This document shows, piece after piece, positions 1-64,000 of a stretch of 64,000 nucleotides of DNA (the first letter of the stretch is position 1; each line of letters opens with the position of its first letter). Both the position numbers and the translations under genes were made by a program. The notes beneath the pieces are model-generated. The model had not been told where the DNA came from. It saw nothing but the letters and a program-made list of their open reading frames with translations, and searched no databases. This DNA comes from Oopsacas minuta (lineage: Eukaryota > Animalia > Porifera): the NCBI GenBank assembly GCA_024704765.1, contig JAKMXF010000188.1, forward strand, positions 367,015 to 431,014. The letters run 5' to 3'.

Positions 1-1790
1 TAATACTCTAATGAAATCTCCAGGCCTCAAATTTGATTTCGAATTCAAAATATCTAATTTAACTATACGCATCCAGTTCTCTACAATGGCGTTACTATAA
101 TACGAATAATTATTTCCAACTGAAAGACTGTGGGGGCCTAATATAATACCACTCAATAATGGCAGAATGGGTAAGTAGTAAGTTAAAATATATTCTATAA
201 GGCTAGGATAATAGCAAGGATTCGAATCAAATGTTTTGGTGTGATTATTGTTGATAGTATTTTCACATTGTTTACTTATATATGCAAAATGTTTGCCAAA
301 GGGAGATCTGTCTCTTAGGGTCTTACCATCCTTAATATCGATGGGATCACTGTCACTATCCTCATCGTATAAACTTTCATTTGTATCATCTAAATCAGAA
401 TAACTGTTACTAATCAGTGGCGGCGGACGGGGGGGGGGCGAACGTGCGGTCGCCTCCCCTCCCGTCACAGAAAATATCCCAAAGATTTGATTATAGACTT
501 ACTACTATTGGGTCAAATGAAGCCCGCTATCTGGGATTTGTAACCAATTCTATTTAATGAATAACATTGTATTACTATTGCTTTTCATGTTAGTATTGAA
601 GACTTAGTATAAGCGAGTAAACATAACAAAGTAGTCCTGTATAAATTATTATAACAATCAATTTTAATCAGTTTTGTTGCTGCCATTAGAAGAATTATTA
701 TACGATGAAGCGCAAACTTCGTGACTTTTACGATCCACAGCCTGTAGGCATCTAATCACCAACGCCGAGACTGCAGAAACAGAAATTACCGAAATGGTAG
801 CCACAGGAATCACAACCCCACGATGACTGATGGAAGTGCAACCACGAATGACATTGGAACTGTTATTGGAAAAACTGCCGAGCTATCCGATCGTGATAGA
901 CTGAATCTGTTTAACAACGCGTTTGTGCCCAGCATTGGTTTTGATTGGCCTTATCAAAACAGGACAAGCAAAGGAAAGGTCGAAAAACTTGAGTATTGGT
1001 CACAGTTCCTATACACATAAACCTACTTGAGTTCAATTTTTGATATACTATAATATGTAGACAGTCTAGCACTGATACAATATTCCTAACGAGTATCCTC
1101 TCAATCCAAAATGTGAGTGGATGATTTACTCTACACCCTAGGCGTGAATTAGTAAACAATTAAATCCCTATGTATTGGCAACCACTTTGACCGCCCCCCC
1201 TTAAAGAAATTCCTAGCGCCGCCACTGTTACTAATATAATGCTCTAATGTTTTAATATTGGTTAATACATGTTCATTCATATATTTACTCTTAAACACAT
1301 AACACAAGGAAGTAAACACACAACTTATTTGAGTAATATTAGTACAACGCACCAGATATCCAAAAGAATACAAAAACAACTTTCTCACTTCTTTATTTAA
1401 CTTAAATTTCCTATTAATGTGAAAGCCAATACCATGCCTTATATGGGCAGAACATAAATGGAGAATCAATTTTAATTCTAGTTCCTGATTGGCAGAATTT
1501 GTATCTACTCTATTCCAACATTTATCAAGATATGTATCGATGTCACATTTAAGAAAAGCATTACACACGCTATGAATTAACGCCCAGCTGAAATCTATCT
1601 CAACTTGTCCTATGTTAATATTATAACCTAATATTTTCTTTGCATCAAGATGCCATTTGTGTAGAAAATAACTAATCTCAGCGCTAGTATGACCAGAACT
1701 GATCATCTCTGCCAGAGGTATGGATGATCAGTTCTTTTTGGTATGTCGAGATGCTGACATAGATTTGATAACAATAACAGTGTTAGAATA
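1..1790 (-). pseudogene. NOF/Foldback-type MULE transposase remnant, interrupted by a hAT derivative; runs off the window start
   Basis: ORF 1149-1706 has EIDFSWALIHSVCNAF and LHLCSAHI. Removing 415-1235 (insert plus one TSD) restores the frame (LEHYISN-SYSDLDD...). After a frameshift it reads SNAIVENWMRIVKLDIL, the catalytic-Glu region. There is an in-frame stop just upstream of 1706. Confidence 0.65.
415..1227 (+). mobile_element. Internally deleted non-autonomous hAT element (813 bp)
   Basis: 11-bp TIR CAGTGGCGGCG / CGCCGCCACTG; perfect 8-bp TSD TTACTAAT at 407-414 and 1228-1235. ORF 823-1020 looks like a relic of the transposase N-terminus. Confidence 0.9.
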
Positions 1791-2899
1791 AGATTTGGTT
1801 ACCTGTATACATGTGTGAAATATAAAGCTATTTGTTCGTGTCACGAAATGTCCGGTCACGGATAGTTGTTTTCGAAAAATATGTCCGAGTCGAAAAATCT
1901 GTTCGGACTAATAATAGATTTTTTAGTAATGGCATTTTGGATTTGAATTATATTTACGCTGATGATAGTGATTAAATTTTCAACTAACTGTACACGTGTT
2001 TTCAAAGGATATTTTACCCTTCCTCCCTCCCCACTTCACACAAATTTTCTAAATCAATGTTCCCGAAGTCATTGGAGTATGTTTCTTGCTTTTCCAGTAG
2101 TATATCGATAACAGTATGATCTAAGACTTTGGTAACATAGTCAATAGCTTCTTGGCTCCAATATGTTGCCTTCTCTATATTCGTCTGGAAAAGGGTACAT
2201 GGGGAATATTACTTCCTTTGCTTTTAAATACCACGAGATTAACATTTCACTGATTTCTAATTAGAGGTATGATATGTGGTTAGGTAAGATTCTGACATCG
2301 GGGAATGTGAAATTTTTCCAATCCCCAAATTCGCGCATTGGCAAGTAAATTTGCTCTATCAAGATCGAATTCATTTTTGAGAGACATTTTCTGTAACTAT
2401 GCTGTTAATATTTGATCCTTCATCGCAATTACATGAATTAATATATCCTCTCCTTTACATATTGTAGTGTCCATCACCTCTACTTGCAAACAATTTCCGA
2501 ATACACTATCTTCATCAATTATTACTTATCTTCACTGTGATGCTTAATGCTAGGGGAAACCAGATTTGTGTTTAGATTATCATGATTTCGCTCCTTCCAG
2601 GGTTTAATCTAGAAATAATAATTTTAATATTTTAACAGATGCATAAGTAAATTAAAAATTCACTGATTTTATTTCATTTATTGTTAATGTTTAAGCTAAT
2701 GTTACGATTAATTAACACAAACTTACTTTTGAAAGTTTAAAGCGGGTTTGTTTCCTATCATTCTCCACTACGACTGAATTATGGTTCACCTTGGAGATAA
2801 GAAAAGGACCCACCCTGTGATTTTGTATTTTTTTTTCTCCTATGATTCACAACAAGTACGCTATCGTCAACTTCCTATTTACTGTTTAGTATGTGCAGT

Positions 2900-3880
2900 T
2901 GGATTTAACCTTTGGTGGTGTTGCTTTTCCATTTTGATTTTCTACTTCAGAAGGTTTTTGATAGCATTTTCGAATACAATTTCCTTGATTTCATACACTT
3001 TATTATGAAATTCCAACAGCTGTTCATCATCATCATCCCAATGATCATCGCTTTCATTTTCTTCACAACCTAAAACTTCTTTTTTGAATAAATCAGCGGC
3101 TTCGTTTGGCAAGCGTGCCTTTCTGAAGCCGTGCATGAGTTCGAAGGCGGAATATCCAGTTGGATGTTCACGAGGTCGTATATTGAGTGAAGTGTGATAT
3201 CAGGTTTTCAACCCATTTGTCATGTTGTCCTGCAATGATTTATCAAGCATGCCCTGATAACTTTGTGATATTATTCGGTTAGCCCATTTGTTGTGCGCTA
3301 TAAGGAGCTGTAAATATTAAACGGCAGTTATATTCTGATTGTAAATACTCATTAGTTGGCTCCTAAATTCACCCCATTGTCACTAATGATCTGGACTGGG
3401 GCTCCCTTGAAACAATAAATTGAAAATATACCTCTTGAGATTTCATTCGTTGCCTTGCTTTTAAGTCGTCTGGTTAATACCCATTTTGTGAAGTGGTCAA
3501 CCATGGTTAGAATGTACTGATACCCTTGAGATGGAATGTGTGGACCAGTTAAATCCATTCCTATTTCGTACTAAGGTCGAGTTATTACCGGCATAGGCTG
3601 AAGTAGTTGGTTTGGTCCCTTCAATGATCAATGATTGTGCATTCCTCTAACATTCTTCGCAGTTTTCACGTACTCTCGTATTGTCTTAACATAACTTGGC
3701 CAGTAGTATCGACCTTTAGCTAAAGCTTGTGTATTCTGCACATTGATGTAAACTGTGTATCTGACATGATATTTGGAAGATCATATTCTTTAATTATCAA
3801 TGGTTGTGACTCTCCAATTTTGAAATAGAGTTTATCACTCTTGACAACGTAGTTTTTTTGATATCCTCTGTAGTTGATAT
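2900..3880 (-). pseudogene. Gypsy/Ginger-type integrase remnant (zinc-binding region, rve core, C-terminal part), frameshifted
   Basis: MDLTGP...YILTMVDHFTKWV...PVQIISDNG (3352-3558) is the rve core. YYWP-like and H-containing segments lie upstream at about 3650-3800, and a C-terminal fragment at 2942-3136. No RT or LTR seen. Confidence 0.75.
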
Positions 3881-3922
3881 ACTACAATTACGACAGGTAG
3901 AGATGAGAATACCAAGAATCAA

Positions 3923-5850
3923 CTAAACTACAGGGTACTGGTCTCTAATTTGCATTACTATAGCCTCAAATGAATTGTACACAAACTTTTACGTCAGCAA
4001 TGTTCGGCTAAGTAGGTATCCAATAGGTCTGGATTAGTAATAGTGTTATTTCTTATTCTCTTTCTAATATGCCCATACACCTTCAATTGTCTGTGTATGT
4101 GCACCTGTTTTCGGGTCAACAAAGTTTTCACTATAATTTACAGTCAAGTGAGGGAAAGTTCCAGGGTTAATTAGACTATTGATCAGAAATTATAGTAGTC
4201 ATAGTTAGAATATAGGCGTTTATTAGTGGAATCAGAGTTACAGCTGAACGTTCTCCAACTGGAACTATGAAAATATCTTTGGTCCCTCCAGCCACCCCCA
4301 AATACCCACTGACCGGAAATTTGTCTCTCTGCGACAATTACAACTAGTATTGTGAATATAATAAGAAATACCAATAAGTTTAGCTAAACATAACAACCAC
4401 CTAAAATTGCTTCTAACTAGAATACTAACTACAAATACTAAAGTTGCCATAAATATAAGAACGTCACATCTCGTCTATCTCGACAATTTCTCCATGCCTA
4501 CCTACTGGCTGAGGATTTGCCAAAACTTCTCTGCACAAAGAAACCTCATGAAGTTCTTCCAATCAGTGATTGTTACTGTTGACCTTCCCAGATTCTCTAC
4601 CACTGCGTCTGTACTACTGATCTCCTTTGCCCAAAGATATACAAATTCTAACATCATTTAATGCCAAATTAGAGGCTTCGAAGAAGGACCTATTCTAAGA
4701 GATGCAACCTTTTGTCAGTTCCTCTCCGGACACCTCCAAATTCGGTCTGCTGCCACGCCTGAAAATTACCTGGTACCATAACCAAGCCACACTTGCAAAC
4801 AGGGCCGTCGAGAGCGCGAGCGGGCCCCGGGTCATAATTTTGGATGCGGGGGCCTCTCTGATATTTTGTTCCGTTATCGTGAAGTGAATAAACTAAACGC
4901 AAACTATCGCATTCGTATTATATATATATTAAAAAAAATAAAATCCTATTTACTCCTATATTTTATGAATTTTCAAGTTGCCTATAGCTATATAGCTATA
5001 TAGCTATAGAGTTTATGATGTTAAGTAATAGAAATGAAAATATTACTACAAAGCTAATAGTTCAAGAGTTATTGTAGTTAAGAACAGAAAAATACAAAAA
5101 TTTACAGTCAGTGTAATTAACAGAAAGCTTTGCGTGCCTTCTTCATAGCAAATTATTGATTATGTCTTGAAAGTCAATACGATTTGCAAGTTCAGCCTCG
5201 ATGCTCAATATTGCGAGATCGTTCAGTCTTCCCTGACTCATAGTGCTTCTCAGAAAGTTCTTGATAAGTTTCAACTTACTAAACGAACGTTCGGAGGAAG
5301 CAACGGTAAGAGGCAATGTGCAGAACATCCTCAATGCAGTACAGACATTGCAAAATATTTCATCTAACTTAAATTTTCTTATAGTGTCAAAAGATTTAGA
5401 GGACCCAAAGATTCATTTCCAAAATTAGCAATATGGATGGCTTTAAGATGAATCACCTCTTCTCCCAAATCGTTTTGGGAAATATCATCAGGATACTTCT
5501 TCCAAAGACTGGGTTTCTAGGAAGGATTAAATAACAAAGGTATTACTCTGCCCAGCGATGTCTTTATTTTCCCCTTTACTTGTCTACTTAATGCAGCCAA
5601 TAAAGCCCATGCATACTTTCACAGACAGAATTTCTCGGGCCCCGGGGTAATTACTCCGCCTACCCCCCTCTCAACGGCCCTGCTTGCAGAACAATCCCCT
5701 TGCCAACAAGCCGTTATCTTGAAGCCAAATAATATAATTGTCAGCATCAAAACAAGCATAAGTCCAATTTTTTGGATTTCTGCGTTAGTCCGAATGTGAC
5801 AAATGTATTAATCAAGATTCGTATGCGTTTCTATGTATTAGATCAAATTT
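3923..5850 (-). pseudogene. Merlin (IS1016/ISXO2-like) transposase remnant, split by a hAT insertion
   Basis: Minus-strand motifs WLQDNGLLA..CKC, WRC...[56 protein letters not shown] and YP-stop at about 3923. Multiple stops and frameshifts; the 5' boundary is approximate. Confidence 0.8.
4800..5682 (-). mobile_element. Internally deleted hAT element (883 bp) carrying the dimerisation-domain fragment
   Basis: TIR CAGGGCCGTCGAGAG / CTCTCAACGGCCCTG; 8-bp TSD CTTGCAAA (4792-4799) / CTTGCAGA (5683-5690). ORF 5143-5334 reads TLPLTVASSERSFSKLKLIKNFLRSTMSQGRLNDLAILSIE. Confidence 0.9.
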
Positions 5851-6419
5851 GAGTTGTTCTCGTTAGTGTCTGGCTGAAGTATGAATTTGTTCTATTGAAG
5901 TTTGTTAAGAACATTACTTGTATTGCTGATTTTGTGTATTTGCACTTTTATGGGTGGCTTTTGCGTCGAATTAGTGTCTACTTTGTTCTGGATGTTTTAT
6001 GGTGAATTTTTGACCGATATATACTTGGTAAATGGGATTTTGATCTGATACATTCAATTTATTAATTTTTGGAATCTTAGACACTCAAGCATCGATGTAC
6101 AGCTATTCTTGTCACATAGTAGGAGGAGTGGAATATTGTGCAGTTTACTAAAGTTGTTTAGATGTTTAGGTGTTTAGTTGTTTATGTTTAGATAACATGA
6201 TAACTTGTTACATAATTTTATTAATACTATTTAGTGGATACAAATTTAGTTAGCTAATACATTAGTCATCTGAGGAGTCTTCAGGATATCGTCTGGTAAA
6301 CCCGTTGAAAAATTAATTGTGAAAATTGGATAGCATTCTGTAAATAAGATTCCAAAAGCTCTGCGCTTATTAAGGAAAATCGAATTATAAATAACAACAT
6401 ATCCCTTTTTGAAACCAGT

Positions 6420-6690
6420 TATGAGGGGGGTGTTTGAACACCCAAATCCCCCCTGCATACACCACCTTAGAATAAAGCTATTGATTATTATAATAATAAA
6501 TATAAACATACAAATATGTATTGTTGCTCAGTTCTAAAGATAAATATCAAGTAATTAACAACAATTGTGTTATACCTCCCTGTGTCTCGCTTTTTCACCG
6601 TTTTGCAATACAAAAAGAATGGGGTTGACACACTTCGCGTACTCCCCCCTCCCCTAGTAGCGTTACATAACGTTTGAACGACCCCTTTAG
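6420..6690. mobile_element. Isolated DNA-transposon termini (hAT-like at about 6420-6468; Harbinger-like at about 6650-6687)
   Basis: Reverse-strand GGTGGTGTATGCAGGGGGG and AGGGGTCGTTCAAACGTTATGTAACGC resemble TIR-type ends. No partner ends found. Confidence 0.35.
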
Positions 6691-7175
6691 AACAACACAA
6701 TTCCTGTACTACATTTATATTCTCAACATTTAAATCATGTCTAATGTATTACGAAGTCGTATAATCTGTCTGATAGACAAAAATGTCAGGTTTATCTGAG
6801 ATTTCGCACGTCTACCAAATGGTAGGCTTCTTTACTGAAACATCCTCTGATCTGTTTGAAACCAGCTAGTATATCTTTCTAATTTTATTATGATTTTCGT
6901 TAGTGTCATACTTTCATTTATTTAGCTGAATTTTCCTGGTTTGTACATAGAGTCCATTTCATCAAATTGCATACAGCCTTGACAATACATTTGTCTATAG
7001 GCATATGTTGTATTTAGAAAGTTACCATTGTCTAATTAGATGGTCTCTAGTCAACTTTATAATTCTGTTAGCTTGTATACCCAAGCTAGAATACTATTTA
7101 TTAACTTTCTAGTTTAATATTTAGCTACACACTTTTCTATTTTCTGTAGTACTCAATAGAACACATCATATTTTG

Positions 7176-10100
7176 ATGAAGATTTCTTTCCAGGTACATA
7201 ATAATATTTAGTTCTCAAATGTTTTTATGTATTTAGCGTTATACTAATATTTATTTGTTATTTTATTTTTGTAGATAATATTGCTATTGGGAATATCACT
7301 TGGTAAGTAGAGAGGTATCGATTTTTGGTTTCCAAATTACTGGGCCACATAGGTGCAACAATCTCCGGGTTTGGGTAGACGAAGACGACATCAAGCCCGC
7401 CCGTCTTATGCATTTTTATTATTGTTGGAGCTTAATTTGGTGGGGACGTGACCACCCAAAATAGCTCCTGTTTCGCCTATGTTATTTATAGAATTTCCAT
7501 GAATTATTATCCCGGCTCATTATGTTTAATTCTTTATACATCTCTAGGCTCTCTTGCCAACGCTGATATTTGTACTGCGGATTGGTTATTAGAGGATTAC
7601 CTAAGTGATAGTTGTTATTCCTGCAAAGATGATAATGAATTACTGAGCTGGTGCACTAGTTACCTGTAAGTTTACTTAATAAATGAGTATCCAAGTTCAA
7701 ATTATAATTATTGCTCATTTTTTAAAGATTCTGTATACATTATTAGTTATCTCTAACTGGGTAGGAGAGAACAACCTAAATATGTTAATTTTGTGTCTAT
7801 AGAAATGGCGACAATATTCCTCCTATCAAGTGTTGTGAAGGGTACGGATATGACTATCAAGATATCATGCCTACAGAAGGTTCTACAAACCTGGGCTCTG
7901 ACTACCAAGATATCATGCCTACAGAAGGTTCTACAAACCTGGGCTCTGACTACCAAGATATCATGCCTACAGAAGGTTCTACAAACCTGGGCTCTGACTA
8001 CAGAGATATCATGCCTATAGAAGGTTCTACAGATGATGACATAGTCTATGATTTCGGATATGAATACTCTGATATAGAAGATGATGAGAGCTTCCCTTAT
8101 GATTTTGAAGATTATGAGTATTATGATAGTGATAGTGATAGTGACAGTGATAGTGATGACGAGTCCTTTATAGGATTTGATCTCATGGATGATGAGCTAG
8201 CAGGCCCTATTACTAATGAAGTATTGTTACCACTGTAAGTTTATTATTATGTTATCTAAGTGCTGCTTTTCTGGTATATACCGTCAGGGTCACTTGATGT
8301 GAACCAAGTCTGTGGTCCCTATAAATTTTTCCCAAATAGGATTTGTATTAATATTTTGTGAAGTCTCTTTATTATGAATAATATAGCCGTTGCCTGATTG
8401 CCATGGCACTACTCATTACGCTATAACAGGTCGCCGGGCTGAGGCCTAAAATACTTCTTAAGTAGGAATAAGACCTAAAACATTCTGAACTGCTATCCAA
8501 ATACTGTACTGAAATGTTCATATTCTCCGCTAAGGCCAATCTAGTTAGATAATCCAAGAAAATATCCATTCCATAACATCCTTATTGAGTTATAAAGACT
8601 TTCAGCAAAACGTTGGGACCTCAAGGAAAGTTTTGGCCAACTCCCAGGCTCCAGATCCAACGCTAATGCCATGGAAAGTCATCAATAAATTCAAAAGAGT
8701 ACAAATACGAGATACCACATAATGTGTAAAATATATCTATTCAATGGATATTAGTTTTAGGCCTTATTCCTACTTCAACTTTGGGTCTTATTCCGCATCC
8801 CCCTACAACCTATTCATATCTCTGTACGCTATTGAATATAGTTATTGTATAGTTGACTCTCCCGGCTATATGATGTTTGTTGTGTCTTGTTATCATTTAT
8901 TAGTAATCTTTTATCATAATCTATTCTCACTCATTATTTGTATTTTTCGGGTGAGAATACCACACAATGCTTTATCAGATCAATCTTTATACTTCTGCTT
9001 GTAGAAATTTGTTCTATGGTAACCCAGCCATTGTCATACCAAAATAGTAGAAATATATGAATATAATCTGAGTAATCCTTTGCCATATGTAATAGGTAAT
9101 GATTCCCTCTCTCCTTTTAATAATGTCAATTCCATACTTATAGTATTCATAAACATTTTGTACTATGTATAAAATTTTACACATATTATATAGCATAATC
9201 TCATGGATACAAGTAAATACCTTCATGTTAATAATAATTAGACATATCATAATTCCCTACATAGCTCAGTAGTTATAACTAATTTGATTTATTAATTAAT
9301 GACTGCCTCCTGTCATTCTTACAGAATACTTGTAATTCCTAAGATTGCTTCATATGTTAAGCATGGTATTCTCATAATTATAGATTAATTATAATATGCT
9401 ATTAAGCTAATACAGTAGAACATCTATAAGTTCAAATGTAAATGCGCTTCAACCAGATTTTTTAGCCAATATGTATAGCCACTTCCTCCAACGGACGACT
9501 GTTTTTTAACAAAATTTATAAGAAATTTCTTCACAGAAACCCAAAGATTTCAAATCATCATAGCGATAAATACATGTTTTTCTAAATTTAGCACAAAAAT
9601 TGATAATTATGAAGATTATTCGTAGAATTCCTACTTATAGAGTAAGTATCAATGGTATGAGGCATAATTTTCTCCAAAGTATCCCCATTCTCCGCTTAAA
9701 GAGGTTCTTTTCTATGGAAATGAATATAGGTGGACGAAAAATGCCCCTGCTTATAGAGGTTCCCCATTTATAGAGATTGCACTGTACTCAGTATATATTA
9801 GATAATAAATAATACATACGTGTTCTTTCTTTGTTTGGATTTAGCGTATACAGGTGCTTTCAGTGCTTAAATATTGATTAACCATAATATAAACTCTCCT
9901 TAGATTGTGACACTACCAAAATTATAAATAATATTCCAATAATGTTTTTTTCTTAGAAATACAATAGAAAGTTAATTTAATTCTACATAAATACCTTAGT
10001 AATTATCAAAGTTAGGTATGATTAAATATCCGAATTCCAAAGTTCAAGCTAGTCGGTGAAATAGGATATTTTTACGAGAATCACTATTAATACAAGTTCA

Positions 10101-13100
10101 CTGTATTTACATTATTTTGGAGGTGTAACACTTATTCAGGTTCAGAAACATTATTGGTTTATTTCATTCGAATAAATATTTCAACCAAAAGTTGAAAATA
10201 TTGTCAAAACGTATTCATTACTAGAGGGGCAGTTGCATAACTATACCAAGGAGAGGGTGGAGTAAATTGAGACAGTTCCATCTTTATTGCATTTTGAATA
10301 GTTGCAACCTCTAGAACAATGTCATCTAATTTTTTGAATAGATTGTGGTTTGTTTATAAATGAAGCCTACAAAGAAAGATTCGTACTGTTCAGCATCAAT
10401 TTCTTATTCTGCTTCTGGATTCATGATCTTCTAACTTCTCATTAAGAATCCGTAATTTCGAGCTCATCTGGATGAAAATATAAAACATTCACAACTTAAT
10501 CAGGAATACATTACTTAGAACTACGTATACAGGTTCTAAGTTACTTTATAATCAATCATAGACTGAAATGACCGAATTTAGGTAGAAATTTGAATGATTC
10601 ATAACAGGAATAAGTAGTTACTAATGATATGGCATATTAATGTGAATAGTTGTCTATAATTATATGATTTCTCACCCTGGATGCAACCTTGTACGTATTC
10701 TGATAAATATTCACTAACTCTAGCAGCTGTATTCACAAAAGTTACGCACTAAGCTCGAAATCAACTTTCTTGTGAATAAGGTAGCTTAACACTACACATA
10801 ACGAATATATCACATTACTTTCACAATGTTTCATCCCCAATTATATTTTCAGTTTTATTCAACCCCTCATATTTCCTGAATATTTATCTTAATGTTATAT
10901 ATAGACCTAGTGCTCTTGAGGAAATTGATTCTATCACAATTACAACTCCTAGTCTGGTAGATTTCACAGCTTCCCCTGACTGCTTCCTAGCTAGCATCCT
11001 AGGTAACAACTATGTAGACTCTTATCAGAATGCTAAGCAGAAATGTAATAGTGATTTGAAGGAACAGCTGAGGCTAGAGTTTAACTCTCTCCTTGAACAA
11101 GTTTCTGAGACTAAAGGCAACTTTAAAACTTTCTTACAGCAATACTCCGACGAACTAACGGAAGATGAGATACAAGGTATGTTATCTTATAATTAGAATA
11201 TTTCCAATTAAATATACGAAGGGCACTCGAAAAGTTTTGACGTTGACCGACATATCAGATAGTAATCATAAATTTGACTATTACATTTTTTCAAAATACT
11301 CTCCCTGACAATCTATACATTTTTTCATTTTGGTAAACCAATTATCAAAACATTTTTTCCACTCTTCTTTGGGTATGTCTCCGATCGCTTGGAAAAGTGC
11401 CCCTCTCAACTCCTCATTAGTCGAAAATCTCCTCCCACGTAATTGATCTTTGAGTCTAGGGAACAACCAGAGTCGCAAGGGGCTAAATCAGGACTGTAGG
11501 GTGGGTAAGGTAATGTTTTGAGTCCAGAATTTTCCAAAAACTCACGAGTTCTGAATGCCGTATGCGATGATGCATTATCATGATGAAGAAGAATTCCTCT
11601 AATGCCTGTCTTCTCCCGCTGTGACTCAATTGCTGTGATGACTTTGGGTAGGCACACTGTAGTGTACCAGTCGGCAGTAACAGTCTTTCTATCCTCGAGA
11701 GCAACAGCTTCGACAAACCCACTAGATCTGAAAAAAATCGCCCACATTTGTTTCCCAACAGATCTAGCCCTCCGCACTTTGGTTGGAGGTGGGGCATCTT
11801 CTTCAACCCACTCCTTTGACATTCGCTTTGTTTCTGGATCATAACGGTATATCCATGTCTCATCACCTGTAAGGATCTCAGAAACAGCTCTTGAACTTCC
11901 ATTAGCAAACCTTTTGAGCATAATCTTTGCAAAAGTCTATGCGGGATATTCTTTGCTGTAAGTTCAAAGAATGGGGGATCCATCGGGCACACAACTTCCT
12001 GACACAAAGCTCTTTGTGCAAAATGATATTAATTGTCCCCGATGATAACTCGGTTTCATACTCTAACTGAGCGTACGTAATATGAGGATCTTTAGTAGTT
12101 AGATCTAGCATTTCGTTAACATTTTCTTCATTATGTGAAATATTCGGTCTTCCTGAACGAGGGGCATCTTCAAGAACAAAGTTTCCGTGAATAAATTCCC
12201 TGTACCATCGTTCAACTGTACTTAGAGAAGGAGCTAGATCCGGGAAATGTTCCTGTAAAGATTCATAGATTTTTACTCTTGTCTTCTGTTGTTTGAATAA
12301 GATCAAAATCATTGCTCGAAAATCACGTTTTGTGAGATCTGAGTTAGATTGAGATATTTTAGAAGCCATGAATACTAAAATTATCTAATTTATGAAAGTA
12401 GAAGAGATAAATGAATGAAAGTTTCAAAGTAAAGTAATAAAATATGTCTGAAAAGATGGATGCGGAAAAATATCCGACAGATTAATAGTTTCATATCAAA
12501 CGGCAAAACTTTTCGAGTGCCCCTCGTACATGACATCATTTATACGAATGTCACCACTGTACAGAACCACGTTACCCCGAATTAAGGGAATTGTTAAACT
12601 TGTTTGAATGCTATATGCGAGCAACCGGCTTACCCCTGTTATTTTAGCAATTTTGTTTGTTGACTAAAAGTGAGTCTATCTATTAATTATTTAATACAAT
12701 TATATCTGATAATAAACTGCCAATAGAAATAGTATTAGTCAACCGCTCAGCTTCGTTATACTGTCATTTTAGAGAACTTAGCCGAATCCTTTTTAATGGA
12801 TTATATGGAAGAAAATTTCGGTTATCAGAGACAAGCACACCCACTTCTTACCCCAGAGTACGTCTTAAGCTTAAAACTTACTACACCTTTGTTGTATTTA
12901 ACTTACCATTACTGATTATCACATCTATATTGTATAGAAGTAAAAGCTCAGATGGCAGACCTTGACAGACAGGTGATTGAGCGTACTCAACGCATGAGAG
13001 ATCAGCTAATGAATCCTAACTGCACCAAGTACACTAATCTAGAGAAAGATAGATCTATTATATCAGCTGCTGAGGCATATGAGAGAGTACTGGATGTGGA

Positions 13101-15109
13101 TGAGATACAGGCTGGTAATGACATTTTCTGTTTAGAGAACTATCTTAGGAAGCTACAGACTAAACTAGAAGAGTGTCAGTATGAGGTTATGACTCTATAC
13201 AGTCAGCTGATTGATGAGGACAAGACTGATTTAATATTCGAGAAGATGTGTAGGAGTGGAGATGTTCAGCGTGTTAAAGATATAGTCGACGAGTAAGTTA
13301 TAATTGCTCGCATGTCAGAAATTTCGCGTCTCTAAATTGGGAAAACCTTAACCACATGTAGAAGTAGACCAGTGATGCTTTGCTAAAAAACGAAGTGGGT
13401 GAGCTCCCCATTGAAGTTAGCAATTTCTTAGAAAAACTTGGTGAAAACAGCCCCCAGGATAGAAGTTGGGGGCGTACCCGCCCTTCCCATACTGAGTAGA
13501 ACTGTTTTTGAATTGAAATTTATATTATTTGCTTTGGGGATTTACTTTTAGGAAAGAAATAAGTACCGAGCAGGAAATTCTGAATAATGGGTTAGTAGGA
13601 TTTGTTATGATATGGTGCTAGTTCATAGCTTCCTACTCATGTACCATTTGTACTTTATTGTATACCTGTGAAGTTAGTCTATTAGCAATTCGTAATTTGC
13701 ACTAATTTCCCTTAATATAAATTGTTTACTAATTGAGGATTCATTTTAATCCAAATTCCACTCCATGTCCCTGAATACACCTAACTTTTAGGCGAATACT
13801 TTTCTCATAGGCGAACACTACTGTACTATCCATTTACATTATATTTATTCTACAGATTCTTTACTGAGGTTTCTTACGAATCTATCTATCCTACACCTGT
13901 GATTGAGCCTATGTATCCTGAGGAACCGATGGATACAGTTGAGGAGATGGAGCAGAGACGATTGGAGCTTAACCGAGAGTTAGAACAGCTACAACAAGAA
14001 CTCGACCAAGCAGTTTCAGAGAAACAAATAATTTTCAACAAATATGTTGAAGTTTCGAATCGTCATATTTACGTAGAAGAGAGAATAAATGAACTTCTAG
14101 AAAGTGGAAATATTGATTCAGACGAGGGGAACGACTTGAGGAACGAGTTGCAAGAATTGCAAGCTGATCAAAATAATCTGAAATCTGAGCTTGCCATCAT
14201 TAAAGCACTAATTAGGGAGATTGAAGAGGAGATGAATGCTCTACTGTCTGAAGAAATACAATTGGAAATACTACGTAAGTCACAAACACTATAATTTATT
14301 CCGAAATCAGGCTACATTAGGCCCCATTTTATAGACTCACATCGCCCTCGTACAGTTGACTTTATTAAGTGGAGTCTACTGATACAGGATTAGATTTATA
14401 AACAAAAGCACAATTACGTATATCTCTCTTGCCTGCCTTGTTTATATTCACAGCTTGCCTAATTATTGTAGGCTACTATTACGTATATATTATAATTTGA
14501 AACAATCTTAACGGTCTAAACGTCCTGTCGTTATATCAGAAAAATACTCATACTAGCGATAATTATTAAATCTGTATGTTTTGCAAATTCTAAATTGATT
14601 CTTGTTTAGTTGGTGTGATGCCTGATCAGCCTGAAGAGCCTACAACAGAGTCTCCCATTGATGAATTCATAGACAATTTAGGTCCTGGCCCTGTCCAGTT
14701 TCAAGATGTAACCACTGAGAGTTCAGAAGTAGAGGAAGTATTTACAAATATTCCAACTGAAGAGGTAATCTACATAATTGATGATTATGATTTCCCTACT
14801 GAGACACCACACTTCGTCATAAATGATGATAGATTGTTTGAGTCAGAGGAAGAGGAAGGAGAACATCATGGAAAACTGTCAAAATACCTGATTGGGGTAT
14901 CGATAGGCGTGCTCGCATTACTCGGGGTTCTAATGATGTCCTTGTGTATTCCCCTAGCTGTAGTCATGAACAGAAACAAAGGCAAGAAGGTGCCATACGA
15001 CAAAGCTTCTCTGGCAGAGAAAGATCCTGCCATACTCCTTAAACAGACAGGGTTTGAAAATCCTATCTACAAGTTCTATGTCGAGAACTCTAAGGGGACA
15101 ATAAACTAG
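7176..15109 (+). CDS. Amyloid precursor protein (APP)-family-like type I membrane protein; exons 7176-7193, 7275-7302, 7548-7665, 7803-8234, 10905-11176, 12938-13292, 13856-14274, 14610-15109
   Basis: All introns are GT-AG and phase-compatible. The product has a signal peptide MKISFQIILLLGISLGSLANA, a short Cys-rich segment, acidic repeats and a (DS)n tract, and an E2-like helical region (YQNAKQK..., AAEAYERVL..., CLENYLRKLQ). These are followed by a coiled coil, a TM LIGVSIGVLALLG... with GxxxG, the basic NRNKGKK, and the tail KQTGFENPIYKFY, matching APP QNGYENPTYKFF. Confidence 0.75.
7852..8031 (+). repeat. Coding minisatellite, 48-bp unit x about 3.75 (DYQDIMPTEGSTNLGS)
   Basis: Units start at 7852, 7900, 7948 and 7996 (partial), inside exon 4 of the APP-like gene. 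Confidence 0.95.
9413..9784. mobile_element. Tc1/pogo-type MITE (372 bp)
   Basis: Imperfect TIR CAGTAGAACATCTATAA / TTATAGAGATTGCACTG with TA on both sides; non-coding. Confidence 0.65.
11217..12526 (-). mobile_element. Full-length mariner (DD34D) with twice-frameshifted transposase, in an intron of the APP-like gene
   Basis: TIR CGAAGGGCACTCGAAAAGTTTT / AAAACTTTTCGAGTGCCCCTCG with TA TSD. ORF pieces 11902-12369 (HTH, WIPH), 11406-11921 (TGDETW, HHDNA, YSPDLAPCD) and 11281-11478. Confidence 0.95.
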
Positions 15110-16599
15110 AAAATACACTCTTTTAACTCTAAATATAAATTGTTAAAAATATTAATGTTATCTTTTGATAGAGAAGTAGTCTCCTCATTCTTGGCAAGTG
15201 ATCATATTGCAATGTTTCCCATTTTACCCTATCAATGTAATTATTTTAATGTGTATTGTATCTCTTGTGGAACTCATTTGGTCTTTGATATTTTTGAGGG
15301 AATTCATTATAATCAATCAATCATATGTCATGTGTATTACATTACTAGGTTTCTTTAACTAGATTATAATATTACTATATTAATTTGTCATCAATATGCT
15401 ATAATTAGGAATTAGATAATGGAAATATCATGCAGGTTAATGCAAGTACGAGGCCTTAACTGTACGTGTTTACTTTTGTTGGATCATGTTGCTTGGATGT
15501 TATTACAAATACTACAGGGATATATCCAGGTGGTAGATGCCATACATTCATCTTTTTATATTATCTCAATTTCACTTTTGTTTTACGTCCAGAGTCGATT
15601 GAGGGACTAGTAAGAGCTACAAACTTGAAATTTGGCATGTGGATGTAAATTTGTTGAACCAGAGTTGTAATCTGGTCAACTTTTCAAATCCGACCAGACC
15701 CTAACTCAAGTGTATATAATAACTCAAAATCCTCTAGGCCAGTAGTTCTTGCATTTCGTGACTCAATTATTCAATTTTCAATCCCTTGCGACTCCACCAA
15801 CGGTATCTTTCTGGATTTGAATCTGTTCCTATACATGCGCCTCACGCAACCAACCAACCAACCAAGCGCATTAGTAACATTAATATATCCATTAAAAGGA
15901 TTTTAAGTTACCAGAATTTAGGTCCAATTAAGGATTCGGATAAAATTTAATGTCATTAATGTTACTAACATTAATTAAGACCTCAAGAAAATTTCAGCCC
16001 CTCTGTTAAACCTCAGCTCCACTACATATGACCATATATGGCACTAGGACTTTAGAATTCTGTTTTAGATATATTCCTTTTGCATTTTACATAATTAATT
16101 CCGACAATTATAATGATATGACTGTAATTCACAATTCCAAAAGTTCGAAATGATCAAGATACAACATCGAACCCGGACACGACCCGAAAAAGCCGAACCC
16201 GATTCCAACTCTGCGTTGAACGTAGAACAAGCTTTAAAATTTGACTCCATCGTAATTCATAAGTATAGGGCGGGTGGCATGACGTCATCTTTGCCCACCC
16301 TGACTCATGAGCCTAGTTGCGACAATGAGCCGCGATATACATACAACCTATCACAGATTTATCTATATGCGGCTGTTTGTAACTTTGTATGTATTAAGTT
16401 TTATTGTAAATTAATTGTTTGGATTTAATTAGCATTTTGTACTTTTCCATTTTTATTTGCTCTCAAATCATAATCACGCATCTTATTATATGGAAAGACA
16501 GGTAAGGACGTCTCACCTTTTCTGTATTTACGATTTATCTAATTTCCATACGGTATACTTATCTTTACCATGGATTCTCTAATTAGCCCATAAATACCC

Positions 16600-17620
16600 T
16601 TACAATTTACAGTACTCTATCAGTTCTGCATTACAAAAGCCAATCCCTAGCTGCCATCATGCATCATCTGGGCAGTTTATCTCTTAATCGAGATTGAGAA
16701 CAGCTAGGGAGTATTAAGCTTAACGGTCATACTATCATATCTCCCACTCGCACCTTCCCTCCTCAAGTGAAGCCTGTTGTACCTGACTACAAGGCTAAAC
16801 AGCTGCCTACTGCTGTAAGAAATCTCAGATCAGAAACCTCCAACAGAACTGAACCGTACCAGTAGTATAGCAGTACATTACCAAACTGGAAACATTTACA
16901 TAGCAGATGAATACAACCATCGTGTACAAGTATTTAGCTGTAACGGAGACTATCTCTTCATGTTCAGTGAGAAGATGAGCCATCCAAGAACTATTTGTAT
17001 ATCTCACGATAAAGTGTTTGTTACACAATGTCGTGGTCATTGCATTAATAAGTACGAGCTAGGAGGGAACTAATCAATAGTGTTGGTAGTGAAAGAAATG
17101 GAGGAGCTACTATCCAAGTGGTCTAGTAATAGGTATATAAATATAACTATGTCTCAGATAGAAATAACAATTTATACTTAAGTTATACTGATAGAATAGA
17201 GTTCGAATCCTAACTCAAGAACAAATGTTCCATTCCATGCTATCAATAGACTTGTTTAACCATCCATTTGATGTTAAGGTTACAAGAGACAGAGTATTGG
17301 TGCTAGATAAGAGTAATCCGTGCATATTTGTGTTCAATACAAATCACGTTCTAACCAACAGCCTGATAACTAGAGGTGATGGTAAACAAACTAACTATCC
17401 TCTACGTTTCGACATAGACAGAGACTATAAAATTATTATGTGTGACTGCAGTAATCACTCTGTGTGCGTATTCAATCAGGAGGGAAAACAGATACACAAG
17501 ATTGGGAAGAAAGGTCAGAGTATCGGGGAGTTCTATCGCGCTATATGGAATAGTGCTAGACAACATAGGACACATTATAGTTGTGTGTGAGAAGAATACT
17601 AATAGTCTACAATTCTTCTG
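16600..17620 (+). pseudogene. NHL-repeat (TRIM71/RING-NHL-like) protein pseudogene
   Basis: PDYKAKQLP, IYIADEYNHRVQVF, FSEKMSHP, and ORF 17225-17590 (HPFDVKVTRDRVLVLD...IIMCDCSNHSVCVFNQEG...IG). Several frameshifts and stops; boundaries approximate. Confidence 0.75.
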
Positions 17621-18499
17621 ACTGACTTTAGTATTTAAAATTTACCAGTTGTGCTGATTAGTAGAGTGTAGATAGCTACGTTGTTATTTTCTTACTTTCT
17701 TTCGTTTTACATCTCCAATTAGTGATTAATTATTTATTGTTCGTGAATATTTTTGTAATTATTGTAGGACATTCGTTACGATAGTTGTAAGAATAAATAT
17801 ATTGTATCGTAGTATTATACTCAAGGGAGGATAACTCTATTCTAATAAATATATTACTGTTAATCATTAGTGTAAACCTGAGAACAAGGAGCGGGAGCTT
17901 CCGCTTTCCTCTACAGCTATACTTACGATGGGAGCCAGTCAACTCGTACCTATTTTACACCCACTCGATGTTGTCTTAGAGTATTTCTTGTTGCTTGTGG
18001 ACCCAGAGTTTTACTTGTACTATTCATACACGTGCCTCCAGCTGTTGATCAGAGGATTTGGCTCCCCCTCGATATTGAGTTGGCTAGAGACGAGTTCATG
18101 TATGACACGAGTTGACTGCCTATCCTTACGATCACTGTTGTATACATTCACAGGATATTCATTGCCACATCCCCTGATTTCCTTGATTCCCTTATTACAC
18201 ACGAAAATATGCAGATATAGCTATACACGAGACATTTTCGCTGGATTCTTAGTGACATCCCTTGAGGGTTGCAAATATTCACTGTATTTTTGCGGCATTT
18301 TAGGCTTGTTTCGTATTTTAGTCTTTGCACGGATATCCCACCGCTGTTCCGTGTTTTCGTAACAACCGCAGCACAATATACTAATTTGTTCTCGTGTGTA
18401 ACAATTAATGGTGAAATCTATTCACATATATTATTCCTAAATTAGCATTATTGTTTATTCCAATATAATTTGGATATATTTAACCGTTCATTAATCACT

Positions 18500-21400
18500 A
18501 TGAGCTCTCGAGAAACCGGAAGTGGTTTCAACTGGAAACAAATCCTGATTGTGACAGCTCCCATTGCTCTCAGTCTTGCGGCAGTTGTCACTATTTATAT
18601 ATACTATTCACGAAAAAAACGGAAGGAAGGTAATCAGGATATCCACACCTCTGAGGATTTGAAGAAGGATAAGAAGACAACATCAGTTAGACCCCTCACC
18701 CCGGAGCAGAGCCAAGCTAACGAAGAGGTATGTATATTGTATTGTACAAGTATTAGATACAATGGATACAGTTTATATAAGGGTTGTTCAATTAACAATG
18801 AGACTTTTTTTTCATAATTAATATAGTAAACCTATACTTATCATAATTGATTATCAAATGTTTCGATAAATTCCCCCTTTAACTTTATACATCGTTTTCA
18901 TCGTTCTGGTAACTTTTCCAGCCCAGTGGTATAGAATTCTTTAGGAGTCCCTTTTTCCCACTGTTTTATTTCGTACTCCAGCCGTTTGAAATCCTCAAAT
19001 CTCTTCCCTCGAAAGGGTCTCTTCATCTCTCCAAACTGCCAGTAGTCGCTGGGAGCCAGGTCTGGGCTATACGGGGGATGAGGGAGGCATTCGAATCCTA
19101 AGTCGTCAATTGCAGCCATTGTCTTGGAGCTTACATGGGGGCCTTGCGTTGTCATGTTGCAGTAATGCGCCACGTGTCAACTTGCCTCGCCTTTCACGTT
19201 TAATCGCTTGACGCAATTCTTTCAACTCGTCAACGTAATAATCACTGTTTATGGTTGTCTTCTCAGGCAACCAGTCGAGGTGTATAATTCCTTCCCTATC
19301 CCAAAATACTGTTACCATTCTCTTCCCTGCTGATTTTGCGGCCTTTACCTTGATGGGTACAGGTTCATCACGTCTTTTCCACTGCTTCGATTGAGTTTTG
19401 CTCTCTGGTTCATAATAATGAAACCAAGTTTCATCCCCCGTTACTATACGATCCAAAAATTCTTCCTCTGCCTTGTATCTTGAAAGTAATTATTTGCTAA
19501 CTCTGAACCTTTCGCGTTTTTGTTCTTTTGAAAGAAGTTTTGGGACCCAACGCGCAATTACCTTCGACATTTCCAGATCTTCAGTGATAATCGAGTGTAG
19601 TGTGGCTTTTGATATACCTACCCTCTCTTCTAACTCTCGCAGGGCTATTCGTCTGTCCTCGTCCAAAATTGTTTGGACCCTCTCGATATTACTGCAGGTT
19701 TTTGAGGAAGTCGGACGACCTGGACGAGGGTCATCGTGGAGTTCCTCATCGTCATTATCAAAACGTTCGATCCATCTATATATGGTAGCTTTCGAAGGAC
19801 ATTCATTACCGAAAATATCCTGCATTTCACGAAGAATGTATGAGCCAGTCTTCCCCTTTTTCCACTTGTACCAAATTATTTGTCGTTTTCCTTCTTTGCT
19901 AAAATCCATTAGTTGAAAAAGGTCGAGTAAAGAGTATATTGCATAGAAGTTAGACAATCAAGTTAGGCTTGTAATCTGATATTAGGCTTAGAGCTGTATT
20001 TACTAGACTATGAATTCGATACATTAGTCTCATTACTTATTGAACAACCCTTGTAAGAACTTCAGGGTCATGAGGAGAAGCACAAGAGATCCTTGCTGTA
20101 TTGAACATACATATTATACTCATGTCTAAGTCAAGCTCGAAATAGGACAATTTTACATCAATGGACGTAAATACCTGTAAAATGATCAAGTATTATATAA
20201 ATTGCTCAAATTATGCTCATCGTTCTTATTCATGCGCCGTTTTTTAGTGCAGTTCCTATAGGGAGATGCCCTAATGGCATGGACGATGTGCGACGTCTAT
20301 ATGTCCTCACAGCCGTGCGAAATCTAGCCGATTCACATGAAAATTGGTATACATATACATTTGGAACGGTTATAAAAAGAACAAATCAAATAGCCCCGAG
20401 CTACACTACCAGTCTGTGGGCTGGACATTTTTAATAACACAAACAATAGTTAAACAGGGGGGACCAATTTCTGCAAAACAATGTGACTGTGATATACTTC
20501 TGTTGCTCTGCAATGAATTTACCTTGGAAGGCTCTAATCATTTAGCCTGCTTGCTATATTAAGCGCCGTCTTAAACCAATCATATTTATTCAATAATTTG
20601 ATTCAGAATAATGGCGTCCTGGACCTGAAACAGGTGGTTAAATTGCAGTTAACACAGCACTTCATAGATTCCACAAATAATTGACAAAAATGTTCCCCCT
20701 ACAAATCTGGCCCTCCATTAGTGATTACTTAATACACTTTAGACATAATAGTAGGCCATTCATACTTTTTGCTAATCCGAACAGTCCTGTGCCAATGAAA
20801 ACACTAACTGTTCGGATTAGTGAAATAGCACTAATCCAATGGAGAATTATCACCTCGCTAATCCGAACTATAAAACATGGAAGTCTGTTCTAGATATTGC
20901 AGGCTCCTCTTGGGTTGGCCAACTTGGCCTACTATTTAGTTAAAGCCTATTAAGTAATCACTAATGGGGGACCAATTTCTGCAAAAACATCGTGCCTAAC
21001 ATATGCTGAATGGTGCTATTCACGAATCTATTAATGTATCCTAATAACCAACATTGCTGCTATACAGACTGCAGCCATGTGGTAATGGAATCTAGGAGAT
21101 AGACAGAGTAGTCGAATAAATGTGTATTTGATCTTTCAGTGGACCTTTCTATAACAACAATTATACCAGTCAAGTGGACGATGCAGTATTTACAAATGTT
21201 GGTTACAATAACTTGAGTATTGTAATTATTGCAATACTAAGGTTTAAGAAAAGATATACACATACTGTTATTAATCGAATTAGTGTTGATAATAGTATGG
21301 CATCTAAAGATAATCTCCCTGACAAATCAAACGATCTGTTGTATATCAAGAAAGTTAAGGAAAAGAAAGGTATGTATTGTGGGTATAGAAGGGACTATTT

Positions 21401-24400
21401 AGCTCAGAACCTGTCAGAAATGGAAGAAGGACTTATCATTTGTAAGAATTGTACAGGAATAATGCGAGAAGCTTCTTTCTGTAGAGGAGATACTACTTGT
21501 TTGGTTTGTAGTGAAACTCCAAGACAACTCAATCCAGTAAAAACTGTGCAAAGTTCTATAGAAAATTTACAAATAAAATGTCCTCTCCTCAGAGATTGTT
21601 GTTGGAAGGGAAAATTGTCAGAAGCTGAGAAACATTTGGTAGAGTGTAAGGTATTCCTTATACAATGTAATAACTGCAAACAGATATTTCTGAGAGGAGA
21701 GAGTAAAGAGCATTGTAAAGATTTATGTCCAATGCGGATAATCAGTTGTCGTTATTGTAACAAAAAGGAAAAAGCAATAGACCAGGAAAAACATTTTGAT
21801 GTTTGCTCGAAATATCCGATTTCTTGTCCAAATAAATGTGGAGATAAGTTTCCGAGAGGTGTATTGTCTGAACACAGAGCGAAGTGTGAGTTAAAAGAGA
21901 TTAGCTGTCCCTTTTCAGAGTATGGATGTCAAGCAAAGTCTATGTTAAGAAGAGATCTCATAGCTCACAAGAAGGAGTATATCTTAGAACATACAGACAT
22001 GAGCTTAATTGAAATCAAACAACTTAATGAAGGAATACAGCAACTGAGAGAGGAAAATAATTCTTTAAAGAAGAAACAAACTGAAATCCAATGGGAAGCA
22101 AAGACAATGAAGCAACTTGATGGAGTTGAGTGGGAAATAAAGAATATAGATAAACTACCTGCTGAATCACAGATACAAGAAGGACCAGAGTTCTCTCTTA
22201 ACAACTACAAACTGAGAATATATTGTACTACTACTATAGTTAGGAGATACGGTGGGGAAAGATTAAAATTCTATCTCCAGAGGATTACTGGAGAATTTGA
22301 CAACATTTTAGGAGCAGCTATTATCACTAATTACAAAGTAATTATAGTTAACAAACAAGATTACACAAAATCTCATTATGAAGAAGGAAGACTGAATTAT
22401 CAGCTGAAGATAGGTGTAAACAGTAATGACATCTATCTTGAATCAACTTGGACAAGTTGCTTAACAGCTAACAAATCTTTGTTTATACGATTCTACTTTG
22501 ATGTTAACAATAGTGTAGATTTGAAAAGTATTAAGGCTTCCCTTGAAAATTATAGGGATCCCTTTCAGGTTCGTCCAATAATGCGGGGGTCCTTTTAACG
22601 GCTAAATACATGTTTAGTTCTGTTTAGACTGAATTTATTTGTAATTTTGTTTTTATTTCTACTAACTACATTTCTTAATTACTCAATACTTACAGTTCAG
22701 AACATTTTATATCTCTGTCTGTGTTATGCTATTAAATATATGTACATTTTATAAATTTACACTGATATACTCTACTATAGGAGGAAGCAGCTATGAAATG
22801 GCTGATGGAGAAGAAAGCAGAAGCTAACAGCTGTTTCACTAAGAAGGAGTACGATAGGGCAGCAGAGATATACACTGAGCTGATTAAAGATTGTCCTCCT
22901 CTACCAGGTCTCAGGATAGACCTGTCTAAGATATATCATAACAGAGCTGCTTCCTATGAAAAGATGGTCAGTTATTATATTACTATTAAATTGTTCGTGT
23001 ATTTCTTTCTATTAATGCTAATTTTATTTCTAGTACCATGGATAAGTTTAATAAATTTTCTTTGTTTCTTGAGTCACGGTTAATCGGGTCAGCTGGCCAG
23101 AAACAGACCCATACTAATAGTTGTTAAATTGCCCCGGTCGGGCCAACGCCTTTAATCCGCATAATAGGGTCAAAATGTCTGGTCCCGATGTACTATATTA
23201 AGTGTAGTCTACTTTACTTATTCTAAGCTTAGCACAATTGAGTGATCAACATGTTTTAACGAGATAGATAATATATTATGAGTTTATTTATACAGCGATG
23301 ATTGGTAATACCGATCATCGCTAGGAGTGTATAATCCTGCCGATCATCCCAATCATGTGATAATATGTATTATAAATAATACTGAATATTAACATTGGTA
23401 GAAGCCATACTACCTTACAGCAACATGACTAGTTTCTCATATGAAAATTGTTTGAATTTACAACTTGCAATTGGCTTATTGTCTGAATATAAAATTGTAT
23501 GTATCTTTTTATTAATATAAGTAGTATGTATTATGATAAAGGAGAATAACAAGGCCTTTCAATTTTCTCTATCTATTCTCTTAAAAATTTGATAAATTTC
23601 AAGGATACACCTAAAGTTTGAATATGAATTATATGATAGCTATAATCTCTCCTCAGAATATCAATTCCAACCAGAATCACCTGGTTATTCAAATTCCCCG
23701 AATTCGATAATGAACAGGTATACCCACAAGTGGACTCTGACTTAAATTTGTGTAGATTGCCACCGATAAATGTTCATCAATATTCAAGTGTAAGTTTACA
23801 TCTAATTTCACCGTCTAATTCTGATCCAATTCAAAGAGAAGAAGATTTCATACTTGAAACGAGCGAAACAATATCATATCCTGATCCATCGATGGAAATA
23901 TTCATCCAGATAAGCTCAGGGCTGTAGAAGATGTTATACGGGTTAGAACAATCGATTTACCGAAGGATTTGTATAGGTAGGCAGATTGGATCATGGGACC
24001 CATGTTACGTTGACCCTTTGAATAACCTGTCCATAAAATGCTAGGACCAAGACTACTATAATAAAGGATTGTAGGCTGCCACTTGGGTCCATATGTTTTC
24101 TTGATATCTCCTAATCCACTAAACTGAGAAAGCTGTAACCATTGTGACTTAATCATGAAGATAACCATAAATGGTCATTTTTAAGGTTACGCAATAAGCT
24201 CAAGAGAAATCATATCAAAATGTATTACAATGGCATAGTAAGTGGGTCTATACTATGAATAGGATATTCTGATTTCACAATTTCTTCCCGATTTTCCAAT
24301 TATAATTGGATATTCATAAAAATGTGTCATCCATGGTCCCTACTTTAACTCGGGAATGAACCAACTTTATCACGACAATTTATATATTTTGTATAAAAAT

Positions 24401-27400
24401 ATATGGAGATTATTTCATACATTAACTCGGAAATGAAAGCTGCATTATCATAACCATTGCAAGCTATCAAACAATTACATATTTTACCAAATAAATACTT
24501 ACTAGACAAATATTCACATTCCTGAAACTTTTTAGCATATTATTGGTGATAATTTGTTCTTCTACACATGCGCAATGCATTTATTCGGGCTAAAATGCAC
24601 CCTTCTGCAATACAAAACCCCCATATAATTAATGCCACGGCCCACAACAATATCTGTATTCCAAAATCACAAGTTACTGTGAGGTCTTATGTATAATTGG
24701 CTATGAGGTAAGGAAATCTGAGTGAAGGAGTCGTGACCTATGAATTCCCATTGAATAATAACACATTTCTCATGTCTATCTCAAATCGGAAGCGAACTTG
24801 GCATTATTAACATAATGTGGTAAGGTAAGAAAACCACATAACTTATATTCCACAAATATTTTAGTTAATGCAATATGACCATCTACTCCCAATATATCAC
24901 TTCCTATCCAACAATAATGCATTTACGTGCTCTAACTTCAGCGGATTAGGAGATATCAAGAAACACATGGACCCAAGCTGGCAGCCTACAGTCCATTATT
25001 ATTGTAGTCAATGGCTAGTTAGGATTAAGGCAACTGTGGTCACTAGAATTATGAATGTGGGATAAAGTAGTTATAACATACACGAGCCTTTGGCTTGTCG
25101 CTTCGCGATGAACTCGGCGCATTGCGCTTCGAGGTATTCAACGGACAAACAAACAGACAAACAACAATTGAGATTGAATAATAGTGATGTTGTTTACAAT
25201 ATTAACAACATATTTCATAAGAACATAACCAAATACTGATAATATCATATCCAATATATGGTTAGTTATAGGTGAGAGACAAAAGAGCAATTTAGTAAGA
25301 ATTATTGTATATAGAGCTGAGTTTTAGTAAATGAGCTAATAACTACTAATCGACGGGAACCTGAACCTAACGTTTCACATTTTCACAGACTAAAGACGAA
25401 AGATATACACTTTTTACTAATGATTTCAAGAATATCGCTAGAATAGTTTCTCTAACCGTGGAAAATCAAAAAGTGAGAACAGAATTATTTCAAGTATATT
25501 TACTTCTACATACAACAAAACGGACATAGCAGCTCTTCGTACTATGCCATCCAATCAAGAAATTATTATACAGAATCCTATACTGATGAATTTTCTAAAC
25601 GGAAAGAAAATGAAATAGATTCAATCCCGATCCGACTAACCTTTCCATATCATTTTTATGTTCAAACTTCTGTAGGATTACTAGTATAATACACATTCCA
25701 TATAATTAAATATCATTGTTACATTTACTGATGATCGGCAAGAGTATTCGCTTCAAGCGATGATCGGTAATTACAGATCATCGCTGTATAAGTAAATTCA
25801 TATGTTATAGCTATGGCCTACTATATAGACGGCTCGCTAAGCAAAGAATTCCCAAAAATAATTTCCATTTATTATATTCTCTTTGATCATGAAGAATTGC
25901 AGTTATAATTACAAATTCAACTGCATGTAGGTTTCCACATACGATGGAGACATCTAGAATACTTTTGAATCTGCTTTCTATGTTATTTTAACCATAATGA
26001 CGCAATCAAAGTTCACCTTCAATAATGGTAATTATTTTACTAATAAATACTAATATTATCGAAAAACCTACAAATCCCATGAAATGAATCATTATTCGTA
26101 TTAACTTAGCACAAAAACACAATAAAAAGGCTGTATTAAATATGCATATAAAAATGGTTAACATTTATGACTTATTTTGTGTTTGCATACATTTTTTGAT
26201 GGAATTTCTTCGATTTCCAAAAATTGAGGGTTTGTTTACGTTGTTTTACGGCGAATATCATAAATATTGTTATTTAACGTGTTTATGAAAATGTAGATCA
26301 TCTTTTGGTTACTTAAGCTAATATTTAACAAGTAGAAGGTATTTTGATAAAAGGATTAGTTTAAGCTTTGAGAATTTCTGAAAAAATTGATAAAGATGAA
26401 AAAAATGACCATATATGGCCATGAACTTTGATTGCGTCATTATGGTTAAAATAACTTGGAAAGCAGGTTCAAAAGTATTCTAGATGTCTCCACCGTATGT
26501 GGAACCCTACATACAGTTGAATTTGTAATGATAACTGCAATTCTTCATGATCAAAGAGAATATAATCAATGGCCTGGAAATTATTTTAGCAATTCTTTGC
26601 TTAGCGAGTCGTCTATATAGTAGGCCATGGTTATAACATATAGAGTATAAACTGATTTATGATTCTTGTAGAAAGGAGACGAATATAATTATAGAATAAT
26701 AGAAGATTGTTCAAAAGGTAAGACACATACTAAAGTTTATTAATTCGTGTAGCCTACATACCGTAAAAGGGGCTATGCCATTGGGTTTCTTTAGGTCAAA
26801 TATTCAATTTTTCAAGAAATTTCGATGAGATTCAGTATTAACCTTTAACATTAACAGGCATATTTTCATCAAATTTTAAAATATACTTGGAAATTTTGAA
26901 ATTTAATAACGGATCATACGATATTTCAAGAAAACTCAATATATTTGGACCCAAGTAGCCCTGTTTTACGGTACGTTAATTCAAAATATTATTGGTTATA
27001 ACTTCACTATTTCGAATTTCGACCAGCTGATGAATCAATGGAACTGAAGTTCACTGTAGTTAGATGTTTAGTGTTGATATATTCTTGTAGCAATAGAAAT
27101 AGATTCTAAATACGCTAAGGCTCGTGTCAGGAGAGCAAAAGCATATGAAGCAGTCGGTGACATCATGCCTTGTCTCAAAGGTAAGCCTTATTTGTTATTG
27201 TTAATATTATTAGGATATTATATTGATATACTTATTTAATATTATGAGTAAATACCTGTATGTAACCTCTTGTATACTTACATTCGTTTAGATTGGACAC
27301 TAGTCGGGCTGATACAACCTACACTAGCAGAATCTGATCCTGCTTATCATAGAGTAGATCAGCTCATTTCTAAGAGAGGCAAAGAGTTAGCTCAAGAGAA

Positions 27401-30400
27401 AATGAAGGTATATACGATCATGCGTATACGTATATATTTTATTTTCCCAATTTTCAAAGCTTTAGTTTTTGAGAATAGTTTTCATTTAACTGATTTGAAA
27501 TTATTTGTCCAAAGAACTAAACTAATCCATAAGATATGACATACTTAAAATAGGGAAGAATAGTCATTATTATTAATCTTATACCAATATTACCATTCCT
27601 GATCTCCTGTCTCCTAGATACATCTTGAATGTATAAATACAGTAAACTCACTGGCATTTTCCACGAAACATTTAACCAACCCCTTAGAGAAGATTTTTGG
27701 TTGATTTGTTAAATCCTAGTCAGGGTAAACTGCCTGAGTACTAATTGAGTGATGTCTACTGTGATTTTTATTTAATCATTATATATTTGCTTGCTTCCAT
27801 CTTAACTTTCACTTCCATTATACCCTACTAACCAGTGAGATATTTACTTATAATCCTCTATTAGACACACATAGTATTACTGCCTTCTAAAGTAGCTGTT
27901 GAAGATGTAATGAGATTATTCTCTGATCTTGGTAAGTTATTCCAATTTTTGTCAGTGTAATAATTATTATAGCATGCACTTTACCATTCCTATTAAATGC
28001 TTTTGAATGAATAAATACATAACTAATCCTGCCAAGGATTGCACTTCGATATAATGGGGCTGGAAAAAATATCGGAAAATCCTACTATGGATATACGTAG
28101 AGTACAGATATATAAATGTTATAATGCTATCTTTATAGATATATACACAGAAACTAATCTACTAGACTGGCACATGTCAGAGAATTGTACAAATTCTATC
28201 AAATCTCCCAGTACATCCTCTCCAGCTGATAATGGTCCTGTAGAAGGAGCTACTAACAATATAGATACCTCAACTACAGATCCTCCTGTATCTGGTACTA
28301 GCATAACAGATAATAATGTACAAGATGTTAATGGTGAGGAAAATAAGAGGAAGGGAATAGAGACGGAACCTTTCTGGCAAGCTATAACAAAGATTAGAAA
28401 TAGACAGTACAAGGATATAGTACAGCTGACTACACAAGCTATATCTACCGGTATTATAATTGTATAATCCGTATGGATATTCCTCTAGATTTAGCTAGTT
28501 TATTTAAACTGACGAGGAATGATAAGCTCTGGAGTAGTCCATGGCTCTGGGTATGCATGTCGCTGGTACATGGATATGCGCGGCAGTGGCTGTACTAGGG
28601 GGTATACGGGGCATCTGCTCCCGGTTAAAATCCTGCCCCCGATTTTCAAAGTCGGGGTATTTGCCCCGTTTGCCCTTCCCTAGGACCGCACTTGGTCTTA
28701 TCCGAGTTGTCCTGTATAATACCAGAACTCCGACAAGTTATATCAGCTATATCTAATTGGACTATGGATACTATGCTATATTATCGTTATACTATTTAGG
28801 TTGTAGAGTATTTCAGTGTCATGCTCTCCTGATGAGAGCTACATTCAATATAATATTATGTAACTACACAGAAGTTAAAGAAGATGTTAATACTCTTCTA
28901 ATGAATGATGATATATCCTCTCAGGTACTATTATCCGATAGTTATCAGTTGTTAAATCATAGATTATATAATTATCAATATCTGTCGATATTATTCTGGG
29001 TCACCCAGATATGACCAATAAATAATTTATGATTCTATAGTCTTAACCAATTTTATTTGCTCAATGAATCTTTTGTAATCTTCCCAACAGTATTTACGCA
29101 CATACATAGGCTTAGAATTAGCCAAATTATGGGGCGCCGTTCATGAATAGGAGGGATTATGGCTAGTACTATAATGTTGTCCTTCTAATTTTACCCGTTT
29201 TCCGAGACCCATTATATGATCTCTATGTAGAATCTAAATATTTTGATGGCTTAACTAAGTCACCAGTTTCAGGATTTTGGTGGCTAATGCCACCAAACCA
29301 CCTAATTTGTCGAGCACTGCTGCCTCGTACTTTTCTGGGAAAATTCGATTATTCTACTCCTATGCACATAGATATTTGTGGTAATTGTATTATCAATAGT
29401 GTCTTAGGTCGCGAAGGGTTTAGATACCCTGGTTTTATCTTGTTTGTATATAGATGCGTATAGGAGCTATCCTCAGAAGAGCATGTGCCAGGGAGGCAGT
29501 AGGAGAATTCGATGCAGCACTCAGTGACTTTGAAATGGCATTAAAGATTGATCCAAATAGTGACTCTGTATATCTAGTCAGATCTAAGGTAAGCTGTTGG
29601 TAGTGGAATGTTTTCTGTGTTGATAATTGGCAGAATTCTGTAGATATTATTTTCTTTTTATGTCTGACTTTTGACTAATTACAATTATCTACCTGTCATA
29701 TACAACCCATGTAACTGTTGTTACAATAGTCACGATTTCAACCTTCTTCACACGGTAGAAATAATTGTAGACAACAAAAGCGATTAAACTATTTCACCCA
29801 ACCCTGACTACCTTCATATTTTTTGCAAATTCAGGACCCGCTCGACCCGAATCTACCAATACCTATTCCAAATGATTTGCATAATATCACACTGCTCCCT
29901 ATGTACTAAAATTTATTTAATATTTTCTTATTAACTCCTCTCTTAGAGGCGTTACATAAACCTAATTCGAACTCAGCTATTTTCTTCAATTTCTATTCCC
30001 TCATCTAATATCTAATTAAGTTAATTCATTCTTAATTAGTTATTTACTATTAATTCTCTGTACTAGTTCTACGCATCCGATGAATTGTCTGAATTCGATA
30101 AAGCTCAATCAGACATCAACAAGTCTTTAGAACTTCGTCCTGATAACAACCTTACAGGACGGTGCTTCTACGCGCTACTCAAGTATAAGATAGCTTCAAC
30201 GTCACAGTCTAGAGTAGAGATGGAGAAAGTGAAGAGACATCTCAGGGAGACAATGAAGCAGTTTCCTAACAAAGCAGAACCTATTGCTCTATACGCACAG
30301 GTAATTTTCTACAATATTTTCTGTTCCACCCTTATTTAATTTGTATTTCATATTTTCCATTTTTTTGTCATCGAAAATGGAAGTTAAACATGCATTTCTG

Positions 30401-33400
30401 ATCAAACAATAACATAAACATCTCATACACACATATTGAAAGTTTAGCCATTTCTGAACAGTCACGTTTTACCTAATAATCTTGTTGGACTATTGGTCTG
30501 TTGATAGCCACTTTAGTATAATTTCGATCCTACTCTCTAGCACTATCAGGGGATTCAGGCCTACTAATCTTTGAATGTCCTAAAGCAGGTTAATTATGAA
30601 AAGCTAAATTTCAAATATTTTTATGTATTCTAGTATAGAATATCATAATTTTAATTATACAAATTGGATTGCAACTCTATTAATTAAAGAGAAATTCTTC
30701 GAATTATTCCAGAATTATCGAACACAGGAGTACAGGACAATTCTATATTTACTTATTAGTCTGTCATTTTTCAACAAACTCCCCGTCATTAAGACCGACC
30801 AGTATTGTAGATGTTAATTATCAAATCTATGGTCCAATATAATAATTAAATTTATATGATTTATTTATAACGATTACTCTGTATTGAAAACATAACACAA
30901 TTAAGGGTACTCTCAATTCATATGATTGTTCAGGTAAATAATAACCAAATACAATAATCTATTAATATTAGTTCTGATATCATACCTAACCAGCAAACAC
31001 ATAGCTCTCTATCTCACACTCATCCACACCTCTCTTTATCTTGAAATATCCTCCCAGATTCCCCCAGTTACTGCCCCACGAGTTAGCTATGATCCAATAA
31101 TCTACTCCGTCATCACTACCCCACCCCACCATCTTAACCGCATGTCCCCCAACTGATCTCCCATACACATGACTATATACCCCAGACTTGTAGTGTAGAA
31201 AATCTGAATACACTTGTAGCCCTGCTTCTACTGAACCATACATGTATATTTCCTTCTGTATCGTAGCTACGTCACTGGTTAGTTGGTATGCTCCTATTGA
31301 GGTGTAGAAGGTAGGTTCCTTGCTCTTGTTGCTCGGACAGTAATCTCCGTACCAGTTCAGCTGACACATCCCTGAAAAACCGAACACTTTAGTTAGGAAT
31401 GAGTATTTATAGCAGTCACTCTCTACAGCTCCGATATTTTGCAAATACTTCCAGGTGCTCAGCAGATATCCACCTTCACATCCATTGCTAGCTGTGTCAC
31501 AAGCAATCAGCTGTTGAGTAGAGAGCTCTACTGATACTCTACCACCACTTCTGATACATACCCTGTCTCCTAGTGCCTCAACAGCTGCGAAGGCCCAGCA
31601 GCCTCCACAGTGTCCCTGAGACCGTATCCTCGTCACACACTCTGGCCACTTGTATCTGATATCAAACTGAGTAGGGACATCTGAATCATTAGGATAATCC
31701 TCTATACTTTTAATTTCTACATCTCTACTAGAGTTTGTAGGTAGAATAGTACCAGCTAGATAACTAGCCTCTGCTAGAGTTAAGTCTTCAAACCCTTCAT
31801 TAATCCCTGCTACCCATTCACTCTGTGCTCTGTTAACAACTGATACAATATCATTACTGCTTAGTATAACATGCTCTACGCTAGGATGCCATCTAGTGTA
31901 CGGAATAGCTGTAATAGATATAGTACTGAGGATTAGTAATAATAAGGTTATTGCTGTTTTCATCTCTACTACTCTGTTATTGATGGTGTTGTTGTTTATT
32001 TATACTAATTTTTGCTTAATTGCCTATTAATTACTGCTTGTTGTTAATCTGGAGTATCTTATCAACTCGAGTTGTCCAGCATGATGAATGGTTTCACTCG
32101 CGGATCAACACTACTACTATTTCTAATATAATCCTTAATTATAGCTGTATGCTACAGAAGCTGTATTTATGTCTCGTGTAGCATGATGTGTTGTTGTAGA
32201 TATTAGTGTATATTTGTTTTTACAGCAAGTTATTATATTTGGAACTTCCATTTAAATATTGTGTATTTGTAGGTACTCATGGATGTTCAAGAAGTGAGAG
32301 AGGCTTTAGAATATCTCGAGAAGGCTATAGCTATGGATCCGGATAACGGTATGCTGTATGTGTATCGTGCTCAGTGTAAACTAGCTAGTAAAGGAGGATC
32401 TGTTCAGCAGGGATTAGTTGAGAATAACCCTCATATGATGGAAGCTACTAATCAAGCTTTAGAAGAGCTAGAGTATGCTATTAAGATTGATAATCAGTGT
32501 AGTATAGCAATGGAGGTGCTTTCTACCATGTATTCACAAAAGTGAGTTATTTAAATTTTTATATTATATTATTTTGGTATACAGCAGAACTCGTTAAAAT
32601 ATGTACCTCTCTGAAACCCGAAATAAGTGCGTACTACTCCCCAATACTGACCCTCATTTATGCCTAGGGAACTGTCTAGATTGTATTGGTTTAGTTTATA
32701 AAGTATGTATACTTTTGCAGTACTATCTAGCATTTAATTAAATAATTATGTATTTATTCGTACTTAAATGATGGTAAACAAATCAATACATAGATAGAAC
32801 TATTATACTGTTTTCAAATCTGGAGCAATTTCTGATGGTATTGACCCTTCCTCCTCTACTTCTATCCCAAAGGTGTTTATCAATTCTTCTTTGTTAGAGA
32901 ATATCTTAACACAATTTGTTCTGTAGCATGCTAGAATAATGTTATTGTCTCTGTATAGACATAATATATTTTCGTCCATTTCCTGACTCTATGAGAATAA
33001 ATCAAAAATCTGAATAAGGATATTAATTCCTGTCAATACTTCCATTCCCTGTGTATCTTGTGGAAATTGAACTTTATCGGTGATGAAAGAATGGAAGGTT
33101 AGATCTGAATTCAAACATTGTATATGATGTAATTATGCTCAATTGAAAACAGCAACCGCTTTAGGGAAAAGAAATTCCAGTTCCCCAGATCCAATTACTG
33201 ACCATAAGAATTTACCACCTGAAGAGTATACATTGAGAGAATCAGCATAGCATAGCATAGCATAGCATTGATTCACATAGACTTTATTCATAACAACGCA
33301 AATACCAAAAGGTTCATTCATCTTTTCATTGAATGTGAATAAGAATTGTAAAGATTCGATGAAGATTTGTATTCTATTATTTACGGAGTCACAATCGTCA

Positions 33401-34053
33401 ATCCCGATTGAATTCTCCATATTGAATTCTCCAGGTATTGCTGATTTGGTACAGTATTTACCAGCTACGATTAATGGATTTCCTTTATTCTTGTAGTATT
33501 GTTGTACACGACTAATTTGCAAGTACTCAGTCCTTTCTGAATTGTCTTCACTTAATGCATTCATAATAGCCAAATAATATCTTCAATCAGCTAACCAATC
33601 TCAAAAATACATACTAATATAGTCCTAATTAAACTGTATTTCGGCTTTGTGGTTATATTAAGCTAAGGATTGTATTTCATACAGGTATCATAGAGACTGT
33701 AGTTTATACAAATATACATAGATAATAAATAGGAAATTTGCTAGTAGTTTGCAAGGAGAATTATAATTAAGTATATTAATTAATAGAGAATTTGAATGAA
33801 GTACATCTTGCTATGTATTCAAAAGTTAAAGAAATACTCAATATTTAAAATTTCCTTTAGAGGTGAACCAGACCGAGCTATCCAGTATCTAGAAATGGCG
33901 ATAAAGTATGCACGGACTATACAAGAGATGACTAATCTACAAACATTTCTACTGATACTTAACTACCAGCCTGAGATAAATAAAGAGATCTTGGCATGTG
34001 GGCTAGATCCAGAGACCTTACAGAATTCTTTACTTAGACAGCAGCAAAATTAA
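18500..34053 (+). CDS. TOMM70: Mitochondrial import receptor TOM70; exons 18500-18727, 22781-22966, 26672-26717, 27091-27180, 27292-27407, 27865-27931, 28139-28450, 28800-28924, 29454-29588, 30067-30300, 32273-32541, 33861-34053
   Basis: Twelve phase-compatible GT-AG exons. They encode an N-terminal anchor (WKQILIVTAPIALSLAAVV...RKKRK), clamp TPRs (YHNRAASYEKM, IIEDCSKAIEIDSKYAKARVRRAKAYE), ALLMRATF, FPNKAEPIALYAQ, and a C-terminal AIQYLEMAIKYARTIQEM, collinear with animal TOM70. Confidence 0.9.
18778..20053 (-). mobile_element. Full-length mariner (DD34D-type) with one nonsense codon and one frameshift, in TOMM70 intron 1
   Basis: TIR (C/T)AAGGGTTGTTCAAT...ATGAGACT with TA flanks. ORF 19490-19957 (HTH, ARWVPK) is in frame across a TAA with 19106-19456 (TGDETW, HDNA); 18898-19173 carries YSPDLAPSDY. 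Confidence 0.95.
21297..22598 (+). CDS. Intronless TRAF-like protein (degenerate RING, TRAF zinc fingers, coiled coil, MATH-like domain), nested in TOMM70 intron 1
   Basis: Uninterrupted ORF (likely ATG 21297) with CKNC..CLVC, CP...C.W.G.L....H...C, repeated CxxC...H...C units, CPFSEYGC, and VEWEIKNI...GPEFSLNNYKLRIY. Confidence 0.85.
   Translation: MASKDNLPDKSNDLLYIKKVKEKKGMYCGYRRDYLAQNLSEMEEGLIICKNCTGIMREASFCRGDTTCLVCSETPRQLNPVKTVQSSIENLQIKCPLLRDCCWKGKLSEAEKHLVECKVFLIQCNNCKQIFLRGESKEHCKDLCPMRIISCRYCNKKEKAIDQEKHFDVCSKYPISCPNKCGDKFPRGVLSEHRAKCELKEISCPFSEYGCQAKSMLRRDLIAHKKEYILEHTDMSLIEIKQLNEGIQQLREENNSLKKKQTEIQWEAKTMKQLDGVEWEIKNIDKLPAESQIQEGPEFSLNNYKLRIYCTTTIVRRYGGERLKFYLQRITGEFDNILGAAIITNYKVIIVNKQDYTKSHYEEGRLNYQLKIGVNSNDIYLESTWTSCLTANKSLFIRFYFDVNNSVDLKSIKASLENYRDPFQVRPIMRGSF
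24051..25009. repeat. Second, nested inverted-repeat pair (24051-24129 / 24931-25009)
   Basis: GACTAC..TGTAGGCTGCCA.CTTGGGTCCAT.TGTTT.CTTGATATCTCCTAATCC pairs with GGATTAGGAGATATCAAGAAACACATGGACCCAAG.TGGCAGCCTACA...GTAGTC. Confidence 0.75.
25082..25200 (+). mobile_element. Short copy of a recurrent non-autonomous Helitron/HINE-like repeat
   Basis: GAGCCTTTGGCTTGTCGCTTCGCGATGAACTC...GGACAAACAAACAGACAAACAACAATTGAGATT.AATAATA; the same family occurs at 38485-38916, 52315-52882 and 57225-58200. Confidence 0.55.
25800..26641. mobile_element. Foldback-type element: about 215-220-bp inverted arms (25800-26015 / 26422-26641) with a 406-bp AT-rich spacer
   Basis: TATGTTATAG...GACGCAATCAAAGTTCA is the reverse complement (with scattered mismatches) of TGAACTTTGATTGCGTC...TTATAACATA. 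Confidence 0.85.
30986..31963 (-). CDS. Intronless cathepsin B-like (papain C1A) cysteine protease, antisense in TOMM70 intron 10
   Basis: Signal peptide MKTAITLLLLILSTISITA; short CatB-type propeptide; PTQFDIRYKWPEC; catalytic QGHCGGCWAF (Cys), GGHAVKMVGWG (His) and WIIANSWG (Asn). 325 aa, intact. Confidence 0.9.
   Translation of the reverse strand: MKTAITLLLLILSTISITAIPYTRWHPSVEHVILSSNDIVSVVNRAQSEWVAGINEGFEDLTLAEASYLAGTILPTNSSRDVEIKSIEDYPNDSDVPTQFDIRYKWPECVTRIRSQGHCGGCWAFAAVEALGDRVCIRSGGRVSVELSTQQLIACDTASNGCEGGYLLSTWKYLQNIGAVESDCYKYSFLTKVFGFSGMCQLNWYGDYCPSNKSKEPTFYTSIGAYQLTSDVATIQKEIYMYGSVEAGLQVYSDFLHYKSGVYSHVYGRSVGGHAVKMVGWGSDDGVDYWIIANSWGSNWGNLGGYFKIKRGVDECEIESYVFAG
32780..33590 (-). pseudogene. 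NHL-repeat protein pseudogene, antisense in TOMM70 intron 11
   Basis: ORF 33139-33573 (PGEF..., DSVNNRIQIF, FNEKMNEPFGIC, VYVNQ, GSGELEFLFPKAVAV). Further NHL-like pieces with stops continue to about 32780. Confidence 0.7.
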
Positions 34054-35144
34054 TTGTGACTTTAATCACTCTAGGATATCTACACTAGTATCAGATCAAG
34101 TGTTTAGTAGAGGCAAGCTCCTCTTCCATTCTACCTTATTCTATCTATTTTTATCATAATTTCAGTGTAAATACATAGATGCTATACGATTATACATTGG
34201 TTTATGTCTTATTTAATTTCCTTCATATTATTAACTGGGATTATTTCTTTCAATCTTAGCGAGGACGGTATCAATTCAATCAATTATATTTCATGAATTA
34301 TAACTCAATCATAATATTTATGTAAACACAATCTGTTGAGTTGTGCAATGAATTTCATCAAATCACCAACTCTTTGAAGAAAGGTATTTGAACAGAATCT
34401 ACTGATTAGAGCTAACTCTAATCAGTAGATTCTGTTCCAATGTTTGCCTCATTTCTGAAGATCTTCGTCTATATATACGTATACAGTGGTTAACTGGTTA
34501 TTGCTTTAAGAACACTCTTATGAGTAGCTAAATATGCTATAATTACTGGTATTGATTAACTTATAAAAGAGTATAATATCCGTTTACAGAGTATGGTTCT
34601 TATAACTGGTGTTATGAAACATATACATTGTAGAGACCTAATTATCAAAATTGAACTGATTTCATAAATTTATTGTTAGTGCTAGAATATTAGATGCTAG
34701 CATTATAGAACAATGATGCAGGAAATAAATCTATGATTGTGTCTAGGAAATATTTCAGTATGACATTTCCAGATATATCGGAATTTTGAATATAATAAGT
34801 AAATTGGATAATCAGAGCTTAGTCCCTATATGATTTATGATTTGTAATTCATTGTTTATTTGTGGGTTTGCTAGGCAATCTTCTTCGTATAATCTATATT
34901 TATTAACACATTTCTAATTATATTGCAAATCACAATTATTACTTACAAACCTTATACAGTATACATAGAATTATATCTCGCAATATGCTGAAGTGTGCTA
35001 GATTGTCTGCTACAAACCTTATCTAACAACGCTCTCAGCATGTAATATGATGCCTTTACTCGTGTACATTAGGAATACTGTATTAATACTTTCAATCTAG
35101 TGGTATTATTTAAATGGAAGTCAATTCTCATTCAGAATATTGAC

Positions 35145-38100
35145 ATGGATAGTAGAAATAGATTATCGGTAAGTGTTATTATGCTAGTCTTTTATTTATT
35201 GGTAGTTTAATGTTTATAACTGTTCCTAAACTTTTGTTTAGATTTTAATGATTGTTCTGTTGCTGATCATCAGTGAGTTATTTCTTATCTTGTTCAGTTG
35301 TTCTTATTAAGTTAAAAAGTTCAGATTATAGTGTTATTATTTGCTATTACTATTTTACCCATTCAAAGACTGTTAGTTGTTAAGTAGTATGATTGGTTAT
35401 CTCCATAATCCGTGAGATTATCAAAGTTTCTTTATATACATAATTATTCCTAATTATCAATTGCCATTTATGAAGCTCGGATAATATCATCATACATCCT
35501 GGCAACATAGCTGACGCCAGAATAAATGTATTGTATATTTGTAGAGTAACAAATTATCAACCACAAGCAAGCTTTGCTTGCTTGCACTGCGCGGCTCATG
35601 AACACTTGGTGTCTCCACGTGGCACCCTTTGGGTGACTCTTGTATTCTTAATGATTAAATAATACACGTTAACCGATAAACAACTCAAAATAGCTGTTCT
35701 ATAGGCCACAACACTCGTCAATTTTAACTGGACAAAACTATTCAGCCACTGCTAGAATTCCATACAAATGTTACTAATCTCGTCTATCCTTGGGGGAGGC
35801 CAATAAAGTAAAACTGTATGATTTATATCCTATGTCAAATTTGCATCTGCGTATTTAAAAACCTCGGTATACAGACTTCATATCTAGATACAAAATGATA
35901 ATTTTTGGCATAATTTGTCAATATTATTTCTTCCCTTGTAGAACGTGAAATATTGCGTCTTTCATTTCACAGAGAATATGTGAAATGATCGCTAGATACT
36001 TTTTATACAATTTGTTAGACAAAGGTTGGCTCGTTCTAGAGTTTCAGAGACCAGGGATGATTGATATTCATAAAAGGGGGCGCAGCATTTGTTAGAATTT
36101 CTACATATGTTTGCACTTGTTAGAATGGGGTTCCTTACTAAATGAATATGAGTGAGTTTAATAGACTGAAAACACAACAATAACTTGAATTAGAATTAAT
36201 TAATAAATATTTGAAATGTGTTCTCAATATCTGAGCGACATATAGGGCACGGCTGGCCTAGATCTTTAATCCTCTGGCTGCATCTGGTACAACAACAAGC
36301 GTGCCTGCAAGGCATGAATATCCAAGTGGCTGTACGTTGACCCAAACAAACAATGCATTTGTTTTCTTTTGTAGGCCCTTCATCTGCGGATTCGTTGTCC
36401 GAAAATTCGCTATCGCTCGAGGTCAGAGTGCAGTGAAAATATGATTTTCCAATAGTGTGGCTGATAGCTTCCAGGAACTGCCAAGGATTGTAATCTCCGT
36501 TACTTAACTTTTGCTTCAAAGTACACCTACGTTCAAAGTTCATTAAATTATTCTTTTTGGGGGGCCTACTAATTTCTCTGCCTTGGCACAAACGACCGAC
36601 ATCATTGTCCACATCCTGAATTATGTTGTTTAGAACTCCAATAAAACTCCATATCCTAGGATGACTTGTACGTATATTTGACTTGAGTTTTGAATGGTAA
36701 CTTTCGGAACCGTTGTTGGTTGTGATATTTATGTCATTAATGGAGAGTTCCTCCGGGGAAATTTGATTTATCCACCTCCTCTTGAAGTATTTCTTCAGCT
36801 TTTCGAGTTTTATTCCCTCAGAGTTTTCTGGCACTCGAATAAAATTAAAAGTAGGAATAATTAACGCGGCTGGCAAAAATGGGATAGACATCAGTTGTTT
36901 AATATAATTTTCAATTTCTTGCTTGTTACGGTATCCTTCTACAAGTCCAAGCTTTTGGGTTTTTGCCCAAATACGCTGGGTGAAATGAAACCAGCATCCA
37001 TAAATCTTTACCTGGGGATAAGTTTCTCTAAACGCATTTCGAGAGGCGTCTTCCCAATCTGACATTGAGGCCAGAGGTCGAAAGTGAGGAATATTCTGCG
37101 AAATGCTTTCCAGTATAGCTTGATATAGCTGTTGGTTTTTCCCGGTCAATAAGTAGTGTATCGCAGGTAGAGTGTGCCTTCCCACTGAAATGAAAATAGT
37201 CCACAACTGATAAAATTGAATGGGTACAGTAAAGAATGTCCCATCGTATTGTATGTTGGTAATTTGTGATAAAAAATCTTTCATCGGCTCTGAAAAGAAT
37301 ACTGCACCAAGTTCATTGCCAACAGAGACGCTAAATTTGTAATACTTCCCGAAGTTTGTAGTTGTTATCATGTCACTAAATTCCAAAGCTGTCTGAGGTA
37401 TCTTAGGTTCTAGAGTTTTTCTCGCCCGAAACATCGTGGATTCGCATTCTGAAAAAGATATTTCACATGCTCGTGGATCATCTCTTGTCACATCATCGAA
37501 AACCTTCCGGAGATTCATTTGCGAGTTTCTTGCAACTGTCATACATTTTGTTTTGAGAGCAAATAATTCAGTTTTATATGCCTCACTGTCATGATTATGC
37601 GAATTTAAGGGAGTAATCAGATCTCTTTCACGATTGAGTTTGCATGTTCCTTTGCAACCACCTCTGAATAAAGCACACCTTAGGTAAACAAAATTGACAT
37701 TTGATTTAGAAAGAATGTATTTGTTTCCATCTGACGTAGTGAAAACCTTTCCGACAGTACGTTTGTATTCCTCCAATGTATATTCCATCAAAATAATTGG
37801 TTGTAAATATATACCAGAGACAAAAAAATGTTATTAAATACGATTCAGATGGGGAACTTGTTTGGTTCCTCCAGAGAGATCAAATTCAGTGACATACAAC
37901 AATATTTTTGGCTGATATGATGAAGGCGTTGGAGTTGTGCATTCAACACTACATCATGAATGAACCATTCTAACAAGTGCAAACATATGAAAAACAATTC
38001 TAACAAGTGCAAACATATGAGAAAAACAATTCTAACAAGTGCAACCATATGAAAAACCATTCTAACAAGTGCAACCATATGAAAAACCATTCTAACAAGT

Positions 38101-41100
38101 GCAAACATATGAAAAACCATTCTAACAAGTGCAAACATATGAAAAACCATTCTAACAAGTGCAAACATATGAAAAACCATTCTAACAAGTGCAAACATAT
38201 GATAAACCATTCTAACAAGTGCAAACATATGAAAAACCATTCTAACAAGTGCAAACATATGAAAAAACCATTCTAACAAGTGCAAACATATGAAAAACCA
38301 TTCTAACAAGTGCAAACTGTAGAAATTCTAACAAATGACTACTTCTAAATTCTAACAAATGCATGCACCCCTCATAAAAATGTGTAATCCCTGGTCTCTA
38401 CTGTAACTCAAGAACTAGCCACTTGGTATTATTTTGTATGAAAATATTTATTGATCATTTCATATAATAATAATAATAATAATAATCTATATTATTAAAT
38501 CTCAATTGTTGTTTGTTTGTCTGTTTGTTTGTCCGTTGTCAAGGAAAGGAATTGCGGTATGCAATTTTAAATTGTCGCTTAACTATGTATTTATTGTGTT
38601 TATCAAGGAAATAAATAGAATTCAATAAAACTTCACTAAATATATCGAACATGCTGAATCCGATTTTCACACTTTTGGATTAATCATATGTAAATTTATT
38701 TGTTGTTTTTATGAATATAAAGTAAACAAATTTAAAAATTGAGGTAGAATCCTGCACTCAACGACTATACTGGGTAATCGGGTATGCTGAGTCTGAATAT
38801 TGTGAAAAACATCAATACTATTAAATCTCAATTGTTGTTCGCTGTTTGTTTGTCCGTTGAATACCTCGGGGCGCAATGCGCCGAGTTCATCGCGAAGCGA
38901 CAAGCCAAAGGCTCGTCATAATAATAATAATAATAATAATAATAAATTGTGTAACTAAATAATTTGTGAAATGAAATCATAGGCGCCGAACCCAGAGGTG
39001 CTGGGGGGCTCGAGCCACCCCTCGTTTGGGTTACAGCCCCATAGAGCTAATACAAAATATATGTGTGAGCTCCCCTGGATCGTTGAAAGTTCGGCGTCCC
39101 TAATATTTCATCATATAATGGTTGATAATAATTTGTTGCTCTACAAATATACAGTACATTTATTCGCGCAGAAATGCGTCATTTCTGCAATATAGAACTC
39201 ACATAGAATTAGTTATATCGGCCAACATATCCCTAGTCCAAAATCCACAAGTGACTGTTTGCCCTTATGTAAAGTAGGCTATGTCAGAACTCATACGTGC
39301 ACACCAAGGGACTTATTTTTATAATTCTATATGTCACTTCCTTGTACTGTAGAGTACTCTGTATTTTGGTGATGCTGTAAACTTCAAATGTTATAATGAA
39401 TAGTCTTGCCCTGACATTATATCAGTAGGTCTTGATTATACCAATAGTTTTGAAATCCATTCATTCCTTTTCAGAACATGTCATATTCTTATTCCATTCT
39501 ACAGGTTGTCTACTGGTATCTATATCAGGTGCAGATAACAATCCTAATATTAATACTCAACTCTCTTCTGACAGTAATACCAATGGTGATGAATCTAACA
39601 TGGTACCATATAGTAATACCAATGGTGATGAATCTAACATGGTACCATATAGTAATACCAATGGTGATGAATCTAACATGGTACCATATAGTAATACCAA
39701 TGGTGATGAATCTAACATGGTGCCATACAGTAATACCAATGGTGATGAATCTAACATGGTACCATATAGTAATACCAATGGTGATGAATCTAACATGGTA
39801 CCATACAGTAATACCAATGGTGATGAATCTAACATGGTATCATATACTAATAATGCAGTTTCTAACGACCAAGGGATGGCAGATTACGATGCTGACAGGG
39901 ACTATATGGAATCCAACTCAGATACAAATAGCAATAATATGAACGGAGGATATACTGGTATAATTTTGTGATTTGTAATTTATGTGGAGATAATATACTG
40001 ACTGAAATATGGGGCTGTATTCCCGCTATACGAGAATCGAGATTTTCCTTTGCAAAATATTGATATACGTATGTACGAATTATTCTGAATATTCTGTACT
40101 TAACCTCTGGATATCGATTTTGAATACCTTCCCCATGCAATGAATTCCTCTAACCGGGCCGGATGTATGTAAATCATAATCAAAATCAAATCCATTTTCC
40201 ACAAGACCGATAACCCTATCCAATCCATGATTTCCTAATTGGCGGAATTGGTAATGCATACACTTATTTGTAATTTAATCATATGAAATACCATAACTGG
40301 ACATATCAAAATATATCATTCAATTTAGTGACTACAAATTTGTTTATCCTTTTTCGATTGATACAATTTGGAAATGTAACACCTGCATTCTAAGTAATTA
40401 AGAAATTCATATTCAATGTAAATCAAAGTAGCAGTATGGAGAAATACAATCATTTAATAATATAGATTATTGAGTTATGTGTTGTTAGGATCAGAAACAA
40501 GTCATGACATGTCACAAGTAGAGCATGACATAAGTGAGCTCTCTAACGAGCTACATAATCTTGAGTCTGAAGTATCACAACAAAACAGAGAGGGATCTCA
40601 ACCCTCTTCTACTCTGCTACAGAGAATGGAGGCAGAGATACAGCAAGCAGAATCTGAACTTAGACTAGTTCAAAATGAGTTACAGAGATTACAAGATTCT
40701 GAATCTACATTAGATGGGAGGGTTAGTGAGATATCTAGTAGTGAAAACATGCTTGAAAATACTCTAATAGAGAAGATGAGGCGGATAGAAGAAGAATTAC
40801 GTAGGTTACAGAATATTGACAATATTGTCCACACGAATACTGATACTATGGGGAGTAATAGGGGAGATACAAATACAAATTTTGATTCTAATGCAGACTA
40901 CGATTTGGATGCTGATTACGATCCTAATTCCAATTCAAATAGTAATATGTTTCAACCATTCAACATCCCTAATACACAATCCAATTCAGATACTCCAGAT
41001 TATGAGAATGACGTGTATGAAGCTGATATGGACTATTATCCTGCTGGACAATCTCCTGAGGATGATGGGCCTGAATTCCAAGCTCTACTAGCACAGAATA

Positions 41101-41258
41101 AATACCAGGGAAAGATCGTTGGTATAGTATTTGCATCTCTCCTAGCATTAATACTAACTCTAAGTATTGCGTTTGGTTGTATTATCAATGCTATTCTGTT
41201 TGTTAAGAGAAAGCGAGCTGGAAGCAAAGCTGAGTCTGCTTTACTGAATTCTAAATAA
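35145..41258 (+). CDS. Uncharacterised type I membrane protein (acidic 13-aa repeats, coiled coil, TM); exons 35145-35168, 35242-35272, 39505-39957, 40489-41258
   Basis: Phase-compatible GT-AG exons give the signal peptide MDSRNRLSILMIVLLLIISCLLVSISGA. This is followed by (SNTNGDESNMVPY)x7, a heptad-rich region of about 100 aa, an Asp/Asn/Tyr-rich spacer, the TM IVGIVFASLLALILTLSIAFGCIINAILFV and the tail KRKRAGSKAESALLNSK. Confidence 0.7.
36196..37791 (-). CDS. MULE transposase (FLYWCH-like + DDE) with C-terminal C3HC4 RING finger, intact 531-aa ORF
   Basis: YLRC...CKG...HNH; YDGTF; SDWEDA...YGCWFHFTQRIW; TNNGSESYHSKLK; C-terminal CIVC-x12-CRH-x3-CTRC-x10-CPICR. Confidence 0.9.
   Translation of the reverse strand: MMEYTLEEYKRTVGKVFTTSDGNKYILSKSNVNFVYLRCALFRGGCKGTCKLNRERDLITPLNSHNHDSEAYKTELFALKTKCMTVARNSQMNLRKVFDDVTRDDPRACEISFSECESTMFRARKTLEPKIPQTALEFSDMITTTNFGKYYKFSVSVGNELGAVFFSEPMKDFLSQITNIQYDGTFFTVPIQFYQLWTIFISVGRHTLPAIHYLLTGKNQQLYQAILESISQNIPHFRPLASMSDWEDASRNAFRETYPQVKIYGCWFHFTQRIWAKTQKLGLVEGYRNKQEIENYIKQLMSIPFLPAALIIPTFNFIRVPENSEGIKLEKLKKYFKRRWINQISPEELSINDINITTNNGSESYHSKLKSNIRTSHPRIWSFIGVLNNIIQDVDNDVGRLCQGREISRPPKKNNLMNFERRCTLKQKLSNGDYNPWQFLEAISHTIGKSYFHCTLTSSDSEFSDNESADEGPTKENKCIVCLGQRTATWIFMPCRHACCCTRCSQRIKDLGQPCPICRSDIENTFQIFIN
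37963..38317. repeat. Tandem array, about 30-bp unit x12 (AAAAACCATTCTAACAAGTGCAAACATATG), at the 5' end of the MULE
   Basis: Twelve copies of TTCTAACAAGTGCAA counted, with no spacers between them. One reverse-complement copy of the unit lies in the opposite TIR (about 36100-36130). Confidence 0.95.
38485..38916 (-). mobile_element. Helitron/HINE-like non-autonomous repeat (composite short+long unit), flanked by (TAA)n
   Basis: Reverse complement of the 52315-52882 family, with two 3'-type ends (GACAAACAAAC...TTGAGATTTAATAATA). Confidence 0.55.
39573..39845 (+). repeat. Coding minisatellite, 39-bp unit x7 (SNTNGDESNMVPY)
   Basis: AGTAATACCAATGGTGATGAATCTAACATGGTACCATAT repeated seven times with few substitutions. 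Confidence 0.95.
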
Positions 41259-42587
41259 GCTTTATTTCCACTGTGCGTGTGAATTTCTGTGTATGTATAG
41301 AGAGAGGTAGTATTTTACGAGATGTGAATTATTGTTTTTGTATTTACTATTACATTAGTTTCACTCGATAATCAGAGCATTCTCTGGGGCAGCTACAGAG
41401 GCATAGAAGTTTGCAAAGGAATTTTGTGAAGATAATAAGTATAGTTTTACTTTGAATGCTAATTAGAACTAATTAGTGGAAATAATTATCCCTAATTGCT
41501 GATTATCGGGTGTGAGTGTCTACTGTAATATAACTCCAATATAATCAATAAGCATTTGAGTGTGTAATGAGGAAGTATATTATTACGTGTTTATGTAACG
41601 GTAGATGATCCCAAATTAGAGTCATATATGGGTGTCTCTCTTTCAAATTTCATATAATGGAACAGCACGAATTTTAAGCCGCGTTTTTTCAAAATGCTTA
41701 ATCAGTTAGTGTGGCCAGATGTCCTTTTAATGGAGGGATAGTATACCTATCCTAGCATATGATTACACATGATTTGTTAAAATTATCCAAAACCCTTGAA
41801 ATCGAATTTTGTGATAGAAAGGAGAATTCCTTTATTATCATGTAAACGTATAAACTTATCAAAAAGATATTTTAGCTACATTTTTAAATACAGTATAACT
41901 ATGAGTGAGTCACACTGAAAACGTCCTTTCCTGAGGTTACACCTGTTAATTACCTCTATAGTAGTTTAGAACAAGTTTCTATCCAAAATTAACTTCTCTA
42001 ATTGCTAAGTAGTTGTATGTGTAGACTTTTGAAACTTCTCTTATTTATTCTCAAATCACGTAAAAGTATGCTATTGTAAGGAATTCCTCTTCTTGTAGTT
42101 TGCAACACATTTTGAAATAATTCCCCGTATACCTTATGCGGTACAGATATTACACAAGGGAATACATACTTCTAAATATTGTCAGCATTTTGCATCCGCT
42201 ATCAGTATGCCCTCGATTATCCGAACACCTTCGCCTTTGAATTCAAGTATGGTGTTCGGATAACTGAAATAGTGTATTTTGATGCATGAAATTCACTGTG
42301 GGATGATATATGAAAATTTTGATTTTGTAATTTTGTATATTTTACTGCATCTTCATGCCAATAAGGTTTCAAAAAACTAGTATATTATGGTAGTCAGAAG
42401 CACCAAAATCTGTAAAATTTCCTAAACTAAACATAATTCCTGCTGTTCGGATAACCGAGGGTCTACAGGTGTCAATCAATATTTATTAGTATTACGGTTT
42501 TTAAATATTTTGATAAACGTCTCTGATATTTATTCATGAATCCACCTATAAACCTAAATATATTATTGACTAGTATTCAATTATATA

Positions 42588-45133
42588 ATGTCAGGATTTA
42601 AACACTATCCCATTGATATTGGAGATCAATCCTTCGTAAGCGTATCCTCTCACAATCCCGCCCCTCCTTCCCATCACGATCTACCTCCTCATGATAACAA
42701 TAACGCTTATTTTCACACTAACGAGCCTCCAACCCTAAACAATTTTCCTAAAGTTGTCAACAAAACCCCTGAGCAGGAGAGCTACCATCCCTCCCATATC
42801 CCTAACAATCCCAAACAGTCTTCACCTGCCTACTACTCTTCTATTGATCATCCTCCTGCTATAGAACCGCGACAGATTCCATCAACTCTTAATTCACGGA
42901 ATTATCAGAATGTTGTAACTTCTCCGTCGCCTAGAAATCAGAGACAACAGAATGTCAGTCCTCCTACCCGTGAACCTGCTAAGCTGGAGAAGCGTGTTCC
43001 TATTTCTAGGTATGTTCTATGACTATAGCGTTTTAATAATCCGAGTACTTACTAACCGAATACTACCGTACATATAAGTAGTCTACTTGTTTATGTTCCG
43101 CAAGTTGGCCTATATTATCTTGCATAGATTTTTGAATAATAAAAATAGATGGGAAAAGTTGTGCGAGCGGGAAAAAGAATTTGGGATGGGCAATTTGGAT
43201 AAATTCATTGTAATCTAAGTTTCCAGTAGTCTATCAATAGACAGATAGGATATGCTGTGATTTTTAAATCCTTGAATAAGCGCTGAGGCCGAGTATTTCG
43301 TCTGCACAAAATTATAATATCCATGCTATGACAATATAGTACATTTATAATCAGTGCTTTTCACAGTCCAGCCGATTCCTGTAATGAGTTATCGACTCTC
43401 ATGAGTCATTACTCGTGAAAAAATTTGACCCGAGTCAATAGTTGATGACTGGCGAGGCGGACTCTATGACCCTCGATAAAATTCCTAAAATTGATTAATG
43501 ACTATAATCAATAAATGATTCGATTGCTCGTGCATGATTACTCAGTCATTGGGGCGCTCGTGACTCTCGGGAACTTCCTGTTACAAGTGACGAGTCTCCT
43601 ACGAGTCATTTCAATGATTTCCTGTATATTACAGCTTGTGTTTGTGTAGAGAACCAGTATGCAGCACTAAACCTCCTATGGCAGATCCTGACAAGGTTAC
43701 TAATCCAAGCTGTATAGGATGTATTTGTTTCCCTTATGACATGCTCAGAACTATAACTAACAACTTTGATAACACAAAGTACAGTGAGGGAGGATATCGG
43801 TTAGGTGAGGGAGGGTTTGGTCCTGTGTTCCTGGGATACCTATGCTCAACTGCTATTGCTATTAAAGTACTGCAAAATGCTTCCGTGAGTTAACCTTACG
43901 ACTTAATAGCTTGACTATATGTTTACTATTTGTGGACCTTATAGACTGGTAGGAAGGTGTATAAAGGAGATGAACAGTTTATAACTGAAATAAGTGTGCT
44001 TACTAGGTTAGATATATTTTATTTTCATTCTATTATTCACCAGTTACCATTGATTATAACACGGAAAATACTCAATACCGTTGATGCTTGTTATTTACCA
44101 TTTCTCTTCATTTATGAAACTGTTCGTTAGAAACTTGTTTCAGTCTCACCTCTCTGTACTAATTAGCTATCACAGTAATACTTATCGCTAGCCTCATTAT
44201 TGTCAAGGTTTCAACAGAATGTATGTCATGTCAGTACACAAATTTGAGAGTCGAAACAAGTTTATCATTTATAAGTTAAAACCAGGGATGATACCAATAT
44301 CCGATCCAGGATTAATCAATAATACAAAAATGGGGGGGGGGGCTGCAGCCCCAGTATCTACGAGCCTTGCTGTTTACAACACGTTAGCTGCATTTTCAAC
44401 CCAATGTATATATAACCTTAATAATACTTTGAATTACATTATCTTTACATATTTAAACTGTTTGTGTAGATATAGACATGCTAATCTGCTCACTCTAATG
44501 GGGTACTCTGATAACGGACCTAGCAGGTGTATTGTGTATGAGTTCATGTCTAATGGAACTTTAGAAGATTGGTTAGAGGGAAAGGTAAACTAATAATTAT
44601 TACTTAAATCCATTTGTAATATACTGGCAAGGTTCTGTGATATCTTGACAGAACTATGAATATCATTTATCACAGTTTTTAACACATTACCGTATTTCCC
44701 TGAATAACCGCCTGGGATAGAAAATAGCTCCAAACCTGTGAATAACATTTATCACCACCCTCTAGAAAAATATTTTGTTTTGAAATTTACGCCACACTTA
44801 ACCATGCTACAAATTGGATAATTAGTTTCCCAAAATCTTTGGTATTTTCGAAAATTGACCAAATATTTGGACGAAAAAATGCCGACGAAATAATAAGATC
44901 CCGTGCGCTTATTCAGGGAAATACAGTATATATATTCTAAGTCATGACAATCCACTTAAGGAGGATTATTTACATATTATTTTTAATTATCTAAAACATA
45001 ATAATTTCAATCTACAGAAACTACCTTTACATTGGACATCACGACATAGTATACTAAAGGACACAGCTAGAGGTCTCTTGTATCTACACAAAGCTGATCC
45101 GAGTCATCCTCTCATTCACAGAGATGTCAAGAC
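42588..45133 (+). CDS. IRAK4/Pelle-like kinase, partial; exons 42588(or 42574)-43009, 43650-43884, 43945-44006, 44470-44584, 45018-45133
   Basis: Phase-compatible exons encode FPYDMLRTITNNFD...GGYRLGEGGFGPVFLG, IAIKVL, EQFITEISVLTRYRHANLL, CIVYEFMSNGTLEDWL (Tyr at the IRAK gatekeeper position) and LIHRDVKT. A Pro/Ser/Asn-rich linker lies upstream. No death-domain or DFG-onward exons were identified. Confidence 0.8.
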
Positions 45134-45657
45134 GTGAGTGTTATTACATACTTATATTGTTATTATATGTAACGTGAATATTGTGACATCATAGAATAGG
45201 CCCGTAAACTAGTGGTCTTCAACCTTTAATGCAAGTACCCCTTGATTAAGTTACAATACATCTGAGTAGCTCCTTATCTAATTGCAATATATAAAGGTGG
45301 ATTAATCAACATATCACAATCAAGATTTGTACCCATATATCGGACATGAAAACTATTGAATGTATCTTACTCTTCACTATTTGTTTTTTTGTTTTTTTTG
45401 AAATCACGATTTCGATATTGGGATTCCAAAAAATATCGAAAATACATATCCGAAATATCGGGAATATTCGAAATAATTAATATCAAACTATAACAAAATG
45501 GTAAGTTCGATATTTATTTCCGAATTTCGCTCTGTAGTAATTTCGATATTTTCCTAATTTAGAATATCGAACCGATATTTACTGTATTGGGTAACTTCCG
45601 ATATATCGTATCTTATCGTGTCGGAGAATTTAACCTATGTTGATATTTACCATGCTC

Positions 45658-46267
45658 TAGGGTGCGACCCGTGCGGGCTTTATTGTAAATCACCGGCTGC
45701 GGGATTTTTTCCACGGGCCGCGGGCACAAAACGGGCTGAAAAGAGTCAAAAAGAACAATTTTACAGATGATGAATATACTTTAATTATAGAATTAGGTCA
45801 TGAAATTATTACTATTTTAGTATATGTAAGTATCACAAGTATTATAAATGTTATTTTCGTTTAATCTAATAATCCTCATAGAGAGGTAGAATCATGTCAG
45901 TGTTATCTGTAGTCTCAGCTTCAATGTATTGTCTGCTGATTCTTATCAGTAAGCAATCAGTTACTATATCATTTCCCAAGGATGCACGGAGAGGAGAGTG
46001 AATTTGCTTGTGTCGAGAAAACAGTCGTTCAACCGAAGCCTCACTAACTGCGATTTTGTTGAGTATTTGTTCTTCAAACACTTTCAGTTTGGGGTAATGT
46101 TGGATTGTATTACCTTCCAACCCAGCACCAAACTCCCTGGCAGCATATAGCATATCAAAATCTGAACGAACTTTCATTAACTGAAGCCATTTTCCAGTCA
46201 TTTCGAAGTCAATATCTCCAGTCTTTCCATTTAACCAGTTTATAAGATGAATAACAATATTTTCAAG
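45658..46267 (-). mobile_element. 3' end of a hAT element (dimerisation-domain fragment plus TIR), truncated at the MULE
   Basis: ORF 45866-46201 has AVSEASVERLFSRHKQIHSPLRASL; TAGGGTGCGACCCGTGCGGG terminus at 45658. Confidence 0.7.
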
Positions 46268-46615
46268 GGAAGTCCGACATTTCGTTACACGACATTTCGC
46301 TACAGCGACATTTCGTTACACGACATTTCGTTACACGACATCTCGCTACAGACATTTCGCTACAGCGACATTTCGCTACACGACATTTCGCTACTTATTT
46401 GATTGGTCAATTTTAATTATTATTTTAAATCAAATTTTAAAGTAGTTTAACGGTTTGAAAATAAATAAAGTACTCAGATATCAATATACAATTCTAAGTA
46501 GAGTTAAATAATACTCATAAATTGTTCTTGAAATAAGGATTCGATAATAATATAGGAATTTCAATGTATCAACTGTGAATTTCTAAGGTCAAACTTGTAT
46601 AGTTTCCCTGATAGG

Positions 46616-46758
46616 GTAAAATGCTCTGACTAAGATAGATGAAAGTTATTTTAGGATTCGTATATATGGTTCATCATGAGCAGTATTATACTGCTCATGA
46701 TGAACCATATATACGAATCCTAAAATAACTTTCATCTATCTTAGTCAGAGCATTTTAC
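46616..46758. repeat. Perfect palindrome, 71-bp arms and a 1-nt loop (centre 46687)
   Basis: GTAAAATGCTCTGACTAAG...CATGAGCAGTAT-T-ATACTGCTCATG...CTTAGTCAGAGCATTTTAC; extends to 76 bp with one mismatch. Confidence 0.95.
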
Positions 46759-47454
46759 TCTATTTTCAAAATTACAAACGACAGCAATATTTTCTTGGAA
46801 TTCAAGGTCGCTTCGCTTACCATGAACTAGTGGGGCGACCAATTGCTGGAGGCAAGCGTGAAAACGCCTTTTGGTGTTCACAGTACTTCTATAGACCATC
46901 ATAACTCCAGCACCAACCTTCCGGATATATTCGAAAAGTATTTATCTTGTATACATGACATACCGTATACGAAACACACCTAAGTTTTGCTGATACATAT
47001 ATCACGAAAACTTTGATCCTGCTCGACCGTTCAAGACGCGATTAATTAGTTCAAGTGTATAAAGCTAGCAAACTACCCGTCGATTTCGACGGAATTTCAT
47101 GAGCAGTACCTTAGTTAGTTAGGAGTAGGAACAGCTGAAATAACTCATCAGAAACAACGCAGAATTTCTAATTGGCTGTACATGGCCCAATAGTAACTTA
47201 ATATAATGTTGGAATATGAATTGGTACGGTCACTGACACTGAGGAACACTTGGGATTTTGTATAGGACTATTCATGGTATAACGATATGCTACTATTTCA
47301 TTGGTCTATATTAGTGCTCCATGGGATTATCTACGACTTTGTTTATCGTCTATATGTTACAGCCTTACAGAGATAAATATACGGAGCAGCTCAGTGTAGC
47401 ATTTGAGTGTATGTCTTAAACAAGTCTAATCGTGTCACACTGAATTCATTAAAT

Positions 47455-47783
47455 ACTAGCGCGTTTCGCTTGCTCCCGCTACGCGGTTGCGAACACTTCG
47501 TGTCCACAATCGGGCCTACGGCCTTCGAGTACATAAATTTATAATCTCAACCTTGGCAAACGTTATACTACTCTTTAAATCTGCTCACTTTCTGTCCCCA
47601 AAAGTGGACAATATTTATAAAATGTTGTTTAGATTATCATATTCGATTACCAATACAACGTTGTTTTGTTGTCGTTATTTAGTGCAACGTTTGGTTCTGG
47701 ACTTACGAACTGGACCTATATGTTTTCCATATGGGAGAGCGAGACAGACAGACATACACAAACTGAGATTTAATAATACAGAT
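47455..47783 (+). mobile_element. Helitron/HINE-like non-autonomous element (ACTAG-start subtype) inside the MULE
   Basis: Starts ACTAGCGCGTTTCGCTTGCTCCCGCTACGCGG and ends (AGAC)n...TGAGATTTAATAATACAGAT. Related 5' ends occur at about 35575, 58290-58372 (minus) and 63580. Confidence 0.5.
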
Positions 47784-48029
47784 TAGGCCGTGGCTAATAT
47801 TGACTGGTAATTTACTTCGCCCTGCATTTTTGGATTTTTGCGGTCTTCTATAGTTTAATAAACACAAACTGTACATTACATGCCGCTGGGAAATTAAACA
47901 ACACATACTAGTAGATAAACATAGATAAAACATAATATAAACACATAATTAGAGATTGAGTTGGAGGAGTTTGTCAGGCAGCTACCACATCTTGACATCT
48001 GTCCTTAGTCCTTGGTAGCTGCATTGGAG

Positions 48030-49387
48030 AGGAGGAGGAGAATTGGAGATGGGGGGCATGGCAGTGGATTTGAGAGGAAAAATGGAAGGCAAGAATTCAA
48101 ACTAAAGATACAGAGATAGTAAAGCGCACAAGTGAATATACTCATGCGCCTGACGAGCAGGCTGTGAGCTGCTGCGAGACGAAGCTGGGCATCAAGAGGA
48201 AAGCACGGGAGTCCCAGGATAGCGCACACCACATAGTGGGCGAGAGTTTGCAGACAGCATCAGAGGGTACTGCTGCTAAACTACCCAAGCTGGACAGCCT
48301 GAAGCGGACAATACAACGCCAACGTGCTAGTGTACTTGCAGCGCCAGTACAGCCTACCACTTTAGCAGAGCTAGCTCTACCAGCAGTCTACCAGCAGACA
48401 GCCAAGGGAGAACAGTTCTTACTCTACGACTCTGGTGCAGACGATGTGCACAGATTCCTCATCTTCGGGACACAACACAACCTCGGGATGCTGCAGCGAA
48501 GCAAGATCTGGCTAGCTGATGGCACCTTCAAGACGGCACCTCCCCTCTTCGCCCAGGTGTATGTGGTGCATGGACTCCGTGGAGGAGATGATCCTATGAA
48601 GACCGGTCATCTGTTACCGAGCCTGTTCGTGCTACTGCCCAACAAGACGGAGGCTGCCCACCTGAGGATGTGGGAACAGATCCGCCTACTGTGTCCACTT
48701 GCCCAGCCTCAACAGATGCTCCTGGACTTTGAGAAGGGCGCGATTACCAGCTTTGAGCATGTCTGGCCTAACACAGTGGTGAAGTGCTGCTTCTTCCACC
48801 TCACTCAGAATATCTGGCGACACGTGCAGCCTGTAGGGCTGCAGTCTGCCTACACACATGACGAAGAGTTGGCTATGCACATCCCGAGGATACCAGCCCT
48901 TGCTTTTGCCCGACCAGCAGACGTACCCGATCTGTTTGATCAAGTGGCAATGGACCTCCCCCTTACGCCTGAGATAGGCGAACTAGTCGACTACTTTGAG
49001 AGAACGTATATCGGCCGCACAGTTGCCAGCGGATACCATGTAGCGGCGACGTACCCTATTCACCTGTGGAACAACCACATCAGCACGCCCTTAGGACTCC
49101 CCCGTACAACCAACGCCGTAGAGGCATGGCACCGCAGCTTTAATGCCACTGTCGGCTGCCATCACCCTACCATATGGAAGTTCATCCTCTCCCACAAGCG
49201 TGAGCAGGGCCTAGTGGAGGTACGACATACTAACTACCTCGTTGGCAAGCCACCAACCAAGCTGAGGCGGTCCCAGCAGAGTGAGGAAGCGTTGAAGACT
49301 CTAGTTCGTGAATATTATTCTCCAGATCGTTCTAAAATGGAGTTCTTGCAGGGTGTAGCACATTATTTCAGCCTGGGAGCCGATTAA
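48030..49387 (+). pseudogene. 5'-truncated inverted copy of the MULE transposase (407-aa open frame, lacks the FLYWCH N-terminus)
   Basis: Reverse-complement match to 49456-50757 from 48086. 48030-48085 is a degraded version of the corresponding segment, and nothing homologous lies further 5'. Confidence 0.85.
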
Positions 49388-49455
49388 CATGTTAATCTAA
49401 AGTATTATCTCTAATCAATGTATTTGAGGGCTAGATAATACTTTAGATTAACATA

Positions 49456-50907
49456 TTAATCGGCTCCCAGACTGAAATGATGTGCTACACCCTGCAAGAA
49501 CTCCATTTTAGAACGATCTGGAGAATAATATTCACGAACTAGAGTCTTCAACGCTTCCTCACTCTGTTGGGACCGCCTCCGCTTGGTTGGCGGCTTGCCA
49601 ACAAGGTAGTTAGTATGCCGCACCTCCACTAGGCCCTGCTCACGCTTGAGGGAGAGGATGAACTTCCATATGGTGGGGTGATGGCAGCCGACAGTGGCAT
49701 TGAAGCTGCGGTGCCATGCCTCTACGGCGTTGGTTGTACGGGGGAGTCCTAAGGGCGTGCCGATGTGGTTGTTCCACAGGTGAATAGGGTACGTCGCCGC
49801 TACATGGTATCCGCTGGCAACTGTGCGGCCGATATACGTTCTCTCAAAGTAGTCGACTAGTTCGCCTATCTCAGGCGTAAGGGGGAGGTCCATTGCCACT
49901 TGATCAAACAGATCGGGTACGTCTGCTGGTCGGGCAAAAGCAAGGGCTGGTATCCTCGGGATGTGCATAGCCAACTCTTCGTCATGTGTGTAGGCAGACT
50001 GCAGCCCTACAGGCTGCACGTGTCGCCAGATATTCTGAGTGAGGTGGAAGAAGCAGCACTTCACCACTGTGTTAGGCCAGACATGCTCAAAGCTGGTAAT
50101 CGCGCCCTTCTCAAAGTCCAGGAGCATCTGTTGAGGCTGGGCAAGTGGACACAGTAGGCGGATCTGTTCCCACATCCTCAGGTGGGCAGCCTCCGTCTTG
50201 TTGGGCAGTAGCACGAACAGGCTCGGTAACAGATGACCGGTCTTCATAGGATCATCTCCTCCACGGAGTCCATGCACCACATACACCTGGGCGAAGAGGG
50301 GAGGTGCCGTCTTGAAGGTGCCATCAGCTAGCCAGATCTTGCTTCGCTGCAGCATCCCGAGGTTGTGTTGTGTCCCGAAGATGAGGAATCTGTGCACATC
50401 GTCTGCACCAGAGTCGTAGAGTAAGAACTGTTCTCCCTTGGCTGTCTGCTGGTAGACTGCTGGTAGAGCTAGCTCTGCTAAAGTGGTAGGCTGTACTGGC
50501 GCTGCAAGTACACTAGCACGTTGGCGTTGTATTGTCCGCTTCAGGCTGTCCAGCTTGGGTAGTTTAGCAGCAGTACCCTCTGATGCTGTCTGCAAACTCT
50601 CGCCCACTATGTGGTGTGCGCTATCCTGGGACTCCCGTGCTTTCCTCTTGATGCCCAGCTTCGTCTCGCAGCAGCTCACAGCCTGCTCGTCAGGCGCATG
50701 AGTATATTCACTTGTGCGCTTTACTATCTCTGTATCTTTAGTTTGAATTCTTGCCTTACAAGTTCCCCTCTCCTCGCACTGCCAATGCACCACATCTCCA
50801 ATCCTCCTCTGCATAGTATACATATAGCCTCCTTCCATCAACTTGCTGCCTCCTCTGATTGTCCTGATCAACCTGAATGGTTGATCAGGAGGCTCTGCCA
50901 TTAGCAA
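49456..50907 (-). CDS. FLYWCH-MULE transposase, intact 483-aa ORF
   Basis: GYMYT...VHWQCEERGTCKARIQT...HAPD (FLYWCH-like; Tyr at the first His position); WLADGTFK; LLDFEKGA...KCCFFHLTQNIWR; RTTNAVEAWHRSFN. Confidence 0.9.
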   Translation of the reverse strand: MLMAEPPDQPFRLIRTIRGGSKLMEGGYMYTMQRRIGDVVHWQCEERGTCKARIQTKDTEIVKRTSEYTHAPDEQAVSCCETKLGIKRKARESQDSAHHIVGESLQTASEGTAAKLPKLDSLKRTIQRQRASVLAAPVQPTTLAELALPAVYQQTAKGEQFLLYDSGADDVHRFLIFGTQHNLGMLQRSKIWLADGTFKTAPPLFAQVYVVHGLRGGDDPMKTGHLLPSLFVLLPNKTEAAHLRMWEQIRLLCPLAQPQQMLLDFEKGAITSFEHVWPNTVVKCCFFHLTQNIWRHVQPVGLQSAYTHDEELAMHIPRIPALAFARPADVPDLFDQVAMDLPLTPEIGELVDYFERTYIGRTVASGYHVAATYPIHLWNNHIGTPLGLPRTTNAVEAWHRSFNATVGCHHPTIWKFILSLKREQGLVEVRHTNYLVGKPPTKRRRSQQSEEALKTLVREYYSPDRSKMEFLQGVAHHFSLGAD

Positions 50908-51431
50908 ATTAAATGATCAACAAATAATACAATAAAAATATATAAATAATTTGTTTGAGAAACACTGATCTGAACAATAGAAGTAACCAATCGTATTTAT
51001 TGAATTTTGAAGCTTATTGACTTCATAAAACAGCTGTACGATGTTTACAGAGTAAAGAATTTGATGATGATTACTTGAGGTTACATTCCAATTCGTGTAT
51101 AAACATTATAAGTTGTTTCGAATTATTTGATTGAGGTAACTTCTGAAATATACTCAATGCATTTAGACGTAATACTTTGAACGGCTTTACAAGAATCTAA
51201 ACTATAACTGGGATTCTACAAGGGTAATTTTATAATATTTAAGGGGAATAATTTAATTATAAATAATAATTAAAATTGACCAATCAAATAAGTAGCGAGA
51301 TGTCGTGTAACGAAATGTCGCTGTAGCGAAATGTCTGTAGCGAAATGTCGTGTAACGAAATGTCACTGTAGCGAAATGTCTGTAGCGAAATGTCGTGTAA
51401 CGAAATGTCGTGTAGCGAGATGTCGGTATCC

Positions 51432-51870
51432 GAAAACGGCTAGTATTATCGGAGATGGAAACTGCCCGCTTAGAGCACTAGCATACGCCATAACAGGTAC
51501 AGAGAGATCGCATTTGAAATTTTGCAGATTAATATGCGAAATTATGGTTGGTGGAGGGCTGGAGAAATGAGGGAAATACGTAAAGAACAAACTTTCCAGA
51601 GATCAAGTTATAGATATGGTAGGATACCTCCCATCAACAATCATGACATGTCAATATACATGGGGCACAGATTGCGAAATAATGGCCGCCGCAAATTTGT
51701 TTGGAATAAATATACTTGTAGTCTTTAGCGTCGAAAAGATACAACAATCGAAATGGTTTGGCATAAGTATTCTTATACGTCCACATCATTCTAGGGGCCT
51801 GCTAGTTACATAGTAAATGATTGTCACCACTACGAGCCAATCGTAGAACTGGAATATTCCACAACACCTC
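51432..51870 (+). pseudogene. OTU-like cysteine protease domain remnant
   Basis: IIGDGNCPLRALAYAITG (Cys box), GTDCEIMAAANLFGINI, and HYEPI (His box), across frameshifts. Confidence 0.7.
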
Positions 51871-52314
51871 CATATGATATTGGGGAAGTCGGTTGAAATA
51901 TTATTGACGATTAAAACTCTCCAGATCTAGAAGAAAAAACAAGAACAGTAGCTACTTTCTTAGTCTATATGAATTATTTAGTACGTGCAAATTACTCTCT
52001 CTTAGAAAATTACAACATACAATGCTTTACAGTACATCATATATTCCGAGTATAAAACCGGTTCGGCCGGATCAAATATATCTGAAATTTTCAGTCCGAC
52101 CCGACCAAATTCTATACGGACCGAATATTTTGTGAAAGGCGCCATTATTCGGGACCAAATAAATATGATTGGTTCCAGACAGCGCTTAGGTTCAAGCTTA
52201 GTTAAGTTCGAACTAAACTCTTAGAGAATACGGCGGCAGTATTTCTGAATTTGAAGAAGAAATTCAGATTGTATTCTAAGGAAATTTTATTATTGTTGTG
52301 CAGATTTTATAAGT

Positions 52315-52882
52315 ACAAGCCTTTGGCTCGTCGCTTCGCGATGAACTCGCGCATTGCGCCTCGAGATATTCAACGGACAACAAACAGACAAACAACAATT
52401 GAGATTTAATAATATTGATGTTGTTTACAATATTCAGACTCAGCATACTCGATTATCCCAGTAAAGTATGATTCTACCTCAATTTTGAAATTTCTTTACT
52501 TTATATTTATAAAACAACAATAAATTTACATATGAGAAACTTGAAATGCAAAATTCGGATTCAGCGTCTTAGTTACCCCTGGGTAGCCGTTTAGAGCAAG
52601 CCTGTACGTGGATTTTGAGATTTGACTAATTTGTTTACTTTATATTCATAAGCACAACAATAAATTTACATATTATTATTCGAAAGGTCGGATTCAGCAT
52701 GTTCGATATATTTAGTAAAGTTTTATTGAATTCTATTTACTTCCTTGATAAACACGATAAATACATAGTTATGCGACTATTTCATAATTGCATACCATAA
52801 ATCCTTTCCTTAACAACGGACAAACAAAAAGACAGACAGCAGACAGACAGACAAACAATCATTGAGATTCAATAATATAGAT
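52315..52882 (+). mobile_element. Helitron/HINE-like non-autonomous repeat (composite)
   Basis: 5' ACAAGCCTTTGGCTCGTCGCTTCGCG, internal repeats of TTTACTTTATATT.ATAA.ACAACAATAAATTTACATAT, an (AGAC)n microsatellite, and 3' TTGAGATTCAATAATATAGAT. Confidence 0.55.
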
Positions 52883-53214
52883 TAGCTGAGTTTGGCCCTC
52901 ATTTCTTAAGTCAGGTATTTTAGGCATTTCTTCATTTCTTTCAGTTTTAACGAATTCACGCTTACGGTATTAAAGTTAATTATTCGAAGTTATCATTTAT
53001 ATACATGTCTTGATATAAATTGAACTAGTAATGATTTCTGTGCTGGGCGGTGGCAGCATTAGGATGATCCAACTCAAACTTGGGAGCTATGTAGCATTAA
53101 AGAACAATAATTATCAATTAACTAGCTAATAACAAGAATATAAAGTGAACAAAACGAGAAAAAACAATACAGCCCAATCTCTTACGTGTATTCTTATATG
53201 AATAAATAAAGTAT

Positions 53215-54546
53215 TTAGTAATTATTGAATTGGTTTCTATGCTGTGAGTAACTTGGATGTGTAGGATAATTTCCATTAGGATCCTGATGAGGGTGTGTTT
53301 GTTGCCCGTGTATATTGAAAATAGGCATATGGTGCTGAGGATGGTGCATCTGAGACATCTTAGGAACTTGTTCGGTTGAGTTCGTTTTGGACATAGCACA
53401 AAGAGTTGGTATAGTGTTTGTTATTTTGGGCCGTTTAGGATTAGGAAGGCAGTTCTGTTCATCTTTGTGAACATCATCATCAGTGATATACTCACGCTTA
53501 GGATACGGAATAGTACAATCAGCGAACACGTTATCATTGGGTTTAGGTTCTTCCAAAAAGTACTCGTGTTTCAAAGCTAGTTCTGAGGTGATGCGTTTCA
53601 TTGGATCCATGACTAGAAATTTGGTAAGAAGATGAAACACTTTAGAATCTGCTTTTAATTTCTGTTTGTCCATATACTTTTGCAAACTACTATTGGTGTA
53701 ATTACCTTCTTTGAAGTCACGCGCAACAGTTTCGTATTCTGGCATTTTGCGTATATCTTCCCAATCTCCTTCTTGAGGAAACCCCATTACTTGAAAGATT
53801 CTATTGAGTTGGTCTTGGTGGTAAGGGCTCGATGTATCGATTTCTTCGTGCTTACAATAGAAAATAGGCTCATAAGTGAGTAGTTCGGTAAATATACAAC
53901 CAATCGCCCATATATCAATAGCTTTTGTATAGTGTTTAGCTCCTAGAAGAAGTTCAGGAGCTCTATACCAGGAAGTAACAACAACAGGGTCCTGCTCTGC
54001 TAGAGGTTTCAAAGGAGAATAGAAAAGACGAGCAAATCCCATATCTGCTATCTTAACTCGTCCGTGTTCATTTCCTTCACCCATTACAAGGATGTTGGCT
54101 GGCTTAAGATCTCTGTGCAACACCCAGTTTGAGTGGAGATACGATATTCCGTTTAGAAGCTGGTAGAGAAGAGATTTGACCATCACATCAGGGATTCTCT
54201 TCGGTTTCGAAGTGCGATGGTATTTAATAATATGCCACAGATCATGTTCTGCAAAATCAAATAGCAGCCAAACCTTTTTCTCATGAAGGAATACCCTCAG
54301 TAAAGGAATTACATTGTTATGACGTAATTCACGAAGCAATGCTATTTCTCTGCATGCAGACATTGACAATCCTTTTCCTTCGATATATTTGAGTGCAAAT
54401 TCCACTGTGTTTTGGTTGGCAGTCTTCAGTTTGGCTTTATACACAATACCGTATGTTCCACGGCCAATTTTCCTGCCCTCGAATTCAAACATGTCCTCAA
54501 CTTTGATGCGCTTTTTTTCATGTTTAGTCTTGAAATCAGTATCCAT
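53215..54546 (-). CDS. CDK8: Cyclin-dependent kinase 8/19 (Mediator kinase), intronless, 443 aa
   Basis: MD.DFK...[110 protein letters not shown], and a Q/H/P-rich tail. Confidence 0.95.
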
Positions 54547-55199
54547 TATCTATCTATAAAAACTAGAACAAATTGTAAGGCAATTATTAAATAAGTTTCA
54601 AGGCTACATAAACTTTTTCCAAGGAAAATTCAATTCGTAAAAATTCCCCTATAAACCTCCAATTACACTGAATTTCCACATGCATTGCTAAATTATTCAT
54701 TTTTCACATTTAGACCATTTTTCTAGACAGTATTTTTAATTTGTTAAGTCAAAATTTCAAAAGAATACTGACCTCGCTTTATGTTCGCCCATTTATTAGC
54801 CTAAAAACAATGATACACGGAGATGGAGAATTGTCAGTGCTTTCGCTGGGATTGAATTTACGTATGAACCTCTGGCTGCCAAACTGATCGCATTATGACC
54901 GTTTACACGTATAGATGGGGATTGTGAAATTCGCTTGAAAATCTTATTGATTACCAACCTTAACAGATTGCTCTAGATTTTTAAACAAGGACGTAAAGAA
55001 ATGGAAGCTTGAGCTCAACCAATTATGTATAATTATATATATATATGATATTTCGTGTCCGCGGAAGGCGACCATCAAAACCAGTGGAGGATTCAGGGGG
55101 GCAAAATCATCGATAAATCCTCTAGATTCTCGAATACAAAATTAAAAATTACAATGAGAGTCTAAGAATTTTCATAGTAGTATTACATAAAATGATATA

Positions 55200-56549
55200 C
55201 AGTACCGGTCAAAAAGAATTGCTCAGAATAAATTTACCCCAATTTCTTATATCTATGACTGATTTTAACTATAATGCTTTATTTTAATCAAGTAAATTGT
55301 TGTTAGTATTTAGTAGAACCTCCTCTTGCTTGAATTACGGCTTTACATCTTTGCGGCAACTCTCAATTAGAGTATGGAGCCTGTTAATGTCGATGCTATC
55401 CCAAGTGCTTAATATGGCATTCCACAACTCTGAGTGGTTGGATGGGCTTTTCTCTTGAATTCTGAGGGAAATGTGATCCCAAAGATTCTCAATCGGATTT
55501 AGATCAGGTGACTGAGCAGGCCAATTCATAACCTCTATTTTTTGCTCACCAAACCATTGCTTAGTACCCTTTGACCTATGGCATGGGGCGTTGTCTTGCT
55601 GAAAGGTCCATCCAGAGTGTAGAGAATGCAAATCAACGCTTGGGATTAGTGCATTTTCCAATATATCAATGTAGGAATTGTCTTGAGGTTCCCAGATACT
55701 TTCCACAAGAGTCCTACGCCACTCCAGCAAAACCATCCCCAAACCATGATGTCACCTCCACCAAACTTGCAAGTTTTTGAAGACACCTCCCTGAGAACTC
55801 CTCCCCTTTCATCCTCCTGACGTAGGCTCTCCCGTCATTAGTATACAGTAGGAACCTAGATTCGTCACTGAACACAACTCTTGCCCATTCTTCAGTATTC
55901 CAACACTTGTGTGATCTTGTGAAGGAAAGTCGGTCTCTTTTGTGCTTGATAGTAAGGCGGGGCTTCCTTCGCGGTTTCGTCCGAACAGTCCAGCCCCTCA
56001 TAACCTTCTCTGAACTGTTGAAGTGGAAAGTTTTATCGAATATTCTGATAACACTTCAGCTTTGATCTGAATAGCAGTCTTAAATCGATCCTTTTTGCAT
56101 TTTCTGACCAATAAATTGTCTTGCCTTTTGGTTGTGACACGAGGCCTACCCGGAATAGCGAGGTCTCTTACCGTGCCAGTCAGCCTGTGTTTCTTAAGGA
56201 TCTTGGCTACACTTTTTTGGCTACACCCAACCATTTTAGCTACCTCCCTCTGAGTATGGCCACTTTCTGAAAGTAGTATCAGGTTGGCTCGATTTTCAAT
56301 GGAAATTCGGGATTTAGAAGGCATTGAAAATTCGATAAAAACAGATAAATTGGAAAAAAAGGAATACAAAATAAAAACTGCAAGTTGTGCAAATATAATG
56401 AGTGAATTAGTTGTGTGGTGTGTTATTTGTCAAAATACATATGGCTGAGTATGGTTTCGCAAGAATTCAACTATCTGGTCAGTGTATACAATTTGACATT
56501 TACTATACTGTATACATTCATCTTGAGCAATTCTTTTTGACCGACACTA
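55200..56549 (-). mobile_element. Tc1-like element (DD34E) with frameshifted transposase
   Basis: TIR CAGTACCGGTCAAAAAGAATTGCTCA / TGAGCAATTCTTTTTGACCGACACTA with TA flanks. ORF pieces 55998-56369 (HTH), 55714-56001 (FSDESRF) and 55335-55742 (QQDNA-x-SPDLNPIE, 34-residue D-E spacing). Confidence 0.9.
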
Positions 56550-56559
56550 TATTAGTAAT

Positions 56560-57180
56560 GTAGGAATAATCATAATTTGATGAAATGGAAAAATTCAAAA
56601 ATTGCCAAAAAAGTGAACTCTTCTATCATTTACTCAAATTTGATTAGCTATTTCGACGCAATCAACTTCAGCTAAAACTTCCTTATGGATAAATGGTAGA
56701 AATATATCATTTAGACGTATCTGTGTCGAAGATTTCTTCTAAAGGTTTTAACTCTTCTAAGAGCTGAAAATTCCGTTCTGCTGTTGCTGTTGTCATTGGA
56801 ATCGTGTAAAATAATTTCAAAAGTGGAGTAATTGGTTCATATATTACTTCCTTCTATATGATTTAATAATTCACAAAGGGTTGAAAGGAAAGTCACTTCT
56901 CTGATATTTATAGGTCTCTTTATTACTATTGATTGTTATCAGGTTTGGTAAAGTTCTTAATTCAATTGCTGGTTTACTAAATGAAATATCCTTTGAATGG
57001 AAATCAAGTAAGCTCTGAGGGATAAAAATTTCATTTCCTTTTGCTGCAGGAAGTAAAAGATCCTCTATTTCAAAAAGTTGTTGAAATATTGAACTAAATC
57101 TCCGTTATAGCTCTTGAATAACTAATTGGACCTTTTTGGCGCACAAAAATAGAAACAAATTATCACCATCCATGGAAAAC
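56560..57180 (-). pseudogene. hAT transposase C-terminal remnant
   Basis: Minus strand reads TIPMTTATAERNF/SALRRVKTF.../QIRLND across frameshifts. A hAT-like end CAGTGGAGGATTCAGGGGG lies at 55082, on the far side of the Tc1. Confidence 0.65.
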
Positions 57181-57439
57181 AATTCGAGGTTGATGGTAGG
57201 TCTTATATAGAGAAGACTATGGATGTTGTTTACAATACCATATTCGGACTCAGTATACTCGATTACCCCAGTATAGTAGTTGAAAGTATGATTCTACCTC
57301 AATTTTGAAATTTGTTTACCTTATGTGCCAAAAGTAAACAAATATTCACAATATGTTGTTTACAATATTATATTTGGGCTCAGGATACTCGAGCACCTCT
57401 GTAAAACCATTGAAAGAATGTTTCGACAACAATTTTGAA

Positions 57440-58097
57440 ATTTGTTTACTTTATATTCATAAAATCAACAATAAATATACAGATGAGAAACTTGAAAAAA
57501 CGAAATTCTGATTCAGCGTACTTAGTTACTCCCTGGGTAGCCGTTTAGAGCAAGCCTGTGCGCATATTTTGAGATTTGGATAATTTTGTTTAATTATATT
57601 CATAGAAACAACAATAAATTTACATATGATTAACCCCAAAGTGTGAAAATCAGATTCAGAGTGTTCGATATATTTAGTGACGTTTTATTGAATTCTATTT
57701 ACTTCCTTGATAAACACGATAAATACATAGTTATGCGACAATTTCAAAATTGCATACAGTAAATCTTTTCCTTGACAACGGACAAACAAACAATTGAGAT
57801 TTAATAATATGTATTTATCGTGTTTATCAAGGAAGTAAATAGAATTCAATAAAACGTCACTAAATATATCGAACATTCTGAATCTGATTTTCACACTTTG
57901 GGGTTAATCATATGTAAATTTATTGTTGTTTCTATGAATATAATTAAACAAAATTATCCAAATCTCAAAATATGCGCACAGGCTTGCTCTAAACGGCTAC
58001 CCAGGGAGTAACTAAGTACGCTGAATCAGAATTTCGTTTTTTCAAGTTTCTCATCTGTATATTTATTGTTGATTTTATGAATATAAAGTAAACAAAT
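57440..58097. repeat. Inverted duplication within a Helitron/HINE-like repeat: 289-bp arms, 80-bp spacer
   Basis: 57440-57728 is the near-perfect reverse complement of 57809-58097 (one mismatch noted, GAGTG/GAATG). The spacer is the family's 3' end. Confidence 0.9.
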
Positions 58098-58440
58098 AGT
58101 TCAAATCCTGAAATATACTCAGAGACTTGCTCTTTGGGCTACAATGAGATAACCAAGTACGTATGCTGAATCCGAATTTCGCATTTCAAGTTTCTCTTAT
58201 GTAAATTCTTTGTCGTTTTATGAATATAAAGTAAACAAATTGTTGAATTATTAATTTATTTATTCAATTTTGTAATTTTATGCTTTGCTAATTTCGAGGC
58301 ACGAAGTGTCGAGCCCCGTGCGAACACAAATTGTTCGCAAGCCGCGCAGCGATACCAAGCGAAGCGGCTAGTAACTATAGAAAATCGATCGATATCAGAC
58401 TTCAATCAATAGAAGTTATTTCAATTTTGCACATTCTCTA

Positions 58441-59793
58441 CAGTATGTCCCGAAAGTTTTTTCCTATTGCATTACATATTATATCATAGACCCTTAGTTC
58501 AAATAATCTCACTAACTAAGATATACATTATTTTTATGATTGATATGTGTATTTAGAGAAGGGTGGCTTATCATTTTTCCCAAAGGCATTATATTCTTCT
58601 CGAATTATTTTGTAATTACAAATTTCTTTTTATCCTGGAAATTAGATGTCGAATTTTGGGAATCCCAGAGCAATTATCCTACGTTCGAAGGCAATAGCAA
58701 TGTTAGAAGCTGGAATTTCACAGAAGAATGTTGCTAGACACCTCGGATAGTCAATTAAGACCGTCAATAACTGGTGGAAGCGGAAGAAGCGCGGTAAAAG
58801 TCTCGAAGACAAACACAGATCTGGAAGGCCCTCTTCACTAACAAGAGTGGCCAAATAGTCATTGCTAAATCTATCGGGAAAAGACACCAGTCAACCCGAA
58901 AATTGGCGGAAAGATTAACAGCTCGTGGCCATCAGACTTCGAAGACGGCAGTAGATCGCTATTTGAAGGAAAGCCTAGGTCTCAAATGTTTCAAACGGCC
59001 CCGAAATCCGAGATTGACAGAAAAAAAATTGGTTCATCGACTAACATTCTGTAAAAAAAGACTCAATTGGTCATCTAAGGAGTGGGCAAATGTAATTTTC
59101 TCCGACGAATCTCCCTTTCATCTTTTCGCACCTTCAAATAGACAAACAGACCGGGTTTGGGACTCCAGTGCTAGAAATATTCCTCCAATCTTGACTTTGA
59201 AATTTCCTCCAAAATTGATGGTATGGGCCGCTATGTCGGCTAATGCTGTGTCGGAACTGCACATTCTTCCTCAGAAATGCACTGTAAATGCAAAATATTA
59301 TGTAGATAACATACTAACTGGGCCATGTAAAGCTGCCTTTGCTCGTAGGCGATTGAGAGGTACGGTTTTGCAGAGGAGATTTTGTGAAAACATGTCAAAA
59401 TCAATCTTTCAACAAGATGGAGGCCCCGCTCACACATCGAAATTGAGCCAGGAATGGTGTCAATTGAATCTTGTTGGTTGTTGGGGAAAAGAAATATGGC
59501 CAGGCAACTCGCCTGATCTTTCTCCGATTGAGAATTTGTGGGCTGTTGTTAAACAGAGCTTGTCAGAGATGCCATCAGCGACAAATCTAGAAATGCTGGA
59601 AAAAAACCTCAAAACAGTGTGGTCTAATATCAATCCGGACTTACTTCGAAAATTGATAGATGGGATGCCAGCAAGAATGAGAAAATGTGTAGATTTGAAA
59701 GGAGGTTATATCGGAAAGTAATTAAACGCCTATGACACGTAACACTAATTATATAGGTATTTATCTAATAGGAAAAACTTTCGGGACATACTG
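58441..59793 (+). mobile_element. IS630/Tc1/mariner DD37E element, full length, with one nonsense codon and one frameshift in the HTH region
   Basis: TIR CAGTATGTCCCGAAAGTTTTTTCCTATT / AATAGGAAAAACTTTCGGGACATACTG with TA TSD. FSDESPF; QQDGG...SPDLSPIE with 37 residues between D and E. TAG at about 58748 and a frameshift at about 58856. Confidence 0.9.
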
Positions 59794-62114
59794 TAGTGCT
59801 ATCTGATGACTATTTACAATTCCTTAAAAAGAATTCTCCAAAGCGGATTTTAGGTATGTTATAGTGCATAAAATTTTGCACCCAACAGTATCAAAGATGT
59901 TTATATAATAATTTGTTCAAGGTAAAGCCTGATTTTTTGCTTCAATGACTACACTATTTATAGAAATAATGAAACATACTAATAATATGCTGAAGAATTG
60001 AAAATCACTTCTGCATGAAATGTGTGCTACAATTGAAATCGGGTTATTTCGCCAAGTCAGTGAATAAATTGTTTATTCGAAATTCCCTTATAAAATATTC
60101 TGATTTTTTTGTCTTAGCAGGGCTTTTGTTTATCTGAGGGTGTAAACTCGATGCAACTCTCACCATACAAATTGTAACAATGTTGAATGGGACAAATTTG
60201 CTCCCCAAATTCCAACTTTCAAAGATACGTCATTATGTATGATAGAGCCCGCTAACTGGATGGTGGAAAATTGTGGAATTTCTGAATTTCGTAGAAATGA
60301 CTGAATATTTAAGAATAGTGGTAATAGACTGAGTGGTAGAGCGGACACCAAAACAAGCACAATTGAATAAGATCATATGCTTAACAATTAACATTATTCA
60401 TAAATACATATCTGATAAGGATCAGTTTGTCGCGTCATTTTCATTCCCCTCAACAACGTAAATTAGTAATTTTCCTTAAAGTATCTATGACCGTCTGAAT
60501 TGATAAGCATAAAAATTATAGTAGATATAAAGTAAGGGCCTTCGTATATCTTGTCGATAAACTTCATATTAAGTGAACTAAATGCTACGTGAAACATTTT
60601 ATAGGAGAATGTTCATAAATACAGCGCTTACTATATATCTACTAATTAGAATTTAGTATGATTATTAATTCAATAAGTGTTATTAAAGACATTGGGAGAG
60701 ATTTCCGATTTGAGTTGTTAAGGATGGCAAATGAATTACAATCCGAAAAACTGGCCTTTATCAGATATATATATACGTATATATGAATACTATGGTACCT
60801 GTCTTTACGACCGCTCGCCGTTCCGAAATAATTGGTCGTAAATAGCAGGTGGTGGCGCATCATAGGTCAAAAGCTGTACGTAATATTAAATATTCGTGCC
60901 GGAGACAGTTGTCATCAAAGAGAGGTGGTAGTTCATTGCAGGGGTCGTAAAAGACAGATAACACTGTAATGTTAAACATTAGATGTTAATCATTTGTGCT
61001 TGTTTTGGTGCCAGCTCAATTTCCCATAGGTTTCATTATTGAGTCATTTCCAACTTCAAGTCGTTTTCCACAATATCCGCCCATTTCTGATATTCAGTCA
61101 GACCCTTATTTAAAATACATAAAAATATACATATATTAAAGCTGCAAACCCATAATTGACTCAATCAGCTCATGCATCGGCCCTTCAATGGCATAACAAT
61201 TCAAATTAATGCAAAATTTCGCTTGGTTTTGTTCAGCCGCTTTGGCCTGTACCCCATTGAGTGTCTTACATCGCCCCCAGACCCCCAGCTGAGTTACCAC
61301 CAGACTCTACCTCTCACAACCAGAGACTTAAGCATTCACTACAGGATACCCCTCGTTCAAAATCCTGAACCCCCTGCTATGACACGCTATTTGTAATCCT
61401 CTTCCTCAATTCTCTCGAAAAAATGAAATTTGGATAAATAGGATGAAGCGAAGTGGATCAAACAAGTGTCCTCGGTTGAATATGGCGAAAAATTTGCATT
61501 GGTCTATTCTAACATTGTGACTATTGCATGTCATTGGAATTGAATACCTACCAGGCTTGAGATAAGTCCACTCCTCTCCAATATTGATACAAATTAACAA
61601 TGAGACAAGGGGATATGATTAATGGGGGCAGTATAATCTAGCAGAGGGTAGTTGAAGTACTATTAATTCAATTGTAAGTCAACGAAATGAATATCATTCA
61701 AATGTAATAGCTAGGTATACATTACAAATATCCTAAAATAATATAGTAATCACCACATCCTAATAGATAATCTCTACAATATACGTAGACCTAAGAATAC
61801 TCTAATTACAAATTATTGAACGGAATTAATAATACGCTTGTGTTAAGTTAGAAACAGTCTGAGGGCTTGTCCAACACTAAAAGAAAATGAATTATTAACA
61901 TGTAAACAGAAAAAAATGAGAGTATTTATTTATTCGATCTTCAAAATGATATAAATAAAAGACGTGTATTTTAACGGAGATTATTGAAAAAGCAAGTTTT
62001 GTGAATTTTCCATAATTTCATAATTCGCGAAGAAATTTTCTAAGAGAAACTCTTATGTGGTTTATTTCATTCATTGATAAATTAAAGCAATTTGAAAATT
62101 CTTCGCGGAATAAT

Positions 62115-62280
62115 CAAAGTAGGTATAGTCACTAATACAGGGTAAGTCCCCACTCCAATCAAGCCAGGAGTGCCTGAAATGACCTAGAAAAGCATCCAAG
62201 CAGGTATAGCCACTAATATACGTAAGGTAAATCCTGATGCCAACAAAGCCAGGATCTAGGAGTACCTCAAAATGACCTAG
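62115..62280. repeat. Degenerate direct duplication, about 80-bp unit x2
   Basis: CAA(A)G(T/C)AGGTATAG(T/C)CACTAATA...AAGCCAGGA...AAATGACCTAG occurs twice. Confidence 0.7.
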
Positions 62281-62358
62281 ATCGACGAATCTTTTGGCGA
62301 TGGATTTCTATGCGACAAAATTTTCGATGACAAATTAATTATAAAATTTCGCATACGG

Positions 62359-62458
62359 CCCTGTACGTCATACTGTACACTAGAAAAAACCCTGTACGTG
62401 CATACTGTACACTAGAATAAACCCAGTACGTACATACTGTACACTAGAATAAACCCTG
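62359..62458. repeat. Tandem repeat, 32-33-bp unit x3
   Basis: CCC(T/A)GTACGT(N)CATACTGTACACTAGAA(A/T)AAA repeated three times. Confidence 0.85.
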
Positions 62459-62499
62459 AATATATTAATTTCACCTTTTATTTATACTATTAATAATAT

Positions 62500-62965
62500 A
62501 TCCACATATTGCATAAGCAGATAGTGGTGTGGCTACTTGTGAGGGGCTAGTCAATATATTGGGAGGAGAGCTGATTGATAACAAATTCAAATCTGTACAG
62601 TTGAGTAAGCTGCTGGACCAGGGATATACATCTGCTGGTCCTCTATTCGCAGGAAAATGGTGTTCTTCTCAGCTATTCGTACCCGCTTTTATAAATTGGT
62701 ATTAAAGATATTCTCATAGTCTATGTCAGCTACGATATGAAAACGAAATAACTCATTCTAGCTGATGCCCTGGTACGCCCTACCTTACCAACTACGTGAC
62801 AAGAAGCAATATTTATCTCAGAAATACCGCGTGTCTCAGATACCACGCCTGATCTACCAGGATACCTGTGATGAAATGATAAACAAGAACGGACGAGTAG
62901 CAATGTTTGTAGACCCAGCAGGACATCTACTCTCATGTGAGAAATTGGAATGGCAAGTCGTGTAG
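62500..62965 (+). pseudogene. Nucleoredoxin-like (tryparedoxin-type thioredoxin) pseudogene
   Basis: GLVNILGGELID...PLFAGKWCSSQLFVPAFINWY*, ILIVYVSYD, then MPWYALPYQLRDKKQYLSQKYRVSQIPRLI...KNGRVAMFVDPAG. Contains stops and frameshifts; may extend to about 63400. Confidence 0.65.
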
Positions 62966-63667
62966 CTTACTTACTCTACTAAATATCTGAATCTGGAGTC
63001 TTGAAGGACACCTAGTATCTGAGCAATATTAAACTTTGCTTGTACATCGCTGCTCTCTGGTACTCTCCATACGCTAAGATTACAGAAGCTCTGATTTAAA
63101 ATATACAACAGTATAAAACATAAGCACCAGGATTTCGAAATTATCTTCTGCAGTTGTGACTATAGCTACTTTGCTTTTCTAGAAACTACAAACCCTTCTT
63201 TGATTATAAAGATACATTCGCAGAGATAGAGAAACTGGTGGCTCTTCCTACACAGTTCTCAACACTTTCCAAGATAGATGTTCCTTTCAATGCTACCTAC
63301 AATAAGGTGCTTTAATCTCAAATTCTCCCCTCTGAAGTTATATCGAATTTCATACGTGAATTTGAAGATGGAGACCTGGTACCCACACCTATACCTTACG
63401 TAGTTACAACATCAAATAGTGATAGCACTAAACAGCAGCAAGTCAAGTTATATTTATATGTACTTTCTTCTGTGTATATTTACACATATTCTGGAATAGC
63501 TTGGACTATAGTGCTCTGTATATATTGCTACTGTTTGTTATTTTGAACTGGTCAACTTGGTAAATTAGTGAATTATGAAATACTAGCGGGCTTCGGTTGC
63601 TAGGTCGTTGCGCGACGGGCGAAAATATCCTTGAGCTTTATCTTTTGGCTAAAGTATGAAACAACTA

Positions 63668-64000
63668 CAGTATGTCCCGAAAGTTTTTTCCTATTAGATA
63701 AATACCTATATAATTAGTGTTACGTGTCATAGGCGTTTAATTACTTTCCGATATAACCTCCTTTCAAATCTACACATTTTCTCATTCTTGCTGGCATCCC
63801 ATCTATCAATTTTCGAAGTAAGTCCGGATTGATATTAGACCACACTGTTTTGAGGTTTTTTTCCAGCATTTCTAGATTTGTCGCTGATGGCATCTCTGAC
63901 AAGCTCTGTTTAACAACAGCCCACAAATTCTCAATCGGAGAAAGATCAGGCGAGTTGCCTGGCCATATTTCTTTTCCCCAACAACCAACAAGATTCAATT
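63668..64000 (-). mobile_element. Second copy of the DD37E element (3' end), inverted; runs off the window
   Basis: Reverse complement of 59461-59793 with no differences seen; TA before the TIR; identical 85-aa C-terminus. Confidence 0.95.

Follow-up and report, generated by a model that had tools for sequence, protein, structure and literature searches.

In the glass sponge Oopsacas minuta, LOD99_2066 is a real, well-expressed gene, whose product ends in a tail that, as far as sequence comparison can tell, is specifically APP-like and better conserved than the rest of the protein. We propose that this product, which is expressed and which other glass sponges share, would be a type I glycoprotein of the cell surface, displaying on the outside a small cap held by disulfide bonds, a tract of acidic repeats, a disulfide-stapled helical domain of ~200 residues, then a coiled coil—probably oligomerising—and an acidic stalk. 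The 46-residue tail, with its invariant ...LKQTGFENPIYKFY.E... stretch, would work like the APP intracellular domain: it would be a docking strand for PTB-domain adaptors, which would sort LOD99_2066 into clathrin-dependent endocytosis and trafficking. The protein might then be distant, much diverged kin of the APP family, retaining the TM-tail module and perhaps also a helical ectodomain of the E2 kind, and having lost E1 or never possessed it. We give this explanation as a whole, i.e. a PTB-docking receptor divergently related to APP, an even chance; likewise, for a receptor with such an APP-type tail, true membership of the APP family could about equally well hold or fail. Adaptor binding by the tail is suggested by modelling, and endocytosis, any shedding or cleavage by gamma-secretase, and common ancestry with APP may be supposed along with it. 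Beyond the tail, likeness to APP cannot be shown.

The gene lies on the + strand of the analysed window (the whole stretch of 64,000 nucleotides) and comprises eight GT-AG exons from 7176 to 15109 (Table 1). These exons total 2142 nt, or 713 codons and a stop, all with AG/GT borders, and their translations, exact substrings of KAI6655567.1 (hypothetical protein LOD99_2066, 713 aa), tile it over 1–713 with one residue unaccounted for per split codon. The spliced gene model that had been drawn from the letters alone (hereafter the sequence-only reading) is thus correct, and so was its suspicion that the host is a sponge, of the class Hexactinellida. KAI6655567.1 was used as the full-length sequence in our analyses, the orthologs being entered as separate exon pieces. 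A transposon sits in the intron between exons 5 and 6. The open frame 12773–12857 was considered as an exon and rejected: it has no in-frame join to the next exon and no counterpart in any ortholog, KAI6655567.1 as annotated lacks it, and the RNA-like run X4 covers it ~1000-fold less deeply than the exons. In the same run, for the three exons (6 to 8) examined with their introns, coverage is confined to the exons, with a very high exon-only depth for exon 6; the splices 13292>13856, in contigs, and 14274>14610 (GT..AG) are both present; they are the last two of the gene.

Table 1. Features of LOD99_2066 (positions in the window; residues of KAI6655567.1)
Feature	Position	Strand	Content
Exon 1	7176..7193	+	Start codon and signal-peptide residues 1-6; exact KAI6655567.1 match; GT donor
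Exon 2	7275..7302	+	28-nt micro-exon, signal-peptide hydrophobic core; residues 7-15 exact; AG/GT borders
Exon 3	7548..7665	+	Signal-peptide cleavage region and first 4 Cys of 6-Cys mini-domain; residues 17-54
Exon 4	7803..8234	+	CC pair closing Cys mini-domain, tandem repeats, Asp/Ser/Glu-rich acidic tract; residues 56-198
Exon 5	10905..11176	+	Helical ectodomain, first half, 2 invariant Cys; residues 200-289; joins exon at 12938 directly
Exon 6	12938..13292	+	Helical ectodomain, second half, 4 invariant Cys; residues 291-407
Exon 7	13856..14274	+	Linker and ~120-residue coiled-coil segment; residues 409-547
Exon 8	14610..15109	+	Acidic juxtamembrane stalk, TM, cytoplasmic tail, stop; residues 549-713
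TM segment	about 14888-14968	+	Within exon 8
Cytoplasmic tail	14969-15106	+	Within exon 8, 46 aa
G-F-E-N-P-I-Y-K-F-Y codons	15050..15079	+	Residues 695-704; APP-type PTB-docking/endocytosis motif; invariant 7/7

The layout is that of a type I protein: a signal peptide, a single TM and the short tail. The TM segment carries GVSIG (GxxxG is found in 5 of the 7 orthologs), and GFENPIYKFY, invariant in all seven, ends 9 residues before the C-terminus; both features, and the Phe replacing the first motif Tyr (FENPIY), had been correctly recognised in the sequence-only reading. Compared with APP the motif is changed from Tyr to Phe at the first aromatic and from Thr to Ile. PF10515 (APP_amyloid), against which a search had been advised, is the one Pfam family that all seven orthologs match (best E 8.4e-4), but every match, orthologs included, falls under the 27-bit gathering score, those for Oopsacas reaching 15.1–16.9 bits. 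When a TM+tail profile was compared with 177,635 PDB sequences, the top 10 were all APP C99/AICD chains (best E 8.4e-5), aligned with one 4-residue gap over 65 positions; with a tail-only profile against the same 177,635 sequences the top 12 were all APP AICD (E 2.6e-3), with 8 identical and 5 similar residues over 14, the motif being aligned to APP MQQNGYENPTYKFF. No non-APP protein ranked above the APP matches in the Pfam and PDB tail searches, the LDLR-type control being incomplete in the PDB search since short LDLR-family tail peptides fall below its 20-residue minimum. As APP chains alone top these profile searches, the tail groups with APP and not with unrelated receptors, the grouping that the sequence-only reading had named as evidence against itself.

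The match also extends past NPxY, to positions that never vary among the 7 species: Q at -8, G at -6, E at -4, K-F-aromatic at +1 to +3 and E at +5. The APP-specific signal is confined to one stretch of ~14 residues, in which part of the motif flank is not unique to APP, since LRP1 also carries NPTYKMY, and in which the core, with Phe as its first aromatic, reads FxNPxY, an LDLR-type endocytosis signal. The C-terminal part has generic single-pass proteins as its language-model neighbours (ESM Atlas, 0.82), and the Atlas, queried by features and by shape with pieces of LOD99_2066, was uninformative; the Oopsacas genome, searched with the tail, holds no second locus with a related one. A-beta contains HHQKL, and the HHGKL of the Oopsacas stalk was considered as its echo; we rejected it as chance because only its first His is kept among the orthologs.

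Six syntenic orthologs with the same exon plan occur in other assemblies, to which Oopsacas is the nearest named relative; their neighbours are kept, with a Death-domain gene lying upstream and one that is cathepsin-B-like downstream, and all six last exons were found. All seven genomes keep the exon plan, under purifying selection. The tail is the most constrained part, with a mean column identity of 82% and 24/46 residues invariant, against 69–71% for the helical exons, of which exon 5 (90 aa) shows 52–76% identity for the six orthologs and exon 6 is gap-free over 117 aa across 7 species. Further relatives were sought as well. The 117-aa helical exon, compared exhaustively by HMMER with 1.84 billion representatives, matched its own protein and one ortholog fragment, nothing else; the C-terminal region of KAI6655567.1, in a word search, matched only itself; and the tail alignment had no match in JGI metagenomes. 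In the searches run, relatives are confined to the seven closely allied genomes. The neighbouring gene at 35145–41258 was rejected as a paralog (BLASTP E 4). Its overall layout is alike, with a micro-exon signal peptide, repeats, a coiled coil and a TM, yet it has neither sequence similarity to LOD99_2066 nor the tail motif.

At the N-terminus, the predicted signal peptide (MKISFQIILLLGISLGSLANA, cleaved before D) is present in KAI6655567.1, and the short Cys segment that follows is genuine, with six cysteines (positions 24, 38, 41, 51, 65 and 66) and not the five first counted. All six, CC pair included, are kept in 6/6 orthologs, and exon 3 has C, W, Y, D, CY, C and WC unchanged across the 7 species. 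AF2 models this piece as a small helical mini-domain of ~40 residues (pLDDT 74), for which Foldseek gave no PDB match at E<=1e-3. A tandem repeat with a 48-nt period (x 3.8) occupies 7851–8031, and the DS-rich acidic tract, also announced by the sequence-only reading, contains 32–34% D/E and almost no basic residues over residues 101–200. Acidic tracts exist in the orthologs too; an acidic domain thus separates the N-terminal region from the helical ectodomain, as the APP family requires. The proposed lack of a recognisable E1 was confirmed: PF02177 (APP_N, the growth-factor-like domain) and PF12924 (the copper-binding domain) have no match at E<=10, whether in the single exons or in the complete protein, and PF02177 is absent from the whole genome in six frames.

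The helical region (~225–415, ~200 aa) is all-helical with six invariant Cys, and AF2 gives residues 195–415 six helices (pLDDT 74, pTM 0.53). The E2-like bundle postulated earlier is thus right as a helical domain and not, by sequence, as E2: the advised HMMER search with PF12925 (APP_E2) gave no match at E<=10, be it for the exons, for the joined 195–415 and 195–560 or for any of 13 ortholog pieces. PF12925 is also absent from the genome, in which searches found no canonical APP domain, and APP E2 is not among the PDB matches of the ortholog ectodomain profiles. Foldseek returned nothing from the PDB for the helical model at E<=1e-3, with E values of 0.4–1.1, and the match to the E2 fold lies in the noise range. 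The identification of this ectodomain with APP E2 is not supported by sequence. The extra coiled coil does exist, in exon 7, with only weak coiled-coil family matches in Pfam. Altogether, the notion of a divergent APP-family member draws support from the tail, for which the PDB profile searches return APP only, with all APP_amyloid matches below the gathering score, and none from the sequence of the helical domain.

Convergence is the main alternative, to which we would grant somewhat less than an even chance. LOD99_2066 would then be a membrane protein particular to glass sponges, without kinship to APP; its helical ectodomain would be a lineage-specific disulfide-bonded bundle, and its FxNPxY-type signal would be independent or derived from a generic ancestor, resembling GYENPTYKFF because the same kinds of PTB pockets are bound. 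The missing E1, the comparison with E2, which gives no sequence signal and a fold match at noise level, the restriction of relatives to seven closely allied genomes, the LDLR-like Phe and a similarity limited to about 14 residues all go in this direction, as does the neighbouring gene of like design, unrelated in sequence and devoid of the motif, which suggests that such an architecture arises readily in this genome. On the other hand convergence accounts less easily for the 7-species invariant matches outside NPxY (Q -8, G -6, E -4, K-F-aromatic, E +5), for the agreement with APP in tail length and in motif position near the C-terminus, for the absence of any non-APP protein outranking APP in the Pfam and PDB searches, and for an order of ectodomain modules that parallels that of APP.

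For docking, the genome offers PTB adaptors of the Mint/X11-, ARH/LDLRAP1-, GULP/Numb- and Shc-like types (the best PDB match of the ARH-like PTB protein is 3so6, E 6.4e-23), together with ADAM-type proteases and the gamma-secretase parts presenilin, nicastrin and Aph-1. Sponges have been reported without BACE (PMC11117577). Both gamma-secretase and the PTB adaptors had been listed in the sequence-only reading as things to look for: parts of the former are there, and among the latter an X11-like protein is found whereas Fe65 was not identified among the PID loci examined in a non-exhaustive survey (GULP/Numb-, ARH-, Mint- and Shc-like only). The predicted complex of the ARH-like PTB with tail residues 668–713 scored 0.75, against 0.22 for the best control, passing a mark reached by 51 of 78 solved complexes and by 2 of 108 mismatched pairs; the three runs share at least 78% of contacts, with a partner pLDDT of at least 49. 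In the model, tail residues 694–705 contact beta-5 and the C-terminal helix of the PTB domain, and the motif occupies its canonical groove. This prediction may be a recall of solved PTB-NPxY structures, and as a model it does not discriminate an APP-type from an LDLR-type ligand.

That the tail was exon-shuffled from an LDLR/LRP-like NPxY receptor onto an unrelated ectodomain, or is a remnant of such a receptor, seems to us improbable: the FENPIY core fits the FxNPxY consensus, a single exon encodes stalk, TM and tail, and an ARH/LDLRAP1-like adaptor is encoded and predicted to dock the motif, but the protein contains no LDL-A, EGF or YWTD domain (Pfam, E<=10), the genome has no second locus bearing a related tail, the motif is near the C-terminus instead of near the membrane as in LDLR, and its flanks fit APP better. 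An annotation artefact, either open frames that are not one gene or a pseudogene, is hardly credible: one low-depth X4 contig (depth 49.5 vs ~100,000) has TA for GA at the 13290>13856 joint, which would read as a stop codon, whereas one frame runs through all eight exons across canonical splice sites, the exon-only depth is very high and the exon plan is conserved under purifying selection in seven genomes.

LOD99_2066 is currently annotated merely as 'hypothetical'. In published surveys the oldest APP relatives are those of cnidarians and placozoans, with none in ctenophores and sponges unreported (PMC3660159, PMC11405698). If LOD99_2066 is homologous to APP, the origin of the APP tail/PTB-adaptor module moves to the base of animals, and its pre-neuronal job can be tested in an animal that has neither neurons nor synapses, the questions being surface receptor trafficking and possibly regulated cleavage. 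We would tentatively go further, while holding it rather less probable than its contrary, and see in LOD99_2066 the sponge counterpart of APP: the TM-tail module and its PTB adaptors (Mint/X11, ARH, GULP/Numb) would have been present, before nerves, in the ancestor that sponges share with the other animals, with an original ectodomain made of an acidic tract and a helical E2-type domain, E1 being added later toward placozoans, cnidarians and bilaterians. If the resemblance is convergent, it provides a clean natural experiment on the residues demanded by a Mint/ARH-type PTB pocket.

With the APP family (APP, APLP1, APLP2, Drosophila APPL, C. elegans APL-1 and the cnidarian APP-likes) LOD99_2066 shares type I topology, acidic tract, all-helical ectodomain of ~200 residues, stalk, single TM and a tail of ~46 residues that is the most conserved part and bears G-[YF]-E-N-P-[TI]-Y-K-F-[FY]-x-E near the C-terminus, followed by 9 residues here and by 5 in APP; a Mint/X11-like adaptor and gamma-secretase parts are at hand in both settings. 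Unlike APP, it has neither E1 (GFLD + CuBD) nor a PF12925 signal, its helical domain has six invariant Cys—APP E2 is not known to have disulfides—and it adds the N-terminal 6-Cys helical cap and the ~120-residue coiled coil. Its motif has Phe for the first Tyr and Ile for Thr, the remaining tail cannot be aligned to the VTPEER region and YTSI, stalk, TM and tail are in one exon, and the Pfam scores are all under gathering. As for LDLR/LRP, whose tails have the consensus FxNPxY, in LDLR near the membrane and not the C-terminus, the F-E-N-P-I-Y core and the ARH-like PTB protein of the sponge are similar; the LDL-A, EGF and beta-propeller modules are missing, and the motif flanks and C-terminal position are APP-like. 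The placozoan proteins, recognised as APP homologues though without the canonical YENPTY in a study that left sponges out and found no ctenophore homologue (PMC11405698), come likewise from early-branching, nerve-less animals and have a partial set of APP features. The sponge case is their mirror image: devoid of recognisable APP ectodomain domains, LOD99_2066 keeps the motif.

In the 7176-15109 interval, within AT-rich eukaryotic DNA (G+C about 35%), the three forward frames contain eight open pieces bounded by AG and GT. An exhaustive HMMER search with the 117-residue piece as query retrieved at 100% identity a 713-residue protein of the hexactinellid (glass) sponge Oopsacas minuta, P0007 (KAI6655567.1, "hypothetical protein LOD99_2066"); the host is a sponge, a case that the sequence-only reading had considered. 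The in-frame exon translations, each an exact substring, tile residues 1-713, for a total of 2142 nt with every border canonical; the full-length sequence used in all analyses is that of the database record. We reject the open frame at 12773-12857, which might pass for an exon: its reading frame does not continue into the following exon, the orthologs lack a counterpart and it is missing from the annotated protein.

The locus is present in four public sequencing runs, all from one sample. In three of them coverage is even across exons and introns, the pattern expected of DNA. The fourth, X4, of unrecorded kind, behaves as RNA: its depth reaches tens of thousands on 12940-13290, 13857-14275 and 14610-15130, vs 0-30 in introns and about 50 over 12770-12854, and contigs assembled from it are spliced at 13290>13856 and at 14274>14610 (GT..AG). 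This read analysis was restricted to the stretch clear of the intronic transposon, the first five splices lying outside. At joint 13290>13856 one X4 contig has TA for GA, which would make a stop codon; its depth is 49.5, compared with about 100,000 for the exon, and we take it for a probable error or rare variant.

Features of LOD99_2066 (residues) and of its surroundings (window positions)
Feature	Location	Strand	Details
Signal peptide	N-terminus		
Six-Cys segment, ~43 residues	residues ~24-66		C-x13-C-x2-C-x9-C-x13-CC, all Cys invariant
16-residue repeats and DS/E-rich tract	residues ~70-200		32-34% acidic
Helical domain, six helices	residues ~225-415		AF2, pLDDT 74, pTM 0.53
Coiled coil	residues ~430-545		
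Acidic stalk	residues ~550-640		
TM segment	residues ~641-667		
46-residue tail	residues 668-713		
Decayed mariner/Mos1-type transposon	window 11280-12370	-	inside intron 11176-12938
474-aa open frame	window 21174-22598	+	TRAF-type zinc fingers and MATH
Cathepsin-B-like cysteine protease, single exon	window 30986-31963	-	Peptidase_C1, E 1.3e-58
Second gene of the same gross design as LOD99_2066	window 35145-41258	+	

Six syntenic relatives, on long ENA contigs, were matched by the last exon (40-52% identity). All six loci share the exon series: Cys, acidic, a helical pair (90 and 117 codons), coiled coil, TM-tail. Each also has a Death-domain gene 4-8 kb upstream of the ortholog (single exon, about 565-577 aa), which was not found within 7 kb upstream of LOD99_2066 in the window. 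A cathepsin-B-like gene lies downstream on the opposite strand in at least two of the six, as it does in the window (30986-31963). At the most divergent locus this neighbour shares about 71-74% identity with the Oopsacas copy and at most 46% with named proteins of other organisms, homoscleromorph sponge included, so that the ortholog genomes form one clade with Oopsacas; we infer that these, too, belong to glass sponges.

Conservation within the protein peaks in the tail, where 24 of 46 positions are invariant, including KKVPY and all of QTGFENPIYKFY. PF10515 (APP_amyloid) is the sole Pfam family matching all seven last exons, always below its 27-bit gathering score (best E 8.4e-4; 0.034-0.009 for Oopsacas). 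When the seven-exon profile was run against 177,635 distinct PDB sequences, the top ten were APP C99/AICD chains only (best E 8.4e-5), with TM and tail aligned across one 4-residue gap. After removal of the TM segment the first twelve entries were still all APP (best E 2.6e-3), LKQTGFENPIYKFY standing opposite APP MQQNGYENPTYKFF. Integrins, LDLR-family and other NPxY proteins were absent from the matches of these tail profile and Pfam searches, the PDB set excluding LDLR-family tail peptides under 20 residues. The signal spans about 14 residues; within the limits of so short a match, the tail looks specifically APP-like, as first proposed.

The ectodomain behaves otherwise. The proposed lack of E1 holds: the protein has no APP E1 Pfam match, its N-terminal model has no match in PDB and PF02177 has none in the Oopsacas genome. 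That model, of the six-Cys segment (first read as five-Cys), is a small two-helix unit of pLDDT 74. The label "E2-like" fares worse. PF12925 matched none of the exons, the joined domain or the ortholog pieces at E<=10, nor anything in the genome; no APP E2 came up when ortholog profiles were compared with PDB. Foldseek of the helical domain against PDB gave nothing at E<=1e-3; E2 of APP, APLP1 and APLP2 did recur among its weak rows, at E 0.4-1.1 and TM 0.2-0.35 only. Matches this weak make the predicted fold compatible with E2 without demonstrating it. Besides, six Cys of this domain are invariant in seven species, a difference from APP E2, which to our knowledge has no disulfides. We consider true homology to E2 less likely than not.

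HHGKL occurs in the Oopsacas stalk (residues ~632-636, window about 14860-14880), nine residues N-terminal of the TM segment. HHQKL marks the alpha-secretase site of human A-beta; since only the first His and the basic character are conserved across the six orthologs, the likeness is probably due to chance.

The Oopsacas assembly contains no canonical APP domains and no second locus with this type of tail. Candidate partners are encoded: a Mint/X11-like gene with PID then PDZ (best PDB match APBA1, E 2.5e-23; its PTB coding is split by an intron), an ARH/LDLRAP1-like gene (PDB match E 6.4e-23), GULP/Numb-like PTB genes and a Shc-like gene that combines PID with SH2; no Fe65 was recognised among the PTB loci examined. 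The assembly also encodes presenilin, nicastrin, Aph-1 and several ADAM-type metalloproteases; BACE is reported missing from sponges (PMC11117577).

A complex predicted between the single-exon ARH-like PTB domain and tail residues 668-713 scored 0.75 against 0.22 for the best control, a mark attained in 51 of 78 solved complexes and in 2 of 108 mismatched pairs. Runs agreed on at least 78% of contacts, with partner pLDDT of at least 49. The confident interface joins 694-701 and 703-705 (T-G-F-E-N-P-I-Y and F-Y-V) to beta strand 94-102 and C-terminal helix 139-153 of the PTB domain, which suggests docking in the canonical mode. The prediction may echo PTB-NPxY complexes already solved; as a model it supports NPxY/PTB-type ligand behaviour of the tail rather than APP ancestry. 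We consider it likely that the tail docks PTB adaptors and signals endocytosis.

Elsewhere in the window, the mariner transposase is split, its HTH_48 ORF (11905-12369) being out of frame with the DDE_3/Transposase_1 ORF (11409-11921); locus L002 has a comparable element, intact in appearance, close to its ortholog (18677-19738). The 35145-41258 gene combines a micro-exon signal peptide with 51-nt tandem repeats, a coiled coil and a TM segment; its short tail lacks NPxY, and no sequence similarity to LOD99_2066 is detectable (BLASTP E 4). Its large intron holds a MULE-type element together with a 30-nt minisatellite. From its domains, the 21174-22598 frame would be a TRAF-like adaptor gene.

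APP relatives have been reported from Hydra and Nematostella (PMC3660159) and from all animals examined except ctenophores, those of placozoans without YENPTY; sponges were left out of that analysis though they have Mint (PMC11405698). Full-text literature searches turned up no earlier description of an APP-like protein from a sponge. Corrected for the sixth Cys and the rejected exon, the original observation is confirmed, and its APP-family interpretation is supported in part: shared ancestry with APP has close to an even chance. Convergence of the tail is an alternative only slightly less probable; against it, the Pfam and PDB searches placed no other NPxY protein above APP. With Phe for the first Tyr, the Oopsacas tail has the FxNPxY core of the LDLR type, and LRP1 contains NPTYKMY.
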